Source: a virus. Taken from it: DNA of 64,000 nt. Where the stretch lies: positions 24,822 through 88,821 of the IMG/VR virus record IMGVR_UViG_3300045988_068528; one strand, given 5' to 3'. Under the pieces are notes generated by a model. It did no database searches. It worked only from the letters and a program-made list of their open reading frames with translations, and was not told the origin of the DNA. Below, piece after piece: positions 1 to 64,000 of the stretch; the stretch's first letter is position 1; every line of letters begins with the position of its first letter. The position numbers were made by a program, and so were the translations under genes.

Positions 1-417
1 ATCTTTATATGATTCTGCCCGGAATACGTACGGATTCTCCTTAGGAATGAAAATTCCATCATTGTAGGCAATCTTATACTTTGCAGCATAGACACCAATA
101 TAGCCGTTCAGCTCATCGTTCAGACTAGTAGCGATGTCTGCAAGAAGGTCAACGGGTATATCGTCATCTGTAGCTTTTGCTTCCGGGAATTCAAACCCTA
201 TAGAAGTGCATCGGCTATGAATGATAGGGATAGCCGTATCGCTGCCGCCTACCTCTACTATGTTCACCTCCCTGTTGTCGTCGGCACGTACAGACCAATC
301 GAACACCTTTCTGCTCACATTTTGCTCTCTCATTATCTCACGGATGGTGCATGCAAGTTCCATCTTTGCTGTTGAACGCAACTCATCAATCTTGTCTTTC
401 AGTACTTTTCTATCCAT
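1..417 (-). CDS. hypothetical early protein; 3' end lies beyond the window edge
   Basis: Open minus-strand frame from ATG (415-417) to position 1: 139 codons with no stop. The operon-typical TTGGTT start cassette sits at 430-436. Confidence 0.55.
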   Translation of the reverse strand, partial: MDRKVLKDKIDELRSTAKMELACTIREIMREQNVSRKVFDWSVRADDNREVNIVEVGGSDTAIPIIHSRCTSIGFEFPEAKATDDDIPVDLLADIATSLNDELNGYIGVYAAKYKIAYNDGIFIPKENPYVFRAESYKD

Positions 418-474
418 AATCTTAATATTTTGGTTTAACTTGATGCCCACCGTTTTCCGGCAGGCTTGTTTGGC

Positions 475-1047
475 TTAGTCTTTTCTTTCGATATCTAGGC
501 CCGTAAGCACGCCTTTCATATAGGCTAATGTCTCTTCCTTGCATTCCGATAGAAACTTCTGGCATCCATCAATGATAACGCCGTACTTACCGCTCGGATA
601 ATTCTGTAGAGAGCACGAGTGGTAATGCTTTCCGGATTTCTCCTCGATTTCTCCTGCGAGTCGCTTCCCTTCGTCGGTCTCATTTGGACGATTTTCTGGG
701 TACTCATCGTAAAAATACTCGTGCCATAAATCTAGTAGCATATCCTTGCAATCCTCCATATCTTGCAAAATATCCGATAATTTGTATGGCGCGCCGTTAG
801 TACCATGTCCATCCTCGCCAATCCATTTACTGGCTTCCTCGTCAGGATCGAAGTCGCTATAATATTGATACAACTTATCCATGAAGTCAGACTTATTGCC
901 ATTCTCGAACCAAATTGTGGCGATGAAATCTTGGTCTTGTGGGGAATACTTCTCTAACTCGACGCAAACCTCACCTCTTTCGTTAGGTGTATCGTCAACA
1001 TTATAACTCCAGTCTAATTCCTCAGCTAATTTTAAAAAATCATTCAT
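475..1047 (-). CDS. hypothetical early protein, strongly acidic
   Basis: 190-aa ORF. The start is preceded by the TTGGTTAA cassette (1062-1069). The stop is embedded in TAAGCCAAAC. Confidence 0.7.
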   Translation of the reverse strand: MNDFLKLAEELDWSYNVDDTPNERGEVCVELEKYSPQDQDFIATIWFENGNKSDFMDKLYQYYSDFDPDEEASKWIGEDGHGTNGAPYKLSDILQDMEDCKDMLLDLWHEYFYDEYPENRPNETDEGKRLAGEIEEKSGKHYHSCSLQNYPSGKYGVIIDGCQKFLSECKEETLAYMKGVLTGLDIERKD

Positions 1048-1112
1048 ATTTTTAATTTTAATTGGTTAATACTAGGAGCGTGAAACAATAATGTTCCACG
1101 CCTTGTTCGGCT

Positions 1113-1535
1113 TTAAACCGGCAGAGACACGATATATTCCTTCTTCTTCTTTCGTGTTCTGCCCGTGACAGAATATCCGCAGATGTTTCTCAGAGAGAGA
1201 GCGGCTTCCGTCAGAAAAGGCTCGTTGACAAAGATTATCGGTTTCATCATATTATTCCGTACCATAAACTGATAGTCGATGAAGTCGAATGGGTCGTTGG
1301 GGTCTTCCGATTTCTTCTTCCAGATGCTTATGTCCAGCATTTCAATGAAGTCTCCCTCTGGTGGATTGTCCATATCAAGGAATCTCTTCGGGAGAAGCAA
1401 AATTGTTTCCTTTGGTTCGTGTGTCAAAAAGAAATCTGAAACAACGCTACAGAATATGTTTAGATTAAACACCTTCGGCTTCAAGCCCTTTGCCTTCAAA
1501 ATATCATTAACGTTAATGATTTTTGTTATTGCCAT
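1113..1535 (-). CDS. hypothetical early protein
   Basis: 140-aa ORF with the start cassette TTGGTTAA at 1551-1558. Confidence 0.7.
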   Translation of the reverse strand: MAITKIINVNDILKAKGLKPKVFNLNIFCSVVSDFFLTHEPKETILLLPKRFLDMDNPPEGDFIEMLDISIWKKKSEDPNDPFDFIDYQFMVRNNMMKPIIFVNEPFLTEAALSLRNICGYSVTGRTRKKKKEYIVSLPV

Positions 1536-1593
1536 AATTCAAAATTTTAATTGGTTAAACATTGTTCCCCGTCATTCCTGACGAGGATTTTGG

Positions 1594-2298
1594 CTAGTGT
1601 GCAAGAAATCCTACCGCCTGGCCCTTGCCGATGGACCAGCATAGTCTGTCTTCCTTCAGGCATTCTGTGCAGTTTCCGGTACATAGACGTGTTCCTTCCG
1701 GAGCAGACGTTCCGCTCTCGAAGATAGGATGCGCTTCTGGAAAACCGTGGCGGTTGTCCATATTGAGACCAAGCCATCCGCTGAATAGGATGTGCATGTT
1801 CTCGGGAATGACGTTTCCATCATCGATGTACTCGTTACATACATCGAACATTTTGGTGAACGCCAGGAACTTGGCATCCTTATGCTTGCGAGCAATCTCG
1901 CACATCTTGTCAAGATACCATTTGTTCTGTATGTCGCCACCGATGTGGAATCTGAATGCTCTAGGGAATCTGTAGTCGAGATACCCGTCAATCTCCTTGA
2001 AGTATCGTTCGGGATCCTCGTGGTAGATTGCAGAGTTGATAGCTCTCGTCTTGATAACCTCTTTATAGATGAAGTCGTTGCGAAGGTCGTAGCAGCTCTT
2101 CGCACAGATTGCACAGTTGCCGCAATCCATGACCGGGATAAGTGACAACGAAGGGATTGCTCCCAACTTTGTATTACCATCACTGATCTTGACGTGCAAG
2201 TCGCTGACGTTCTCTACTGCATCCTCATAAGCTGCCTGTGCCTTTGAAAGACGCGTCCTCATTCCTTCCTTACCTAATGTCCAGTAATTTCTACTCAT
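1594..2298 (-). CDS. hypothetical protein with a Cys cluster (CGNCAICAKSC)
   Basis: 234-aa ORF with the start cassette at 2312-2319 and the stop inside TAGCCAAAA. The Cys-rich motif suggests metal binding. No family was assigned. Confidence 0.7.
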   Translation of the reverse strand: MSRNYWTLGKEGMRTRLSKAQAAYEDAVENVSDLHVKISDGNTKLGAIPSLSLIPVMDCGNCAICAKSCYDLRNDFIYKEVIKTRAINSAIYHEDPERYFKEIDGYLDYRFPRAFRFHIGGDIQNKWYLDKMCEIARKHKDAKFLAFTKMFDVCNEYIDDGNVIPENMHILFSGWLGLNMDNRHGFPEAHPIFESGTSAPEGTRLCTGNCTECLKEDRLCWSIGKGQAVGFLAH

Positions 2299-2428
2299 AA
2301 TCCTAATTTAATTGGTTAAACTTGGGGAACAAAAAACCGGCGTGTCTCACGACAGACCGGCTTGAACCATTTAAACAAAATCTAGTTATGATAAGGAGTC
2401 AGCCGCTGCTAACGACTGACCTGTTTGG

Positions 2429-2857
2429 CTAATCTACGTCCTTTAGGACATTCCAGTTGAAAGTCACGATAGCCTCGTTGTCATCAAGTTCAAACGAGAT
2501 GATGAGTTGCTGGCCTTTCCTCTGTTCATCGATGTACTGCTTGAATCTCGGGAATAAGGATGAGTGGATCATCTCAAATGCGTTTCCTGTAAGATTCTTT
2601 ACGATTGTACTGGTGAATAAATCGATGTCTTCGCAAGTTCGCAATATCTGAGGAATACATTTTGCCGTGACGACATTTTCCTTGATGGTTGCCATCACGG
2701 GGAGTCCGGCGATGAATCCGAGATACACATTTCCATTGAATGAATAGTTCTCGTCATCAAACATATTCTCTTTCCACCAGTCAAGCATAACATTCTTGTT
2801 ATCTAGAGGTGCAGGAACAAGGGAATTCACATCGATTTTCTCTTTAATCTCTTTCAT
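2429..2857 (-). CDS. hypothetical early protein
   Basis: ORF with two in-frame ATGs (2863 and 2857). The cassette spacing to TTGGTTAG at 2870-2877 favours 2857. Confidence 0.65.
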   Translation of the reverse strand: MKEIKEKIDVNSLVPAPLDNKNVMLDWWKENMFDDENYSFNGNVYLGFIAGLPVMATIKENVVTAKCIPQILRTCEDIDLFTSTIVKNLTGNAFEMIHSSLFPRFKQYIDEQRKGQQLIISFELDDNEAIVTFNWNVLKDVD

Positions 2858-2972
2858 AATCATTCATTTTTGGTTAGACATAGAATCGGTTACCGAATCA
2901 GTAACCGACTTTTGGCTAGAATGGCTCCCGGCTGGCGCCTTACTATAAAAGTTCGATCGGAGAGCTTTAGCT

Positions 2973-3014
2973 CGAAGGATTACCTCCAGTGAATGCACTG
3001 GAGGAGATCCTTCG
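2973..3014 (-). other. long intergenic hairpin (8 + 9 bp stems)
   Basis: CGAAGGAT-TA-CCTCCAGTG-AATG-CACTGGAGG-AG-ATCCTTCG, read directly from the sequence, inside the unusually long 210-nt gap 2864-3074. Confidence 0.5.
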
Positions 3015-3074
3015 TTGCAGAAGCTATCGTAAAACATCTTTGCCGGGCCACCATACTACAAGCGGCGAACCTTA

Positions 3075-4133
3075 CTACTTACTGGCGATTACCTTCTCGA
3101 CCTTATCCTTATGCCACTCGTTAATCTTGCCCTGGATGTCGATATCGTTCTCTATAATGAGCTGCTTGAGAACACCGAGCATTCTCCAGCCCTGCTCATC
3201 ATAGAGCTTTGCTTTAGACTCAAGCTCCTTCAACGAGTTGGCCTCTGACATCTTCCGTCCGTTTTTCCAGAATCTGGCTCCGTGGAACATAATGAGGTTT
3301 CTCATCGTGTAGTAGGAACCAGAACCTTTGTAGGCATTGATGAAAGCATCTGATTGCTTGGTTTCCCATGCGAGATGCTTGCGCTTCTTGTTGAACTTGT
3401 GAACTGCATCATAGAGCTGCTTGTATGTAGGGACAGCCGCCATCTCGTTAGCAATCTCTCTGAGAGGTGTGTAGACTTTCTTTTCCAAGTCGCTGACAAA
3501 GATATCCTTGTTCTGAAGACGTACGTAAGGATTACCCTTGCAGGTGTGCTTGAAAGATTTCGTCTTCTTTCCGTCCTTGTCTTTCTTCCAGATAAGATTG
3601 TCATCCACGTACTTGCGGAGCTTGCTGATGTAGTCAGTAGCCATGTTGCTGGCAACGTCTCCGCTAAACCATCGGCTTCTAGAACCGACATTATCAAAGT
3701 CTCCGTGCTCAGACATCTTTACCTGAGCATAGAGTTCGTTCTCCAACATGCGCCACTGGTACTCGTAGCCCTTGTGCTGTAACACCTCGTTGAATGACTT
3801 GCCGTCCTTCTCCATGTCTCGCAACATGTGGAACATCTGCGACATCACCCAGCGGCGGAACAACTTCCAGTTGTTTACGTATCCACCCTCGACAATCTTC
3901 TTGCCTACCGCATCGATGGTTGCATCGTCCATGTCTACAGGAACCGCTGCACCATTCTCGATCTTGATAAGCTGGTCATTTCCGAGAGGGAAGTACTTGC
4001 TCACGTCAACACCTGCTGCCTTCAGAGCTTCGAGACGCATCTGTGCCTTGGTCTTCTTGGTAGCTGCTGTAGCCTCTACATTGCTAGTTACGATGTTCAA
4101 GTTTTCTCCAGTGATTGTTACAATCTGCTTCAT
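3075..4133 (-). CDS. hypothetical protein (352 aa)
   Basis: Long uninterrupted ORF with the start cassette TTGGTTAC at 4151-4158. Confidence 0.8.
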   Translation of the reverse strand: MKQIVTITGENLNIVTSNVEATAATKKTKAQMRLEALKAAGVDVSKYFPLGNDQLIKIENGAAVPVDMDDATIDAVGKKIVEGGYVNNWKLFRRWVMSQMFHMLRDMEKDGKSFNEVLQHKGYEYQWRMLENELYAQVKMSEHGDFDNVGSRSRWFSGDVASNMATDYISKLRKYVDDNLIWKKDKDGKKTKSFKHTCKGNPYVRLQNKDIFVSDLEKKVYTPLREIANEMAAVPTYKQLYDAVHKFNKKRKHLAWETKQSDAFINAYKGSGSYYTMRNLIMFHGARFWKNGRKMSEANSLKELESKAKLYDEQGWRMLGVLKQLIIENDIDIQGKINEWHKDKVEKVIASK

Positions 4134-4189
4134 AAATTCTATTATTTTAATTGGTTACTAAAAATTTATTTAACTCTAGTGGATGAGGC

Positions 4190-4642
4190 TTACGCCCCAC
4201 CCTTGTTTGGCTCAATCCAGTCTCTAAGGATAATCAGGTCCTTGTCGTTCTTGGAACGCCAGAACCACGTTCCCCATGAGTTATCCCACCAGAGGTTGCC
4301 TTTGAGTAGCTGAATCAGTACGTACAGCTCCAGCTTGCATCTCGCTACCTCTCGTCGCTCTCCGTACATCATATCTTCGTCTGAGAGCTCTTTCTCGGGC
4401 AAGGCCTTGAAGTAGTGCCGGCGATGTGATTCGGAGCGTTCTGACGGTACAGAATGCTTGTACGCTGCGTATCTCTGCTCGATGCCAACAAACACAACCT
4501 CGGGTGTAAGGTAAGGCGTGTCCTTCGGCTTGTCTTCCTCGGACATTACTACCTTGCCATTTACACGGCATGTTCTCTTCTGAAAGTTGATGGTGAACTT
4601 AGCACCATTCTCAACTGAATTGATGATTTCTTCGTATGTCAT
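4190..4642 (-). CDS. hypothetical protein (150 aa, Trp-rich C-terminus)
   Basis: ORF with the start cassette TTGGTTAA at 4655-4662. Confidence 0.75.
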   Translation of the reverse strand: MTYEEIINSVENGAKFTINFQKRTCRVNGKVVMSEEDKPKDTPYLTPEVVFVGIEQRYAAYKHSVPSERSESHRRHYFKALPEKELSDEDMMYGERREVARCKLELYVLIQLLKGNLWWDNSWGTWFWRSKNDKDLIILRDWIEPNKGGA

Positions 4643-5987
4643 ATTCTTAAAATATTGGTTAATAGTAGTGCGCTCAGAGAATCTGTTGCGTAACTATATG
4701 CTTTTGATATGTACAGTATTATAGTCCTGAGACTCCTGGATATAATCCAGTGATTCTCAGGATGCTGAATACTGTATTTACAATCGATTCTCCTTGCGCA
4801 CCATTCGGCTCGCAATAACCTAGTCTGGCTCAACCTGACACGTTGCATTGCTTTAAGCTTTCGATTAAGGGCATGTCATTGTTATGAAGCCAACATCCAG
4901 GAAGCGAATGCTTCCCCATCCTTGGCTTCAGAATCAATGAAACGCTAGATGAACTCTCAGAACTTGCCAGACATCGCTGCAATGCGCATGACTTATCTCA
5001 TGTATTATGTTGCATGGATATATGTTCGTGATTCGACCCCGTGTTTGGATACGGCCGTCGGTACAGATATGTATCGACGGCGGTATTCCACTCACGTGGT
5101 ATTAAACCTCATACTCTTGATAAGTCGTGATGCAATTCACTTTGGTTGTGGCAGGTACACTTATAGGTCTGTTGCCTACCTCTATCTTGACGATTGAGGG
5201 ATCTTGCAATACGCGAGATTGCTGGTATCACCAGCCATATCGCGTTGATACAGAGATCGCGACATAAAGAATCCCTCCTCGTGTACCTCGTTTGGCAATA
5301 ACGTTGTCTTCATCTGAGAACGTGACACGTAGCTGTAGCAGCTTGATCTGAGGGATGTTAACCCGCCGGATGACGCTGTGGATTCACAGCATTAGCCGGC
5401 GAGCACAACATCACTCGTAAATTAACTCCCCTCTGAAGACTACCCTCGTGCTCGGGTAGTTCCCTGACCGATGGCTCGGCACAATACTTTATGTTTCTGA
5501 TTTGACACAGGATTCGCCAGAATTCAGGATCCGGGTCACCGCTCATAGTTATGACGGTTACCAGGATCCGGACTTCTGGTTAAGAGACCTGTTGCGTAAA
5601 CATTGCCATCCGTCAGGGATTGGTGGTGTGCGCCACCGGTGGAAGTAATACGGACTGGCACATTTCTGTACTTCATTGATGAGCTACGCCTTGTGCGTCA
5701 TACGAAGGGCCCGAGGTGTCTCAAGTTGTAAACTTGGATAACTTGGTCCCTTCAGATGATGTTATAGAGGCGTCGCCTGAATCTGTCCGTCCTTCTCCTA
5801 CGTCCGTGTGCTCGGTTACAGAGTCTGCCGGTCAGAAGATACTGCGCATAGCTATATCAGTTCGATAGTATCCTGGTCGAGAGGATCGCAGGACCATCTC
5901 TGATTCAGAGATAGGTCCGCGATCTTCGAGACCGGATGTTTAAAACATTCTTCTTCATCCCGGCAGTTCCTTGCGCTAGGTGCTAAT
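4643..5987 (-). ncRNA. candidate RT-associated structured non-coding region
   Basis: 1345 nt directly downstream of the RT stop with no credible ORF in any frame, in an operon where gaps are otherwise 40-130 nt. Several long imperfect hairpins are present (5872-5935, 5527-5569, 5364-5401, 5049-5086). The strand is assumed from co-orientation with the RT. Confidence 0.35.
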
Positions 5988-7253
5988 CTATAGAGTATTC
6001 ACCAATGTGTTGTACGCTGCCCTGCTCGTTCGCAAGGCATTCTGAGCACAACCTATCGATAGATATCCCTTGATTTCGCTCTCTGTCTTACTCCTGTTGG
6101 CTTTCACGTTTCTGCCACGACCTCGGTCTATGCAACCTACAGCCTGAGTCTTCACGTATCCGAGACCACCAACCTTACTCTTGCCTGTCTTGACCGCACG
6201 GATGCAGTCCATAACGAATGCGTTGAGCTTGTCGATGTCCTCTTTCACGTTTATGACCGGAAGAACCTGAGTAGCCCAGGAATAATCGCAGTACCCCTTG
6301 TAGAGATATCTGTTTACTGCATTGATGGCTTTCGTCATCGTGGTGTCACGCTTCTTTATCGTCCTTTTCTCAATCTCCTTTTGAAAGGTCTTGATACGTG
6401 TGGACGACAGGGAGATATTGTGACCCTTGATGGAATATCCCAAGAACTTGAACCAGTGATTAGCGTCAAGATACTCAACCTTCTTCGGATTGAGCGTCAT
6501 CTGCATCATCTCCAGCTCGCTCTTCATGATATCCATGGCTTTCTCATAGTCTTCACCAACAAACAGCGTATCATCGGAATAGCGGACGTAATATCCGTTA
6601 AGCCTAGATAGCTTGTCGTCAAGATGATAGAGAATGACATCAGCCAGCCACGCAGCAACAGAGCATCCCTGCTTGAGGGACTGATACTTCTCGCAGAGGT
6701 TGTTGTCCTCATCAAAATAGATATCCGTGTGATAGTAGTCACGAATGACGTCTATCAGCGCAGACTTTCCGTACTTCTCCTCTACCTTGTCAAATGCCCA
6801 GTCGATGAACCGAATAGGCACAGAATCAAAGTACTTAGAGAAGTCACCTTTCCACCCGATGATTTTTCCCTCTGCCGAGTATATTATCCGAGACACTTCC
6901 TGCACCACACAACCGCAGCCGATACCTTTCTGGTACGACGTGCAGCGTGGATGCACCATCTCTGGCATCAGCTCGAACAGGAGGTCGTTGGCGATGCTCA
7001 AGAGGATTCTGTCCACAGCCTCATTCACATAGACTGTACGGAAATCTCCGTTGTCTTTAGGAATCTTGGCTGTATGAGGCGGCATTATCTTGTAATTGCC
7101 GCTCTTGATTCTCTGATACATAGCCAGACGAGCCTTTGGCTCTGTCAGCTGATACATTACTGCTTTGTTCATGTCCTTGAACAAGCCTTTTTCAATGGCA
7201 TACTGCCATCTGGCTTTCTCGAAGAACATCTCTAGGATTCTGTCTTCATTCAT
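5988..7253 (-). CDS. reverse transcriptase (stand-alone prokaryotic RT of group II / retron-like type)
   Basis: The RT motifs occur in order: IPKDNGDFRTVYV, DRILLSIANDL, GDFSKYFDSVP, LKQGCSVAAWLADVIL, VRYSDDTLFVG (YxDD box), LNPKKVEYL, FKFLGYSI. A thumb/X-like C-terminal region follows. Confidence 0.9.
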   Translation of the reverse strand: MNEDRILEMFFEKARWQYAIEKGLFKDMNKAVMYQLTEPKARLAMYQRIKSGNYKIMPPHTAKIPKDNGDFRTVYVNEAVDRILLSIANDLLFELMPEMVHPRCTSYQKGIGCGCVVQEVSRIIYSAEGKIIGWKGDFSKYFDSVPIRFIDWAFDKVEEKYGKSALIDVIRDYYHTDIYFDEDNNLCEKYQSLKQGCSVAAWLADVILYHLDDKLSRLNGYYVRYSDDTLFVGEDYEKAMDIMKSELEMMQMTLNPKKVEYLDANHWFKFLGYSIKGHNISLSSTRIKTFQKEIEKRTIKKRDTTMTKAINAVNRYLYKGYCDYSWATQVLPVINVKEDIDKLNAFVMDCIRAVKTGKSKVGGLGYVKTQAVGCIDRGRGRNVKANRSKTESEIKGYLSIGCAQNALRTSRAAYNTLVNTL

Positions 7254-7285
7254 AATTCTTATGTTTTGGTTATTGTGCGCAGTCC

Positions 7286-7465
7286 TTAGCTGCGCTTTTT
7301 AGGCAATGTTATTTCATCGCAGGGAAAACACTGGTCTATAGGCCACCAGAACTCGTTATCAATCCCTGCGAATCCTCTTTCCTCTGAAACGTGAGTCACA
7401 ACGTGTTCCTTTGATTGAGAATGTATGTCACAGTACACTCTCGTTCCTACCTCATTTTTTTTCAT
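7286..7465 (-). CDS. small hypothetical protein (59 aa)
   Basis: Hand-translated MKKNEVGTRVYCDIH...PKKRS. The start cassette TTGGTTAT is at 7478-7485. The ORF is below the ORF-track length cutoff. Confidence 0.45.
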   Translation of the reverse strand: MKKNEVGTRVYCDIHSQSKEHVVTHVSEERGFAGIDNEFWWPIDQCFPCDEITLPKKRS

Positions 7466-7513
7466 ATCTATAATGTTTTGGTTATTGGTAGGGAGATTAC
7501 TCTCCCCGTTTGG

Positions 7514-7741
7514 CTAGTCGATGTGCTGATAAGTCTCGCCGTAATCTTTCTCGTAATCTGCGTAGAACTGCTGGTCAGATTCAACTTGCACCTGTTCTCC
7601 TATAAAATCGTCTGAGTCGAGAACGATTTCGCAGTTATTGTAGGCATCGTTCACTGCACTCACTGCCTCAGCCTCACTCTCGGCATCAACGCTCACTACC
7701 TTGTTTAAAGTCTCTGTGACTGATACGTAATATCTCTTCAT
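7514..7741 (-). CDS. hypothetical early protein (75 aa, acidic)
   Basis: The start MKRYYVS was chosen from the cassette CATAATTCTTGTAATTTTGGTTAA. The stop lies in TAGCCAAACG. Confidence 0.65.
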   Translation of the reverse strand: MKRYYVSVTETLNKVVSVDAESEAEAVSAVNDAYNNCEIVLDSDDFIGEQVQVESDQQFYADYEKDYGETYQHID

Positions 7742-7822
7742 AATTCTTGTAATTTTGGTTAATATTGTTCCGTGTCGGGTCTCGAACCCGATGTGCGCCT
7801 GGTCGCTCACGGATGATAGATG

Positions 7823-8230
7823 TTAGAGTCTCTTGAGAGCAGCTTCGATGTCTGCGACTTTTTTGTCCTCAATCTTCGATATTTCTTGTAATATCTCGTC
7901 CAAGTGAGTAACAAAACTAAGTGCATCTACTACGCGGCCAACCTTCACATTAAGGTCACCAGCATGTATGTCGCATATACCAAACTCTTGCAACAAATAG
8001 TAAATGGTGCCACTCTTTCGCGCAAGAAGAGTGCGTTTAACACAACTTATTTGCACGGTAATAACGCTGAAGGTAATACCACAGCGAGGGATGAATATTT
8101 CTGTCATGTCAAGCTCAATGAGCTTATCGCATATAGCTTTCGCCAGTTCCTCGCACTTTTTTTTCAGTTCTTGAGACTTGTGTGCGTAATCGTCACGTCC
8201 AAGTACTTTCCACATTTCTTTTTTCTCCAT
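7823..8230 (-). CDS. hypothetical early protein (135 aa)
   Basis: The start MEKKEMW was chosen from the cassette (TTGGTTAA at 8247-8254). Confidence 0.65.
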   Translation of the reverse strand: MEKKEMWKVLGRDDYAHKSQELKKKCEELAKAICDKLIELDMTEIFIPRCGITFSVITVQISCVKRTLLARKSGTIYYLLQEFGICDIHAGDLNVKVGRVVDALSFVTHLDEILQEISKIEDKKVADIEAALKRL

Positions 8231-8283
8231 AATTCTTAATAATTTATTGGTTAATAATGCCAGAGGGATTGCTCCCTCCGTTT

Positions 8284-8541
8284 TTAGGCTAATGCGTTCA
8301 ATGCTCTGTGTGCGTTGTATGCGACAGGATTGTTGTATTTTGCCCTCTCCCACTTTTTGCGCTCACAAACTTTCAGGCAATACTCATGTGCTATATTCTC
8401 TGATAGTGCATCGAACGTGTTGTGTGTAATATCTGATGGCTTACCGAAATAAACTCTGTAACCATCCCTGTAGCATACTATACGTCTGCCAAGCCTGTAG
8501 ATTGTTCTACTGCCTTTCTCTACAAATGTAATTCTTTCCAT
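8284..8541 (-). CDS. hypothetical early protein (85 aa)
   Basis: The start MERITFV was chosen from the cassette (TTGGTTAT at 8554-8561). Confidence 0.65.
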   Translation of the reverse strand: MERITFVEKGSRTIYRLGRRIVCYRDGYRVYFGKPSDITHNTFDALSENIAHEYCLKVCERKKWERAKYNNPVAYNAHRALNALA

Positions 8542-8588
8542 AATTCTCTGTATTTGGTTATTGGTAGGTAGCCAACTGGCTACCAATT

Positions 8589-8921
8589 TTAGGCTTCGCT
8601 CCATGCTTTCCACGCTTCATTCGTGTTCTTGGTGATTGCCTCGTTCCAAAGCTTCTCCATGTTGTAGAAAATTTCCTGAAATGCTTTAGGGGTATCCTTC
8701 GGATCAATCTTCTTGCCGAAATACGGGCGTCCACATCTTCGTTCGTCGTGCTCCCAGATGCACCGTATCATTCCCGTCTCCGTTGGAGTGCATCCGAGGA
8801 ATGTTCCCATTGTACCGCATGTCTTTTCTCTAAGCCACTTCGGATAAGGAACGTAGATTGTCCACGCATCCACGCAGTCACGGAACTTCTTTCTTGTGTC
8901 GTGATAAAGTTTCAATTTCAT
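8589..8921 (-). CDS. hypothetical early protein (110 aa, Cys/Trp-rich)
   Basis: The start MKLKLYH was chosen from the cassette (TTGGTTAA at 8935-8942). Confidence 0.65.
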   Translation of the reverse strand: MKLKLYHDTRKKFRDCVDAWTIYVPYPKWLREKTCGTMGTFLGCTPTETGMIRCIWEHDERRCGRPYFGKKIDPKDTPKAFQEIFYNMEKLWNEAITKNTNEAWKAWSEA

Positions 8922-8970
8922 AATTCTTTGTAATTTGGTTAATGGAAGAGGAGCATGCAAGCTCCCCTTG

Positions 8971-9813
8971 TTAGGCTGCATCTTTCGGCTGTAAGCCGTG
9001 TTCTTTGATAACCTCTTCGATGAGGCCATCAGCATCTTCGAAGTACTCTCCCCAGCAGGAATCAATCTCCTCCCAGTCGTAGGAGTCAGAAGTGTCTCCG
9101 TCGTCGTACATTTTAGTGTAATGACGCTTCTTTTCAAGGACAAATCCTTTTACGTCACCCCACATCCATATACCAATATCCTTGACTTCGCTCTCAAACA
9201 GCTCGATGGCACGATTCTTCCAGTTCTTGGTATTCGTATCCACCATCTTCTTGAAGCGCTCTTTGTCACAATAGGCAACACCTTCTACGTAGTCTCCCTG
9301 GCAGTATCCTGTGGAAGACCACTCGTATATCACGATTTCGTAAGCTATGTCATCAAGCAGCCAGATCAAGTCCTCGTTGTTCATAGGCTCAATCATCTCT
9401 GCTCTCATGTCATAGTTCTTGATTTCGTCAGGAGTGAACTCTACCGAAGTCTTGTACGCCTCTCTGCTGTAGTAATAATCAAGTTCCCATACATGAGAGC
9501 TTCTATCATACGATAATTTAGCAGAGCGGTGCTTGTTGCTCTTCAGATATTTTACAAGACGATTCTGCGGAACATACTTGTATACAAGCTCACGGAGAGC
9601 ATCCTGCAAGCTGTGGTCGTTTGTGTCGTATTTTCTATCATATATTTCATCCCAGTTGCAGCCGTTACTTAATCTTCCACTACCACAACTGGTATACTCC
9701 CAAAGATACACACCTGCCAAATCCCATGCAGAGCAAGGCGATTCAGCATCCTCATCCTGGTAAATGGTGATTCTGTAATCACCGATTTCCTTCTTTGCAA
9801 ATTCGTAACTCAT
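8971..9813 (-). CDS. hypothetical protein (about 280 aa)
   Basis: Long ORF. An alternative ATG lies at 9825. The cassette variant ATGGTTTAA is at 9831. Confidence 0.75.
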   Translation of the reverse strand: MSYEFAKKEIGDYRITIYQDEDAESPCSAWDLAGVYLWEYTSCGSGRLSNGCNWDEIYDRKYDTNDHSLQDALRELVYKYVPQNRLVKYLKSNKHRSAKLSYDRSSHVWELDYYYSREAYKTSVEFTPDEIKNYDMRAEMIEPMNNEDLIWLLDDIAYEIVIYEWSSTGYCQGDYVEGVAYCDKERFKKMVDTNTKNWKNRAIELFESEVKDIGIWMWGDVKGFVLEKKRHYTKMYDDGDTSDSYDWEEIDSCWGEYFEDADGLIEEVIKEHGLQPKDAA

Positions 9814-9868
9814 ATCTAATATCATTTAAATGGTTTAACATTGAATATCCCCATGCTAGGGGATATTT

Positions 9869-10438
9869 TTAGGCTAATGTTTCCTCAAGAAGAGAATCAT
9901 ACTCTTCCTCTGTAACACCAAGATCGTCAGCGCTCATCACCTGTTTAAGCATCCAAGGATAAACTTTCTGCTTTCCCTCGCGCTCGGCAATATACTCGTC
10001 TATTGCGCACACGATATCAAGGTCTGATGATATATCGACATCACATCTATCTGGCACATCTGAGAATCCTCTCGTAACTGGAAACTCAAATGAGAATCCC
10101 TCTGCAATATCAGGCATAGGAATATCGGAATCAGGATTCTGTTTCCATGCGTTGAAAACCGAGGCATATTCTTTCTGCCACTTGCAATACTCTTCGTAAT
10201 CGTATGCGTGAGCCGTCACGTGACCATTCTCCTCGCTGATTGTCAATTCTACAGCATAAGGGAAATCGGTTGAATAATACGGCTTACAGAAAGCGCGACT
10301 TGAATACATACACTTGAATGTGTCAATCCAATCACACACTTTGCAATCTATATCGGTCTTGTCCTCTATAGAATCTGCATACTCATTAATCTCCTTGACT
10401 GTAAGCTTGTACTGAATCTTGTAAAATAGCTTTTCCAT
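9869..10438 (-). CDS. hypothetical protein (189 aa, acidic)
   Basis: ORF with a cassette variant at 10453. Confidence 0.75.
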   Translation of the reverse strand: MEKLFYKIQYKLTVKEINEYADSIEDKTDIDCKVCDWIDTFKCMYSSRAFCKPYYSTDFPYAVELTISEENGHVTAHAYDYEEYCKWQKEYASVFNAWKQNPDSDIPMPDIAEGFSFEFPVTRGFSDVPDRCDVDISSDLDIVCAIDEYIAEREGKQKVYPWMLKQVMSADDLGVTEEEYDSLLEETLA

Positions 10439-10490
10439 AATTCATCTGTTTAATGGTTCATAATGGTTCCCCACATTATCGTGGGGAGTT

Positions 10491-10730
10491 TTAGGCAGAA
10501 ACAACGAAACTCCAATAGGTTTTGTAGAAATACTTGTACGCTTCAAGCTCGTCCGTCTCTGGAACTTCTGATATTTCAAGCTTTCCGGTGTCCTTGCGTA
10601 AGTCGGCAACGGAAAATAAACCGTCGTGCGTCCACTTGATAAGATCCACACGTCTTGCTGAATTCTCTACAGACTCGACGATTTCACACTTCAGCAAATC
10701 GTCATTCAAAATTTTCTCTAAGTCACTCAT
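10491..10730 (-). CDS. hypothetical early protein (79 aa)
   Basis: The start MSDLEKI was chosen from the cassette (TTGGTTAA at 10744-10751). Confidence 0.65.
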   Translation of the reverse strand: MSDLEKILNDDLLKCEIVESVENSARRVDLIKWTHDGLFSVADLRKDTGKLEISEVPETDELEAYKYFYKTYWSFVVSA

Positions 10731-10793
10731 AATTCTGTAATCTTTGGTTAATAGAAATCCCAATTCCTGCTACAGAATTGGGAAATGTTTGGC

Positions 10794-11018
10794 TTAGAGC
10801 TTGTCGATATTCCAGTGTTCTATCTGAAACTCGTAGTCTCGATTGCTCGTACACTGCGACTGCATAATATCTCTCAGCTGTCTTACCTGCTCGTTAGTCG
10901 CTCCTTTCCAATGCGCCGCCCAACAGCATTTTTCTACAGAACTTCCTACAAATACCACCTCCATACTATTTGAGGAGTGCCAGCTGTCACATTTGTATAA
11001 AATATAGATTTCTTTCAT
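10794..11018 (-). CDS. hypothetical early protein (74 aa)
   Basis: ORF tightly packed after the upstream gene. The stop lies in TAAGCCAAAC. Confidence 0.6.
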   Translation of the reverse strand: MKEIYILYKCDSWHSSNSMEVVFVGSSVEKCCWAAHWKGATNEQVRQLRDIMQSQCTSNRDYEFQIEHWNIDKL

Positions 11019-11026
11019 AAGGCGAA

Positions 11027-11182
11027 TTAATTATAATTACACATTATTTCTGTCTCACTGATAATTTCAGCACAATGCTTGCAGCGATGGCACATTATGT
11101 AGCCTTTTGCCTGTAATTTGCTGAACTTCGGGTATGGGCATTTCTCACCCATACCGGCTCTCGTAATCTCAATTTTAATCAT
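11027..11182 (-). CDS. small Cys-rich protein, possible zinc ribbon (51 aa)
   Basis: Contains CPYPKF...CHRCKHC. The start was chosen from the cassette (TTGGTTAA at 11195). Confidence 0.5.
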   Translation of the reverse strand: MIKIEITRAGMGEKCPYPKFSKLQAKGYIMCHRCKHCAEIISETEIMCNYN

Positions 11183-11240
11183 ATTCAATCTGTATTGGTT
11201 AATAGAAATCCCCACCCGTGAGAGTGAAGATTGGTTTGGC

Positions 11241-11444
11241 TTAATACAGAAGAGCTCTGAAACAAAGCTTGTCGCTTATTACACCATCTTTCTGTAGCCC
11301 GTCCTTCCAGTCATTGAAAGTCATGTTCAAGTCAAGGTTGAACTTTGTCTTCTTGCCAGTGTAGTCGATACCACACTCGTCGCAAAACTGCCAGAATGCT
11401 TCACGAAGCTGCTTCTGGTTTGTGATCTGATATTTATTCGCCAT
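11241..11444 (-). CDS. hypothetical early protein (67 aa)
   Basis: ORF with the cassette TTGGTTAA at 11462-11469. Confidence 0.65.
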   Translation of the reverse strand: MANKYQITNQKQLREAFWQFCDECGIDYTGKKTKFNLDLNMTFNDWKDGLQKDGVISDKLCFRALLY

Positions 11445-11516
11445 AATTCAAATAATTTATCTTGGTTAAACAATAGAAGGCACGCTCAGACATGGGCGCA
11501 CCTTTTTAGGCAAATA

Positions 11517-11774
11517 CTACTCTTCTTCATCTTCATCCTCTTCCTCTTCTTCGTCTTCGTCAAGACAATAATAGCTGTCAATCTCATCTGTGCCGGAGTA
11601 GCCTTCATCTTTACACTGCTCGTAACTGCGTAGTCCTGTCTTGGCATAAATAATGTCTGTCATCGTTTCCTCGTTCAAGCCATTTATATACGAGACAAGT
11701 CTAACCTCGTCCTCTGTGGCGATATTGTTGTCAACAATGAAATCCCACAGCATAGCCTCAATACTTTCTTTCAT
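11517..11774 (-). CDS. hypothetical protein with a poly-Asp/Glu C-terminal tail
   Basis: 85-aa ORF ending in DEDEEEEEDEDEEE. A cassette variant TTTAGTTAA is at 11788. Confidence 0.65.
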   Translation of the reverse strand: MKESIEAMLWDFIVDNNIATEDEVRLVSYINGLNEETMTDIIYAKTGLRSYEQCKDEGYSGTDEIDSYYCLDEDEEEEEDEDEEE

Positions 11775-11832
11775 ATCCTTTGAATATTTAGTTAATAATA
11801 GCTCCCACGTGTCTCCACGCAGGATTTTTGGC

Positions 11833-12237
11833 TTAATAGAGATACTTGTCTGTGTTCACTCCAAGGATATAGGCGAGTTCAAGCATCTTCTTTGCTATAT
11901 TCTTGAACCAGTCTCCCACAAAATTGTGGTCATGGCATTTCCATAACTTTCCAATCTGCTCGATGTCGTAATCCGCAAACGCTATGTTTACGGTACTACA
12001 CAACCCTTGGAGCCAGTCTGTAAGCAGACTAAGACGTGATAATCTACGCTTGTCGTTCTTTACCATCTCCTCGTGGAACATCTTGAATGCGAACTCGATT
12101 TTCATCTTGTCGCTCAAGACGCTGACATCTACGTCGTTGGAGTGGATGGAATCCAATATATATGAATACCATTTCATATTCTGCTCACTCATCTCGGCAG
12201 CTGTTCTGATAGCTGCAATTTCCTGTTTTTCGTTCAT
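11833..12237 (-). CDS. hypothetical protein (134 aa)
   Basis: The start MNEKQEI was chosen from the cassette spacing. An alternative ATG lies at 12246. Confidence 0.7.
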   Translation of the reverse strand: MNEKQEIAAIRTAAEMSEQNMKWYSYILDSIHSNDVDVSVLSDKMKIEFAFKMFHEEMVKNDKRRLSRLSLLTDWLQGLCSTVNIAFADYDIEQIGKLWKCHDHNFVGDWFKNIAKKMLELAYILGVNTDKYLY

Positions 12238-12297
12238 AATTCTCATTTTTATGGTTCAACATGGTTTCTGCGCAGATAGGCTGCACAGAATGTTTGG

Positions 12298-12474
12298 CTA
12301 GAATTTGCGAGGGCGCATATAGGCACGCTCGATCTCCTGAGCTTTTCTGTCCACTCGTGCCGTACGTCTGAAATACTCGCTCTTGTCGAGTTTCTTTCTC
12401 GCACACTCCTCGCTGATAACCGCCTTGTGACTCGCTACGAGCCTTGCAAGGAATCTTCTGTCTCCGTCTGTCAT
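12298..12474 (-). CDS. small basic hypothetical protein (58 aa)
   Basis: Hand-translated MTDGDRRFLARLV...MRPRKF. It has the cassette TTGGTTAA at 12490-12497 and its stop lies in TAGCCAAAC. It replaces the off-frame track ORF 12185-12406. Confidence 0.5.
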   Translation of the reverse strand: MTDGDRRFLARLVASHKAVISEECARKKLDKSEYFRRTARVDRKAQEIERAYMRPRKF

Positions 12475-12519
12475 AATTCTGATTTTGATTTGGTTAATAA
12501 TTGGAGGCGTAGCAAATAA

Positions 12520-12684
12520 CTACGCCGGGTCTGGTCTAAAGCTGTACGTAAGAAGCCACTCGCAATTTAAGGCACTGTGGAAATCCCTTGCGGCTCTCTC
12601 TCCCCATCCTCGTGGTTTGTATGCGTCTTCTTTCAAATACTTCTCTACAAGCTTCTCTAGCTGAGTCTTTTCTTCTGCTGTCAT
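12520..12684 (-). CDS. small hypothetical protein (54 aa)
   Basis: The start MTAEEKT was chosen from the cassette (TTGGTTAA at 12698-12705). Confidence 0.5.
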   Translation of the reverse strand: MTAEEKTQLEKLVEKYLKEDAYKPRGWGERAARDFHSALNCEWLLTYSFRPDPA

Positions 12685-12741
12685 AATATATTCTGTTTTG
12701 GTTAATAGCAGGCAGCACATTATCGTACTGCCCAGTTCTGG

Positions 12742-13011
12742 CTAGAGATTGTACAGCGGGCTTTCGGAAGCATACAGAATCGTAGGACCGGTGAGGATGG
12801 AGAATGCACAAGGGTCGAAACTTTCGATTTTCTTCATGCTCTCGATATGCTTCTGAATTTCTGCTCGTATGGATGACAGACTCAATCTGCCATCAACTGG
12901 CAAGATAGAATCCATACCAGTCATTTCCACGATACTGAAATCATCTGTAAATCTCATGTTCACAAGGTCAAACTTGTTAATCTTGTGATAAAATTGTACC
13001 CATTTACTCAT
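12742..13011 (-). CDS. hypothetical early protein (89 aa)
   Basis: ORF with the cassette TTGGTTTA at 13024. Confidence 0.65.
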   Translation of the reverse strand: MSKWVQFYHKINKFDLVNMRFTDDFSIVEMTGMDSILPVDGRLSLSSIRAEIQKHIESMKKIESFDPCAFSILTGPTILYASESPLYNL

Positions 13012-13060
13012 AATTCTACATTTTTGGTTTATAGGAGAGGGAGAAATAACTCCCTCAAAT

Positions 13061-13336
13061 TCAGGCTGTGTGCTCCTTGATGAAATCCGTGAGATCTGCT
13101 AACTCGGAATCAATTTCCTCACGGCTATCTACGCAGGACAGATTTAGATAAAGGGCATCATCGACGGAAACATTTGTATACACGGAAATATATTCTCCTT
13201 TTTTGCCCACGCTTATCTCGAAGATCAGCTTCTCGTTACCAAACAAGTCACGCTGCATCTCCTGCAATCTAGGCAGGACCACCTTGCGCAGATAGTCTCT
13301 GCACTCTTCCCATTTAGGGTACTCTAATTTCTTCAT
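13061..13336 (-). CDS. hypothetical early protein (91 aa)
   Basis: The start MKKLEYP was chosen from the cassette (TTGGTGAA at 13349). Confidence 0.65.
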   Translation of the reverse strand: MKKLEYPKWEECRDYLRKVVLPRLQEMQRDLFGNEKLIFEISVGKKGEYISVYTNVSVDDALYLNLSCVDSREEIDSELADLTDFIKEHTA

Positions 13337-13385
13337 AATCTTAAAATATTGGTGAATAGTATGCGTGACAATCGCCACGCACATT

Positions 13386-13562
13386 TTAGCCCATGCACAG
13401 CACCGCTATCTCCGAGAAACTTTTGGAGATAGCCTCCTTGCTACGATAATCTCTGTAGCCTCTAGTATTGTTGTTGTGCCACTGGCGTGCAGCAATTTTA
13501 ATTTTCTCCATCTCGTGGAGCAATGCACGTTCGAAGTTCTTTTGTGATTTTCTGTCTTGCAT
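13386..13562 (-). CDS. small basic hypothetical protein (58 aa)
   Basis: The start MQDRKSQ was chosen from the cassette variant at 13578. Confidence 0.5.
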   Translation of the reverse strand: MQDRKSQKNFERALLHEMEKIKIAARQWHNNNTRGYRDYRSKEAISKSFSEIAVLCMG

Positions 13563-13624
13563 AATTCTTCCGTTTAAATGGTTTAACATAGTATGCCCAG
13601 GAAAATGCCTGAGCACATTTTTGG

Positions 13625-13954
13625 CTACTCGTACTTGTTGAGCATGAAAATCATAATAACACCATCGCCATTCTGGAGAGTCTGGCACTTGTTCTCGTCA
13701 TTCATTATGCTTTCGCATATTCTCTCAAAGAACGGATATGGGTCTCCGTCAATACTCTTGTAATACCATGCCATGTACGTACCAGGGATGAGAGGATAAG
13801 AATCCTCAGGATCTCCGCCGAATACGTCACACGCCTGTGTATCAATCAGAACACGACGTACAGAGAAATTGCCCTCAACTTCCTGTGCGTCCATTCCACG
13901 CAAGAGGTCGATAACCTCATTCTTGCTCAAATCTTGCTTTAATATTCTATCCAT
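13625..13954 (-). CDS. hypothetical early protein (109 aa)
   Basis: ORF with the cassette TTGGTTAA at 13969-13976. Confidence 0.7.
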   Translation of the reverse strand: MDRILKQDLSKNEVIDLLRGMDAQEVEGNFSVRRVLIDTQACDVFGGDPEDSYPLIPGTYMAWYYKSIDGDPYPFFERICESIMNDENKCQTLQNGDGVIMIFMLNKYE

Positions 13955-14016
13955 ATTTCTCTAATAATTTGGTTAATACTAGATACCGCCCGAATATCTC
14001 CAAGCGGTAGTTTTGG

Positions 14017-14226
14017 CTAGTCACAGATATCCTCTATCTGCTGATGGATGGCATCTATCATTATGCAGATAATAAATAGACCGCACATTTCAAGAACCGC
14101 AGAATATAAAACGGCTTGAAAATCTCCAAGCACAAATCCTACGATGGCAATGAAACCACATACGAAACTTGTAACTAATACGAGCGCAGCAGATAGCACG
14201 CCCTTTCTTACGATATACTTTTCCAT
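14017..14226 (-). CDS. small membrane protein (two hydrophobic helices)
   Basis: 69-aa ORF that is largely hydrophobic. A cassette variant is at 14242. Confidence 0.6.
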   Translation of the reverse strand: MEKYIVRKGVLSAALVLVTSFVCGFIAIVGFVLGDFQAVLYSAVLEMCGLFIICIMIDAIHQQIEDICD

Positions 14227-14328
14227 AATTCTCTTGTTTAACTGGTTATATTATCGTACTGCCTGGATTCCTCCAAGCAGAATTTAGGTAAATGTTTCCA
14301 AGCACAATTATCGTACTTTCCAAATCTC

Positions 14329-14562
14329 TCACGCTCCAGGCAGTACGAAACTTTCCAAGCGGAGCGTGGATCGCCACAGCTCACGGAAATACCACTTGCC
14401 CTTTTTCGTACTGCTCCAAATATTCACAAGCAGAATTCCGTAAAGAATTCCAAGCAGAATTACGATAATATTCGTACTTGCCAAGCAGATGAATATTGGC
14501 GATGTCTGAATAAATCCAAGCACAATTATCGTACTTGAATAAATAATCTGTCTTGCTTTCAT
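14329..14562 (-). CDS. small membrane protein (77 aa)
   Basis: The start MKARQII was chosen from the cassette (14575). Hydrophobic segments carry repeated STIIVLG / NIIVILLG peptides. Confidence 0.55.
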   Translation of the reverse strand: MKARQIIYSSTIIVLGFIQTSPIFICLASTNIIVILLGILYGILLVNIWSSTKKGKWYFRELWRSTLRLESFVLPGA

Positions 14563-14627
14563 ATCTATATTTAATTGGTAATTGTTCCGTAGCCACACAC
14601 GACAATTATCGTACTGGCTACGGATTT

Positions 14628-14756
14628 TTAGGCTAGAAACAGAGCTAGAGTATTATTGCGCCACGAGATAAACTCCACACGATTGTATATGGTCTGTCTG
14701 TCTGCAATAATTCTCTCCATCATTCTCTGTCCTCTGCAATCGAAATTCTGTATCAT
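14628..14756 (-). CDS. possible small protein (42 aa)
   Basis: Hand-translated MIQNFDCRGQRMMERII... A cassette variant is at 14772. Short and unsupported otherwise. Confidence 0.3.
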   Translation of the reverse strand: MIQNFDCRGQRMMERIIADRQTIYNRVEFISWRNNTLALFLA

Positions 14757-15626
14757 AATCTATATGTTTAAATGGTTTGTAATTGTAGGGCGGAGATTTC
14801 TCGCCGCCCCGTTAGCCAGGATGTGCATCTTTGCACCACGTTTTATCTTTATCGTCTTAACTACGTGGCTCACACCCTACAGATTTTATGCTTCTGCCAG
14901 CAGCTTGTTTATTTCTGAGGAGATAAATCTCGCACGGATGACAAGCAACCGCTTTCAGAAAGTGTGTTTTATATTCGCCAGCCCACACTTTAAAAACTCT
15001 GGGCGAATATGATGTGCAGGAAAATCCCTACAACGGAAACCACTCCACGTGCCATCCAACACGTAGCCTTTCAGGATATCTCGTATCCCTTAACCCGCAG
15101 CCAACGGGATAGAATATGAATTATGATTTCTTTCTAATTTCTCCCGGTACGCCTTATAATCACACTGCGCCCGTATCGCACAACTTTCGTTCTGTCTCCA
15201 TTCGTACCCTTGCCGTCGGTTAGCCTTCAATCCTCGCAAGGTCGTTTGACCGCCTCGCTCCTGTGCCTGTGCTCCCTGTGTCCGCTCCTGTGATACGCTC
15301 CACAGAAATCTCAGTCTCTTATATTCTGTTTCACGTATCACGGAGAGACACCGCTCGCCGCCGGTAGTTGGTACGTCTGAGGATGACCGCCCCAGTTGTG
15401 CCGCCTAAAAAATATTTCGTATGTTTCGCTAGATTTTCCGCTTGAAAATCTAACAGACAAGTTACGTTTTCAATTTTAGCCACAATTAAAAATTGTGTTT
15501 ATCCTACATACCACGAAAAGGTATTGAAAAATAATGTAGGGAAAATTTATATTGAAACAATTCTGAAAAATAAATCTAAAAAAAATATTCTAGAAAAAAT
15601 CTTTCTAGAATATAGGCACGAAAAAA
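14757..15626 (-). other. second ORF-poor, hairpin-containing tract (possible non-coding RNA or regulatory region)
   Basis: About 870 nt without a cassette-type gene. GCTCC(C)TGTG occurs three times at 15257-15292. Hairpins lie at 15290-15341 and 14971-15010. Confidence 0.25.
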
Positions 15627-15655
15627 TAAGGTAGTGGAAAAATCCCACTACCTTA
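15627..15655 (-). terminator. intrinsic terminator after the 15663-16220 gene
   Basis: Perfect 11-bp stem TAAGGTAGTGG / CCACTACCTTA. It is followed on the minus strand by a T-run (plus-strand AAAAAA at 15621-15626). Confidence 0.6.
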
Positions 15656-15662
15656 TTTATTG

Positions 15663-16220
15663 TTACTTTGTTGCTGCTTTCTTTGCTTTTTCACGGTCTG
15701 CTCTCATTTTTGCGACCATTTTTTCAAACTCACTATCAGAAAGTACACTAGTATCTGCATTTTCGAGTCTTGCTTTAGCTGCTGCTTTCGCTGCCTTTTT
15801 CTCGCTTGCTGCCTTTCTAGCTGCATTTTTTCCGCTTATATAGGTAGCATACAAATTGTTAAGGAAACTAAGTAAACGTGTTTCTGTATCAGTACAAATA
15901 TCTGAAATTTCTTGTAATTTGTGATTTTTTGCAACCCATACAAGGAAATCGAAATCCTCCTTAAGCTCTGCAAACTCCTTAATTGCTCTTTGCAGAATAT
16001 TAGTCTGAATATCTCCTAAATTAGTGCGCAAAAGATACTCATTTTCTGTTCTCTTATAAGCTGCTACTGCTGCTGCCTTTTTGGCTGCTGCAATTGCTAA
16101 CTCACTATCTGTAACTGCTAACTGATTGTTTACGTGTTCCTCTTTAATTGCAGAAACGCCCAAAACATCATTTGCGAAATTGGAAATAATTGCACTTTCA
16201 ATCTGTTCATTTGTCTTCAT
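15663..16220 (-). CDS. Lys/Ala-rich (AKKA-type repeat) protein, possibly DNA-binding
   Basis: ORF with the true ATG at MKTNEQ. The track start is a GTG. It contains AAAKKAAAVAAYK and KKAAKAAAKA stretches, and has its own promoter-like box and terminator. Confidence 0.7.
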   Translation of the reverse strand: MKTNEQIESAIISNFANDVLGVSAIKEEHVNNQLAVTDSELAIAAAKKAAAVAAYKRTENEYLLRTNLGDIQTNILQRAIKEFAELKEDFDFLVWVAKNHKLQEISDICTDTETRLLSFLNNLYATYISGKNAARKAASEKKAAKAAAKARLENADTSVLSDSEFEKMVAKMRADREKAKKAATK

Positions 16221-16348
16221 AATAACTCCTAGCACTTATTTAAACCCCTTGCAATCGGGCATTAATATGAATTGTTTCAATGTGTCGTACGGGGTCGCAC
16301 CGCACACCTACACTTAGGTGTCCTTTTGCTATTCTTCAATAGCTGCTG

Positions 16349-16356
16349 CAAAGGTA
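16349..16356 (-). promoter_or_regulatory. candidate Bacteroidota-type -7 box (TACCTTTG), leftward
   Basis: The plus strand reads CAAAGGTA. It lies upstream of the 16220 start. Confidence 0.35.
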
Positions 16357-17388
16357 CAAACAATCTTTTAAACTCTTGTAAATAATTCCGAAAATATTTG
16401 TTAGTTTATGCTTTTTTAACTCTTTTGTAACTTACTAGTATTTATGTACGTTTGCGCTTTATAGTCTTCTAATATGGGATATAGCTAAAAAGCCCTTTAT
16501 TTGCCGTTTAAGGGCTTTTTAATAGTGTTCCTTACTATTAATAAGGTATGCAGATTAAACCCTCTTAAATCTCAAATTTGACTATATATCATCAAAAACA
16601 AAAAAAATGTAATACGTATTACAAAGGTATAGTCTTTTATCTTTGCACTTTATATTCTTCTATTGTACGTATTGAAAATGCAACCAGTTAGAAAATAGTT
16701 AGAATAATATATAACAAAATATATGCTTTATAACATATCGAAAATGGTAATTACATACAACAAATAATATGTTATATAGCATTTATAAGGTAATAACATA
16801 TAACAAAAAGGGGGTAAATTCTAGAAAATAGCTAAATTCTCATAACTACCTAATAATCAGCTATTTAGATAGTGTAATTTTACACTATAGTGCTTTTATG
16901 TTAGTTTATGCTAGTAAAATAAGGGTGAAATAATATGTAAAGGTATGGAAATAAAATGCAAGCTAAATGGCTGATTATTAGAGGGTTACAAGAATTTTGG
17001 GATATTATAAACCAACATTTTTAAATGTAAAGAAAATATACTCATTTTGATAGTTTATACTATATAAACCAATGCAATTTGTAATAACTTTTCATGAAGC
17101 ACCCCCGCACCCCCTTTGCAGCCCATAAATCCAGCGGGTAGTCACCTCTTCTAAAAATTTTTTCTTCCGATTTTTCGACCTTCTTGTAAATTAAACTTAC
17201 TTCGCCTTTAGAAAGTATATTTATGCATATTCATGCACTCACCTATTTTTAACATTTGGCAACATTAACTCCCATATTGGTGAGCAAAACCATAAATGTA
17301 TATCTATTATTCATTAAATGTATACTCAAAATGTATATTTATACCCTTTATTTACTAGTGTTTTAGCGTATATTCAGGATATTATCTG

Positions 17389-17396
17389 TATCTTTG
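17389..17396 (+). promoter_or_regulatory. candidate -7 box (TATCTTTG), rightward
   Basis: Matches TAnnTTTG about 130 nt upstream of the 17524 ATG. Confidence 0.35.
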
Positions 17397-17523
17397 TACT
17401 GTCCTATTTTTAATGGTGACAAGTTGTAAGGACGAGCTGACACGTGTTATCCGTCAGAAATCCCCTGTTTATCGGGGTAAATCCTACACAATAACGCAAA
17501 ATTAATATTATTATTGTACACAG

Positions 17524-19086
17524 ATGGAAAATGGTATTGCTATAGACACTTTACACAGTCAGCTTCTCGACCTCACGAGGGACGGAGAGTACGGTTTCGA
17601 CGGACTCCGGTGCCAGGACTGGGGCAAGGCTAACTCCGAGAAGTTCAACAGCCTGAAGTCTCAGTTCGTCAGGTCGATGAGGATGCTGGCGAAGAAAGCT
17701 CCGGTGAAGTACTACGGAGGTTCGTACTACATGTTCAACGGAAAGATATACGAGGCTGTTCCGAAGGTGGTCCTTGAGCAGGCCTACCAGCTTCTGCTTC
17801 TCGACCTCGCACTTGCTCCTATGCTCGGTCAGAGTACCGTGATGAACAAGTCGTTCATGGAGGTAATAGAGTGCTACAACATACTTAGGCCTTCCTTCGA
17901 CATAGTTGCCTTCTCCAACGGAGTGGTTGACTTCGGAAGCGGATTGCAGAATCCGAACGTGATGCCGTTCTCTCCGGAGTACCATGTCACCTACTACCAT
18001 CCCTATGACTTCAACCCGAAGGCGAAGTGTGACAGGTGGCTGAACTTCATACACGAGGTTCTTCCTGACAGGACATCGAGGATGATCCTACAGATGTTCC
18101 TCGGACTGGGACTGATACAGAGAGGTACGGCGTACAATCCGTACGAGGGAAAGGAGTCGTCGAAGGTTGAACTCTGCCTTCTCCTTATAGGTACGGGAGC
18201 CAACGGAAAGAGTGTCATTTTCGACGTTGCCTGCAACATATTCGGCAAGGATAGGATAAGCAAGATGGACTACGCCGACCTCACTGCCGACGGAGACGAG
18301 GGAATGAGGGGAAGGTATCCTATCAGGAACGCCATCTTCAACTGGTCTTCCGATTCTGATCCGAAGAAGTTCGGAAAGAAGAATACGGGTATGTTCAAGA
18401 GACTCGTGAGCGGCGAGCCTGTCCCGATGAGAAAGCTCGGAAAGGATATCCTTGAGGGAAACTCAATCCCCTACCTCATCTTCAACCTCAACGAGCTTCC
18501 GTTCCCAGATGATGCATCGCTCGGATTCATCAGGCGCTTGCAGTACGTGAGCTTCGACGTGACAATCTCCAAGGAGAGGCAGGACCCGGAGCTTGCCAGC
18601 AAGATCATCCGTGAGGAGCTGAGCGGAGTGTTCAACTGGATATTCCGTGGTGCGATGGAGCTGAGGAAGAGGAAGTACCGGTTCCCTGCGGCTGAGGGAA
18701 GCAGGAGACAGCTGCTCATCTCCCTTCTCGGAAGCAATCCTGTCTATGCCTGGATAAGGGCGTACGGAATGAGGTACAGCCCCGAGGCGAGGGGCGAGAT
18801 TTCGGAGTGGCTCCTTGCGAAAGACCTTTATGAGAGGTTCGTGGAGTTCTGCAAGGCCAACGATGTCGAGGATAGGGAAATCCCTACCATCCAGAAGTTC
18901 GGAAGGGACATGAGCGAGAAGTACCGGTTCTTCAAGAAGAGGTCGCAGGGCGGAATGACCTATCAGGTGTACGGCGCGCAGATGATTGACCTGAAGCAGG
19001 AGCTTCTCATCAATGACGTGAAGAATAAATTGCGTGGTGAGGAGGACATCAAGCAGCCGGAGAGCTTCATTCAGCCTGATGATTAA
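17524..19086 (+). CDS. D5/P4-family primase-helicase-like NTPase (SF3-type)
   Basis: 520-aa ORF with the Walker A motif LLIGTGANGKS and a layout typical of phage/plasmid primase C-terminal (D5-like) proteins. It is the first gene of the rightward module. Confidence 0.75.
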   Translation: MENGIAIDTLHSQLLDLTRDGEYGFDGLRCQDWGKANSEKFNSLKSQFVRSMRMLAKKAPVKYYGGSYYMFNGKIYEAVPKVVLEQAYQLLLLDLALAPMLGQSTVMNKSFMEVIECYNILRPSFDIVAFSNGVVDFGSGLQNPNVMPFSPEYHVTYYHPYDFNPKAKCDRWLNFIHEVLPDRTSRMILQMFLGLGLIQRGTAYNPYEGKESSKVELCLLLIGTGANGKSVIFDVACNIFGKDRISKMDYADLTADGDEGMRGRYPIRNAIFNWSSDSDPKKFGKKNTGMFKRLVSGEPVPMRKLGKDILEGNSIPYLIFNLNELPFPDDASLGFIRRLQYVSFDVTISKERQDPELASKIIREELSGVFNWIFRGAMELRKRKYRFPAAEGSRRQLLISLLGSNPVYAWIRAYGMRYSPEARGEISEWLLAKDLYERFVEFCKANDVEDREIPTIQKFGRDMSEKYRFFKKRSQGGMTYQVYGAQMIDLKQELLINDVKNKLRGEEDIKQPESFIQPDD

Positions 19087-19106
19087 CGGTTATAAAACAG
19101 ATTTCT

Positions 19107-19313
19107 ATGATAGACAAGGAATATATCAAGGAGATTGTCTCCCGTATCACGAAGAAGAAGGCTGACGGGAATATTGTTCCGGCCACCGCTTCGATGAGCG
19201 AGATTATGACTGCTGTACGCGAGGATGCTCTGGAATGCATGAGGACCATGTGCAACGAGAGGGAGATTGCGGTAAACAGGACGTTGAACAGTGTTTCATT
19301 TAAATGTTTGTAG
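19107..19313 (+). CDS. hypothetical protein (68 aa)
   Basis: ORF tightly packed in the operon. Confidence 0.55.
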   Translation: MIDKEYIKEIVSRITKKKADGNIVPATASMSEIMTAVREDALECMRTMCNEREIAVNRTLNSVSFKCL

Positions 19314-19316
19314 CTT

Positions 19317-19718
19317 ATGGGAGAAGAACGTAATTTTGAGTTTTTTATAGGCGACTGTCAGCTTCCTGCTGTTGTTTCGCCAGAGCCAACAATATGGCTG
19401 CTACCTGCGGACTCCAACGAAGAGGAGGTACCTGACTCTATTAAGAAGTATGTAGATAAGGCTGCTGAATCAGGCGATAGGATGTCTTCTTGCAGGTATG
19501 GAAATATCAGTGGTGAGTTCACCCTTGATGTTGAATGCAGTGAAGGCTCAGACGAACTGCTGCTCGAAATCCTCTACGGAGACAGAATCAGGAAAACCAT
19601 TGAACGCCTTAATTATGAATGGCTGAAGAAGATGTGGAAGGCTTCCGATGACGATTTTCGAGTATTCTGGTTTGAACAGATACGCAAAAAGTTTGAGGAG
19701 CACGAGGATCAAAATTGA
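19317..19718 (+). CDS. hypothetical protein (133 aa)
   Basis: ORF with an ATG start. Confidence 0.65.
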   Translation: MGEERNFEFFIGDCQLPAVVSPEPTIWLLPADSNEEEVPDSIKKYVDKAAESGDRMSSCRYGNISGEFTLDVECSEGSDELLLEILYGDRIRKTIERLNYEWLKKMWKASDDDFRVFWFEQIRKKFEEHEDQN

Positions 19719-19732
19719 TTTAGGTGACAGAT

Positions 19733-19951
19733 ATGAGAAGACATCACAATCCGAACAAGATTCCGCCGTTCAAGCCGGACCCGGAGCATTGGACCAGGAA
19801 GGTTCATTCATGGAAGGCGAAGGTCGCCTACGAGACTGAGGATGATGCTTGGGAGTTTCTGAATCAGATTCCGAGGTTGAAGGCACTTGGTTGGCATCCT
19901 TACTTATGCAAGGTTTGCTCAAAGTGGCATATTGGTAGGTTACATAATTAA
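19733..19951 (+). CDS. hypothetical protein with a CxxC motif (72 aa)
   Basis: The first ATG is at 19733. The track start at 19724 is a GTG. Contains LCKVCSKWH. Confidence 0.55.
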   Translation: MRRHHNPNKIPPFKPDPEHWTRKVHSWKAKVAYETEDDAWEFLNQIPRLKALGWHPYLCKVCSKWHIGRLHN

Positions 19952-19956
19952 CGATT

Positions 19957-20343
19957 ATGAAAAAAGAAAATAGACTTAAAATATATCGCAAATACGATGG
20001 TCATTGTGCTTATTGCGGCAAGAGTATAGAGTATAAGGATATGCAGGTTGACCATTTTGTTCCGAAGAATCGAGGTTGTTACTCTCGGTGGAGCGACAAG
20101 GAGGGAAAGTTTGTCGTATCCCATGGCGATGATTGCATGGAGAACTATATGCCATCTTGCAGGTCTTGCAATCTTCGTAAGCGTGATATGAGTTTGGAAC
20201 AATTTCGCTCAGAGATTACAAGACAAGCGAAAGGCCTGCTTAATGGCAAAGCTTCTTTTCAGGTAAAGATGTCGCTAGCTTATGGTTTAATTGAAGAGCA
20301 CTTTGATAGACCTATTGAGTTCTATTTCGAGAAATTTAAATAG
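19957..20343 (+). CDS. HNH endonuclease
   Basis: Contains CAYCG...DHFVPKNRG...N...CRSCNLRK, a classic HNH / zinc-finger arrangement. Confidence 0.85.
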   Translation: MKKENRLKIYRKYDGHCAYCGKSIEYKDMQVDHFVPKNRGCYSRWSDKEGKFVVSHGDDCMENYMPSCRSCNLRKRDMSLEQFRSEITRQAKGLLNGKASFQVKMSLAYGLIEEHFDRPIEFYFEKFK

Positions 20344-20351
20344 TTGAGAAT

Positions 20352-20513
20352 ATGAGCATTCAAGCACAAAACGATTTAATAATAGGTATCGCTTCCAGCA
20401 ACCTATATGAGGGATGCCGTAAAAACGGAATTTCGAAGGAAGTCGTTTCCGATGTTTTAAAAGGAATGATTGAAAATCCTGTTTGCAATACAGAATGTTG
20501 GTTAAATAAATAG
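20352..20513 (+). CDS. small hypothetical protein (53 aa)
   Basis: Hand-translated MSIQAQNDLIIG...ECWLNK. It is bounded by two copies of the TAGTTGAGA(A)TATG junction. Confidence 0.45.
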   Translation: MSIQAQNDLIIGIASSNLYEGCRKNGISKEVVSDVLKGMIENPVCNTECWLNK

Positions 20514-20520
20514 TTGAGAT

Positions 20521-20982
20521 ATGGAGATTAGAGTTAATATTTTAGGAAAGGTTGCTTACAATGGAAATGAAAGTAGGTCGGATTTCGAAAAAGCCGAACT
20601 ATATCCATTTGGAGATGGTGTCTATGCAGTAATGGACGGAGAAAATTTTGTTGAGCTAAGAGTTGTATCTGGCAAAAAGCACAGCGAAGAAAAAGGTGAT
20701 TATTACGAATGCATAGATAGGTGCTGGGCGAACGGGAAAATCTCACAAACTGTAACCGTTATAGAGCACGAAGAAAGGTTGAAGGATTATATAGACAAAC
20801 GTTTCGAGGAGCTACAATTAGCAATCGAAAATACAAAGAGTAGTGCAGATAGCATAAATGATGCAGTATGCACTATAAAGAGTTCTATTGAGAAGATAGA
20901 GAAAGATGGTGTTGGTAGTGGAAAAGGTATCAGCGAAAAAACATTATTGTCTGCTATCGAGATTGTATCAAAACAGAAATAG
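20521..20982 (+). CDS. hypothetical protein (153 aa)
   Basis: ORF with an ATG start. Confidence 0.65.
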   Translation: MEIRVNILGKVAYNGNESRSDFEKAELYPFGDGVYAVMDGENFVELRVVSGKKHSEEKGDYYECIDRCWANGKISQTVTVIEHEERLKDYIDKRFEELQLAIENTKSSADSINDAVCTIKSSIEKIEKDGVGSGKGISEKTLLSAIEIVSKQK

Positions 20983-20990
20983 TTGAGAAT

Positions 20991-21386
20991 ATGAAGAAGA
21001 AAGGATATTACGAATACGAAAACGGAATCTACCCTTTGAAACTTTGGGTACACATCGGTAAAGACTTGAAAGAGCTGATAGATTCATGTTTTGACAAGTG
21101 CAAGGCTCCCGATATTGATTACGGCGGCGTTACGTATTCCGATGCTGTCAGAAAGAGCGACAGAAGGCGCGGCGTTCTTGTATCGTTTCCGTGTCAGAAG
21201 GTTATGTCGATGAACTATTGCTGCCACGAAGCCTCTCACGTCTGCGATGCCATCGAGGAATATACTGACTTGGAACACGGCGGCGAGCCTTCTGCCTACT
21301 TGATGGGTTGGATTGCTTCTTGCATCAACAATGCTCGTTTGGGTATTGGAGATTTTATTGAGATTGAGAATGATGAAACTAATTAG
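20991..21386 (+). CDS. hypothetical protein with an HExxH motif (possible small metallopeptidase)
   Basis: 131-aa ORF containing CCHEASHVCD. No family was assigned. Confidence 0.55.
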   Translation: MKKKGYYEYENGIYPLKLWVHIGKDLKELIDSCFDKCKAPDIDYGGVTYSDAVRKSDRRRGVLVSFPCQKVMSMNYCCHEASHVCDAIEEYTDLEHGGEPSAYLMGWIASCINNARLGIGDFIEIENDETN

Positions 21387-21551
21387 CAAAGAAGAAGTGA
21401 AGAAAAACCATAAGGACATTCTTGGTTTGGATTTGTTGTTTGCGGAGAATTTTCCTCCATATAGTAGATTTTTGGAAAAATGTTTAAATACTTAAAATAC
21501 ATCATGTACGTCGGCATCTGTGGCTACGTGCATACAAAAGGAGAATAGCTT

Positions 21552-21881
21552 ATGATTAAAATAGAAGATATTAAGGTTGGGTCTGTCTTGCAGATTACAA
21601 AGGGTAATTTGATTAAGATTGCAGGCCCGGTGTTTGCTGATAAAATAGATCCATCAGGCTCTATTGATAGGATTCAACATATCAAAGTTATAGATATAGC
21701 TATAACGGATAAAAAATGCGAAATCGTAGCATTCTTTAAACCCGATTTAGCAGCAGCTTGTGTGGATATAGTTGATTTGGCGATGTATTCTATTTTCTCG
21801 GATTTTAAAGAAACACCAATCAAAAAAAAGAATCCGAGAAGAGTGATACCGACCGCTTCAAGGAAATCACAGACAAGATGA
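21552..21881 (+). CDS. hypothetical protein (109 aa)
   Basis: ORF whose stop overlaps the next ATG (ATGA). Confidence 0.6.
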   Translation: MIKIEDIKVGSVLQITKGNLIKIAGPVFADKIDPSGSIDRIQHIKVIDIAITDKKCEIVAFFKPDLAAACVDIVDLAMYSIFSDFKETPIKKKNPRRVIPTASRKSQTR

Positions 21882-22124
21882 GTGATACCTATAAGCGCAA
21901 AAATCACGACTATGGGAATGCTTTTTTCCGAAATGTATGATGAGCTTGGTATCAACTACGGCTACGGAAAGATACGAGAGAAAGTGAATCGTATCAAGAC
22001 GTTGAAGGATAATGAAGCGCAAGTTGCTAATGAGCCATTGGAAGATGCTCTTCTTGACTGCGCTAACTATTGTCTCTTGACATTGATGGAATATCAAAAA
22101 CGTAAGGAACATGGAGCAGACTAA
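21878..22124 (+). pseudogene. DUF1599-like (nucleotide modification associated domain 1) gene split by a frameshift in a T6 run
   Basis: The frame starting at ATG 21878 reads MSDTYKRKNHDYGNAFF and then stops. The next frame continues SEMYDELGINYGYGKIREKVNRIKTL...LLDCANYCLLTL. Deleting one T from the T-run at 21922-21927 joins the two frames. Confidence 0.5.
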
Positions 22125-22380
22125 ATACACTTGTAAGGATTGCGTATTGTTGAATGACGAAGATTCTGAGTTCCCATATTGCTTGGGCAAAGACTTATAT
22201 ACAGACGCAAATCCTGACGATGATGCTTGCGGAGACATTATTCCGCTAGTATATACTTGCAAGGATTGTTTCTTCTTCAAGGATGGGGTTTGTAATAACC
22301 CTAATGAGATTAGGGTTACTTCTGAGGAGAATCCATCTTGCATAGGTTTCGAGTATAAGGAAATAAAAGTTGAACTTTAA
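22111..22380 (+). CDS. Cys-rich hypothetical protein (duplicated YTCKDC motif)
   Basis: 89-aa ORF with an internal repeat. Confidence 0.6.
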   Translation: MEQTKYTCKDCVLLNDEDSEFPYCLGKDLYTDANPDDDACGDIIPLVYTCKDCFFFKDGVCNNPNEIRVTSEENPSCIGFEYKEIKVEL

Positions 22381-22392
22381 AATATTGTTATC

Positions 22393-22947
22393 ATGGCATT
22401 ACCATTTGGAAAGACTATCAAGACAAGACACTTCACCGTGCTGAAGTTCAGCAAGAGCTTGTCTAAGAAAGAAGTTGCTTCACTCAGAGAGGATATTCCT
22501 GCTGAGATCAAGAAGCATTTACAGAGAGGTTCGCTGCCTTTCATTAAGATTGCGAACATTGCCGGCACATGGGGAATCGAATACTCTATCGGTACATCAA
22601 TGTACGCTGCGCTCGATGAATGTGTTCCTGTGGCTGTAGGAGACCATTATGAGTTCTCCAAGGATGATGGAAACATCATCGAGGCATTTGCCCAGCTTAT
22701 GTATGTGGATACATCGTTGCCTGGCGATGCAGAATACACGGCAGGTAAGCTGAAGCTCCGTGACGAGTACCTTACCCGTGAGTCTGCGAGGATGAACGCT
22801 GCTGCCGACAAGGGTAAGACAGAAGAGCAGCTTCGCAAGGAGAGCGATGAGGCCGTACAGGAAGTCATCGACCGAGACAAGCACGCCGAGACTATTCTTG
22901 AGATGGCAGAACAGATTAAGAAGGAAGGAGGCAAGGATGAGCGATAA
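22393..22947 (+). CDS. hypothetical protein (184 aa)
   Basis: ORF with an ATG start. Confidence 0.7.
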   Translation: MALPFGKTIKTRHFTVLKFSKSLSKKEVASLREDIPAEIKKHLQRGSLPFIKIANIAGTWGIEYSIGTSMYAALDECVPVAVGDHYEFSKDDGNIIEAFAQLMYVDTSLPGDAEYTAGKLKLRDEYLTRESARMNAAADKGKTEEQLRKESDEAVQEVIDRDKHAETILEMAEQIKKEGGKDER

Positions 22948-23125
22948 ATTGCTTGAGGTCGTTCAAGACCATACTTCCCTGGTACAGGCGCTCCAGTTTA
23001 TTTTGGAGGCCGCAGAGACGAAGAAACTGCCATCATACGGCGTTCTTCCTACGTTTAATGACGATATGCTTGAAGATCAGGTGCAAATTGCACTTGAACT
23101 CATCACCGGAGAGAAGTATCCCTGA
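22937..23125 (+). CDS. hypothetical protein (62 aa)
   Basis: The start MSDKLLEV overlaps the end of the upstream gene. Confidence 0.5.
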   Translation: MSDKLLEVVQDHTSLVQALQFILEAAETKKLPSYGVLPTFNDDMLEDQVQIALELITGEKYP

Positions 23126-23165
23126 TTGAGTTTATATTTTTCTTCTACTTTCATAATATAAAAGT

Positions 23166-23197
23166 GAGGGGTGGTATCTGTGAAGACACCACCCCTC
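23166..23197. terminator. hairpin in the convergent gap
   Basis: Perfect 10-bp stem GAGGGGTGGT / ACCACCCCTC between the ends of the rightward and leftward units. The flanking T-runs are weak. Confidence 0.4.
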
Positions 23198-23316
23198 GTA
23201 ACCAATTAAACAGAATTACGAACAGCAGAACGAATCTGTGAACGTATATCTGTCTGCAAAGGTACTTGGTTTTGCAGAAATTCTAGTAAAACAAAGTTAC
23301 TTTAACACGAATTTAA

Positions 23317-23865
23317 CTATTTCTTCTTCTTTTGGAATGTCGCCTGACCATTTTTGAAGATAATGCAGTCCTCACAGCATCGTGGCATAGACAGAGGAAT
23401 GTAGTAATGGACCACATTGTTTTCTGTATCAATCTCGTCCTGCTTAATCTTAGAATAGTCTGCTATCATGGCTGTCGTCTTTTGCCACTCTGGAGAGCCG
23501 AATTTCTGCTTTCGCTGAGCTATAACGAGGTTTCTCAGAATCTCTTCCTTTGAGGTAGCCTTAATAAGCTCCTCCTGTGTAAGTTCGTCGCTATTCTCGT
23601 TCTTCGCTTTCTTTCCCTGCACCTCTGCGATTCTCTTCTGAACGGACTCCTGAGCTTCGAGCTTGTTCATCTCGTTTTCGAGGAATGATTTCTCCCACAC
23701 ACCTATTCCTTCTCCTTGGAATGCAATGGCCCAGCTGTCACGAACAGACATACCCGAACCACGGAGGCTGGCGTAGATGTAATAGCGAGGGTCTTTCATC
23801 TTGAGAGCCTTCGCCTTCTTGTACGTATCGACGGATAACGTGTATCCTTTTGTTTCTTCAATCAT
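23317..23865 (-). CDS. hypothetical protein of the packaging/head module (182 aa)
   Basis: ORF just downstream of the MuF-like gene. An alternative ATG lies at 23898. Confidence 0.6.
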   Translation of the reverse strand: MIEETKGYTLSVDTYKKAKALKMKDPRYYIYASLRGSGMSVRDSWAIAFQGEGIGVWEKSFLENEMNKLEAQESVQKRIAEVQGKKAKNENSDELTQEELIKATSKEEILRNLVIAQRKQKFGSPEWQKTTAMIADYSKIKQDEIDTENNVVHYYIPLSMPRCCEDCIIFKNGQATFQKKKK

Positions 23866-23869
23866 AGTC

Positions 23870-24646
23870 TTATTTCTTTTTATTATTCTTGAACGCAAAT
23901 ATTGTTACACATTGACAATTAGGGTGATACGGAGGGTATGGGTCTTTGAAAGAATGAAGGCCTGCGTCAGCTTCGCTTTGGCAAAGCTCGCAGTAATAGC
24001 TACTTCCTCTCTTGACGTAGAACCCGATAGCTTTGTTCTCCTGCCCATACTCTTGCTCTGCCTGTCCCCACGCCAAAGCAATCACCTGAGAAGCATTTCT
24101 TACGATGTTCTGATAGGCGTTCTTGTAGTAGCCTTTTCCGTAAGAAGGAACATCGATGTTGATATCCTTTCTCTTCGCTTTGGTGATGACTGATGTGTGA
24201 TATGGGTCCTTGTAGCCGGTTCGGATGGAAGATAGGAGCTGCTGGTCAGAATATCCCATCAAGGTTCCTGCCTTGATCATCCTCACAATATCTTCCGCAA
24301 AGTTTCCGAGATAGACAGCGTTTCTTTCGGATGTCGTCTTTCCGTAGATGTCGCTGACGAGAAATGATTCTATGTTATCGCTGTCAATCCCGAGAATCTT
24401 GCATGAAGCCTTGGAGTAGGCAGAGATATAGCTGTTGATGCTCTCCTCAGCCTCAGCGGTAACATTCTTGGCGTAAGAGAGCAGGGCTGACTCGTTTTCG
24501 AGCCTGCCCGCACCTCTGTATCGCTTACTTGCGGTAATTACCTTCTGCGTCGATTTCCAGAGAATATCTGCAATATGATCCTCGCAGTTTCGGATTGCCT
24601 GTAAGCGCTTCCTGCTGTAATCGACAGAACGTTTTAACTCATCCAT
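23870..24646 (-). CDS. head morphogenesis / minor capsid protein (Mu F / SPP1 gp7-like)
   Basis: The C-terminus reads YPPYHPNCQCV, resembling the HPNCRC signature of that family. The gene sits directly after the portal. Confidence 0.75.
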   Translation of the reverse strand: MDELKRSVDYSRKRLQAIRNCEDHIADILWKSTQKVITASKRYRGAGRLENESALLSYAKNVTAEAEESINSYISAYSKASCKILGIDSDNIESFLVSDIYGKTTSERNAVYLGNFAEDIVRMIKAGTLMGYSDQQLLSSIRTGYKDPYHTSVITKAKRKDINIDVPSYGKGYYKNAYQNIVRNASQVIALAWGQAEQEYGQENKAIGFYVKRGSSYYCELCQSEADAGLHSFKDPYPPYHPNCQCVTIFAFKNNKKK

Positions 24647-24650
24647 AGGC

Positions 24651-26357
24651 TTACTCCTTTATGGTCTTCCAGTTGTTACGGCCCGGCCAGTTGCCGTTCT
24701 CATCCCAGTCTGTCCCGCTTTTGTTCGGTCTGCCAGCGCCACGACCAGTACGTACGTTTCCGCTGCCTCCATTCTGAATCTTCGCCGTTGCCTTCTGCTC
24801 CTCGATAGCATTCTGGGTTTCGTTATCCGCACGTTGCATATCCATGAGGAGGTCTTGCTGGTCTTCCTCCTTCTTCTCACGCATGATACGCTCATACTCG
24901 GCAGTCTTAGGGAAGTCAGGGCAGCGTTCTGAAGCCGTCTGCTTAGAGAGGAATCCGTTCTGAACCGCAGTGGCAATATTTGTAATTTGTTCTGTTTTAT
25001 TACTATGAACATACGGACTTATCCATGCGTTGATTGGAAGCCCAGACATTGTAGCGACGCAGTTTTCATCAGTACCGATGCCGAACTGACAGATGCGGAG
25101 AATCTTATCCAGGAATGGCTGTAACTCCTGTGCATCATTCATTGCAACCTCCAGTGCAGGAGAATAGAGAAGCTTGATGGCTACACCTGGGAGGTCACCG
25201 GACTTCAACTCAGGCGGCTTCACGGTGAACGACAGCTCATAGATGAGGTCATACGACTTGTTGAGCTGTGTAGCGAAGGCATCAGAGGCATCCGTGCCAT
25301 TCAAGAATTCAGCTTTGCCGTTAGTGTCCGTAATCATAATTGTCTTCGCAGAGCCGGTCATATCGTCGCCGGTTATAGAAATATCCTCACCATCGCCAGT
25401 GAGCGTAAGGATTGGGAAAGCGTACGCCTTGTTGTTCTCGCAGAGATATGAGAATGCTTCCTCATAGTCCTCGATGTTCTTCTGAACCATAAACCAGCAA
25501 GGTCCGTCGTTACGTGCGTAGGCTACCGGCACGAACTGGAAGCCGTGGTCCTTCTCTTCGATGAGGGTGTAGTCATCAATTCCGAAAATCCTTGCAATCT
25601 TCGTCATTACCTCTTTCACCTTTCCTGACTTGACAGCCTTCTTGAAGCGGTAGAACTTCCGGTTATCCCAAGCCTCGACATATTCGGTCTTCTCGTTGCC
25701 CTCATCGTCGTAGTCGTAGTACTTCCTGGCAAAGCACAAAAGGTCGCCAGTGAGTGAATCGACGTGTGGGTACAGGATATCTCCACGATCATAAGAGAGT
25801 GTTCGTGTGCAGAATTTCTTCTTTTCATCGAAGAAACCGACGATTGCACATTCTGCAACCTTCAGATATGCACTTACAGCTTCAAAGAAGCGAATCTCCA
25901 TATCGTGCATAAGCCAGCCCTTCTTGAATACATCGAGGGTCTTCTGATTCTCCTCTACCTTCTTCTCGTTCTCGTAGTCATCACCATCAGCAAGCTCGAA
26001 CTGAACATCGTTGCCAGTCAAGTGCAGCAGATGCTTCGTGTGGATGAGCTGCTGGAATGCAAAGGCTGTGCGCTGAATCTTCTGGCAGTACCACCTGTTA
26101 TTCTCAGGGTTCAACTTCCAGATGTCCGGGTATTCCTTCTCATCCATAATCCTATGGGCAGATGGGTAATACTCACGCAGGAAGTCTGCCTGCGTCTTGA
26201 TGCGGCGATACATGGTGTCGTCTGGCATCGTTCCGTCGTAATAGTCAGGAACAACGTCGCTTACAGCTGAGTGCTTCATGTACCCCGCAGGAGTAAGCTC
26301 GTAGAATGGTTTCCTTACGAGCAGCTCCCTTACATTATTTACCTTGATAGCCTCCAT
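24651..26357 (-). CDS. portal protein
   Basis: 568-aa ORF immediately downstream of, and overlapping, the large terminase. Size and position are typical of a portal. Confidence 0.7.
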   Translation of the reverse strand: MEAIKVNNVRELLVRKPFYELTPAGYMKHSAVSDVVPDYYDGTMPDDTMYRRIKTQADFLREYYPSAHRIMDEKEYPDIWKLNPENNRWYCQKIQRTAFAFQQLIHTKHLLHLTGNDVQFELADGDDYENEKKVEENQKTLDVFKKGWLMHDMEIRFFEAVSAYLKVAECAIVGFFDEKKKFCTRTLSYDRGDILYPHVDSLTGDLLCFARKYYDYDDEGNEKTEYVEAWDNRKFYRFKKAVKSGKVKEVMTKIARIFGIDDYTLIEEKDHGFQFVPVAYARNDGPCWFMVQKNIEDYEEAFSYLCENNKAYAFPILTLTGDGEDISITGDDMTGSAKTIMITDTNGKAEFLNGTDASDAFATQLNKSYDLIYELSFTVKPPELKSGDLPGVAIKLLYSPALEVAMNDAQELQPFLDKILRICQFGIGTDENCVATMSGLPINAWISPYVHSNKTEQITNIATAVQNGFLSKQTASERCPDFPKTAEYERIMREKKEEDQQDLLMDMQRADNETQNAIEEQKATAKIQNGGSGNVRTGRGAGRPNKSGTDWDENGNWPGRNNWKTIKE

Positions 26358-29089
26358 AATCCTTTTACCTTTTTATTTTTCTTTTTTGTTAAACTGAATA
26401 TCATTACGTAGAACCAAGACTCAAAGAAGTCAGGTGAGTGCCCGACATACTTCTTGGCCTTCTTTTTAGGCATAAGTTTGAATCCCCTATCATCTCCGTC
26501 TTCGTCACGTCGGAGCATCTTTCGCTCCTTTTGGAGAATTTGTCTTAGGGGAACTTTATCGAATCCGTCACCCGAATACTTTCGTTCCAACAGCTGCGAG
26601 TCGATGGATATTTTCTTCTCTTTCACCATCTTGTAGAATAACCAAGCGCATTGAGACTTTAAGTCCTTGTATAAGTACTTGATTCCTTCCTCTTCTTGGT
26701 GATTGGCAGGAATAGGAGCCGCCTGGTTGTTGAATGGAACCGCTTCTTTGAAGAATCCCTTGAAGTACTGCCCTATACCCTGCATGTCGTATGTGAAGTT
26801 ACATTCCTCAACACCCCACTCGCGCAATCTTGTCTGGACAACAGAAACGAGCGTCTTGGAGTCGATTCTTGACACGATGAGGTCTTTGCAATGGTTTCCT
26901 TCCCAAAGCCACATCACGAAGTTATCGCCGCCGGTGAAAGCAATATCGGCAGAAGCTCTGCGTTTTCCATCTCCTATCTGTTCTGCATTGTCGTAGATTT
27001 CATCAAGGTCTTCCATCTTGATCATGTCATCGCCGGCAGCCTTCCAGTTCCAGTTGGCTTCCAGGTCTCGCATACGCTGTTCCTCGTCCTGTTGGGCAAG
27101 GTTGGCGAGATATGAGACATCGGTAGAGATAAGCTTAATGTTCTCTGATACGTCAGCGCGAACGAATGTTGCCGACTTGATGAACATTTCGAGCTTTGTG
27201 TATCCAAGTTCATCGTAGCTGTCCTTCCAGAGGCTATCGATGATGCCCTTGCACTGTTCGTATACCTCTTCTCTTGTGTTACCCCAGTAGATTGAGTCCG
27301 GAGTATCACCATCCATGAAGCAGTAACGGATAACTCCATCTCGCTCCGGTATAATGTATCCATTCTCGTCAACCCACCAGTCGATGAACTTTCTCACCCA
27401 AGATTCCGGGTCCGGGTTACAGGTAATCCAGAAGCGGTTTCGGATATGTGCTGCGTTTCGGTTGTTGGTCAAGAGGTACTTGAACTTCTTGTATGGGCAC
27501 TGAGTACCCTCATCGATGCAGACATAGGCATATTGGCGACCCTGGAATCGTGTTTTGAAGTCCTGATAGGCTCCAGCATAGTACGAGAATTTGAGCCATC
27601 CTCCGTTATCGAAGTTCCAGGTCATGTCATTTTGTGACTTATTGTAAGTTCCAAATTGGGAGAACAATTTATAAGAGTCTGTCACCAAGGACTGCAAGTC
27701 ATCTTTTTCGTTACGAAGAATTGTTGCATGAAAGTCCGGGCTCTTGATATCCTTCAGAACTTCCATAAGGGAAGAGAAGGACTTGGAATTGTGAGTGACT
27801 ATGAAGTCTTCCACCATAAACAGAGAATTTGTATTGTTCACTGCAATACAGCAGCACTCCTTCTCTCCTACATATTCAAAATCAACAATCCTTCTTCCCA
27901 GTTCGCTTACGCCGCCATTGTACTCGGTACAAAGCGCCTTCTTACGTGGAAGACGAAATAAGCGTTCTGACTGATTAATTCTGATGTAAATATCATAATA
28001 ATCGCTTGCCTCAATACGCTCTCCATTCTTGGTATAGTGGTTCTCGTACTTATTTATAGTGGCAAGGCCTCCAAGGCTGTTTACTAAAAACTTAACGTCT
28101 TTAGCAAGCTGCTCACTGACTGTCGCAAACGTACAATGTCCACGCTTATCCACAGTACCATCGGTATCCATAAGTCCTTGAAGGATAGCCCACCTTGTCT
28201 CTATAGAGCCAAACTTATAGAAATCGGGAACAGACTTATTGAAAGCGTCGCAGCCGTAGAGCTTTAAACCCTCAAGATCATTACGTAATCTCTCATCCTT
28301 GATTCTGTAATCACAAGCTATACTGCCTTGTTCTTGTGCATAGTTAGTCATATCGATGCCAGCACTCTCAAACTCTCTCACGATATCTTCGTCTGCGCTA
28401 CAGAGCATGGCATCATAACTTCCATTCTTTATATTTGCGGTTATACATCCATCTCCAAGTATGGCGCCAATAACATAAGGTGAGCTCGTTGGTTTGTAAT
28501 GACGATTTCCCCAAGAGCGAGTAAACTTTACAGGCTCACACAAAGGTATGAGCAACTTGCTATTTTTAATCTCGCCAGTCTTCAGCTTTGCGAGGTGGTC
28601 AACAACCATCTGGGTGGTCCATACCCTATAATCATCATTGATAGATAACCCGTTAATGATTCTCTTCTTACTTCTATAACAAGTCTTACGTACATTCCAG
28701 AGGTGGTCGTATGATGCAATAACTTCAGACCCATCGACAAACTTTAGTTTGTAAGCAGGAAGTTTGCCGTGGTCTTTACGATATACGACACGCTGCATTC
28801 CACCATCAGTTCCACTGATGATGTCTCCTGCCTTTAAATCCCCGATGCGCCTATAGCCAAATGGTGTAACTACCTTTGTATCAACGAGAAGTGGACCGCC
28901 TCGCGAGCCGCCAACTATCTTAATATCAGCGTCTATAGACAGCATGCGCTCCTGTCCGCCACGCTGAGCTATAATCTTCAGCTTGTCGGGATGCTTCTTG
29001 TCGGTGTCTCGTAGAGACTGAATATACTCTTGCGTATATACAGGTTCTCCGTTATCCAATTTTAATCCTGAAAATACGTCTTTTTGCAT
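26339..29089 (-). CDS. terL: terminase large subunit, interrupted by an intein
   Basis: 916-aa ORF. The extein halves join as GGSRGG|SKS (P-loop). The C-terminal part has a terminase ATPase/nuclease-like length of 547 aa once the intein is removed. Confidence 0.85.
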   Translation of the reverse strand: MQKDVFSGLKLDNGEPVYTQEYIQSLRDTDKKHPDKLKIIAQRGGQERMLSIDADIKIVGGSRGGPLLVDTKVVTPFGYRRIGDLKAGDIISGTDGGMQRVVYRKDHGKLPAYKLKFVDGSEVIASYDHLWNVRKTCYRSKKRIINGLSINDDYRVWTTQMVVDHLAKLKTGEIKNSKLLIPLCEPVKFTRSWGNRHYKPTSSPYVIGAILGDGCITANIKNGSYDAMLCSADEDIVREFESAGIDMTNYAQEQGSIACDYRIKDERLRNDLEGLKLYGCDAFNKSVPDFYKFGSIETRWAILQGLMDTDGTVDKRGHCTFATVSEQLAKDVKFLVNSLGGLATINKYENHYTKNGERIEASDYYDIYIRINQSERLFRLPRKKALCTEYNGGVSELGRRIVDFEYVGEKECCCIAVNNTNSLFMVEDFIVTHNSKSFSSLMEVLKDIKSPDFHATILRNEKDDLQSLVTDSYKLFSQFGTYNKSQNDMTWNFDNGGWLKFSYYAGAYQDFKTRFQGRQYAYVCIDEGTQCPYKKFKYLLTNNRNAAHIRNRFWITCNPDPESWVRKFIDWWVDENGYIIPERDGVIRYCFMDGDTPDSIYWGNTREEVYEQCKGIIDSLWKDSYDELGYTKLEMFIKSATFVRADVSENIKLISTDVSYLANLAQQDEEQRMRDLEANWNWKAAGDDMIKMEDLDEIYDNAEQIGDGKRRASADIAFTGGDNFVMWLWEGNHCKDLIVSRIDSKTLVSVVQTRLREWGVEECNFTYDMQGIGQYFKGFFKEAVPFNNQAAPIPANHQEEEGIKYLYKDLKSQCAWLFYKMVKEKKISIDSQLLERKYSGDGFDKVPLRQILQKERKMLRRDEDGDDRGFKLMPKKKAKKYVGHSPDFFESWFYVMIFSLTKKKNKKVKGLWRLSR
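27788..28894 (-). mobile_element. intein (369 aa) with a LAGLIDADG homing endonuclease and class 3-like signature
   Basis: Covers TerL residues 66-434. It starts with Pro (PLLVDTKVV). Block B reads SYDHLW and block F has CCC. It ends VTHN followed by Ser. Two LAGLIDADG motifs are present (VIGAILGDGCI and ILQGLMDTDGTV). Confidence 0.8.
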
Positions 29090-29109
29090 AAATATTCATT
29101 TTAATACTG

Positions 29110-29117
29110 CAAATATA
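29110..29117 (-). promoter_or_regulatory. candidate -7 box (TATATTTG) for the packaging operon
   Basis: The plus strand reads CAAATATA, about 20 nt upstream of the TerL ATG. Confidence 0.35.
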
Positions 29118-29149
29118 CAATTTTTCTTTGATAATTGCATATTTATTCA

Positions 29150-29157
29150 TATATTTG
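29150..29157 (+). promoter_or_regulatory. candidate -7 box (TATATTTG) for the structural operon
   Basis: Matches TAnnTTTG, with a TTTG 19 nt upstream (29127-29130). The ATG is at 29235. Confidence 0.4.
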
Positions 29158-29234
29158 CAAAATAAAAGGTATATTTATACGTTTTCGAGGTGGAGGGACC
29201 ACTTTCGGGATAACATTTTAAATCAACAAACAAC

Positions 29235-29930
29235 ATGACAAGAGAGGAACTCTTAGCATTAGTGAACAAGGAGGTTGATACCACCAAGTTCAAAGAACTT
29301 AGCCAAAAGACCATCAATGAGGAACTTGATGATGTTTTGGAAGATTTCGGTGATGACGAGGAAGCAAATTCCAAGTTGGTTACCAAGTTAGCAAACCGTC
29401 TGAAGCGTATCAACGGCAACTTGCACAAGAATATCTCTGACGAGGTAAAGAAGAGCAAGGAGGAGGCTGAACGCAAGAAGAAGGAAGAGGAAGAGGAGCG
29501 CAAGCGTAAGGAGGCTGACAAGAATGACGATCCTGACGACAAATACAACGAGCTTCTCAAAGAAATCAAAGCCCTCAAGGAAGCTAACGCAGAAAGAGAC
29601 AAGAAGGCTGCAAGGAAGGCAACCATCGAGTCTGTAAAGGCAGGTTTGAAGGATAAGTTCGACAAGGCAAACCTTGAATTGAACGACTTTTTCCTCGATA
29701 CTGCACTCTCTAAGCTGGAGATACCAGACGATGCAGATGTTGTCGAATTGGTGTCAAAGGCTGAAAATATCTATACTGCCGACTACAAGCGTGCTAACGG
29801 TGGAAATGCTGTACCACGAAAGGGTTCTAGTGCTTCTTCTGGTGAGGAAAAGAAACTCGACGAGCATGAATGGGACGACATTAAGGATATTTGCAAGGAC
29901 AGAGCTACAAAGGCGACTGTCAAGAAATAA
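29235..29930 (+). CDS. scaffolding protein (putative)
   Basis: 231 aa, highly charged and Lys/Glu-rich with a coiled-coil-like composition. It is located just before the capsid genes. Confidence 0.6.
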   Translation: MTREELLALVNKEVDTTKFKELSQKTINEELDDVLEDFGDDEEANSKLVTKLANRLKRINGNLHKNISDEVKKSKEEAERKKKEEEEERKRKEADKNDDPDDKYNELLKEIKALKEANAERDKKAARKATIESVKAGLKDKFDKANLELNDFFLDTALSKLEIPDDADVVELVSKAENIYTADYKRANGGNAVPRKGSSASSGEEKKLDEHEWDDIKDICKDRATKATVKK

Positions 29931-29963
29931 TTCAGGATAACATTTAATTAAGGTAAAAAGATT

Positions 29964-30725
29964 ATGCAGTACAGCAATTATTACGACCAGATGAACGCAC
30001 AGGGTGCGGTATTCAATGGAGCGGTGCTCTTGCAGGCATCGGCTGAGATTGGCGGTCAGAAGCATGTGTACTTCAATCTTAAAGGTGCTGTTAAGGAAGC
30101 TTTCAGGTACCCTCCTATCGGTGGTATCATTGCTAATCCGTTCCCTGGCCCTGCTAAGATCTATGCAGGCGACCTCGTTGAGCATAGCCTTGGCTTTGCA
30201 GACAACAAGGGTGGCACTATTAAGATTCTGAAGTCTTACGCAGTTGCTAAGGCAACAAGTGCCGCTGACACAGACATCTACATCGTTCGTGACGGCTACC
30301 ATCACATCCCATTTATTGGCGATAAAATCATGGTAGGCCAGAAGGATTTCAAGACAAAGGGAACTGGTGTTTCTGTCACAGCTGTTGAGGCGACAACCGA
30401 TTCCACAGCAGGTGATGTTTGGAAACTTACACTGTCTGCCGCTTTGGGTGCATTGACAGTTGGTCAGGTGCTCGTCGAGGCTGCTGCGGTAGGTTCTACA
30501 CTCCCTGTAGTGACAAATCCTAACTGTTTTGCTCCTCACGACTACGACATGCCGTTCTACACTCTTCCTGGTAGCGATGAGTTCGAGAAGCCTCGCCTGA
30601 TGTTTACACCATGCTTACTTGGACCGGATGCGATTTTCATCAAGGACAGAATGAGCCCTCTTCCACCTGCTGTGGAGGCTATGAATATCAGTCGTTACCC
30701 AGAGTTATTCTACACGAACTACTAA
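29964..30725 (+). CDS. capsid-associated protein (putative decoration or auxiliary head protein)
   Basis: 253-aa ORF between the scaffold and the putative major capsid gene. Support is positional only. Confidence 0.45.
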   Translation: MQYSNYYDQMNAQGAVFNGAVLLQASAEIGGQKHVYFNLKGAVKEAFRYPPIGGIIANPFPGPAKIYAGDLVEHSLGFADNKGGTIKILKSYAVAKATSAADTDIYIVRDGYHHIPFIGDKIMVGQKDFKTKGTGVSVTAVEATTDSTAGDVWKLTLSAALGALTVGQVLVEAAAVGSTLPVVTNPNCFAPHDYDMPFYTLPGSDEFEKPRLMFTPCLLGPDAIFIKDRMSPLPPAVEAMNISRYPELFYTNY

Positions 30726-30754
30726 TTGTTTAACTATTAGATTGTATTTAGGAT

Positions 30755-31930
30755 ATGCCAAAGTTTAATATTGAAAATTCGAGGATGGCGAAGTTCTTCT
30801 CTAGTAAGGACAACACCAAATACCTCCAGAAGTTTCTTGATGAAAAGGACATCTTTCACGTAAACTACGGCTGGTGGAAGACACAGGGACGTATTGCTGC
30901 GGACCTGACACCGACCAACAGAAAGGGTGTTGCGACATTCACTGTCGAGGCAAAGAAACTTCGTGCCGCTACATTGGCTAACATGCGTGCTCCTTTGGCT
31001 GGTTCTTTCCAGAAGGATAAGGGTGGCTTGCAGGTTTACTCTGCAACAATTCCAGACTTTATCACAGACGGTATCTACCAGAATGCAGAGGAACGTGAGT
31101 ATTTGATGAACCAGTTTGAAGAGTTCGGTAATGACCGTGATGTCGTTATGGAATGGACTGATCAGGTTCAGGAGTTGATGGACTCCGTTGATACCACTAT
31201 GAACTTCATGACAGCGAAGCTTGCTTCTACCGGTAAGCTTGACTACACCGGTATCGGTCGCGGTATTCAGGCTCCAATCCACAAGACAAATATGCCTGCC
31301 GATAACTTCAAGAATGGCGGTAAGGTTGCTTGGGCTGATGAGACCTGTGATATTCTTGAACAGATGCGAGTTCTTGAAGAGAGCTGGCGTAAAACATTCA
31401 ATCGTAAGGGTCAGCCTCTCGTTTGGCAGATGACCGTCAACACCTTCTTCAATGTGTTCTTGAAGAACAAGCAGATTAAGGAGTTGTGGATCAACTGGTG
31501 TAAAGCTCACTATGTAGCTTACGTTGAGGATTATGGTGTGAACCAGGATATGTTCCTGAAGGCATTCGGTGACATCCAGGGTCTTTCTCCTATCGAGCTT
31601 GTAGAAGAGGAAGAAACTACTATTCTCTTCGATGGTACACAGAAGACAGAACAGGCTTGGTCAGACAACATCGTTGTTCTTCGTCCTCGTGGTAACGCTT
31701 TTGAGTTCGAGCACAAGGAGATCAAGGATAAGAAGATGTTCGAGAAGTGGGGTAACAAACTTGTTGACAAGGTGTTCGCAACAACCAACGACGGTCTTGG
31801 TTTGCTTGCCAACACAACAATCGCCAACGGTGATTACCTGGAGTGGCATACAGACTTGATGTTTGCTGCTGTTCCAGCTATGCTCGACTTCCCTTACCGT
31901 TGGATTATCGACATCACCAAGAAGGGTTAA
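30755..31930 (+). CDS. major capsid protein (putative)
   Basis: 391-aa ORF whose position and size are typical of a major capsid protein. Confidence 0.6.
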   Translation: MPKFNIENSRMAKFFSSKDNTKYLQKFLDEKDIFHVNYGWWKTQGRIAADLTPTNRKGVATFTVEAKKLRAATLANMRAPLAGSFQKDKGGLQVYSATIPDFITDGIYQNAEEREYLMNQFEEFGNDRDVVMEWTDQVQELMDSVDTTMNFMTAKLASTGKLDYTGIGRGIQAPIHKTNMPADNFKNGGKVAWADETCDILEQMRVLEESWRKTFNRKGQPLVWQMTVNTFFNVFLKNKQIKELWINWCKAHYVAYVEDYGVNQDMFLKAFGDIQGLSPIELVEEEETTILFDGTQKTEQAWSDNIVVLRPRGNAFEFEHKEIKDKKMFEKWGNKLVDKVFATTNDGLGLLANTTIANGDYLEWHTDLMFAAVPAMLDFPYRWIIDITKKG

Positions 31931-31952
31931 TTCTTTAACGTAACTAGATTGT

Positions 31953-32387
31953 ATGACTATGGATTCGGAGATGAACATTTACACTGTGAACGACTACCTT
32001 ATTAATAAGGTGAAGTTCGAGATGCCGATGAAGGCTCTGCTGGGCATCATGCACGACAGGGAGCTTGAAAACGGCATCGACCTCAAAGCCTGCGACAAGG
32101 ACAAGGTGAGACTTGCCTATGCCGATATGCTGAAATGGTTTGTTCTTGGTCCGAGCAAGGTGAACAACACCTCCGATTCCGATAACGGATGGACTCATTC
32201 GGGAGGTGGCTACGACATGTCGGACAACGACAGGAGCGAGATGAAGGCAGAGGCTAACGCTATATATGCGGAGCTGGAGCCTGATTCGATGCTCAAGAAG
32301 AAGTCCACCTTCCGGGTGACCTCCCACGGAGTAAAGAGGGCGAATTATTCTCCTTGGGGAGAACCTCTCCCTCACATCATCAAATAA
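31953..32387 (+). CDS. head-tail connector / head completion protein (putative)
   Basis: 144-aa ORF. Support is positional. Confidence 0.45.
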   Translation: MTMDSEMNIYTVNDYLINKVKFEMPMKALLGIMHDRELENGIDLKACDKDKVRLAYADMLKWFVLGPSKVNNTSDSDNGWTHSGGGYDMSDNDRSEMKAEANAIYAELEPDSMLKKKSTFRVTSHGVKRANYSPWGEPLPHIIK

Positions 32388-32392
32388 GGCGT

Positions 32393-32770
32393 ATGGAAAA
32401 GGAAAACATCAGAAACCCAAGATACCCTCACATCATCAAGATCGTGAGGAAGGTCGTCGGAAAAGCCGACCCTGATGACCCGTTCGCCGATGATGATGCT
32501 CCAGTTGGTGAGGACAAGGAAATCATTCTCTACTATGGCGAAGGCCGCAGCTACACCGATACCACAACAGAGGGAGACAAGAACGTCGACCAGAACAAGA
32601 GGAAGGCATCGATTCCTGTCAGATATGACGAATGGGATGCCGGCAGATGTCCTCTTGACGGTGACACCATCTACTCCACTGTCGGAAACAACACCGAGAT
32701 AGGTATGGTAAAGGACTGCGAGCCGGATAATAACAGGACGGTCGTTTACTGGAATCTCACTAGGGTTTAG
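32393..32770 (+). CDS. head-tail joining protein (putative)
   Basis: The first ATG is at 32393 (MEKENIRN). Support is positional. Confidence 0.45.
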   Translation: MEKENIRNPRYPHIIKIVRKVVGKADPDDPFADDDAPVGEDKEIILYYGEGRSYTDTTTEGDKNVDQNKRKASIPVRYDEWDAGRCPLDGDTIYSTVGNNTEIGMVKDCEPDNNRTVVYWNLTRV

Positions 32771-32773
32771 GTT

Positions 32774-33346
32774 ATGGCAAAATACTTTAGCGGAAAGCGT
32801 CTTTCTCTTGGAGCGCAGTTCGAGCATCAGATTAAGCCAAGGGTTGAAAAGCTGGCGTATGACAAGATGCTTGCGATTATGCAGGAACTTGCTCACAGAA
32901 CCGTCAACTATTTCAAAGAGAACAGGAAGTTCTACAACATCACCGGTAACGCCTATACCTCGTTCTATGCAGCAGTGTATTACAAAGGAAAGCTCATTTA
33001 CATGGTGCGTGCCTCGAAGGGTGAAAAAGCACCAACGAGAGTAACCCTGGCGGAAGGAGAGAGATACAATCTCCCGTTCTACTACGACGGAGGAGAGAAC
33101 AAAGGCTACACCGGTTCAGTCGGTGGCGGTCACCAGTGGGGTCCAAACCTTATCTACGGACGTATTGGAAAGGTGAAATCTACCGGGAAAGACTGGGCAC
33201 TCGTTGCGATATGTCCTGTTGAATATGCAGTATTCGATAATGAGAACCGCATTTTCGAGACAGTTTACAACACATACGAGTCTCTTCCAGATATGTTCGA
33301 TGCCTGCGTAGTGTACGCCAATAGTTCAACTTTTAACAAACTGTAA
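32774..33346 (+). CDS. tail completion / neck protein (putative)
   Basis: 190-aa ORF. Support is positional. Confidence 0.45.
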   Translation: MAKYFSGKRLSLGAQFEHQIKPRVEKLAYDKMLAIMQELAHRTVNYFKENRKFYNITGNAYTSFYAAVYYKGKLIYMVRASKGEKAPTRVTLAEGERYNLPFYYDGGENKGYTGSVGGGHQWGPNLIYGRIGKVKSTGKDWALVAICPVEYAVFDNENRIFETVYNTYESLPDMFDACVVYANSSTFNKL

Positions 33347-33349
33347 GCT

Positions 33350-33757
33350 ATGGTAGATATCAAGCAGATATATTTCGACATAGGAAACGCCGTAAAGGGT
33401 ATATGCGACAAGGTGTATCCCAGGAATCGTCCTAAGGCTGTGGATACCAAAATAGGTAGCTACATCGTCGTAAGTGCTCCGTACACAATCAGGAACAACG
33501 AGATGAACTACGATGGCTCCTACAACTACTATACTACCACTATCCAGATAGAGGTGTATGTAAGAGATAAGGCCTCCTCGGCGAATCCGAATGGTTTCAG
33601 TCCTGCGGAAATGGATAAGAAAGTCAAGGCAGTCCTCGAAAGATTCCCGATTTCTACAGACAACATCATCGTTACCAGGCCGAACGTTGCTATCCAGGCT
33701 GACGACGGCGCAGGTTTTTCCGTGACAATCATACAGGGAAGGTTACGTACTAGATAA
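33350..33757 (+). CDS. tail terminator / neck protein (putative)
   Basis: 135-aa ORF. Support is positional. Confidence 0.45.
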   Translation: MVDIKQIYFDIGNAVKGICDKVYPRNRPKAVDTKIGSYIVVSAPYTIRNNEMNYDGSYNYYTTTIQIEVYVRDKASSANPNGFSPAEMDKKVKAVLERFPISTDNIIVTRPNVAIQADDGAGFSVTIIQGRLRTR

Positions 33758-33792
33758 GTATTCAGGTATAACAATTTAAAATATTTTAGATT

Positions 33793-34398
33793 ATGGCTAT
33801 GACAACTATTGACAAGATGAAGGACATTTTCAATGGTCCTAAGACTCTGCTCTACTCAAAGGCTATTACCGATTTGAGCAAGGCTACAGTTGACATCACC
33901 CCAGAGGTCGAGCTTCCGGTTACCGTTGACTCGCTGAAGGCGACTATGGATGACCCAACCATCAACCACTACAAGGTTATCGGTCTTGCTGGTGACTGGG
34001 CAACTACCGCAGAGCTCGGCGACTTCAATGTAGAGTTCGTTGTTCCTTCAAAGGCAAAGGACTTGCTGACAATTATGTTCGGCGAGGATGCTATCACAGA
34101 GCTGACAAAGGTTACTCTGAAGGGTACAGGTGACGCTACCCTCGACGCTACTACCGGCTTTACAGGTATCGCTGTTGAGCCTAAGAAGTTCAAGATCAAG
34201 GGCACTATCGTTATCGTTGACGACGAGAAGGAGAACCTCATGGTTATTACCAACATCGCTCTCTACGCTACATTGCAGTGGGATAACTCCGGTACTGAAC
34301 CAGTTGCGTTTAAGTTCTCAGGTTCTATCGAGGGTGCAGGTAAGCGTAGCATCGCTTGGCTTACTAAGGCTCCTGCTACTGGTGACCTCGGCGGTTAA
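33793..34398 (+). CDS. major tail protein (putative)
   Basis: 201-aa ORF directly upstream of the chaperone and tape measure genes. Confidence 0.5.
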   Translation: MAMTTIDKMKDIFNGPKTLLYSKAITDLSKATVDITPEVELPVTVDSLKATMDDPTINHYKVIGLAGDWATTAELGDFNVEFVVPSKAKDLLTIMFGEDAITELTKVTLKGTGDATLDATTGFTGIAVEPKKFKIKGTIVIVDDEKENLMVITNIALYATLQWDNSGTEPVAFKFSGSIEGAGKRSIAWLTKAPATGDLGG

Positions 34399-34502
34399 TC
34401 AAGTAAAGGCTTCTTTAGGTAATTAGATTCAGGATAACAAACCGTAGGGCGGCAGGCTAATCAACAGCCGTGCCGCCCTTCTTCATTTAATAGCATACAA
34501 TC

Positions 34503-34961
34503 ATGGCAGAAGAAAAGAAAATAGAGCAGCCTTCAGTGGACTTGCAGGAGTTGCTTGACAGCGTGCTGCACGACGAGCCTACCGAGTTCGTGTTCCGTGG
34601 AAAGAAGCACAAGATCGGCTGGCTTCGCAAGGGAACCATGAGCAGGTGTTCCCACATCAGGTCAAAGGAGAAGAACGAATGGAAGCGCAACGTCAAGATT
34701 TGTGTCTGCATTCTCCTCAACAACATCTGGAAGATTCGATTCCTGTATTGGATCTACTGGCGCTGGCTCTACTACATCAAGGATGTGGATATAGCCGATG
34801 TGCTGAGAGTCCTCGATGTTTCTAAAAAAAAAATTCCATCGAACGCATTCTCACTGGCTACCATATTAGCGACCGGGATGACGGACGTGATGATGACGAT
34901 GACGAGGAGCGAAGCAAAAGCTATCCAAGCAGAACCAGCTGGGGAGCAGCCTTCTCACTAG
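34503..34961 (+). CDS. tail assembly chaperone (G-like, zero-frame product)
   Basis: 152-aa ORF immediately upstream of the tape measure gene. It contains an A10 slippery run. Confidence 0.65.
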   Translation: MAEEKKIEQPSVDLQELLDSVLHDEPTEFVFRGKKHKIGWLRKGTMSRCSHIRSKEKNEWKRNVKICVCILLNNIWKIRFLYWIYWRWLYYIKDVDIADVLRVLDVSKKKIPSNAFSLATILATGMTDVMMTMTRSEAKAIQAEPAGEQPSH

Positions 34962-35230
34962 CGGAGAAGTTCGGTTTCCTCTTTCAGCGCAAGTACTTCA
35001 TTGCAGCCTACGACTACTGGTGGGGCTATTCATCAGCGCAGATTGATCTCATGGTTGCAGACCAGCCTCTTGTCGTCTATCCAAAGACCAAGAAGGAAGG
35101 CGGTCCGAAGAAGCATACCAAGAAGGAGATGGATGACCTCTACGACAGATGGATGGAAAAGAAAAAGAATGAGGGAAGCCTCATCGGCAAGAAGATTAGT
35201 CTTGCAGATTACTTAAACAATAAACTCTAA
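34503..35230 (+). CDS. tail assembly chaperone, -1 frameshift fusion (GT-like)
   Basis: After the A-run at 34824-34833 the -1 frame stays open to TAA at 35228-35230. It encodes a plausible peptide (...AEKFGFLFQRKYFIAAYDYWWGYSSAQIDLMVADQP...). Confidence 0.55.
34824..34833 (+). promoter_or_regulatory. slippery sequence (A10) for a programmed -1 frameshift
   Basis: The run of ten A residues was read directly. It sits at the conserved position in the gene before the tape measure. Confidence 0.55.
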
Positions 35231-35249
35231 TTTTAAAAATATTCAGGAT

Positions 35250-38200
35250 ATGGCAGGTGGAAATATGGGAGACCTCAGTTTCTCGCTCACTCTTAAATCG
35301 AGAATTGAAGAGGAAACCAAAAAGATTACCAAAGAATTAAACAAGATTGATGCTACTGGTAAGCAGGCGCAGAATGCTTTGGAAGCAATATCCGAAGCAA
35401 CAAAGGGTATTGGAGATAAGGGAGGCCGTGGTTTTGAAAAGCTAAACAACTTCGTTAAAGAATTACGTCGTAACATTGCCGTATTTTCAAGCGAAGATTT
35501 CTTTAGTCCGAAAAAACTCCAGCAGTTGGAGTCTGTCCAGGATGGGTTGTACAAAATAGACCGCATACTCGGAGATGTGTCTAAGGAAGGTGCTGGATTC
35601 AACATATTCCCTAACAGTGTTTCCACTGAGGCAAACAAGGCTGAGAGAGAACTTTATAAGTTATCTTCTATTATTGACGAAATCAACAAACGCCATGGTG
35701 AAGGAATACAGATGTTTGGCGTCGATTCAACGAACAACATACGTCAGTCGTTGTCAGAGCTGTCTAAATACAGAACTGAGTTAGAACAGATCAGGAATAA
35801 CAGAGGTATTCATCCTATCACAGGACTCACAGCAACTGATGTCGTAAAGAGTTCCGGGTATCTTAATGCTATAGATAAAGCAAATACTTATGCAAAGGTT
35901 ATAAAGGACGCAGCACGCGAGGCAAAAGAGGCAGAGAGGCAACGCCAGAATGATTTGAAGAACACGGAGCGTCGGTATGATTCTCTCGGCAATAAGGTTC
36001 GCCAGCTTCGCTCTGAATACAGCCGAGGAATTTCTGTCGGAGCAGATGTTAGTAAAGCGGAAGCTGAGATTAGCAGGCTCCTTTCTTTAATGAGAAATCT
36101 TAGAACCATCAAAGACAGGCTCAATTCGGAGAATTGGAGAAAAGGCCTAGGTATGCTTGGTAACATTGGCAGTGGACACGATACCACTTTAGCATCGAGG
36201 ATACTTCAAGACCAAAAGGCAATAAACCAAGAGGTTCAGAAAGGTATCGAGCTTGAACAGAAGCGCCAGCAGGAAATTGCTCAGTCTGCTGCAAGGGCAC
36301 GAAACGACCTTGCAGCAGCATTCGCCGGAGCAAACGCTGAAGCGAAGAAGATGCAATCCATAGTCGGAGACATCAAGTCTCTCTTCTTACAGGGAGGTAT
36401 TGTCTTTGGCGCACAGCAATTCTTTAATTCAATCGTACAGACCGGTGGTGAGATTGTTCAGCAGCATGTTGCGTTACGCTCCATCCTTGGTGATGTACAG
36501 AAGGCTGACGAGCTGTTCGCTCAGACACAGCAGCTTGCGTTGCAGTCTCCATTCAAGTTTGGAGAGCTGAACCGAGATGTAAAACAGCTGGCTGCATTTG
36601 GAGTTGAGGCAAATGACCTGTATGATACCACAAAGCGTCTCGCTGATATCGCATCTGGTCTTGGTGTGTCTTTCGAGCGACTTGGCTTGGCTTATGGTCA
36701 GGTTAAGGCCCGTTCTTGGCTTGACGGTAAGGAGTTGCGCCAGTTTGCTTATGCTGGACTTCCACTCTTACAAAGAATTACGGAGCTTTACAATTCAGAA
36801 GGGAAGAACGGAAGGAACAATTATACCCAGGCAGATGTCAAGAAGATGATTACTGCTAGACAAGTAAGCTTTGAGGATGTCCAGAAAGTGCTTTGGAAGA
36901 TGACGGATGAAGGCGGTCAGTTCTACAATATGCAGTTCGTCTTATCAGAGACATTACTTGGTCGCTGGAACAAGCTCATTGATGCCTGGGATATTATGCT
37001 AGGAAAGTTCGCAGAAGGCAAGAATATCGTCGGAGGTACTTTCTCGTTCATCATAAATAGAGTAACCGACCTTGTGTTAGCTTTGGACAAGCTGTCTCCT
37101 GCCCTTCTTTCATTCGGAGCGGTGTTTGCTGCAAGGAAGCTCGGCGGTATGGCTTATTCTAAGATGGGTATTGGATCACTTGCTAAGAGTTATACTCAGC
37201 AGATGAATTCCCAGTTAAAGTCTTATGCTATCGAACAGCAGCAACTTGTTGTGGAAGGAGAGATTACGCAGAAGATTGCCCAGCAGAATGTATTCAAGAA
37301 AGCTGCTATTCTGTCGGAAAAGCAATCGCTTGTCGCGAGCTACAATAGGGCTGCACTCGAAGGAAGGATGTCCGTATTGCAGATGCAACGAGCAGTCAAG
37401 GAAGGCTTGGTTTCTAAGGAGATAATTAGTCAGCTCGCATTGATGGGACAAATAACCGCCAAACAAGAGCAAATCATCTTGAATGGAGGCAGAATGTCTG
37501 CCGTATGGAGCATGACAACTTCAAAGATCGGAGGATTTATCAACGCCATCGGTGGTTGGTGGGGGATCGGCATTACGGCTATCACTTCATTGTTGATGGG
37601 GTACAATCAATGGTCAAGTCGAGTAAAGGAAGAAAAAAAGACGTTGATTGATGGAGCTAAGCAGAAATCCAAAAGTTACGGAGATTTTCTGTCTGGATTA
37701 GGCCCAAAAGACGCGTCCAACCTTTCTTCGCAAGTTGACTCGATGAAGGAGATTCTGAAAAGTTCAGATGACTACACGGATTCTATCAAGCAGCAGGTTG
37801 AAAGCGCAGGAAGCCTGTCAAAACAATACGACATACTCAAAGAAAAAATTGAGGATGCGAAAAAAGCAAATGATGGCTTAGCTGATAAATATGGAGTTAT
37901 AACGAATAACGCAACTTCAGCAACAGGTCTTGTTAGCGACAACCTATTCGATATGATCGGAGCTGATACTCCACAATGGTTACAGTGGTTGAATGGACTC
38001 ACGAACGATGATATTGCAAAGAATGTGGAGCAAGCACAAGAATCTCTGTCTAAGTTCCAGGTGATGTTCGACGAGCTCGACTCTAATACAAAGGCAAAAA
38101 TGGAGGATTTTATCCGGTCTTTGATGGAAAACAACGAAGAGCTAGCAAACCAAATCAAGGGTCTGCCCCTTACTGAGCAGATTAGGATGCTTGCGGCTAT

Positions 38201-41200
38201 TGGCGGAGATGATTGGGAAAAATTTGTCGACAAGTTTGCAAATGGAAGCAAGGAGACAGAAAACTGGTTAAAGGAACTTGCGGAAAGAGCGAAGGATTCT
38301 AGCGATGATGTGTCCGAAATAATGTATGACGACGTGCCGAGAGGACTTGAGTCCGTCAGAAAACAGCTCGGGTTGTCTCAAGATCAATTCCGCACGTGGG
38401 CAAAACGAAACCCTGAGATTTTCGCCAGCATGATGGACAAGATGGCTCAGAAAGCAAATATTACAAGCAAAACCATCTTGTATTATTTTCATTCGGCTAT
38501 CAGCAAGCTCATGGATATGGACTTTTGGCCAGGCGACAGTGGTAACGGAAAGCAGGGAAAGCCTTCGTATAACTCTGGCGTGAACACTCCTTTCTCTGAG
38601 ATTATAAGGCAAAGACTTCACAAGAACGGAACTTTCACTGGAAACAAAAAGAAAGGTAAGTTTTGGACGAGAGAGGTTGACAATGCGTTAAGGCAAGTAC
38701 AAGACCAGTCTTTCGAGACCACAGGTGAGAATATTCGTAAGGAGCTCAAAGCTGCGAGAAATGAGCTTGACACGATAGTCAATGGAAAAGTAAGCAAGAA
38801 TTCTTCTGAGTACAAGAATGCTAAACACAAGTATGACTTGTGGAAAGCTATCGCTGACGCAGGTTACATCTCTGACGATCTTGGAAAGAACAAGGTTACG
38901 GGTAACTTTGGAAAAGACAAAAACAAGAATGGTCGCGAAGAAGACGCTGAGCTCAAGCGTTTACAGGAGCGTCTAAGCAGTCTTAAGTCTGCAAGACAGA
39001 TGTATCAGAAGTACAAGAGCATCATGCCGAACGAAGAGGCAAAGAAGAAGACTTACAATCTCTTCCCAGAGGTTACCGGTCTTAATCTTGACGACTACCA
39101 AAAGGCTGTTCATTCTCTCCTTGAAGGATTCAGCATAAACACCACCGAGAGAAAGAAGTTCCAGACTTCCATCTATCGTGAGGTTGCAGAGTGGCTCTTC
39201 GACGAGAAGGACAAGAAGGAGTACGAGAGAAAGGCAGCTGACTTCAATGAATCCATGAACAAGCTGTCAGAACGTTGGGATTTGTACAAGAGTCTTCTCG
39301 AAAAGACAGGCAGCAAGTTCTTTGCTGAGTCCGCATGGATTGACGCTTTTCAGATGGATGACAAGACTCAATCTCTTATGGACGAGTATTACGCTCACTA
39401 CCATGAGATATTTAATCTTCATAACTCTCTCAATATGACGGATGGTGAAGCTAAAGCAAAGCTTAAGCTCCCAAATCAGTACGAAGAGTGGAAGAAGATT
39501 ACAGAACTTCTCCGTGGTAATTATGTCAAGTCATTAAAGGATGCCGCCGACATCATCGAGAAGACGGAAGATTACGAGGACAAAATTCTTAAGATTCGAC
39601 AGGATTACGATAAACTTATCAGCAAGACGAATGATCCTGGTATCAAGGCAAGGTACGAGATACAGAGAGACAAGGAGATTGGTCAGGTTAAGCTTGACAA
39701 GTTTAAGAACTCTTCTGATTATCTCAACTTCTACGGAGCCATCGTATCTCTCGGTATGGACAAGGCTCAGACTATCGGAGCAAGAATCAGGCAGAATATC
39801 AATGAGGCTCTGCAAAACGGAGCTATCGATGCGAGAGAGTACGCCAAGGAAATCAAGCAGCTTGATGAGCAGTTGTCGAAGCTGACGAGTCCAAAGAAGA
39901 CTTTCCTCAATGGAGGTCTAAAGGGAATGGCCGAGCAGAAGATTTCTGATGCCAGCGAGCAGATGACAATCGCAGCAAGTAAAATTGCTGAAGGAAAGAA
40001 GGTTCGCGAACTTGGCCTCAAAATGGGAGACGAAAACTTCATCAAGCGTGGTGACAGCATGATTGCCAGTGGAAAGGCTATGATGAAGGCTGCTGAGATT
40101 CTGTTTAAAGATGGAACAAAGGCGAAAGAATCTCTTGATAAGTTTGCTAACGTAGTAAGCATTATCGACCAGAATGTCCAGGGAATGAGTGAAGCATTCA
40201 ATGACATCAAAGAGACTGCTTCCCTTCTCGGAGCTGACACTGAGTCTGACGGATGGCAGGACGCTTCTGCGTTCTTCGAGACATTCTCCGGTATGTCAAG
40301 TTCACTGTCAAAGGTGGTAACAAGCGCGGAGTCCGGCAATATTGGTGGAATCCTTGCCGGTGTCACCGGCATATTTACTTCACCTATCAAGGCGTTTGCA
40401 AAGGCTCATGATGCTAAGCTCGACAGACAGATAAAGCTCGCAGAGAGACAGCTGAATGAATTGAAGAACCTATCTAGCAATATCAGTTCTGTTATCGAAA
40501 AGACGCTCGGTGGAATCTATTCTTACGAGAGATCTTCAGATACGACTAAAAAGCTCAACGATGTCAAGAATGACTATAAGGCTTGGGAGGCTTATTCCAA
40601 GACTGATATGGGCAAGGCTTTCTTCGGTGGCAAGAACTTGAGTCACTACAGCAAGGAGACCTATGATGCTGTGATGAAGACGGAGACGAATCCTTCCGCA
40701 TACGCAGACCAGCTCGCCCTACTCCACGCTCAGGAAGACGAGCTAAGGAAGCAGAGGCAAGCCGAGGATGATAAGAAAAAGACGGATAAGGATAAACTCG
40801 CCGACTACGACCAGCAAATCAAGGAGATGGAGTTACAGATCAAGACGTTCGCACAGGACTTCCTTAAAGACGTTTACTCTATCGATATGAAGAGCTGGGC
40901 AAGCACACTTACTGACACTATCGTGAGTGCATGGGCTAAAGGCGAGGATGCGGTAGATGCCTATAGGGAGAAGGTGAAGGACATGGTTCGCGATGTTACG
41001 AAGAATATCGTATCTCAGAAAATCATGGAGAAGGCACTTGAAAAACCTCTCGAATGGCTTACATCCGTTCTTGATGAAAAGGGACAGCTCGACGAGACAG
41101 ATATGGATAAGTTTGCAAAGCAGCTTTACGAGGTTGGGGAAAAAGTAACTCCTCAGATAACCGGACTCTTTGATGCAATGAAGAATAATGGATTTGATAT

Positions 41201-41504
41201 GAGAGAGAACGGAAGCTCATCTGCCACCAACTCTGTTAAGAGTATCACAGAGGAGACAGCTGATCTCCTAGCCAGTTATGTAAACAGCATACGTCTCGAT
41301 TTGTCTGTTGTTCGTGAGATGCAGGGGAAATTCTTACCTGAGATGAGTGAGATTGCAAAGTCTCAGTTGACTCAGCTTAACCTGATTGCTCAAAACACCT
41401 TGCGCAATGCAGATGCAGCAGAGAGAATCGATAAGACTGTCTCGGAGTTGAACGATAACTTCAACAGAGTTATCAATGGTACGAAATCTTTAAAAATGAA
41501 ATAA
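35250..41504 (+). CDS. tape measure protein
   Basis: 2084 aa, helix-rich, with a tape-measure core-like segment (GGEIVQQHVALRSILGD...LADIASGLGVSFERLGLAYGQVKA). It follows the frameshifted chaperone. Confidence 0.9.
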   Translation: MAGGNMGDLSFSLTLKSRIEEETKKITKELNKIDATGKQAQNALEAISEATKGIGDKGGRGFEKLNNFVKELRRNIAVFSSEDFFSPKKLQQLESVQDGLYKIDRILGDVSKEGAGFNIFPNSVSTEANKAERELYKLSSIIDEINKRHGEGIQMFGVDSTNNIRQSLSELSKYRTELEQIRNNRGIHPITGLTATDVVKSSGYLNAIDKANTYAKVIKDAAREAKEAERQRQNDLKNTERRYDSLGNKVRQLRSEYSRGISVGADVSKAEAEISRLLSLMRNLRTIKDRLNSENWRKGLGMLGNIGSGHDTTLASRILQDQKAINQEVQKGIELEQKRQQEIAQSAARARNDLAAAFAGANAEAKKMQSIVGDIKSLFLQGGIVFGAQQFFNSIVQTGGEIVQQHVALRSILGDVQKADELFAQTQQLALQSPFKFGELNRDVKQLAAFGVEANDLYDTTKRLADIASGLGVSFERLGLAYGQVKARSWLDGKELRQFAYAGLPLLQRITELYNSEGKNGRNNYTQADVKKMITARQVSFEDVQKVLWKMTDEGGQFYNMQFVLSETLLGRWNKLIDAWDIMLGKFAEGKNIVGGTFSFIINRVTDLVLALDKLSPALLSFGAVFAARKLGGMAYSKMGIGSLAKSYTQQMNSQLKSYAIEQQQLVVEGEITQKIAQQNVFKKAAILSEKQSLVASYNRAALEGRMSVLQMQRAVKEGLVSKEIISQLALMGQITAKQEQIILNGGRMSAVWSMTTSKIGGFINAIGGWWGIGITAITSLLMGYNQWSSRVKEEKKTLIDGAKQKSKSYGDFLSGLGPKDASNLSSQVDSMKEILKSSDDYTDSIKQQVESAGSLSKQYDILKEKIEDAKKANDGLADKYGVITNNATSATGLVSDNLFDMIGADTPQWLQWLNGLTNDDIAKNVEQAQESLSKFQVMFDELDSNTKAKMEDFIRSLMENNEELANQIKGLPLTEQIRMLAAIGGDDWEKFVDKFANGSKETENWLKELAERAKDSSDDVSEIMYDDVPRGLESVRKQLGLSQDQFRTWAKRNPEIFASMMDKMAQKANITSKTILYYFHSAISKLMDMDFWPGDSGNGKQGKPSYNSGVNTPFSEIIRQRLHKNGTFTGNKKKGKFWTREVDNALRQVQDQSFETTGENIRKELKAARNELDTIVNGKVSKNSSEYKNAKHKYDLWKAIADAGYISDDLGKNKVTGNFGKDKNKNGREEDAELKRLQERLSSLKSARQMYQKYKSIMPNEEAKKKTYNLFPEVTGLNLDDYQKAVHSLLEGFSINTTERKKFQTSIYREVAEWLFDEKDKKEYERKAADFNESMNKLSERWDLYKSLLEKTGSKFFAESAWIDAFQMDDKTQSLMDEYYAHYHEIFNLHNSLNMTDGEAKAKLKLPNQYEEWKKITELLRGNYVKSLKDAADIIEKTEDYEDKILKIRQDYDKLISKTNDPGIKARYEIQRDKEIGQVKLDKFKNSSDYLNFYGAIVSLGMDKAQTIGARIRQNINEALQNGAIDAREYAKEIKQLDEQLSKLTSPKKTFLNGGLKGMAEQKISDASEQMTIAASKIAEGKKVRELGLKMGDENFIKRGDSMIASGKAMMKAAEILFKDGTKAKESLDKFANVVSIIDQNVQGMSEAFNDIKETASLLGADTESDGWQDASAFFETFSGMSSSLSKVVTSAESGNIGGILAGVTGIFTSPIKAFAKAHDAKLDRQIKLAERQLNELKNLSSNISSVIEKTLGGIYSYERSSDTTKKLNDVKNDYKAWEAYSKTDMGKAFFGGKNLSHYSKETYDAVMKTETNPSAYADQLALLHAQEDELRKQRQAEDDKKKTDKDKLADYDQQIKEMELQIKTFAQDFLKDVYSIDMKSWASTLTDTIVSAWAKGEDAVDAYREKVKDMVRDVTKNIVSQKIMEKALEKPLEWLTSVLDEKGQLDETDMDKFAKQLYEVGEKVTPQITGLFDAMKNNGFDMRENGSSSATNSVKSITEETADLLASYVNSIRLDLSVVREMQGKFLPEMSEIAKSQLTQLNLIAQNTLRNADAAERIDKTVSELNDNFNRVINGTKSLKMK

Positions 41505-41506
41505 TT

Positions 41507-42022
41507 ATGTTTGGAAAAAGTAATTTATCAGACAGAATGAAGAACGAGGCGGTTTCACTGGGTCTTTGCGCTCAGTGGACCGCCGAGTGGCACGACAACT
41601 CATCCAAGCATGAGATGGTCGAGAAGTTTGTTAAGGGTATCGACTTCTGTATCGGAAGAAACTGGCCTTCGACCAAGGTTATGAAGAAGAACTTTGGTGA
41701 TGTCATTCATGATCATGGTGTGTATGTTGACGAGAACGTTGACCTGCAAAACCCAAAGATTGTCATCCTCAATGGAGAGTGTGTAGCAAACATCAACTAT
41801 GACTGGATGGATAGCGGTGAGATATACGTAAGACACAACTCTTCACTTTACCTGAAGGTCAAGGGGTTCTCCAGGGTGTTTGTCAATCTGTTAGATGGTG
41901 CAGAGCTTCATGTTGAATGCGAAGATACCGCAAAGTGCTTCGTCTACCAATACGGAGGAACAGTCGTGAAAGCTACCGGACCAGTCAATATCAGGGATAG
42001 ACACGACTTTAAGTTCAATTAA
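41507..42022 (+). CDS. hypothetical tail-module protein (171 aa)
   Basis: ORF 3 nt after the tape measure stop. Confidence 0.6.
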   Translation: MFGKSNLSDRMKNEAVSLGLCAQWTAEWHDNSSKHEMVEKFVKGIDFCIGRNWPSTKVMKKNFGDVIHDHGVYVDENVDLQNPKIVILNGECVANINYDWMDSGEIYVRHNSSLYLKVKGFSRVFVNLLDGAELHVECEDTAKCFVYQYGGTVVKATGPVNIRDRHDFKFN

Positions 42023-42067
42023 CGCATATTTATGCGCATATTACTTGCATATTTATGTATTATTTTG

Positions 42068-42075
42068 TATATTTG
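42068..42075 (+). promoter_or_regulatory. candidate -7 box (TATATTTG) before the baseplate/fibre genes
   Basis: Matches TAnnTTTG, 26 nt upstream of the 42101 ATG. The near-palindrome CGCATATTTATGCG lies at 42023-42036. Confidence 0.4.
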
Positions 42076-42100
42076 CAATTATAAAAAGTTGAATTAAGGT

Positions 42101-42589
42101 ATGAAAGATTATTTCAGGATATACATGCAGAAGGAAGGCGATGGGAACGAGGTGAAGGACTCCATCGCCGACTTCGGTATGTACGTTAGCGAGAGTCCGT
42201 TCAAGCCTTGCGATGCCGTCAAGGAACCTATTAAAAGGGAATGGCACGACGAGCATGGCGACGATGAGTATATTGGTAAGGATGGCCTCTATATGGCGGC
42301 ATACGAGAACAAGGTCAAGTTCCTGTTCAAGGGTGATGCCTTCGGTGCCAACGAGAAGTGTAAGGCTTTCATCGACTATCTCCGCAAGTCTGGCATGATG
42401 AAAATGTACTGCGACTTCAACAGGGTTGGAAGGCAGCATGTGAGACTGAAGAGCATTGATCCGGACCTATACAGATATCCGGGCAGCGAGGATTTGCTTG
42501 TCCTCTCTATTACATTCAAGTTTAACGACCCTGTTACTGATGTCAAGCCGATTATGGACGCACAGGGCAGTATTTCAAATTTAGGATAG
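42101..42589 (+). CDS. distal tail protein-like (putative)
   Basis: 162-aa ORF immediately before the large fibre/tip gene. Support is positional. Confidence 0.45.
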   Translation: MKDYFRIYMQKEGDGNEVKDSIADFGMYVSESPFKPCDAVKEPIKREWHDEHGDDEYIGKDGLYMAAYENKVKFLFKGDAFGANEKCKAFIDYLRKSGMMKMYCDFNRVGRQHVRLKSIDPDLYRYPGSEDLLVLSITFKFNDPVTDVKPIMDAQGSISNLG

Positions 42590-42596
42590 CATACAA

Positions 42597-45500
42597 ATGA
42601 GCACTTGGAATATTTATCATAAGGATGGCTCGAAGCTGACAGACGTTAACGGAGAGCAGATAACCGTTCATGGATTGGAGTACTCTGATTCCTGGATGGG
42701 CGAATGCTTTTTGACTATCAACTTCAAGCATGAAGTGCCTATCAACTTTCAGATAGGCGACTATATTGTCTATCGTGGCGAGCGATTCGAGCTCAACTAC
42801 GAGCCGGGCAAGGATAAGCAGGCAAGACCTGACACCTACGGTGAAGGATTCGTTTACGAAAACGTGAAGTTCAACTCCTTGCAGGACGAGCTGTCAAGGG
42901 CAGATTTTCTCGATGTTGTTCTCAACGACAACGAGCTGCACTATACATCACTTCCAAAATTTCCTTTCTACGTAGAGACGCTTGATGATCTTCTTGACAG
43001 AATTCAGGCAAACCTCGACGAGCAGATTGGCGCTGGCAAGTGGAGGATCTATTCAAGGAATATGGACCGTTCTGTACAGCGTGGATGCCTGAAAAGCGAG
43101 TGGTTGTCTGTTTATGGTGAGAAAACAGACGATAATATCATCGATTCACAGTCTGTCACCGTTGATTCGGTAACCTGTTGGGATGCCCTCGCGCTGATAA
43201 ACAGCAAATGGGACATCAACTTTATCGTGCGCGGAAGAAACGTGTATGTCGGAACCACCGGCATACAGGCTGCACACATCTTTAAGTATGGTCTCGGCGA
43301 GGGGCTTTATGAACTGGAACAGAACTCTGATTCTGACCAGAAGGTTATAACGAGACTGAGAGCTTATGGTTCGGAGAAGAATCTTCCTTCTCATTACTAT
43401 GCGGACCTCGGTGTCAAGTACGTGGCGAATATCACGAAAGTGGTTACAGCTAGCACAAATGTCGAGCTTGAACTGGATATCGACTATATCGAGACATATT
43501 TCAAGAATAAGAGAAAGTACGTCGTTTCCGGAGAGTCTCAGGAGCAGTCTAACGGATGGGTTCTTCAGGTAACGTTCGATTTTCAGACTACCATTACCGG
43601 TTATGTAACACAGTCAGGCAGCTCTGGCAAATGCAGGTTCTACTCCGAGTTAAAGGGAACACAGACTGACACCGGAGATGAGGAATCAAAGGAGAAGCTT
43701 GATGCGTTTATTGCGCAGGTCAAGGCCGGAAATACAAAGATGTATATCACGTCCGGGCTCAATAAGAAGGTCGTTCCTTCATCCATGAAGGAGTACGCAA
43801 AGAATCTTCCGAATAATATGTCCATCAACAGGCTTATGCTGCCTGGATTTCCACATGTGTCGCTGAGTGACTTCTATGATTCGCTCACCGATGAGGAGAA
43901 GAAGTACGTGAACCCTACCGGGAAACAACACAGATTCTCTACTGACCCGCATAGACCATACATCGATTCCATCAACATCGATCAGATTGGTCTGCGTTCG
44001 GCATCGCAGTTCTTTGACACAGATGATAAGACAAATGGAATCATTGAAATCTACCCTACCATCGAAGAGATGGAAATCGGTGGCGTGCGTGCGGATGAGA
44101 TTGACGAGGGTGTCGCTCCTGATGATGACGGCCGATATGATGGCGACCCTGGTCCGAATAATGTTGATATTTATCTCACCAAAGCTGTTGATTTCGATAT
44201 AAAAGATTTAGCGGACGACGATTTCTCAATCTCCATGAAAGATGGTATGTGCGGCGGACGAACATTCAAAGTGGCATCCTCAACCAAGGTTGATGGTAGA
44301 TGGAGACTTACTATTGAGAGGAGCAAGGATGATGCTCTTGAGCTGTGGTTCCCATACAAGGACTATCCTATCAGGAAAGGCGATCATTTCGTTCTTACCG
44401 GCATCACCCTTCCCGATTCGTATGTCAAAGCTGCGTCTCTGAAGCTTTTGAAGTATGCTCTTGCCCTACTCGACAAGAACGACTATACCCGATTCGTCTA
44501 TCAGCCAAAAGTTGACGAGCTTTTTATGGCAAGACAGCACGACAAGGCTGTAGCCGACACCACCGGTACAATCAAGAGTCTTCACGACACCTTGAAAGCT
44601 GGCGACCTTATGGAGTTTGAGGACGGAGACCTTAAAATCGGCGGAATAATAACCATTGATCAGCTTAACATTGTTGAGAAGGAGGGTAAGATTCCAACAT
44701 ACGAGATTGTTCTCCGTGAAGACAAGGAAGTCGGAACTATACAGAAGATTCAACAGCAGATCTCGTCGCTACAGAACGGAGTCAATGCAAGCCTTACTGC
44801 ATCACAGGTAAAGACGCAGGTTGCCGTAGAGGGAAGTAAATACTTCGTCTCAAAACTCACCGACGATATCGCCAAGGGCACGGTTACTTGGGAAAAGGTG
44901 CAGAAGTTCTTTAGTGGATTGCTTATCGGTAACTCCAACAATGAGAACGGAGGCTCGTGGACTCCCGATACAGAAGGTCGCTCGCATCTCATCACCGATT
45001 ACCTGGAGGTGAGAATGAAGGCTATCTTCGAGGAGCTGGTTATCAAGAAGACATCTACAATCGGCGGTAAGGAGATTATCTCTCCTGCTGGCGGTGTGGT
45101 GGCTCATAAGGTAGAAGTTGTTACTGTGACATATAATAATGTGTCACAGAAGGCTTATCGTTGCTATTTCTTAGCAGAGCAGGAAGGTGATTCTGTAGAT
45201 AATGATTTCGCTGTTAACGACCAAGTGCGCTCGGAATCATTCAATGTACGCAAGGGCACTTACCACAAAGTTGGCAATCACTTTTACTGGCGATTGGTAA
45301 TCGGTCGTGATGAGGAACCTGTAGAGTTGGAAGGAAAGAAGTATCATTATATCGACCTCTCCGATACCGATTGTGCTACGGCAAGCGACGTACCTGCTAA
45401 AGGTGATGTGTTGTCGCAGTGCGGTAATAGAACCGATGTAGAGCGTCAGAACTGCCTTATCTTCTCGGCGGTAGATACCTATTCGCCATCCGTCAGCCTC

Positions 45501-48500
45501 TATCACGGCATCAATAGCTACTCCTTTGCAAACAAGGAATACGTAGAGTATGGTGTAAACAAGCAGACCAACAAGGCGTTCTTCAATGTTTATGGCGATA
45601 TGTATGTAGGCGACCGACCTACCAAGGAGAATGGTTACGAGGGAAGCAGCTACATCAAGTATGACAGCGCAGCCAAGCAGGTATCTGTTAAAGGCAAGAT
45701 TTCTGCCAAATCAACTGTGGATGGCAAGGAACTGTCTCAGTATATTAAGGAGAACTCAGCAAAGGGCTTGACCGAGGAGCAGGTAAACAATCTCATCAAG
45801 AACTCGCAGGTCATTGCCGACTTGCAGAATCAGGTGGATGGGGCTATCGAGACGTGGTTCTATGAGGGTGTGCCTACCTTGAAGAATGCCCCTGCCAGCA
45901 GCTGGACTACCGATAAGGATAAAGATACCCATCTTGGCGACCTTTATTACGACAACAAGACGGGTAAGGCATATCGTTTTGCCAAGGATGGCAACACCTA
46001 CAAGTGGACTATCATTACAGATACCGACATAGCTAAAGCCCTTTCCGATGCAAGCAAGGCACAGGAGACCGCAGACGGCAAGATGAAGGTATTCAGTACT
46101 CAACCGAACCCACCATACCAAGTTGGTGACATCTGGGTCAATGCTACATATCCTTCTGACGGCAGTACCTACAAGAATGAGGTATTGCGCTGTCAGACCA
46201 ACAAAGCGGCTGGTTCTCAGTTCGTCATCGGTGACTGGATTAAAGCATCTAGATATACCGATGATACCGTTGCCAACGCAGCCAAGAAAGCGGCAGAGGA
46301 TGCTCAGAAGGCGGCACAGACCGCACAGACGAACATTACGAACCTCGGAAAGACCGTCACTGGCAACAAGAAGGCATTCGATAACTACGTCAAGGATGGC
46401 TACCTAGAGCCTTCAGAGATTGCGGCTATGGCGCAGGACTCTAAGCGACTTGAGGATGATTTTGCGGCTGCGCAGAAGTCATATAATGAAGTGAAGGGAG
46501 CAGAGGTGCTGAAGGATACCAAGGAACTCTCCGACCTCAATTCCGCTTTTGCTACCCTCTCTACTGCCAAGAAAGAACTCATCACGTATCTCTCCGATAT
46601 TTCGACAAGATACAATGCGGCTGATACTAACGGCAAGGCTACCATCGTCTCAGCCGTTGGAACGAAGTTCACCAACTTCCAAAACGCATATTCTGCCTTC
46701 TATGACAAGCTGGGATTGGCGAACGCATATATCACTAGCAAGATATATGGCGACCTCGGTGTAGTTATCGGTGACGTAACCAGCCTTGCTTACTTAAAGA
46801 AGGCTCTGATGGATGCTCCCGATACAGAGATTAACGGAGGTCTGGTTCTTACATCACTCATCGGTTTGCGAGACACGGATGGCAATACTACGGCAGGTAT
46901 CAATGGTATAACAGAGAAGTCTGCAAAGGGAGGTGGTGTCGCCGCTTGGTTCGGTGGCGAAATGGTCGATAAGGACTACAACGATGGCTCTAAGACTCCT
47001 GCCAACACCATCTTCCGCTTCGATGGTTCGGGCTATGTGGCAGGTGGCGCAATCTGGTGGGGAACTGATGGTAGGGTTCACGCAGACCCGACATCGTTTA
47101 TCATCAGCGAGAAGAATCTTGGCGCATACCTCACCTTCTTCGAGCCTACGTGGAAGTCAGGAAGTGCAGGAACGAGCGTTGCCGACCTTGTGTCTTTGAA
47201 GCCAAACGCTCCATTCTCTAAACTTGGCGTATCAGGCGATGCTACATTCGAGGGCGCAATATCCTTCCACGGCATCAAGCTCACGTATGATGCAGCCAAT
47301 AAGGCAATCAAGATTGATGGTAATCTCTATGCCACAGGTGGTATCAGTGCATACGGAGCAAGTGATGGTACAAGTAGTGGTGGTGGGTTGAATGGTAGTG
47401 TGAAGAGCTATGCAGATGCCTTGAAACTTGCTAGCGAATCTCTGTCTGAGATAGCTTCTGCCTACTCCATCAAGGCTCTTGATAGTCGTATCGTCAGCCT
47501 AGAAGGAGGCTCGGCTATGGACGTTAGTGTTAGCGGTAGTGGAAACGCAGTGACAGCTATCAGTAAGAGCGGAACGACTATCAGCGTGACAAAGGGAGCA
47601 ACGTTCTTGACTTCACATCAGAGCCTTGCGAGCTACCTTACTAAGACTGACGCAGCCAGATTGTATCAGCCGAAGGGAAGCTATCTTACCGCCCACCAAT
47701 CGCTCGATGGTTATGTAAATGCAATAATAACAAGTGGAAATGGTAATGCCATTACTAGTGTATCTAAGAGTGGAAAGACTATTACTTTCACAAAGGGTAG
47801 CACGTTCTTAACGTCTCATCAAAGTTTAAATAACTATGTTACAAAAGGTAGTATACTTAAAGATAATGTAAATTTAGATTCGATAACAACAACAGGATTT
47901 TATCGTGCAAGTGGTCTTAAAACTCTTCCTGGATATGGACAATTACTTACAATTTTTGCTGGTGGTGATACTATTACGCAGATTTATGGTGCTTTTGATG
48001 GAAGACTATATACCAGAGGAGGAAATCCTACAGATGTCGGTGGTCATGGTTATTGGAGTTCTTGGAAAACTATTATTTATGACGGGGACAATATTAGTCA
48101 TTTTGCAAATGATGTTGGTTATATTAAAACACATCAAGATATTAGCGGAAAAGCTGATAAAAGTCAACTTGCAAATTACTTACCATTAAGTGGTGGAAAA
48201 ATGAGTGGAGTTTTACAACTTGATACTCCATCTACAGGTATGACTGATCCAAATACAATGAGATTATTTCTCAATACCAATAAATATAATGGTATAAATT
48301 CTACTCCTGGAATAGGATTTCATATATTGAATACATGTTGGGGTAATCTGAGAATGGAGTCAGATACAAGTTTAACTTGGTTCAATGCAAAAAATGATGG
48401 TTATTTACCAATAAAAGCTAGTGGATTTGTTATAGGTGGAGTTGCTTCTGATAATTATGTATTATTAGCTGGTGGCGGTCATAAAACAATATCTAGTTTA

Positions 48501-49397
48501 TCTGTTAATTACGCTAATAGTGCAGGAAGTGCTAATTCTGTAGCTTGGAGTAATGTAAGTTCAAGACCTACAAAAGTTAGTCAGTTCGCTAACGATAGCG
48601 GCTATATTACATCTAGTGGAAGCTGTTCTTACGCATCATCTGCTGGTAATGCTGATACTGTTGATGGTTATCATCATACTTCATTTTTAAAGTTGGCTGG
48701 TGGTACAATGACAGGAAGATTGAATTTTACACCTAGCATTTCTGCTACTGGAAAATATGATGAAGGTATGATGTGGTTTGGTAGTATTAGTCATGGTTTA
48801 GCTACTAATTATTATTATTATATTCCTTGGTTTGGAGGTCGCGATGTAGTAAACAATTATGGATATGGTAATACAATATCTGTAGGTGCTTATCATCAAC
48901 AAACTTCGGATTGCGGTTTATACATAGGAATGTCTTGGGATGGTAATGCTCCGGATAATTTTTTCAGGTTTTCTAGAAGCGGTAACTTTCTTGCCCCTGG
49001 TGGCATCACAGCCTACTCATCCTCAGACATCCGCTTGAAGCAGGATTTGCGGAAGCTGGACTACTTAGGTATCATCAAGGCAATGGGTGGCACTTATGGC
49101 TTTGCTTGGAAAAAGGACAATACAAGGTCTATCGGCTGGATTGCTCAGCACGTCTTGTGCAACCCTCACTTAAAGGACATCGTGGAGACTGACGAGAAGG
49201 GCTACTACAAGATTAATTACTGGTCTCCGAAGTTGATTGCAACGGCATTCGGTGCTATCGAGCAGGTGGGCGATGAGGTCAGCAGGTTGAAGGCTCGTGT
49301 AGTCTTCCTCGAATCAGAGGTTCAGCGATTGAGCGGAAAGCAGGACGGCAATAACAAGAAGAGATTAGATAACAAGAATATTAATTTATTAAATTAG
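42597..49397 (+). CDS. tail tip / host-specificity fibre protein with a C-terminal S74-type intramolecular chaperone domain
   Basis: 2266-aa ORF. The C-terminus reads AYSSSDIRLKQDL...GFAWKKD...IGWIAQHV...INYWSPKLIATAFGAIEQ plus a coiled coil, resembling the self-cleaving chaperone of fibres and endosialidases. Internal ...TSHQSL... repeats are present. Confidence 0.85.
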   Translation: MSTWNIYHKDGSKLTDVNGEQITVHGLEYSDSWMGECFLTINFKHEVPINFQIGDYIVYRGERFELNYEPGKDKQARPDTYGEGFVYENVKFNSLQDELSRADFLDVVLNDNELHYTSLPKFPFYVETLDDLLDRIQANLDEQIGAGKWRIYSRNMDRSVQRGCLKSEWLSVYGEKTDDNIIDSQSVTVDSVTCWDALALINSKWDINFIVRGRNVYVGTTGIQAAHIFKYGLGEGLYELEQNSDSDQKVITRLRAYGSEKNLPSHYYADLGVKYVANITKVVTASTNVELELDIDYIETYFKNKRKYVVSGESQEQSNGWVLQVTFDFQTTITGYVTQSGSSGKCRFYSELKGTQTDTGDEESKEKLDAFIAQVKAGNTKMYITSGLNKKVVPSSMKEYAKNLPNNMSINRLMLPGFPHVSLSDFYDSLTDEEKKYVNPTGKQHRFSTDPHRPYIDSINIDQIGLRSASQFFDTDDKTNGIIEIYPTIEEMEIGGVRADEIDEGVAPDDDGRYDGDPGPNNVDIYLTKAVDFDIKDLADDDFSISMKDGMCGGRTFKVASSTKVDGRWRLTIERSKDDALELWFPYKDYPIRKGDHFVLTGITLPDSYVKAASLKLLKYALALLDKNDYTRFVYQPKVDELFMARQHDKAVADTTGTIKSLHDTLKAGDLMEFEDGDLKIGGIITIDQLNIVEKEGKIPTYEIVLREDKEVGTIQKIQQQISSLQNGVNASLTASQVKTQVAVEGSKYFVSKLTDDIAKGTVTWEKVQKFFSGLLIGNSNNENGGSWTPDTEGRSHLITDYLEVRMKAIFEELVIKKTSTIGGKEIISPAGGVVAHKVEVVTVTYNNVSQKAYRCYFLAEQEGDSVDNDFAVNDQVRSESFNVRKGTYHKVGNHFYWRLVIGRDEEPVELEGKKYHYIDLSDTDCATASDVPAKGDVLSQCGNRTDVERQNCLIFSAVDTYSPSVSLYHGINSYSFANKEYVEYGVNKQTNKAFFNVYGDMYVGDRPTKENGYEGSSYIKYDSAAKQVSVKGKISAKSTVDGKELSQYIKENSAKGLTEEQVNNLIKNSQVIADLQNQVDGAIETWFYEGVPTLKNAPASSWTTDKDKDTHLGDLYYDNKTGKAYRFAKDGNTYKWTIITDTDIAKALSDASKAQETADGKMKVFSTQPNPPYQVGDIWVNATYPSDGSTYKNEVLRCQTNKAAGSQFVIGDWIKASRYTDDTVANAAKKAAEDAQKAAQTAQTNITNLGKTVTGNKKAFDNYVKDGYLEPSEIAAMAQDSKRLEDDFAAAQKSYNEVKGAEVLKDTKELSDLNSAFATLSTAKKELITYLSDISTRYNAADTNGKATIVSAVGTKFTNFQNAYSAFYDKLGLANAYITSKIYGDLGVVIGDVTSLAYLKKALMDAPDTEINGGLVLTSLIGLRDTDGNTTAGINGITEKSAKGGGVAAWFGGEMVDKDYNDGSKTPANTIFRFDGSGYVAGGAIWWGTDGRVHADPTSFIISEKNLGAYLTFFEPTWKSGSAGTSVADLVSLKPNAPFSKLGVSGDATFEGAISFHGIKLTYDAANKAIKIDGNLYATGGISAYGASDGTSSGGGLNGSVKSYADALKLASESLSEIASAYSIKALDSRIVSLEGGSAMDVSVSGSGNAVTAISKSGTTISVTKGATFLTSHQSLASYLTKTDAARLYQPKGSYLTAHQSLDGYVNAIITSGNGNAITSVSKSGKTITFTKGSTFLTSHQSLNNYVTKGSILKDNVNLDSITTTGFYRASGLKTLPGYGQLLTIFAGGDTITQIYGAFDGRLYTRGGNPTDVGGHGYWSSWKTIIYDGDNISHFANDVGYIKTHQDISGKADKSQLANYLPLSGGKMSGVLQLDTPSTGMTDPNTMRLFLNTNKYNGINSTPGIGFHILNTCWGNLRMESDTSLTWFNAKNDGYLPIKASGFVIGGVASDNYVLLAGGGHKTISSLSVNYANSAGSANSVAWSNVSSRPTKVSQFANDSGYITSSGSCSYASSAGNADTVDGYHHTSFLKLAGGTMTGRLNFTPSISATGKYDEGMMWFGSISHGLATNYYYYIPWFGGRDVVNNYGYGNTISVGAYHQQTSDCGLYIGMSWDGNAPDNFFRFSRSGNFLAPGGITAYSSSDIRLKQDLRKLDYLGIIKAMGGTYGFAWKKDNTRSIGWIAQHVLCNPHLKDIVETDEKGYYKINYWSPKLIATAFGAIEQVGDEVSRLKARVVFLESEVQRLSGKQDGNNKKRLDNKNINLLN

Positions 49398-49405
49398 ATT
49401 AGAAA

Positions 49406-49711
49406 ATGGAGAATTTAAAGATTAACAAGAAGAGTGAACAGACAACCGCCACTTACACAAAGGGTGGCTATCGAGTAGAAATCACCTACAATGTTGACAA
49501 GACGGGTGGCAACATCGACAGCATCAACATGAGTATCTATGGTGATGCAAATGGTAACTATCTCGGCAATGCGAACGCAAGCTCCAACGGCAGCGAGCTG
49601 ACCTACAACATCAGCGGCATCCCTCAGAGCAAGCTCAGTGAGGTATCAGCATTGATAGCGGAGGTTGATTCCGCTATCGCTACCAATATGGCTAGCGAGG
49701 CAGCAGAGTAA
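49406..49711 (+). CDS. hypothetical protein (101 aa)
   Basis: ORF directly after the fibre gene. Confidence 0.6.
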   Translation: MENLKINKKSEQTTATYTKGGYRVEITYNVDKTGGNIDSINMSIYGDANGNYLGNANASSNGSELTYNISGIPQSKLSEVSALIAEVDSAIATNMASEAAE

Positions 49712-49787
49712 GTATCGTGAGTATTAACGCAGGGTGGCTCTTATAGAGCTGCCTTGCCTAGTGTTTTAAGTTTTAAAGATTAAGCGT

Positions 49788-50849
49788 ATGGCTCTATCTA
49801 ATAACAAAATCACTGCTCCAGTGAGCGTGGATGATGTTGCGGATTGTCTCGGAATGAACCGCAGCAGTACCTTGGCAGACCTATGCACGTCATCGAAAAT
49901 TAACGTCTGGGCGAAGTACAAGCCTACCGTATTTCCATCACCCTTTCCTGACGATTGGTATAAGGCGAAGGATGGCAACTACGGCATCAATATTACGGTA
50001 GAAAACGGCAAGAGCAACTGGAAAGACCTTGTGGCAGAATACTCCAAGACCAATAATGGCTATACCACCTTATATAACAAGCCAACTGGCGGTGCGTCTT
50101 CTCCATACCGCCTTGGCGATTTCAGAGGGTACTTTCACAATGCGAATCCCGAAGTCAGAGACTATCTTGGAATGAATATATTCATCCGTGAAAGTGATAC
50201 CAATCAGATAACTGCGGAGTACAATGCCATATCGGTAGATGGAGACCAGGTAAGCTACTTCGAGTTTGCAGCATTCAAGGATAAGTACTTCGGCTACATC
50301 ATCACCGATAAGAGCAAGTCCACCCTCATGTTCATCACCACCGCATCCAGCGTGGGCACATTCACCGTGCCGCTGCCCAAGAACGCCCTTCAGGTAGGCG
50401 ATTACCTTGCCTTTCCGATGTTCTGCTCGTTCAACTACTCCAGCGACCACACCCTTCATCAGATGACTTGCTATGCCATCCCAAACCTCGCAGGAGGCAA
50501 GCAGCTCTCCATCATCAGCCAGTCACAAGCCGTGGCTGGAAACTTCGCACAGATTACGGCAGAGCAGAAGCTTGGTAGAATCATCGTAACGCTGAAGATG
50601 AAGAATAACGCCACTACAGTAAAAAATGTTGCTGTATATTGCGTATATCAGACCGACCCGTCCAAGGGACAGAGTATGGTCGTAGGAGAGTATATGAATA
50701 CGGTAGGAACGATGAATGCAGGTGAAACCAAGACTGTCAGATTCACAAATCTTACAAGTGGAAAATCGTATAAGATATACGTGATAGCAAATGGCACTTG
50801 GGTTGTAAAGGATCTTTTCCCATTAAGTGGTATTACGCCCGATATGTAG
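49788..50849 (+). CDS. paralogous tail/receptor-binding-like protein A (353 aa)
   Basis: The N-terminal ~70 aa closely match the next gene (KIT.P.S.DDV...INVWAKYKPT.FPSPFPD.WYKA.DGNYGI). The rest is diverged. Confidence 0.7.
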   Translation: MALSNNKITAPVSVDDVADCLGMNRSSTLADLCTSSKINVWAKYKPTVFPSPFPDDWYKAKDGNYGINITVENGKSNWKDLVAEYSKTNNGYTTLYNKPTGGASSPYRLGDFRGYFHNANPEVRDYLGMNIFIRESDTNQITAEYNAISVDGDQVSYFEFAAFKDKYFGYIITDKSKSTLMFITTASSVGTFTVPLPKNALQVGDYLAFPMFCSFNYSSDHTLHQMTCYAIPNLAGGKQLSIISQSQAVAGNFAQITAEQKLGRIIVTLKMKNNATTVKNVAVYCVYQTDPSKGQSMVVGEYMNTVGTMNAGETKTVRFTNLTSGKSYKIYVIANGTWVVKDLFPLSGITPDM

Positions 50850-50894
50850 TAGATATAAAAAGAAGTGTAACTATATTAAAAATAAGAAAGAAAT

Positions 50895-51956
50895 ATGAGT
50901 GTAAATAACGGAAAAATCACCCCCCCCATATCCATCGATGATGTTAAGTCGGTGCTGGGAGAACCGAGTAATGATATTGCCACATTGTGCAAGTCCGCCA
51001 AGATAAATATGTGGGCAAAATACAAACCAACCTGTTACCCTTCACCTTTTCCCGATAATTGGTATAAGGCTAGGGACGGGAACTATGGAATTTCTGTTCC
51101 AAGCTATAACACTCTAGAGTCTTTGTACAATGCTTATTTTATAGATGGTGACGAAAATCACGATAACGGATATTCGTATGAGAGACCTTCGGGAGGAAGT
51201 GCAGAGCCTTATCGCTTGGGTGATTTTAGGGGATACAATAGTAGAGCTACTAGTCCAATTTATGGTTTTCGTGCTACAGTAAGGGCTACATCCAATAGTG
51301 GTGTGTCGGGGTCTTGTGGATTTCGCAGACCATCCGTAGGTGAAGATGATAGAGTTAACCTAGAAGATATTGGTATAACGAAAGATTGTTATTTCGGCTT
51401 CGCTCTGTTCAAAAGTGGGAAACCTGTTTATTTTAGGACAGAATCAAACACTGTAAGCAATGGTAATTTTCTTGTGCAAATCGGTGGAAATGGTTCTAAT
51501 TTAGCTACAGGAACTTACGTTGCCATTCCTTTTCTTTCCACGGCTAAGTATGACAACAGTAACAGACCTAATTTTGTAGCAGGAAGTTGGTATCCAATTC
51601 CTACAGCAGTACCAAACGAAGTGATAATAGAAACAACTCAGAATGCTTACTTGCGAGACTTGAAGTTAGGTTATGACCCATCAACCAAAGAGGTTAGATT
51701 GAAGAATGTTGGTTCTACGACATATAAAAGAATCCATATTGATATTAGGTTCTCTACAAGTACTCAAACGACTGCTTTCCAATTTGGCGAGTATAGGGCT
51801 GTAGCCAACAAAGATATTGCGCCTAATGAGATTATCACAGTTGATATAGGTAGCTATGCCTTACTGGAAGGGAAAAGTTATAAAGCCATGCTTTACGTAG
51901 CAAATACATTTGTTGACCAGATACTTTTGCCATCTAATTCGGAAATGCAAGGCTAA
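50895..51956 (+). CDS. paralogous tail/receptor-binding-like protein B (353 aa)
   Basis: Tandem paralog of 49788-50849. It has a C8 homopolymer at 50920-50927 within codons 9-11. Confidence 0.7.
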   Translation: MSVNNGKITPPISIDDVKSVLGEPSNDIATLCKSAKINMWAKYKPTCYPSPFPDNWYKARDGNYGISVPSYNTLESLYNAYFIDGDENHDNGYSYERPSGGSAEPYRLGDFRGYNSRATSPIYGFRATVRATSNSGVSGSCGFRRPSVGEDDRVNLEDIGITKDCYFGFALFKSGKPVYFRTESNTVSNGNFLVQIGGNGSNLATGTYVAIPFLSTAKYDNSNRPNFVAGSWYPIPTAVPNEVIIETTQNAYLRDLKLGYDPSTKEVRLKNVGSTTYKRIHIDIRFSTSTQTTAFQFGEYRAVANKDIAPNEIITVDIGSYALLEGKSYKAMLYVANTFVDQILLPSNSEMQG

Positions 51957-52001
51957 ATGAGAAAATGAATTAAGTTTAAACATAAAAATAAAGAAACAAT
52001 T

Positions 52002-52466
52002 ATGAAGAAGATTAAGACAATCGAGGCTGTTGCAGCCTACAGAACACTGAAGGCATTGAAGACATCATCAATGGGCGATGATGCCGCTATGCGAGTTTGG
52101 AAGAATATGAAGGCTCTGCGCCACGTAGCCGATACCTACGACAAGGATGTGGAGGAAGCGCAGGAGAGCCTGAAGGATGATAAGTTCGAGGAGATGCAGC
52201 GCAAGCTCCAGGAGTGCCAGCAGCTAGAGCAGAAGCACGCCGATGAGGGCTACGAATATAACAAGGACGATTCAGCCAAGTTTGCGGAGGTCAACCAGTA
52301 CTTCTTCAATCAGAAGCAGAAGACCGAGAAGTACTTCTCAGACCTTGCCAATGCCGAGGTAGAGGTAGCTATTGAGGATGTTGACGAGAAAGAGCTTTTC
52401 AAGGCAGCGAAAGATTGCGGCTTGAAGTTCGCCGATATGGAGAGCCTTGAGGTTGTGATAGGATAA
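52002..52466 (+). CDS. hypothetical acidic protein (154 aa)
   Basis: ORF that is the last gene before a strong terminator. Confidence 0.65.
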   Translation: MKKIKTIEAVAAYRTLKALKTSSMGDDAAMRVWKNMKALRHVADTYDKDVEEAQESLKDDKFEEMQRKLQECQQLEQKHADEGYEYNKDDSAKFAEVNQYFFNQKQKTEKYFSDLANAEVEVAIEDVDEKELFKAAKDCGLKFADMESLEVVIG

Positions 52467-52485
52467 ACACTGATAAGTAGATAGA

Positions 52486-52530
52486 AATAGCGTTAGAATT
52501 TGGCAAGAAAGCCGTTCTAACGCTATTTTT
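52486..52530 (+). terminator. intrinsic terminator ending the structural operon
   Basis: Perfect 13-bp stem AATAGCGTTAGAA / TTCTAACGCTATT followed by a T-run. Confidence 0.65.
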
Positions 52531-52698
52531 GTGACTTATTACTTTCAGATTGTTACTTTTTATAAAGTTTAACAATAAAATATTGCGCAAAATGAACGGA
52601 ATTGTGCAATATTGTTTATTTTTGCAGAACTTTCCTTATTATTAAGAATAAGGAACTAAGAATAAATAATAACCCCAAAAACAAAAGGAGAAGAATTT

Positions 52699-53250
52699 AT
52701 GACTAAAGAGGAAGAAGATGAAGTCCATCGGTTAGTTCAATCAGTCGGTGTTGTACAGTTGTCAAGAGTAATGTTTAAGGACATGGACGTTAGCGAAATG
52801 ATAAACGTCATTATCCTTGCAGGTAGAGGCTACAGCATAAAGCTACTCACTTGGTTTAAGTATTATTGTGAAGTGATGCCTCTGTTTATCATGCTTTTTC
52901 ATATTGCATGCATGGTAACATTTGCGTCTCATGAAAAAGAAATGTGCGTATGGTTTAAGGAGAATTGGGTATCGGCAGCATTTATCTATTTTTCCGTTTA
53001 CATCCATCCGCTTGTACTTATAATTGCGAGCAGATTCTTTTGGCTCTGCTACAGATGGCGTATTCCGATGATAATCTATCTATTTGGGATAAATGCTATT
53101 CATATCGTATACTGGAATGTTTTTACCACCAACGAAATGGTGGAAGCTAATGTTGTAATACTTGTAATGACCATTATATTTTATGTATATGGTTTTGCCG
53201 ATAAGTATTTCTCAGGCAAGGGCTGTCAAAGTTTAATCTCTAGATTATAA
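52699..53250 (+). CDS. multi-pass membrane protein (183 aa)
   Basis: Several long hydrophobic segments. Confidence 0.65.
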   Translation: MTKEEEDEVHRLVQSVGVVQLSRVMFKDMDVSEMINVIILAGRGYSIKLLTWFKYYCEVMPLFIMLFHIACMVTFASHEKEMCVWFKENWVSAAFIYFSVYIHPLVLIIASRFFWLCYRWRIPMIIYLFGINAIHIVYWNVFTTNEMVEANVVILVMTIIFYVYGFADKYFSGKGCQSLISRL

Positions 53251-53254
53251 TGAT

Positions 53255-53596
53255 ATGGGAAAGTTATTTGGTTATCACACCTTGGGAGTGTTATTAAAAT
53301 CGTTATCGGATTCTTGTTTTCGAGCAGACGAGCAAGAGAAGAGAGGGGAGAAGGTAACTGCTTGCGGAATGAGCAGCGATGAGATAGAAGACCTTTGTGA
53401 GAACTATCTGCCGTATGCTCTCAACCCTATGTTGAGCACCGAGGAAGTCAAGGAGAAGCTACACGTTTCTGATGCCACTTTGAACAGAATGGTTGCTAGG
53501 GGTGAAATCCCGAACGGCGAGTGCAAGAAACGTGGGCACACCCGATATTGGAAGAAGTGGGATATTCTGCACTTCATTAAAAAGAAAAGAAAATAA
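53255..53596 (+). CDS. helix-turn-helix DNA-binding protein (excisionase/MerR-like HTH)
   Basis: The C-terminal part reads LHVSDATLNRMVARGEIP...YWKKWDI, resembling excisionase-family HTH domains. Confidence 0.55.
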   Translation: MGKLFGYHTLGVLLKSLSDSCFRADEQEKRGEKVTACGMSSDEIEDLCENYLPYALNPMLSTEEVKEKLHVSDATLNRMVARGEIPNGECKKRGHTRYWKKWDILHFIKKKRK

Positions 53597-53631
53597 TAGT
53601 TGAACATGTAAGTGTTCCTTACAAGTTGAGT

Positions 53632-53662
53632 AAGAGAGGTAAGCGATTGCCTCTCTTTTTTT
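53632..53662 (+). terminator. intrinsic terminator
   Basis: 8-bp stem AAGAGAGG / CCTCTCTT followed by a T-run. Confidence 0.65.
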
Positions 53663-53886
53663 GTTTCAGTTTGCGTGAGTGACTGTTGCAATTTTTGCAA
53701 CTGTCACTCTGACTTCCCAGATTTCGTGGATTTAAAAATACAATATTTCGGAGAAATTATATACAATATTTCTTCAAAAATATATATTGGTTTAAAATGA
53801 TATTACCCACTATCACCTTAAATCACTGATAATCAACCACTAAAAGAAAGTGTGATAGAGTTATATTTGCTCTCATTCATTCTTCG

Positions 53887-53894
53887 TACCTTTG
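53887..53894 (+). promoter_or_regulatory. candidate -7 box (TACCTTTG)
   Basis: Matches TAnnTTTG, 60 nt upstream of the 53954 ATG. Confidence 0.4.
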
Positions 53895-53953
53895 CATCCG
53901 TAACGTTACAATAGTGTTAGTTAATATTAAGGATAACTTAAAAAGATTGTATC

Positions 53954-54679
53954 ATGGAAATGACAGATGCAAAGGTCGTAGAGAAGAAAATCTACGAAGA
54001 GGGAAAGAAGCACGATGATTATGCTTCTAAGGCAACAGGCAATGCTGGTCTTACCCTTGGTATCATCGGCACAGCACTCGGTGCTGGCGCTTGGTTGCTT
54101 GGCGGCAACAACCGCAGTGTGTTTGGTTCACTCGGTGGCGGCAATATGCCTGAGAACGTGAACATCAACGCTTATGGAGCTAACTCAAGCTCAAATCAGC
54201 CAACCGCCTTGCAGGTAATGGAGAAGGAATGCGCTGATGAGGTGAAGCTGCTTACTGATATGTTCGGTTTGAAGCTCGACACCGCTAACAAGTTCTACGC
54301 TATGCGTGAGACAGATGTTGCCGAGAAGTTCGGTCTTTACAAGTCGCAGGTAGATGCTATCAACGCTGAGAACCGCCGTGCAATGCAGGCTGAGTTCGGT
54401 TTGTACAAGTCTCAGATTGATGCAGACTTCGGTTTGTACAAGAATCAGAGAGACCAGTACGATGCGTTGCAAGCTAAGTATTGCGACCTTGACAAGAAGG
54501 TAGCCGTTATGGAAGCCCTCACTCCTTACAAGGAGAAGCTGATGATGGCTTACGTGAACGAGAAGACCTGCAATTGCTTGCGTGGTCAGTTGGTACTCCC
54601 ATCTACGCCAGTAATTTCGGGCTACGGCAGCTATTGCTGTAACAGCACCGCTCCTTCCACTCCCACTACAGGAGCGTAA
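53954..54679 (+). CDS. membrane-anchored protein with three FGLYK(S/N)Q repeats
   Basis: 241-aa ORF. It has a Gly/Ala-rich hydrophobic segment (LTLGIIGTALGAGAWLLGG) and a repeated peptide. Confidence 0.65.
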   Translation: MEMTDAKVVEKKIYEEGKKHDDYASKATGNAGLTLGIIGTALGAGAWLLGGNNRSVFGSLGGGNMPENVNINAYGANSSSNQPTALQVMEKECADEVKLLTDMFGLKLDTANKFYAMRETDVAEKFGLYKSQVDAINAENRRAMQAEFGLYKSQIDADFGLYKNQRDQYDALQAKYCDLDKKVAVMEALTPYKEKLMMAYVNEKTCNCLRGQLVLPSTPVISGYGSYCCNSTAPSTPTTGA

Positions 54680-54802
54680 CAGAGCAGTAAGGAAGTCGGT
54701 TAGACGGACTAAGAAGAAATGAGTTGGTGAGGGGTGTTTGCCCTCGTTGGTGGATGCCCTCTCACCTCTCTATAATATATCACCAACTTAAAGATATTGA
54801 TT

Positions 54803-55294
54803 ATGATGAATTTCGGGAACAGCCCTTTGCTTGATATGGGCACAGGTCAGCAACAGACGCAGATGATGGATGCAGAGCTACAGAAGATGTATGAGGCAAT
54901 ACAGCAGAAGCGAGCATCTATCAATATGCAAGCGCAGCAATCCTCCACCCCACTTTGGGATGAGATTGATAAGATTGAGGACAATCTTACAGGCGCACAA
55001 CGTCAGTACTTGATGCAAAATCAGGAATACGTTAATAGCTTGCAATATGTGTCTAAGCTAGTGCAAGACGAGGAATTGCGCATCATACGTCCTCGCATTG
55101 AAAGCACTCAGCAAGGGCAGGAAGCATTGAAGAAGCACTTATCTTTGATGCAGCGTTTGAGAAAAGAAGTAGCGCAAGCAGAGGAACAGAAATCTGCTAT
55201 GCTCAACGACTATATGACTAACCACAGCGACAAAACTTGGCAAGAATATCTCATTTGGTACAACAAAACAAAGAAAGGAGAAACTAAGAAATGA
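54803..55294 (+). CDS. Gln-rich coiled-coil-like hypothetical protein
   Basis: The first ATG is at 54803. The track start is a TTG. Confidence 0.6.
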   Translation: MMNFGNSPLLDMGTGQQQTQMMDAELQKMYEAIQQKRASINMQAQQSSTPLWDEIDKIEDNLTGAQRQYLMQNQEYVNSLQYVSKLVQDEELRIIRPRIESTQQGQEALKKHLSLMQRLRKEVAQAEEQKSAMLNDYMTNHSDKTWQEYLIWYNKTKKGETKK

Positions 55295-55722
55295 ACGTAA
55301 CAGAATTGAAAGAAAAGCTGCTTACATCGCTTGATTTGTGGGCAGACGCAAGAATTAGCGACATGGTTAAGGAGAATCCTGCATTGGCTATCCCTTCCGT
55401 GTATATGAAGCGGGCATCGCACAATATCATCGCCAAGCACAAGGATAGTTGGGGCAAGAGCATTGACAACGCTACCCTATTCATTGCCGATGAAGACGGC
55501 AACATAGATGCCAACACGATATTTGAAGATATGATGCAGATGCTAAAATCCGTGGAAGATTACAAATTCGATGTAGGTTTTATTCACGGACATATCGACA
55601 AAGGAGTTGTGTCTATTGACCTGCCGGATGGAATTGCCACCGCTATCCTCTTTGGAAGCAAGCGAAGCATCAACTTCACAGAGGAGGACTTTATAGAGTT
55701 GAAAGATTTGATAATAGGTTAA
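55291..55722 (+). CDS. hypothetical protein (143 aa)
   Basis: ORF whose start overlaps the upstream stop (ATGA). Confidence 0.65.
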   Translation: MNVTELKEKLLTSLDLWADARISDMVKENPALAIPSVYMKRASHNIIAKHKDSWGKSIDNATLFIADEDGNIDANTIFEDMMQMLKSVEDYKFDVGFIHGHIDKGVVSIDLPDGIATAILFGSKRSINFTEEDFIELKDLIIG

Positions 55723-55734
55723 AATATACAAGAT

Positions 55735-56241
55735 ATGGAAACAAAAGACATTATGAGTAAGTTTGATGAGCTTTACGGAATGATGGCTTCATCAACCAAT
55801 GTGAAGTATATGCACGTATTCGGAAACACGATGCGTTGCATGATGAAGGATATGGCAGCAAAGCACCCAGAGTTGGCGCAAGAGTATCTTGATAAGCTGT
55901 GCGCTATCAAGTGGAAGAACTATCTCACCAAGAAGGAGGCTTCTGAGATTGTAAACGGAATGAATCCACCTGCCACTTGGGATATGCAGACATGGCTCAA
56001 TGCTATGACTGGTCTAGGGCTTGCGACAGAGGAGAAGCCTTACTATAACGACTATGCTCTTTACGTTGCTATGAATCAGGTTGTAAGCGACCATGGATGC
56101 ACTATTGCCAAGATACTCGGAAAGGATGACGTAAAGGACATTGGCACTGAGCATCTGGTTAAGTATGCACATAGCCTCGCACTTGATCTCCTGAAGGACA
56201 AGGATGGCGTATACGACATCAGAGATTATTTTCTGAAGTAA
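55735..56241 (+). CDS. hypothetical protein (168 aa)
   Basis: ORF with an ATG start. Confidence 0.65.
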   Translation: METKDIMSKFDELYGMMASSTNVKYMHVFGNTMRCMMKDMAAKHPELAQEYLDKLCAIKWKNYLTKKEASEIVNGMNPPATWDMQTWLNAMTGLGLATEEKPYYNDYALYVAMNQVVSDHGCTIAKILGKDDVKDIGTEHLVKYAHSLALDLLKDKDGVYDIRDYFLK

Positions 56242-56259
56242 CACTAAAAACATACGGTT

Positions 56260-56688
56260 ATGAAAAAGGTATTCGAAGACATTATAGCTAGCAATGACAT
56301 GCAGTCTATCAAGAACTGTGTTACGATCATGGCAGATTGTTGCGAAGTTGGAATGAATGACAACGTAATGCTTGATATGATGAAGCAGGTCAAGGGAGAG
56401 ATTGGCGCGTGTCATTATGACGAAGAAATGGCAGATATGCACCTTTGTCTCATTGAGCAGCTTCATACTAAAGACGTTGCCAAGGATTATTGGCATGAGG
56501 TTAAGAACGACAACATCAATCTCGAAGACTGGTGCGTTCTTTGGGGTGAAATGGTAAAACGCAACGCCGGAAAGATTAAGAAGTGGTTCCCGAAAATCAA
56601 CACGCTTGATTTCGAGAGAAAGATTTTCGACGAATGCGTTTCTTTCCTGGAAAACGGCGGAAAGCCATATTATGATTTGAATATCTGA
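56260..56688 (+). CDS. hypothetical protein (142 aa)
   Basis: ORF with an ATG start. Confidence 0.65.
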   Translation: MKKVFEDIIASNDMQSIKNCVTIMADCCEVGMNDNVMLDMMKQVKGEIGACHYDEEMADMHLCLIEQLHTKDVAKDYWHEVKNDNINLEDWCVLWGEMVKRNAGKIKKWFPKINTLDFERKIFDECVSFLENGGKPYYDLNI

Positions 56689-56709
56689 TTTTTTTCGTTA
56701 TTCTGAATG

Positions 56710-56755
56710 AAGTTTCGGTTTTTTTTGCTATCTTTGCATCAAAAGACCGAAACTT
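56710..56755 (+). terminator. hairpin / terminator candidate enclosing a promoter box
   Basis: 10-bp stem AAGTTTCGGT / ACCGAAACTT with a 26-nt loop that contains TATCTTTG (56729-56736). A T-rich tract follows. Confidence 0.4.
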
Positions 56756-56786
56756 TATTTTTATTAATTATTCAGGATAACAGATT

Positions 56787-57299
56787 ATGGCAGATTTATT
56801 AGATTCATCACAGATTCGGCAGATAGGTGTAACTATATTTTCAGCTATACTTGCCTTTGCCACGCCGACTGAAGGATTCGTCTTGGCGTTGGTTATTGCT
56901 TTCGGCTTCAATATCTTCTGCGGTATGCGAGCTGACGGTGTGAGTGTTGTACGATGCAAGAACTTTTCTGCATCAAAGTTCAAGAACGCAATTTTGGAAA
57001 TGCTGCTTTACGTATCTATCGTATATGTGATATACGGCATCATGTTAGGTTGCAACGATGGTACGGAAGCTTTATTTGTGATCAAGATGCTTACGTATAT
57101 ATTCTGCTATGTGTATATATGCAATGCGTTTAAAAATCTCATCAAGGCGTACCCTAAGAACATCTCATTCCGGGTTATTTACTATATTCTGAGATTCGAG
57201 TTTGCGAAGGCGCTTCCTAGCTACTGGAAGCCGATTATTGACAGACTCAACAATGAGTTTGATAAAAAAGAGGAGGAAAACAAAAATGGCAAACAGTAA
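56787..57299 (+). CDS. holin (putative)
   Basis: 170 aa with about four hydrophobic helices and a charged C-terminal tail. It lies directly upstream of, and overlaps, the endolysin gene. Confidence 0.55.
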   Translation: MADLLDSSQIRQIGVTIFSAILAFATPTEGFVLALVIAFGFNIFCGMRADGVSVVRCKNFSASKFKNAILEMLLYVSIVYVIYGIMLGCNDGTEALFVIKMLTYIFCYVYICNAFKNLIKAYPKNISFRVIYYILRFEFAKALPSYWKPIIDRLNNEFDKKEEENKNGKQ

Positions 57300-57795
57300 G
57301 ATTTTGGAGCCTTTCATTCTCAAGTGGGAAGGTGGCTTCGTTTACGATAAGGACGATTTGGGTGGTGCGACAAATATGGGTGTGACTCTCGCTACGTACC
57401 GATCAGTATTCGGCAGCAAGAAGACCGCAAAAGACCTGAAGCGTATGACCAGGGTGCAATGGGGTGTAATCTTCAAGAAGTTCTACTGGGATAAGTGGGA
57501 GGCTGACAACATCAAGGATCAGAATGTTGCAAACATCCTCGTGGATTGGCTTTGGTGCAGTGGTTCTTATGGTATCAAGATTCCTCAGAGGGTGCTTGGT
57601 GTGTCTGTCGATGGTATTGTTGGATCGAAAACAATTACAGCCATCAATGAAAAGGACGGTAGAGAACTGTTCGATACCATCAAGCAGGAAAGAAAGGATT
57701 TCATTGACCGTATCTGCCAGACAAGACCTCAGAACAGAAAGTTCAAGAAGGGTTGGCTGAACAGAATTAATTCGCTTGCTTATGAAACTGATTGA
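57286..57795 (+). CDS. endolysin, GH108-type N-acetylmuramidase with a peptidoglycan-binding domain
   Basis: The N-terminus reads KWEGGFVYDKDDLGGATNMGVT, matching the EGG...D.GG.T..GIT signature. The C-terminus reads LGVSVDGIVGSKT, which is PG_binding_3-like. Confidence 0.8.
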   Translation: MANSKILEPFILKWEGGFVYDKDDLGGATNMGVTLATYRSVFGSKKTAKDLKRMTRVQWGVIFKKFYWDKWEADNIKDQNVANILVDWLWCSGSYGIKIPQRVLGVSVDGIVGSKTITAINEKDGRELFDTIKQERKDFIDRICQTRPQNRKFKKGWLNRINSLAYETD

Positions 57796-58225
57796 TAAGA
57801 TAACAAGGGTTGTAATTGCCATTGCAGTAGTAATGCTGATTCTATCAATGTTCTGTAGATGCACTACTACTAAGTATGTCCCTGTCACAGAATACAAAGA
57901 TAGGGTCGTAGTAAAGACGGATTCTTTATTGAAGACTGATTCCGTCTATGTGCATGATAGCGTATCTGTTTATATTAGAGGCGATACAGTCTTCAAGGAC
58001 AAGTACCATCTTCAATATAAAGACAGATACATTGTAAGAAACAGATCAGACACCTTGATTGTACGAGACTCGATACCGTATAAGGTTGAAATAGAGAAAC
58101 AACTATCAAAGACCGATAAAGCTTTCTTGAATATAGGTAAGATAGCATCAGTTTGTCTTTTTATAGGTGTTCTTGCGTTTTTAGGTTGGATATACTGGAA
58201 ATTAAAGCTACACAAACGTTCTTAG
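57776..58225 (+). CDS. lysis accessory protein (spanin-like, putative)
   Basis: 149 aa with an N-terminal hydrophobic segment ending ...LSMFCRC and a C-terminal transmembrane helix. It overlaps the end of the endolysin gene. Confidence 0.45.
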   Translation: MLMKLIDKITRVVIAIAVVMLILSMFCRCTTTKYVPVTEYKDRVVVKTDSLLKTDSVYVHDSVSVYIRGDTVFKDKYHLQYKDRYIVRNRSDTLIVRDSIPYKVEIEKQLSKTDKAFLNIGKIASVCLFIGVLAFLGWIYWKLKLHKRS

Positions 58226-58268
58226 TTTTTTCTAATGTTTTTATTTGGTTATTGATTTATAAACAAAA

Positions 58269-58301
58269 AGGGGTGACCGCACGCGATGTGTAGCCACCCC
58301 T
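58269..58301 (-). terminator. terminator of the leftward accessory unit
   Basis: 7-bp stem AGGGGTG / CACCCCT. On the minus strand it is followed by TTTTTGTTT. Confidence 0.5.
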
Positions 58302-58326
58302 AAACATATAGATAATGCACAGAAAT

Positions 58327-58959
58327 TCAATCTTCTTCAGCTTGCAGGAACTTAATACTATACTCCGTTTCGTAATGTTTCTTCTGTTCGTCGGTCAGAA
58401 TTCTTGTTTCGCTATCAAAGAACAGGGTAAGCAGCTCTCCATAATCCTTGTCGTAAAAGTAGTTATACTTTCGGCAAAGATAATTTCTGGCATTCATACA
58501 CTTGCCGGAAACTGTCTTAAACTTACGCTTTGTCTTCTGTGGCAAACCGCTGGCAGCTCTCAGCTTCTCAACGGCAAGAACCTTTCTCAGTGTTTCCTGT
58601 CTCTTTCTGTTAGCCTCATCGGTACGTGTACGAGCAGCACTCTCCTTCTGTATTCGTTTTGTAGTCTCAGCTGTATGCTTGACCCCAAGCCTCCTCGCCA
58701 GGTTGTTGACCGATGCCTTTGTTATACCGAGAATCTTCCCTACCTCTGTGGCAGAAAGATCTGGATAGAGATTACGAATAGCCTGATTCCTCACCTCCTT
58801 CGTTTCCTTCTTCCTTTTAATAAAGGAGTCCCCATGCAGCTTATGTAGCCACCAGTAGATGGTCTGTATGGTGCATCCGAATGACTTCGCCAATTTGCTT
58901 GGCGACTCACACGGATGTTCCTTTATGTAATTTTTCTGTTCGTCTGTAAGTACGTTCAT
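58327..58959 (-). CDS. DNA-binding protein with HTH-like segments
   Basis: 210 aa. SKLAKSFGCTIQTIYWWL and ATEVGKILGITKASVNNLARRLG look like helix-turn-helix motifs. Confidence 0.6.
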   Translation of the reverse strand: MNVLTDEQKNYIKEHPCESPSKLAKSFGCTIQTIYWWLHKLHGDSFIKRKKETKEVRNQAIRNLYPDLSATEVGKILGITKASVNNLARRLGVKHTAETTKRIQKESAARTRTDEANRKRQETLRKVLAVEKLRAASGLPQKTKRKFKTVSGKCMNARNYLCRKYNYFYDKDYGELLTLFFDSETRILTDEQKKHYETEYSIKFLQAEED

Positions 58960-58962
58960 AGG

Positions 58963-59298
58963 CTATCGGTTATCACCACTTCCGTGTAATTTCCCCCTCA
59001 ACTGGCGAGAATGGAGTTTTTCGTAATTCATCTTTCCAATATCACTAAGTTTGAATCCAATATCGTGAGAAAGGGTTGCGCAATACCATAATACATCACC
59101 AATTTCTTTGGCAATTTCCAACTTCTTTTCATCTGTAAAGACAGAATCGTTATCACGCAACACTTTCTTAACCTTATCGGAAACTTCACCAGCTTCGCCT
59201 GTCAATCCTAATGTAGGATAAATGATAGGGTTAGGATAAATAGCAGTCTCTAGAGCTAACTGCTGATACTCGTCTAATGTTAAATTGTTATTTTCCAT
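58963..59298 (-). CDS. MazG-like nucleotide pyrophosphohydrolase
   Basis: Contains LTGEAGEVSDKVKKVLRD...EIGDVLWYCATL...NYEKL, the characteristic MazG helices. Confidence 0.8.
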   Translation of the reverse strand: MENNNLTLDEYQQLALETAIYPNPIIYPTLGLTGEAGEVSDKVKKVLRDNDSVFTDEKKLEIAKEIGDVLWYCATLSHDIGFKLSDIGKMNYEKLHSRQLRGKLHGSGDNR

Positions 59299-59313
59299 TT
59301 AAATATTTAAAGT

Positions 59314-59445
59314 TTAAAATTCATGTTTCTTGCAAACCTTATCACAAGATGTTTCGCAATCTTTTTTGTAGCACCATCCATTGCCTAAGATGTCTTCGCG
59401 TCCCATCCAAAGACAGTTACCACAACATTTTTCTTCTTTTTCCAT
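59314..59445 (-). CDS. small Cys-rich protein (43 aa)
   Basis: Hand-translated MEKEEKCCGNCLWMGRED...CDKVCKKHEF. It fills the gap between neighbouring genes. Confidence 0.4.
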   Translation of the reverse strand: MEKEEKCCGNCLWMGREDILGNGWCYKKDCETSCDKVCKKHEF

Positions 59446-59446
59446 A

Positions 59447-59677
59447 TTACTGATGTTTTATCACTTCCAAATACTTCAACTTTGCAAATCGGTATGATTC
59501 ATACACCTCATCTACATTCACATCTGTATTAAAAGCGAGAATACATCCTTTGTCATCATAGAACCCAAGGATGATATACTTTTCTTCTACATACCCTGCA
59601 ACGTATGCGCCAATATCTTTACCTTTATAAAGAACAGGCTCTCCACGATACGCATTAAAAAATTCTTTATTTGTCAT
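59447..59677 (-). CDS. hypothetical protein (76 aa)
   Basis: ORF tightly packed between neighbouring genes. Confidence 0.6.
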   Translation of the reverse strand: MTNKEFFNAYRGEPVLYKGKDIGAYVAGYVEEKYIILGFYDDKGCILAFNTDVNVDEVYESYRFAKLKYLEVIKHQ

Positions 59678-59680
59678 ACG

Positions 59681-60001
59681 CTATTTGAATTTAATGATAA
59701 AAAACTCGGTATCAAGCCACTTGTCTGGGCACATTCCCTTCTTTGGCTTACCGATGGTGATACTCTCAATTTCCTTCTCAATTCGTGGACTATCCTTGCG
59801 GTAGCCGTTGATGAAAAGGACGTGGGTGTAAACCATTCCGCAATATGTTTCTGCCGCCACATCATAAGCTACTTCACAGTTAGTAGTCAGACGTTCAATC
59901 CAATAAGGTTTTATCTCCCGGTACTCCTCCGTCTTTTCGCCAGCAGAAATCATATCAAACCACTGCTTCTTGACGGACAGATGCAATACTTTCTTTTTCA
60001 T
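59681..60001 (-). CDS. ASCH-domain-like protein
   Basis: The N-terminus reads LHLSVKKQWFDMISAGEKTEEYREIKPYWIERL, resembling ASCH/PUA-like domains. The match is from memory only. Confidence 0.5.
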   Translation of the reverse strand: MKKKVLHLSVKKQWFDMISAGEKTEEYREIKPYWIERLTTNCEVAYDVAAETYCGMVYTHVLFINGYRKDSPRIEKEIESITIGKPKKGMCPDKWLDTEFFIIKFK

Positions 60002-60003
60002 AC

Positions 60004-60516
60004 TTATATCTTATATCTATTAAACTGATTTATAATCTTTTTAATTTCACTATCACGAAGGTGTAGAAAAGGCTTAAAAGAAGGCTTTCTATATACCTTG
60101 TTTCCTATCAAAATATCGGAATCATCCATCCATTGCCAAAGATACGGTGGACGGCTATCCAAACGAGGGTCGTCAACACGATTATTAAGTGCAATCGCAT
60201 ACACAGAGACAAGTGCCAACCTGCTTAATCTCTCGAATTGTTCTGCGAATAGCAGTGGTCTGAAATCGCATACACATGGAACGTTCTTCATCATTCCACC
60301 TCCTTCCCAAACCTCATTGCCTTCACAATCTGTCAGACCTGTAAATTGGCAGACCGTTAAAGGGTCAACCTGATGTGCATCGTTTCTATTAAGCATTGAT
60401 TCACTCTGCCTATCCTCGATGATGTAAGTGTTACCACTTTCAGCATAGAAGTAACCTTCTACCCACTTACCATTGTCAAGTCGTTTAGCCTTGAACTTGA
60501 TATTTTCTATTTTCAT
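60004..60516 (-). CDS. YopX-like protein
   Basis: Contains KFKAKRLDNGKWVEGYF... and QFTGLTDCEGNEVWEGG, typical of the YopX family. Confidence 0.6.
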   Translation of the reverse strand: MKIENIKFKAKRLDNGKWVEGYFYAESGNTYIIEDRQSESMLNRNDAHQVDPLTVCQFTGLTDCEGNEVWEGGGMMKNVPCVCDFRPLLFAEQFERLSRLALVSVYAIALNNRVDDPRLDSRPPYLWQWMDDSDILIGNKVYRKPSFKPFLHLRDSEIKKIINQFNRYKI

Positions 60517-60519
60517 AAG

Positions 60520-60798
60520 CTATCTTAAAATCTTAATTTTGATACCTAAATACTTTTCCATTTCTTTTAACCCATTTTCGTTTACACTATAATAATATAT
60601 ATCACGAGGAGCCCCTATACCATAAGGCTGAATGCTTCTTTTAGCATATCCTTTTGACCATAAGGAATCCCATAATGTATCTGGCTCATCATAATACATC
60701 ACTCCATTGCGAAAGGCTTCATAAACACCTCTTTTTGGTTTCTTCCAATCTAAGCCAATGCAATGTTTCATCTTGTATAATTCGTCTGATGTAAGCAT
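60520..60798 (-). CDS. hypothetical protein (92 aa)
   Basis: ORF with an ATG start. Confidence 0.6.
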   Translation of the reverse strand: MLTSDELYKMKHCIGLDWKKPKRGVYEAFRNGVMYYDEPDTLWDSLWSKGYAKRSIQPYGIGAPRDIYYYSVNENGLKEMEKYLGIKIKILR

Positions 60799-60904
60799 AA
60801 CTATTATTCTTTAAAATACGACTTTATTTTATTCCAATTTCTAATAGGTTCAACATCACATATATATGTAACGCCATCACCATTACAACATACCCATTTC
60901 ATAT

Positions 60905-61048
60905 TTATTTTCCCTTTCCGTATAAAAGTTCAACACTCTTTCTTAGCACTGCCTCTATATGGTCTCTTTCGAGGTCTCTAGGCTGTCTAAGAAGCCATTC
61001 TATATCTCCGTCTATCAATTCTTGATAGGCTCTCCTTGATATTTCCAT
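60905..61048 (-). CDS. possible small protein (47 aa)
   Basis: Hand-translated MEISRRAYQELIDGDIEWLL...YGKGK. It fills a gap. A further 32-aa ORF (60804-60902) follows. Confidence 0.35.
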   Translation of the reverse strand: MEISRRAYQELIDGDIEWLLRQPRDLERDHIEAVLRKSVELLYGKGK

Positions 61049-61050
61049 AA

Positions 61051-61437
61051 CTATTCCTCCACTTTTACCCAAAACGGAGTCCCATCGTCAAAGGTGTACT
61101 CTTTAAAAACACGGGAGAAGTCTTTAACACAACTGTTACTTCCTAAAAAACTTACGCCAGCTTGAGATACACTAACTATAGCTGTTAGTTTGCCTGATTT
61201 TATTTCTTTTACCCATCCATTTGGATGATGATTTCTTATCTCTTTCAAGCATGTATTTGAATAAGTAAAAGGAATCCATGTAGGCTCATGTTTGATGCGA
61301 TACTCTACATCGTCATAGAAATACGGTTCTATACAAGTTCTCCATTTGCAGTCACCTTTGTCAAAATACTCAATATCTTGACCTTCGCTGTATGCCTGAA
61401 TAATAGGCAGTAACTCCTTTGCTTCTTTTCTTGTCAT
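61051..61437 (-). CDS. hypothetical protein (128 aa)
   Basis: The first ATG is at 61437 (MTRKEAK). The track start is a TTG. Confidence 0.6.
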   Translation of the reverse strand: MTRKEAKELLPIIQAYSEGQDIEYFDKGDCKWRTCIEPYFYDDVEYRIKHEPTWIPFTYSNTCLKEIRNHHPNGWVKEIKSGKLTAIVSVSQAGVSFLGSNSCVKDFSRVFKEYTFDDGTPFWVKVEE

Positions 61438-61439
61438 AA

Positions 61440-61793
61440 TCAATCCTCTAATTTCTTGATTAATAAATTACTTTTCTTATCAAATGATTTATAACCACTA
61501 CGAAGATACCAATCTAGAACAAATCTATCAGATTCATCTTTGTTAAATTCCAATCCGATTGTCTTCACCCCATTCAACTTAGCTTGTTGTTCAGCAAGTT
61601 GTAATAGACGTTTTGCAACGCCACATCTTCTATGATTATTATCTACAAAGAGTGCATATATTAGAGCATCAGCTTTGCCGAAAATATCACTAACATATAA
61701 TGGAATGGATATTTGAACTGAGCCAAGATGTTCTTCATCAGTTATTAAAATTCTGATTTCGTCCTTCCATGTCTGCTTTTGTATCATACTCAA
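61440..61793 (-). CDS. GNAT-family N-acetyltransferase
   Basis: LFVDNNHRRCGVAKRLLQLAE matches GNAT motif A (R/Q-x-x-G-x-A). Confidence 0.75.
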   Translation of the reverse strand: MSMIQKQTWKDEIRILITDEEHLGSVQISIPLYVSDIFGKADALIYALFVDNNHRRCGVAKRLLQLAEQQAKLNGVKTIGLEFNKDESDRFVLDWYLRSGYKSFDKKSNLLIKKLED

Positions 61794-61993
61794 TCCTCTT
61801 TATATTCTTCCCATCCATTCTCCCAAGAGCCACCTGAACGGATAGCCCAAAACTCTTGTTTAGGAAGGATAGTTCCTTCTTCATCAACTAACTCCTTTCC
61901 TTTGTATTGAACAAACTCACCTTTTGAAAATGAGTTATGTCTTATCGGCTTTCCTACGCTGATAGCGAAAGCCATTGCTTCTTGCTTTGTCAT
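61790..61993 (-). CDS. hypothetical protein (67 aa)
   Basis: The start MTKQEAM is just after the upstream stop. Confidence 0.55.
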   Translation of the reverse strand: MTKQEAMAFAISVGKPIRHNSFSKGEFVQYKGKELVDEEGTILPKQEFWAIRSGGSWENGWEEYKED

Positions 61994-61994
61994 A

Positions 61995-62333
61995 TCAATC
62001 CTCCAACTTTTCAATAGGTTTCCAATGAGTGATAATATTACCATAGAGCTTGTTGTATCTAAAGCTATTGCCTACATTAATGTATTTGTCTCTTGAATCT
62101 GTCCATACTTCCGTAGGTTTTACTTTGCTACAAACTTCCACATTCTCGTTATAAGGAGGCAACTCATCCTCAACAGATACCCAGTCTGACTTTCCTAACT
62201 CTATCAAAGCATCATGCAATAAGCTATTTGCCTTTCTCAAAGGAGCATTATGCTTATCGCTTCCAAACTCCAAGCTATCAATATTGCTGCTGATAACTTC
62301 TTGTATCAGCTCTTTAACTTTCTTCTTATTCAT
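61995..62333 (-). CDS. hypothetical protein (112 aa)
   Basis: The first ATG is at 62333 (MNKKKVK). The track start is a GTG. Confidence 0.6.
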   Translation of the reverse strand: MNKKKVKELIQEVISSNIDSLEFGSDKHNAPLRKANSLLHDALIELGKSDWVSVEDELPPYNENVEVCSKVKPTEVWTDSRDKYINVGNSFRYNKLYGNIITHWKPIEKLED

Positions 62334-62338
62334 AGTTG

Positions 62339-62644
62339 TCACAAATTAAAATATTCACGTATCTGCTCACCTGTCATGCGATATACCTCAGATATTCGGC
62401 AGTCTCTAATTGAGCTATCACAGGCACTGGTATGTTCATCATTACAACTACCATCAGCAACACGCTCTACGGCTTCTTCTGGTCCTGTTGCAAAGTCAAC
62501 GCTTAGAAGTTCCTTTTTTTCATCACTAAGCCCTTTTCCTTCCAAAGCAATATTTAGAGCGGTTTGCAACTCGTCATGAGCCTTGTCTGAATAACCAATA
62601 GCCTTATCTAGATGAAGTTTGATTGATTTCTCTTTCTTATCCAT
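62339..62644 (-). CDS. hypothetical protein (101 aa)
   Basis: ORF with an ATG start. Confidence 0.6.
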   Translation of the reverse strand: MDKKEKSIKLHLDKAIGYSDKAHDELQTALNIALEGKGLSDEKKELLSVDFATGPEEAVERVADGSCNDEHTSACDSSIRDCRISEVYRMTGEQIREYFNL

Positions 62645-62700
62645 ACTTCCATATTCTCTTCTTTTTACCCTCTCCCTGTTACCAAGGAGAGGGTGGTTAG

Positions 62701-63189
62701 TTAATCTGTTACAATCTCCCAGTCTTCCGCAAATACATCAGAAGCGGAAGGAACCCAAGAATCTGCTCTTCCATCTGGATTGATGATAAGCATCTGATTG
62801 GTGTAGTCAATGTGAGGATTCTCACGATTCATCAAGATGGTCTTGGCATACTGAGGAAGTGACTGCATCTTAGGAATGATGTCACCAGTGATATGAGAAG
62901 GAACCTGCTTCACGATAAACAATCCCTTTCCATTCCATCCCTTGCGTCTTACAGCAAGACCAGCCTTCAGCAAGTCAATAGCACCACCGAAGTTAACAGA
63001 GCCTACTTCACGATAGGCTTCCTCAAATACACTCTTAGGAGACCAAGACTTATATCCGTCCTTGTACTCTACCAAGTAGCCATCTTCCTCAACGGTTGCT
63101 GGCTTAAGTTCTCTACCAAGCACTTTCTGTGCTTCTACCATAGTCATAGGCTCTGCCATAATGACTTTTGTACCAATAAACTTTTTCAT
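62701..63189 (-). CDS. DUF2829 / Tad2-like protein (candidate immune-signal sponge)
   Basis: The C-terminal half reads FGGAIDLLKAGLAVRRKGWNGKGLFI...PDGRADSWVPSASDVFAEDWEIV. This matches the DUF2829 pattern as recalled (F..A...LK.G..V.R.GWNGKG ... W.PS..D..AEDWE). Confidence 0.65.
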   Translation of the reverse strand: MKKFIGTKVIMAEPMTMVEAQKVLGRELKPATVEEDGYLVEYKDGYKSWSPKSVFEEAYREVGSVNFGGAIDLLKAGLAVRRKGWNGKGLFIVKQVPSHITGDIIPKMQSLPQYAKTILMNRENPHIDYTNQMLIINPDGRADSWVPSASDVFAEDWEIVTD

Positions 63190-63223
63190 ATTACTTATAT
63201 TTATGTCCTATAAGGACGGTTAG

Positions 63224-63472
63224 TTACTCTGTTACTTCCTCGTAAGTCTTAGCGAAAATATCAGGCTTACAAGGATAGAACTCTCCGTTTATACCTTTGA
63301 TGATATAGTCACCAATAGATGCTTCCATATCTCCTTCTAAGGTGTGAATCACAAGGGTAGCTCCTTTGTTCTCAACGGTTCCACCCATAAAATCGTCAAT
63401 CTCTGACAAATTCTTGCCATTCCACAGAATAGCTTCAATGGTAACTGGCTTCTTTCTGTACTTTTTAATCAT
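63224..63472 (-). CDS. conserved-looking small phage protein (82 aa)
   Basis: ORF containing ...[27 protein letters not shown]. Confidence 0.65.
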
Positions 63473-63507
63473 ATTACTATCTATTTATATCCTTTGCAGG
63501 ATGTCAG

Positions 63508-64000
63508 TTACTCCTCAACTTCAACAAACTTTCCGTTTTTAAGTTGATACCAAGTATCAGCCTTGATATTTTCTCCGTCAACGTACTCAGTCTTAACACA
63601 TACTGGAACATTACGTTTCTTTTCATCGCTCCATTTCCATTCTGCCAGCGTTATCCATGAGCCTACCTTTGTTTTTGCTCTAGAACTATTGCCAGCACAC
63701 ATGATAACGGAATCTTCTCCAGTGCTATTAATCTGAGCAGAGTCACCGCTTGAACCAATCTGAGCAGAGTAACCGCTTGAACCAATCTGAGCAGAGTAAC
63801 CGCTTGAACCAATCTTAGCATAGTTACCGCTTGAACCAATCTGAGCAGAGTCACCGCTTGAACCAATCTTAGCAGAGTAACCGCTTGAACCAATCTTAGC
63901 AGAGTCACCGCTTGAACCAATCTGAGCATAGTTACCGCTTGAACCAATCTGAGCAGAGTCACCGCTTGAACCAATCTGAGCAGAGTAACCGCTTGAACCA
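63508..64000 (-). CDS. nonapeptide-repeat protein; 5' end lies beyond the window edge
   Basis: The frame of MCAGNSSRAKTKVGSW... stays open upstream through the 27-nt repeats. It reads (IGSSG[D/Y/N][S/Y]A[Q/K])n then INSTGEDSVI. The track ORF 63663-63974 is the wrong frame. Confidence 0.6.
   Translation of the reverse strand, partial: GSSGYSAQIGSSGDSAQIGSSGNYAQIGSSGDSAKIGSSGYSAKIGSSGDSAQIGSSGNYAKIGSSGYSAQIGSSGYSAQIGSSGDSAQINSTGEDSVIMCAGNSSRAKTKVGSWITLAEWKWSDEKKRNVPVCVKTEYVDGENIKADTWYQLKNGKFVEVEE
63733..64000 (-). repeat. 27-nt tandem repeat, at least 10 copies, truncated by the window edge
   Basis: The unit CTGAGCAGAGTCACCGCTTGAACCAAT is repeated head-to-tail. Substitutions occur at only a few fixed positions. 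Confidence 0.9.

What the first reader, a model, noticed from the sequence alone, without database searches (positions are those of the whole stretch)
4643..7253. Stand-alone phage reverse transcriptase followed by a 1.3-kb ORF-free, hairpin-dense tract inside the early operon
ORF 5988-7253 (minus strand) carries the full RT motif series, including the VRYSDDTLF (YxDD) box.

Directly downstream on the same strand lie 1345 nt (4643-5987) without a credible ORF. Every other gap in this roughly 30-gene operon is about 40-210 nt. The tract starts right after the RT stop and ends at the standard start cassette of the next gene (TTGGTTAA at 4655-4662), so it should be co-transcribed with the RT. It contains at least four long imperfect hairpins (5872-5935, 5527-5569, 5364-5401, 5049-5086).

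The arrangement does not fit the layouts I know:
- DGR: I saw no template/variable repeat pair and no Avd-like gene. Motif 4 reads QGCSVAAW rather than the DGR-type ..SQ.
- Group II intron: there is no intron RNA upstream of the ORF, and I saw no GUGYG 5' end or domain V.
- Retron and DRT2/DRT9: their ncRNA normally lies upstream of the RT, not downstream.

The inference is that this is an RT with a large cognate non-coding RNA or template carried by a phage. Its role could be counter-defence, cDNA synthesis or something else.
Basis: partly seen in the sequence, partly recalled or inferred. Interest (0 to 1): 0.85.

Follow-up and report, generated by a model that had tools for sequence, protein, structure and literature searches.

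The report
Phage UG27 reverse transcriptase with ncRNA array
A gut Bacteroides-type phage carries a UG27-class reverse transcriptase followed by a 1.35-kb non-coding array of eight hairpin units and two partner proteins; the family was described in 2022, but what DNA it makes and why is still unknown.

Summary
ORF 5988-7253 (-) is an intact reverse transcriptase (RT). The 1345 nt downstream (4643-5987) are non-coding, conserved and densely structured.

The RT is not an orphan. It matches the PADLOC RT_UG27 model end to end (E = 3e-226). UG27 is the Class 2 UG/Abi RT that Mestre et al. 2022 found in about 1450 human-gut phage genomes, with a putative ncRNA and two domain-less partner genes. All of those parts are present here.

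What I add:
- The tract is a tandem array of eight units of about 165-175 nt. Each unit has a long hairpin whose sequence varies but whose pairing is kept. A conserved 27-nt motif (ATATCAAACAAATAAAGCAATGTGCCG) sits at the hairpin's 3' foot.
- The motif recurs with this period after UG27 RTs in most of the diverse clades sampled. It is always on the RT strand and was found nowhere else.
- The 150-aa partner is fused to the RT in several lineages. There the array appears to lie after the 352-aa partner.
- Hairpin wobble positions favour pairing on the complementary (cDNA) strand.

DGR, group II intron and retron layouts are excluded. An unreadable September 2026 preprint appears to describe the same "ncRNA arrays". 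My verdict is an already known system with its mechanism still open. A cultured relative exists: Bacteroides phage BS-TP1.

The parts
5988..7253 (-). UG27-class reverse transcriptase, 421 aa, YSDD active site
   Evidence: PADLOC RT_UG27 E = 3.2e-226 over residues 3-421 of the protein and 2-420 of a 420-position model. Pfam RVT_1. 4560 homologues with E <= 1e-10.
4643..5987 (-). Non-coding array of eight units of about 165-175 nt (hairpin plus conserved motif plus linker)
   Evidence: No ORF and no codon periodicity. Mosaic of conserved linkers and variable hairpins. Periodic motif. No Rfam match.
5870..5937 (-). Unit 1 hairpin (M1), 28 bp
   Evidence: Fold. Covariation: 9 of 19 pairs compensatory, 0 of 500 shuffles.
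5844..5867 (-). Unit 1 motif TATCGAACTGATATAGCTATGCGC
   Evidence: nhmmer hit, E = 1.1e-4.
5698..5759 (-). Unit 2 hairpin (M2) core; outer pairing reaches 5682-5777
   Evidence: Fold. Seven non-homologous variants among near-identical phages, all folding as hairpins with z = -2.9 to -8.5.
5657..5681 (-). Unit 2 motif CATCAATGAAGTACAGAAATGTGCC
   Evidence: nhmmer hit, E = 1.1e-5.
5505..5595 (-). Unit 3 hairpin (M3), 34 bp
   Evidence: Fold. Four variant clusters, z = -6.6 to -8.9.
5477..5501 (-). Unit 3 motif ATCAGAAACATAAAGTATTGTGCCG
   Evidence: nhmmer hit, E = 0.0087.
5350..5414 (-). Unit 4 hairpin (M4)
   Evidence: Fold. Variants z = -2.2 to -5.3.
5324..5347 (-). Unit 4 motif ATCAAGCTGCTACAGCTACGTGTC
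   Evidence: nhmmer hit, E = 1.4e-4.
5173..5287 (-). Unit 5 hairpin domain (M5); core 5210-5244; its motif is degenerate
   Evidence: Fold. Six variant clusters, z = -2.3 to -6.1.
5024..5114 (-). Unit 6 hairpin (M6), 34 bp; its motif is degenerate
   Evidence: Fold. Covariation: 16 of 24 pairs compensatory, 96.3% paired, 0 of 500 shuffles.
4871..4944 (-). Unit 7 hairpin (M7)
   Evidence: Fold. Missing as a unit-sized (about 164 nt) deletion in several close relatives.
4846..4865 (-). Unit 7 motif ATCGAAAGCTTAAAGCAATG
   Evidence: nhmmer hit, E = 0.0015.
4712..4770 (-). Unit 8 hairpin (M8)
   Evidence: Fold.
4689..4710 (-). Unit 8 motif ATATCAAAAGCATATAGTTACG
   Evidence: nhmmer hit, E = 0.025.
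5142..5334 (-). Segment duplicated three units downstream at 4655-4847
   Evidence: Local alignment score 56 against 23 +/- 3.6 in shuffles, z = 9. Colinear direct repeats at spacing 483-487.
4190..4642 (-). p150: 150-aa partner protein, fused to the RT C-terminus in other lineages
   Evidence: Syntenic after the tract in nearly all loci down to 38% RT identity. In-frame RT-p150 fusion in L092 and in 8 representative clusters. AlphaFold2 (AF2) model pLDDT 89.4 with no PDB fold match. No Pfam or PHROG match.
3075..4133 (-). p352: 352-aa partner protein, mostly helical, no known domain
   Evidence: Syntenic after p150. Conserved motifs RRWVMSQMF and AYKGSGAYYTMRNL. No Pfam, PHROG or PDB sequence match. 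AF2 model too poor to use (pLDDT 55).
4655..4662 (-). TTAACCAA start cassette of p150, lying inside the last array unit
   Evidence: Recurs before most operon genes. Aligned with CAACCAA at about 5140-5146 in the duplicated unit.

Best explanation
This is a UG27 system, a phage-borne Class 2 UG/Abi reverse transcriptase module.

**Components (shown).**
- The RT (5988-7253).
- A downstream array of eight structured ncRNA units on the RT strand, presumably co-transcribed with it (4643-5987).
- Two dedicated partner proteins, p150 (4190-4642) and p352 (3075-4133).

**Unit anatomy (shown).** Each unit of about 170 nt is a long hairpin. Its sequence is free to change as long as pairing is kept. It is followed at its 3' foot by a conserved 27-nt motif and a linker.

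**How it works (inferred).**
- The RT, with p150 as a subunit, binds each unit through the conserved motif and hairpin base. It uses the unit as the template for cDNA synthesis, so one transcript programmes up to eight RT reactions.
- My preferred version: synthesis starts at or next to the motif. That is the 3' side of the hairpin, where an enzyme reading 3'->5' must begin. It then runs into the hairpin and gives a family of hairpin-forming single-stranded DNAs, analogous to retron msDNA.
- The biological role (counter-defence, superinfection exclusion or replication) is not established.
For: **Identity.**
- RT_UG27 match, E = 3e-226, full length.
- Mestre et al. 2022 describe UG27 in gut phages with an intergenic ncRNA and two domain-less associated clusters.
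- The window has phage primase, portal, large terminase (TerL) and major capsid protein (MCP) genes.

**Non-coding and selected.**
- Linker diversity is 0.03-0.07, against 0.131 at RT third codon positions.
- Hairpin diversity is 0.16-0.33.
- There is no codon periodicity.

**Structure.**
- Every hairpin variant folds, z = -3 to -9.
- Covariation is formal in M1 and M6.

**Array.**
- 104 motif hits in 31 kb of 33 diverse tracts, 0 on the other strand, 0 in 113 kb of upstream controls. 60 of 77 spacings are 140-180 nt.
- 177 hits in 829 kb of loci, all on the RT strand downstream of the RT.
- Window hits at 5867, 5681, 5501, 5347, 4865 and 4710.
- Hairpin centres are 151-177 nt apart.
- Unit-sized indels occur among phages whose RTs are 97-99% identical.
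- Tracts from 157 to 1459 nt carry from one to eight long hairpins.

**Partners.**
- RT -> tract -> p150 -> p352 synteny holds down to 38% RT identity.
- RT-p150 fusions.
- In two loci where p150 directly follows the RT (in-frame fusion shown for L092), a motif hit lies after p352 in an ORF-poor 1.3 kb.

**cDNA-strand hint.**
- In strand-neutral stems, A.C oppositions on the RT strand (= G.T on the complement) number 146 against 92 G.U (p = 6e-4; 17 tracts against 3).
- RT third positions are T-rich rather than A-rich, so a simple mutation bias does not explain this.

**Family logic.** All characterised Class 2 UG RTs copy an ncRNA template framed by stem-loops (Ramirez et al. 2026).
Against: - No transcript, cDNA or protein data exist here. 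Co-transcription, RT binding and templating are all inferred.
- In the two close-relative alignments, G.U cells outnumber A.C cells (about 40 against 19 and 93/94). These cells count sequences rather than events, so the strand evidence is mixed.
- Characterised relatives (DRT9, DRT10, DRT3) copy a short single-stranded template repeatedly rather than a hairpin. This favours the rival version.
- Two of the eight window units have only degenerate motifs.
- Some clades (L081, L143, L150, L161) have hairpin-rich tracts without detectable motifs.
- No conserved C-terminal priming residue could be identified. The near-C-terminal aromatic residue is Tyr or Phe.
- p150 and p352 gave no functional clue.
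Confidence: 0.7

Rival explanations
1. The system and array are the same, but it works like DRT9, DRT10 and DRT3. The long hairpins are only anchoring stem-loops. The template is a short single-stranded stretch of the conserved linker or motif between two hairpins. It is copied over and over into tandem-repeat ssDNA, possibly protein-primed, with up to eight RT protomers on one RNA.
For: - UG27's nearest PADLOC families after itself are UG26, DRT9 (UG28) and UG17 (DRT10), E = 2e-32 to 5e-25. DRT9 is among the best solved-structure sequence matches (E = 3e-25).
- Ramirez et al. 2026 report that DRT2, 3, 9 and 10 all use two flanking stem-loops framing a single-stranded template with A-B-A' microhomology.
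- Here a conserved 27-nt A-rich motif lies between consecutive hairpins, and its sequence rather than the hairpins' is what is conserved.
Against: - No consistent A-B-A' microhomology or identity covariation was detectable in 89 aligned motif instances.
- The A.C excess over G.U in hairpin stems suggests that pairing of the complementary strand matters. This model does not predict that.
- RT-p150 fusions bury the RT C-terminus, which is the priming site in DRT9 and DRT10.
Confidence: 0.25
2. The array is a structured RNA that is bound but not copied. It could be a scaffold, sponge or regulator, for example holding RT-p150 inactive or titrating a host factor. Any cDNA would then be templated elsewhere or made without a template, as in AbiK/DRT4.
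For: - No template could be pinpointed.
- Some UG/Abi RTs synthesise DNA without a template (own knowledge).
- Unit number varies freely from one to eight.
Against: - The RT belongs to Class 2, where all studied members are ncRNA-templated.
- The array is in a fixed phase and on a fixed strand relative to the RT across clades.
Confidence: 0.04
3. The tract is a DNA-level element, such as a replication origin, iterons or a packaging site made of direct repeats and inverted repeats. It would be only coincidentally next to the RT.
For: - Periodic direct repeats plus inverted repeats resemble iteron origins.
- Hairpin arms covary equally well for cruciform DNA.
Against: - The array follows the RT in the great majority of related loci fetched and starts at a constant distance from its stop codon (about 50 nt to hairpin 1, about 130 nt to motif 1).
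- Where p150 directly follows the RT, a motif hit lies after p352, still on the RT strand.
- Stems contain G.U or A.C wobble positions and bulges typical of single-strand folding.
- A separate AT-rich, repeat-rich gap next to the primase (16236-17523) is the more ordinary origin candidate.
Confidence: 0.02
4. The tract is junk: decayed genes and leftover intergenic cassettes with terminator-like hairpins. Or the RT belongs to a classical DGR, group II intron or retron whose partner elements lie elsewhere.
For: - The last unit ends in the same TTAACCAA cassette used before ordinary genes. Operon intergenic regions also carry short hairpins.
- The best solved-structure sequence hits include group II intron RTs.
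Against: - Linkers are two to four times more conserved than synonymous sites.
- The periodic motif is specific to this position.
- Covariation is present.
- An adenine-blind TR/VR scan of the 64-kb window finds only the self-match.
- Rfam shows no group II or other family.
- Retron and DGR-type models score far below UG27.
Confidence: 0.01

Closest known systems
UG27 systems of human-gut phages (Mestre et al. 2022, NAR 50:6084, PMC9226505)
   Same: - RT family.
- Location in Caudoviricetes genomes of Bacteroidetes-type gut phages.
- Two associated proteins without known domains.
- A structured non-coding region between the RT and the next conserved gene.
- No defence-island association.
   Different: - The paper's main text speaks of a putative ncRNA 'with three long stem-loops'. 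Here the tract has eight hairpin units of about 170 nt.
- I also find a 27-nt motif shared across clades, a three-unit super-repeat, unit-number variation from one to eight, RT-p150 fusions and relocation of the array.
- I could not see their Supplementary Figure S6, nor map p150 and p352 onto their cluster numbers 336, 337 and 346.
'ncRNA arrays' of UG27 in the preprint 'Coevolutionary mining of prokaryotic non-coding elements with a genome language model' (bioRxiv 10.64898/2026.09.22.753630)
   Same: The full-text index shows UG27 74 times, 'UG27 ncRNA' 11, 'ncRNA array' 10, 'ncRNA unit' 10, hairpin 33, cDNA 24 and Bacteroides 8. It therefore very probably describes the same array-of-units architecture and some cDNA work.
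   Different: The text could not be opened. What it shows about template, product or function is unknown to me. My array description was derived independently from the sequences.
DRT9 (UG28) and DRT10 (UG17), Class 2 UG antiviral RTs
   Same: - Closest characterised RT relatives.
- The RT works with a dedicated structured ncRNA.
- Stem-loops frame the template.
- They form oligomeric RT:ncRNA assemblies (6:6 and 2:1).
   Different: - Those are bacterial defence systems with one short ncRNA, placed upstream of the RT in DRT9.
- They make poly-dA or tandem repeats, primed from a C-terminal Ser or Tyr. DRT10 has a SLATT effector.
- UG27 is phage-borne and has a downstream multi-unit array and different partners (p150, p352).
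- In some lineages its RT C-terminus is fused to p150.
Retrons (msr-msd ncRNA plus RT)
   Same: - A hairpin whose sequence is hypervariable but whose pairing is conserved lies next to conserved recognition elements.
- In retrons that hairpin (msd) is what is copied into ssDNA.
   Different: - The retron ncRNA is single-copy, lies upstream of the RT, has a1/a2 repeats and a branching G, and pairs with effector toxins.
- The RT families are distant here (retron models E >= 1e-11).
DRT3 (UG3 + UG8 with a 3' ncRNA)
   Same: The ncRNA lies downstream of the RT gene(s), so a downstream position is not unprecedented.
   Different: DRT3 has two RTs, one short ncRNA, a poly-(dTdG) product and a bacterial defence context.

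Membership tests
UG27 (Class 2 UG/Abi RT system) | RT matches the UG27 profile better than any other RT class | tested here: met
   PADLOC RT_UG27 E = 3.2e-226, 749 bits, full length. The next best is UG26 at 2.4e-32.
UG27 (Class 2 UG/Abi RT system) | No extra known domain fused to the RT (a Class 2 trait) | tested here: met
   Only RVT_1 in Pfam, residues 64-275.
UG27 (Class 2 UG/Abi RT system) | Two conserved neighbouring proteins without known domains (clusters 337 and 346 of Mestre et al.) | tested here: met
   p150 and p352 are syntenic in nearly all loci and have no Pfam or PHROG match. Equivalence to the published cluster numbers could not be checked.
UG27 (Class 2 UG/Abi RT system) | Structured non-coding region between the RT and the next conserved gene | tested here: met
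UG27 (Class 2 UG/Abi RT system) | Encoded in a tailed phage of gut Bacteroidetes or Firmicutes | tested here: met
   Primase, portal, TerL and MCP genes in the window. 411 relatives in IMG/VR. Cultured relative Bacteroides phage BS-TP1.
Diversity-generating retroelement (DGR) | Template/variable repeat pair differing at adenines | tested here: not met
   An adenine-blind scan of the tract against both strands of the 64-kb window finds only the self-match. blastn-short finds only the start cassette. Genome beyond the window was not scanned.
Diversity-generating retroelement (DGR) | Avd accessory gene and DGR-type RT | tested here: not met
   Neighbours have no Avd or any Pfam domain. The RT is UG27 by profile.
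Group II intron | Ribozyme domains (D1-D6) flanking the RT ORF | tested here: not met
   No Rfam hit at E <= 10 in 4000-8000, nor at gathering score in the whole window. Only 32 nt lie upstream of the RT.
Group II intron | RT of the group II clade | tested here: inconclusive
   The UG27 profile hits group II RTs in the PDB at E = 7e-29, similar to DRT9 at 3e-25. But the UG27 model wins by about 200 orders of magnitude over every other RT model in PADLOC. No phylogeny was built.
Retron | msr-msd ncRNA upstream of the RT with a1/a2 inverted repeats; retron-clade RT | tested here: not met
   The upstream gap is 32 nt. The best retron RT model is E = 1.4e-11. No Rfam retron family matched.
DRT9 / DRT10 (UG28 / UG17) | RT matches that family's profile best | tested here: not met
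   Drt9 E = 1.7e-28 and RT_UG17 E = 4.6e-25, against UG27 at 3e-226.
DRT9 / DRT10 (UG28 / UG17) | Short single-stranded template with A-B-A' microhomology between two stem-loops; tandem-repeat cDNA | tested here: inconclusive
   Stem-loops flank a conserved single-stranded motif. No consistent microhomology was found. The product is not testable here.
DRT9 / DRT10 (UG28 / UG17) | Protein priming from a conserved C-terminal Ser or Tyr after a conserved helix | tested here: inconclusive
   The C-terminal region is conserved, but the near-terminal aromatic residue is Tyr or Phe. The C-terminus is fused to p150 in 8 clusters.

The most novel reading that the evidence does not exclude
Each unit's hairpin is reverse-transcribed, so the phage makes a set of up to eight different hairpin ssDNAs from one transcript, a viral multi-unit analogue of retron msDNA. 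These act early in infection as decoys or inhibitors of host nucleic-acid-sensing defences or ssDNA-binding factors.

The faster-than-synonymous turnover of hairpin sequence, with pairing preserved on the cDNA strand, would reflect an arms race or self-templated correction of the two arms.
Probability: 0.25. Interest if true: 0.85.

Novelty: already known. Interest (0 to 1): 0.5.

Why it matters
UG27 is one of the few reverse transcriptase families carried by phages themselves rather than by their hosts. It is very abundant in the human gut: thousands of protein clusters, and 411+ IMG/VR loci for this clade alone. Its product and role are unknown.

Three points turn a vague "RT plus ncRNA" into a concrete, testable machine:
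- The RNA partner is a variable-length array of about 170-nt units with a defined recognition motif.
- p150 is in effect an RT subunit.
- A cultured Bacteroides phage (BS-TP1) carries the whole system.

If the product is a set of hairpin ssDNAs or repeat DNAs made by a virus, it would extend the retron/DRT principle from defence to the phage side. It could also supply compact, multiplexable RT-template units for in-cell ssDNA production.

Tried and rejected
- **Rfam.** An E-value search of 4000-8000 and a gathering-score search of the whole window gave only chance miRNA-like hits or nothing.
- **Tandem Repeats Finder.** It found nothing in the window tract or in L111. The units are too diverged, and the periodicity only appeared through a motif HMM.
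- **DNA similarity.** Megablast of the region against INPHARED phages found no match.
- **Linker profiles.** nhmmer profiles of the window's linker blocks find only the 93%-identity relative, plus three marginal hits. Primary sequence is not traceable beyond about 85% RT identity except for the 27-nt motif.
- **k-mer regexes.** Simple regexes across clades were noisy.
- **DGR.** blastn-short and an adenine-blind scan were both negative.
- **p352.**
  - The AF2 model from a shallow alignment was unusable (pLDDT 55), so no fold search was run on it.
  - A profile search against PDB sequences gave nothing.
- **p150.** The model is good, but there was no fold match in the PDB and only an uncharacterised orthologue in BFVD.
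- **Template search.** A test for A-B-A' microhomology and for column covariation in 89 aligned motif instances gave no clear signal.
- **Strand assignment from folding energy.** Taken alone it is confounded by base composition. It was replaced by a strand-neutral stem count.
- **Other searches.**
  - P0133 as a query found nothing in IMG/VR.
  - One folding script timed out.
  - The Minerva preprint could not be opened. Only term counts from the index were used, and one probe was wasted.
- **Not attempted.** I did not build a covariance model of the unit, because MAFFT alignments of the non-homologous hairpins were too poor to seed one.


Full report
**1. The observation.** ORF 5988-7253 on the minus strand encodes a 421-aa protein. 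It carries the RT motif series, including QGCSVAAW and VRYSDDTLF, and matches Pfam RVT_1. The 1345 nt between its stop codon and the ATG of the next gene (4643-5987) contain no ORF above 82 aa on either strand. Other gaps in this minus-strand operon are 0-250 nt. TTAACCAA at 4655-4662 is part of a cassette that recurs about 20 nt before most start codons of the operon. No minus-strand intrinsic terminator separates the RT from the next gene.

**2. What the RT is.** Against PADLOC models the protein matches RT_UG27 over its full length (E = 3.2e-226). The next models are UG26 (2e-32), DRT9/UG28 (2e-28) and UG17/DRT10 (5e-25). Retron, DRT2 and DRT3 models score far lower. Mestre et al. 2022 (PMC9226505) defined UG27 as a Class 2 UG/Abi RT. 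They report that it is:
- not enriched in defence islands;
- found in 1447 dereplicated gut-phage genomes;
- associated with two protein clusters of unknown function;
- accompanied by a putative ncRNA 'with three long stem-loops' between the RT and the next conserved gene.

The window is a tailed phage, with primase, portal, TerL and major head protein genes. The RT has 4560 homologues at E <= 1e-10 and 411+ loci in IMG/VR.

**3. The tract is non-coding, selected and structured.** I used 76 distinct close relatives, with RTs 96-99% identical in protein and DNA 83-92% identical.
- Nucleotide diversity is 0.131 at RT third codon positions.
- It is only 0.03-0.07 in five linker blocks of the tract.
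- It is 0.16-0.33 in seven hairpin blocks.
- Diversity in the tract shows no 3-base periodicity.

The variable blocks coincide with the hairpins. Within phages whose RTs are nearly identical, a given hairpin exists in two to seven sequence versions less than 75% identical to each other. Every version folds into a long hairpin with z = -2 to -9 against shuffles.

Formal counts confirm covariation:
- M1 (5870-5937): 92.9% of cells paired, against 31-50% when the partner is slid. 9 of 19 pairs have compensatory changes. 0 of 500 shuffles reach the observed values.
- M6 (5024-5114): 96.3% paired, against 25-46% slid. 16 of 24 pairs compensatory. 0 of 500.

**4. The tract is a tandem array of units.** Folding gives eight long hairpins whose centres are 151-177 nt apart. 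In L111, a relative with 68% RT identity, a 27-nt direct repeat recurs at 170-176-nt spacing. An HMM seeded on it and iterated has the consensus ATATCAAACAAATAAAGCAATGTGCCG, often followed about 10 nt later by TGAGAAC.

Its distribution is highly specific:
- 104 hits in 31 kb of 33 mutually dissimilar UG27 downstream tracts.
- No hit on the opposite strand of those tracts.
- No hit in 113 kb of upstream control sequence.
- 60 of 77 spacings fall between 140 and 180 nt, and most of the others near two or three times that.
- Over 829 kb of fetched loci and both strands, all 177 hits lie on the RT strand downstream of the RT.

Hits sit at about 130, 305, 480, 650, 820, 990 and 1150 nt after the RT stop codon in clade after clade. 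The array is therefore in phase with the RT gene.

In the window the motif is found at 5867, 5681, 5501, 5347, 4865 and 4710. The two expected positions in between carry degenerate versions. In each case the motif abuts the 3' foot of the hairpin.

The number of units varies:
- Tracts of 157-200 nt carry one hairpin, about 550-650 nt carry three, and 1345-1459 nt carry eight.
- Close relatives differ by unit-sized indels of about 162-164 nt. One (L066) lacks the equivalent of window 5111-5951.
- Window segment 5334-5142 is a diverged duplicate of 4847-4655, three units apart (z = 9). The array may therefore have grown by three-unit duplication, which would fit the 'three stem-loops' of the 2022 description.

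Units at the same ordinal position resemble each other across clades more than units within one array do. This is my reading of the listed instances and I did not quantify it. If so, the array is old and its units have differentiated.

**5. Partner proteins.** The order RT -> tract -> p150 -> p352 is kept in nearly all loci, down to 38% RT identity. In many close relatives one or two small extra genes, each with its own start cassette, sit between the array and p150.

In L092 the RT ORF continues in frame into a p150-like domain, giving 555 aa. L162 has the same close RT-p150 spacing (58 nt between the matches). Eight independent 50%-identity representative clusters of 517-607 aa are RT-p150 fusions. 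In L092 and L162 the region after p352 carries a motif hit and, in L092, is about 1.3 kb of ORF-poor sequence.

These fusions are strong evidence that p150 works in physical contact with the RT. The relocation suggests that the array is an autonomous part of the system.

p150 gives a confident AlphaFold2 model (pLDDT 89.4). It has no fold match in the PDB and only an uncharacterised orthologue among viral models. p352 is largely helical, but its model is unreliable (pLDDT 55). Neither protein matches Pfam, PHROGs or PDB sequences.

**6. Which strand folds?** The motif is strand-specific, and the operon context means the RT-sense strand is transcribed. Yet the complement folds more stably in 29 of 33 tracts. 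Base composition explains part of this.

I therefore defined stems in a strand-neutral way, using purine-pyrimidine folding and keeping only stems with at least 75% Watson-Crick pairs. In those stems, A.C oppositions on the RT strand (G.T on the complement) number 146 against 92 G.U (binomial p = 6e-4; 17 tracts against 3). RT third codon positions on the same strand are T-rich rather than A-rich, so a general mutation skew does not account for the difference.

In the two close-relative alignments, G.U cells are the more numerous. Those cells count sequences, not events. I read this as a suggestive hint, not proof, that pairing is also selected on the complementary strand. That is what one would expect if the hairpins are copied into DNA.

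**7. Exclusions.**
- DGR: no template/variable repeat pair by blastn-short or by an adenine-blind scan of the whole window.
- No Rfam family and no tRNA.
- Only 32 nt lie upstream of the RT, so there is no upstream retron- or DRT2/9-type RNA.
- The UG27 profile does hit solved group II intron RTs (7e-29) about as well as DRT9 (3e-25). This reflects the general relatedness of these RT domains, because no intron RNA is present.

**8. How it most likely works.**
- Shown: an intact RT; a conserved, structured, periodic non-coding array on its strand; two dedicated partners, one of them recurrently fused to the RT.
- Known for relatives: Ramirez et al. 2026 report that the four Class 2 UG systems studied (DRT2, 3, 9, 10) all copy an ncRNA template framed by two stem-loops that the RT grips at their bases. 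DRT9 and DRT10 prime from a C-terminal Ser or Tyr.
- Inferred: RT-p150 docks on the motif and hairpin foot of each unit and uses the unit as template, so one transcript serves up to eight reactions.
- Preferred version (about 0.4): synthesis begins at the motif and runs into the hairpin, giving hairpin ssDNAs. Three points support it. The motif is on the 3' side of the hairpin. Hairpin sequence is unconstrained apart from pairing, as in retron msd. The wobble asymmetry points to the complement.
- Main rival (about 0.25-0.3): telomerase-like repeat synthesis from a short stretch of the conserved linker.
- The biological role is open. The operon position, among many small genes and just downstream of a DpnD/PcfM-like gene, and the lack of defence association are compatible with an early counter-defence or exclusion function. 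Nothing here tests that.

**9. What is and is not new.** The system is already known (2022). A preprint dated 24 September 2026 (bioRxiv 10.64898/2026.09.22.753630) is indexed but cannot be opened. Its full text contains UG27 74 times, 'UG27 ncRNA' 11, 'ncRNA array' 10, 'ncRNA unit' 10, hairpin 33 and cDNA 24. The array architecture I derived independently is therefore very probably described there too.

I cannot tell whether that preprint covers the following:
- the 27-nt motif and its phase relative to the RT;
- the RT-p150 fusions and the relocated array;
- unit-sized copy-number variation among near-identical phages;
- the wobble asymmetry;
- the faster-than-synonymous turnover of hairpin sequence.

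A practical gain is Bacteroides phage BS-TP1, cultured on B. salyersiae BG8 (PMC12694917). It carries the complete system:
- gp79 RT, 67% identical and annotated 'tail protein';
- a 1349-nt unannotated gap with periodic motif hits;
- gp80, a p150 homologue, and gp82, a p352 homologue.

**10. Caveats.**
- Everything about transcription, binding, templating and function is inference from sequence.
- Covariation was tested formally on two of the eight hairpins.
- Shuffle controls do not remove phylogenetic relatedness, although the slid-partner controls do.
- Motif-negative clades exist (L081, L143, L150, L161).
- The DGR scan covers only this 64-kb window of a genome of about 88 kb.

Noticed in passing
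window 16236-17523: A second ORF-free gap of about 1.29 kb lies between the divergent minus-strand operon and the primase gene (17524-19086). It has many dispersed direct and inverted repeats and looks AT-rich from the repeat sequences listed (composition not measured). It has no UG27 motif. It is probably the divergent promoter or replication-origin region.
   Followed up: partly
window 1047-14226, upstream of most minus-strand genes: A stereotyped intergenic cassette: (T)AGCCAAA right after the stop codon, a short GC-rich hairpin, then TTAACCAAT about 20 nt before the ATG. It could be a phage-specific promoter, processing or translation-start signal. A CAACCAA copy also sits inside array unit 5/6 (about 5140-5146).
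   Followed up: partly
L001 7602-7847; L003 7611-7892 and 7837-8163 (equivalent to window about 4643-4660): Many close relatives carry one or two extra small genes (81-108 aa, acidic) inserted between the array and p150. Each has its own copy of the start cassette. The junction behaves as a moron insertion hotspot.
   Followed up: partly
L092 3980-5647; close RT-p150 spacing also in L162; proteins P0126, P0130, P0140, P0144, P0166, P0168, P0171, P0175: The RT is fused in frame to a p150-like C-terminal domain in L092 and in eight representative protein clusters. L162 has the same close spacing. In L092 and L162 a motif hit lies downstream of p352 instead of between the RT and p150.
   Followed up: yes
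protein P0122 (1872 aa): A UG27-like RT (66-68% identical) is joined to about 1400 further residues with helicase-like motifs (ILVDESHQFKNL, GTGVN), which I read by eye as SNF2/DEAH-like. It is either a real fusion or a gene-calling read-through. Its contig was not examined.
   Followed up: no
L066 (IMGVR_UViG_3300045988_095041) about 6303-6307: A phage with a 97%-identical RT lacks the equivalent of window 5111-5951 (units 1-5). It keeps only about 480 nt of array sequence (units 6-8 by my reading). This is a natural array truncation or an assembly collapse.
   Followed up: partly
PQ571274.1 79351-80613 (L173 4495-5757): In the cultured Bacteroides phage BS-TP1 the UG27 RT (gp79) is annotated 'tail protein'. 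The 1349-nt array after it is unannotated.
   Followed up: yes
window 7514-7810 (-): A 98-aa DpnD/PcfM-like protein (Pfam PF14207, E = 6e-18) is encoded two genes upstream of the RT. The same domain sits directly upstream of the RT in L081. A possible link to the system was not tested.
   Followed up: no
window 26339-29089 (-): The large terminase ORF is unusually long (916 aa). Its N-terminal half also gives weaker hits to helicase, primase and DnaC-like PHROGs. It may be a fusion or a split/duplicated ATPase.
   Followed up: no
window hairpin blocks M1-M7 (5940-4818): Hairpin sequence turns over faster than synonymous sites (diversity 0.16-0.33 against 0.13-0.21), through wholesale replacement by non-homologous but still self-complementary sequence. 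This suggests cassette exchange, diversifying selection (possibly CRISPR targeting, as Mestre et al. noted spacers against this region) or self-templated correction of the arms.
   Followed up: partly
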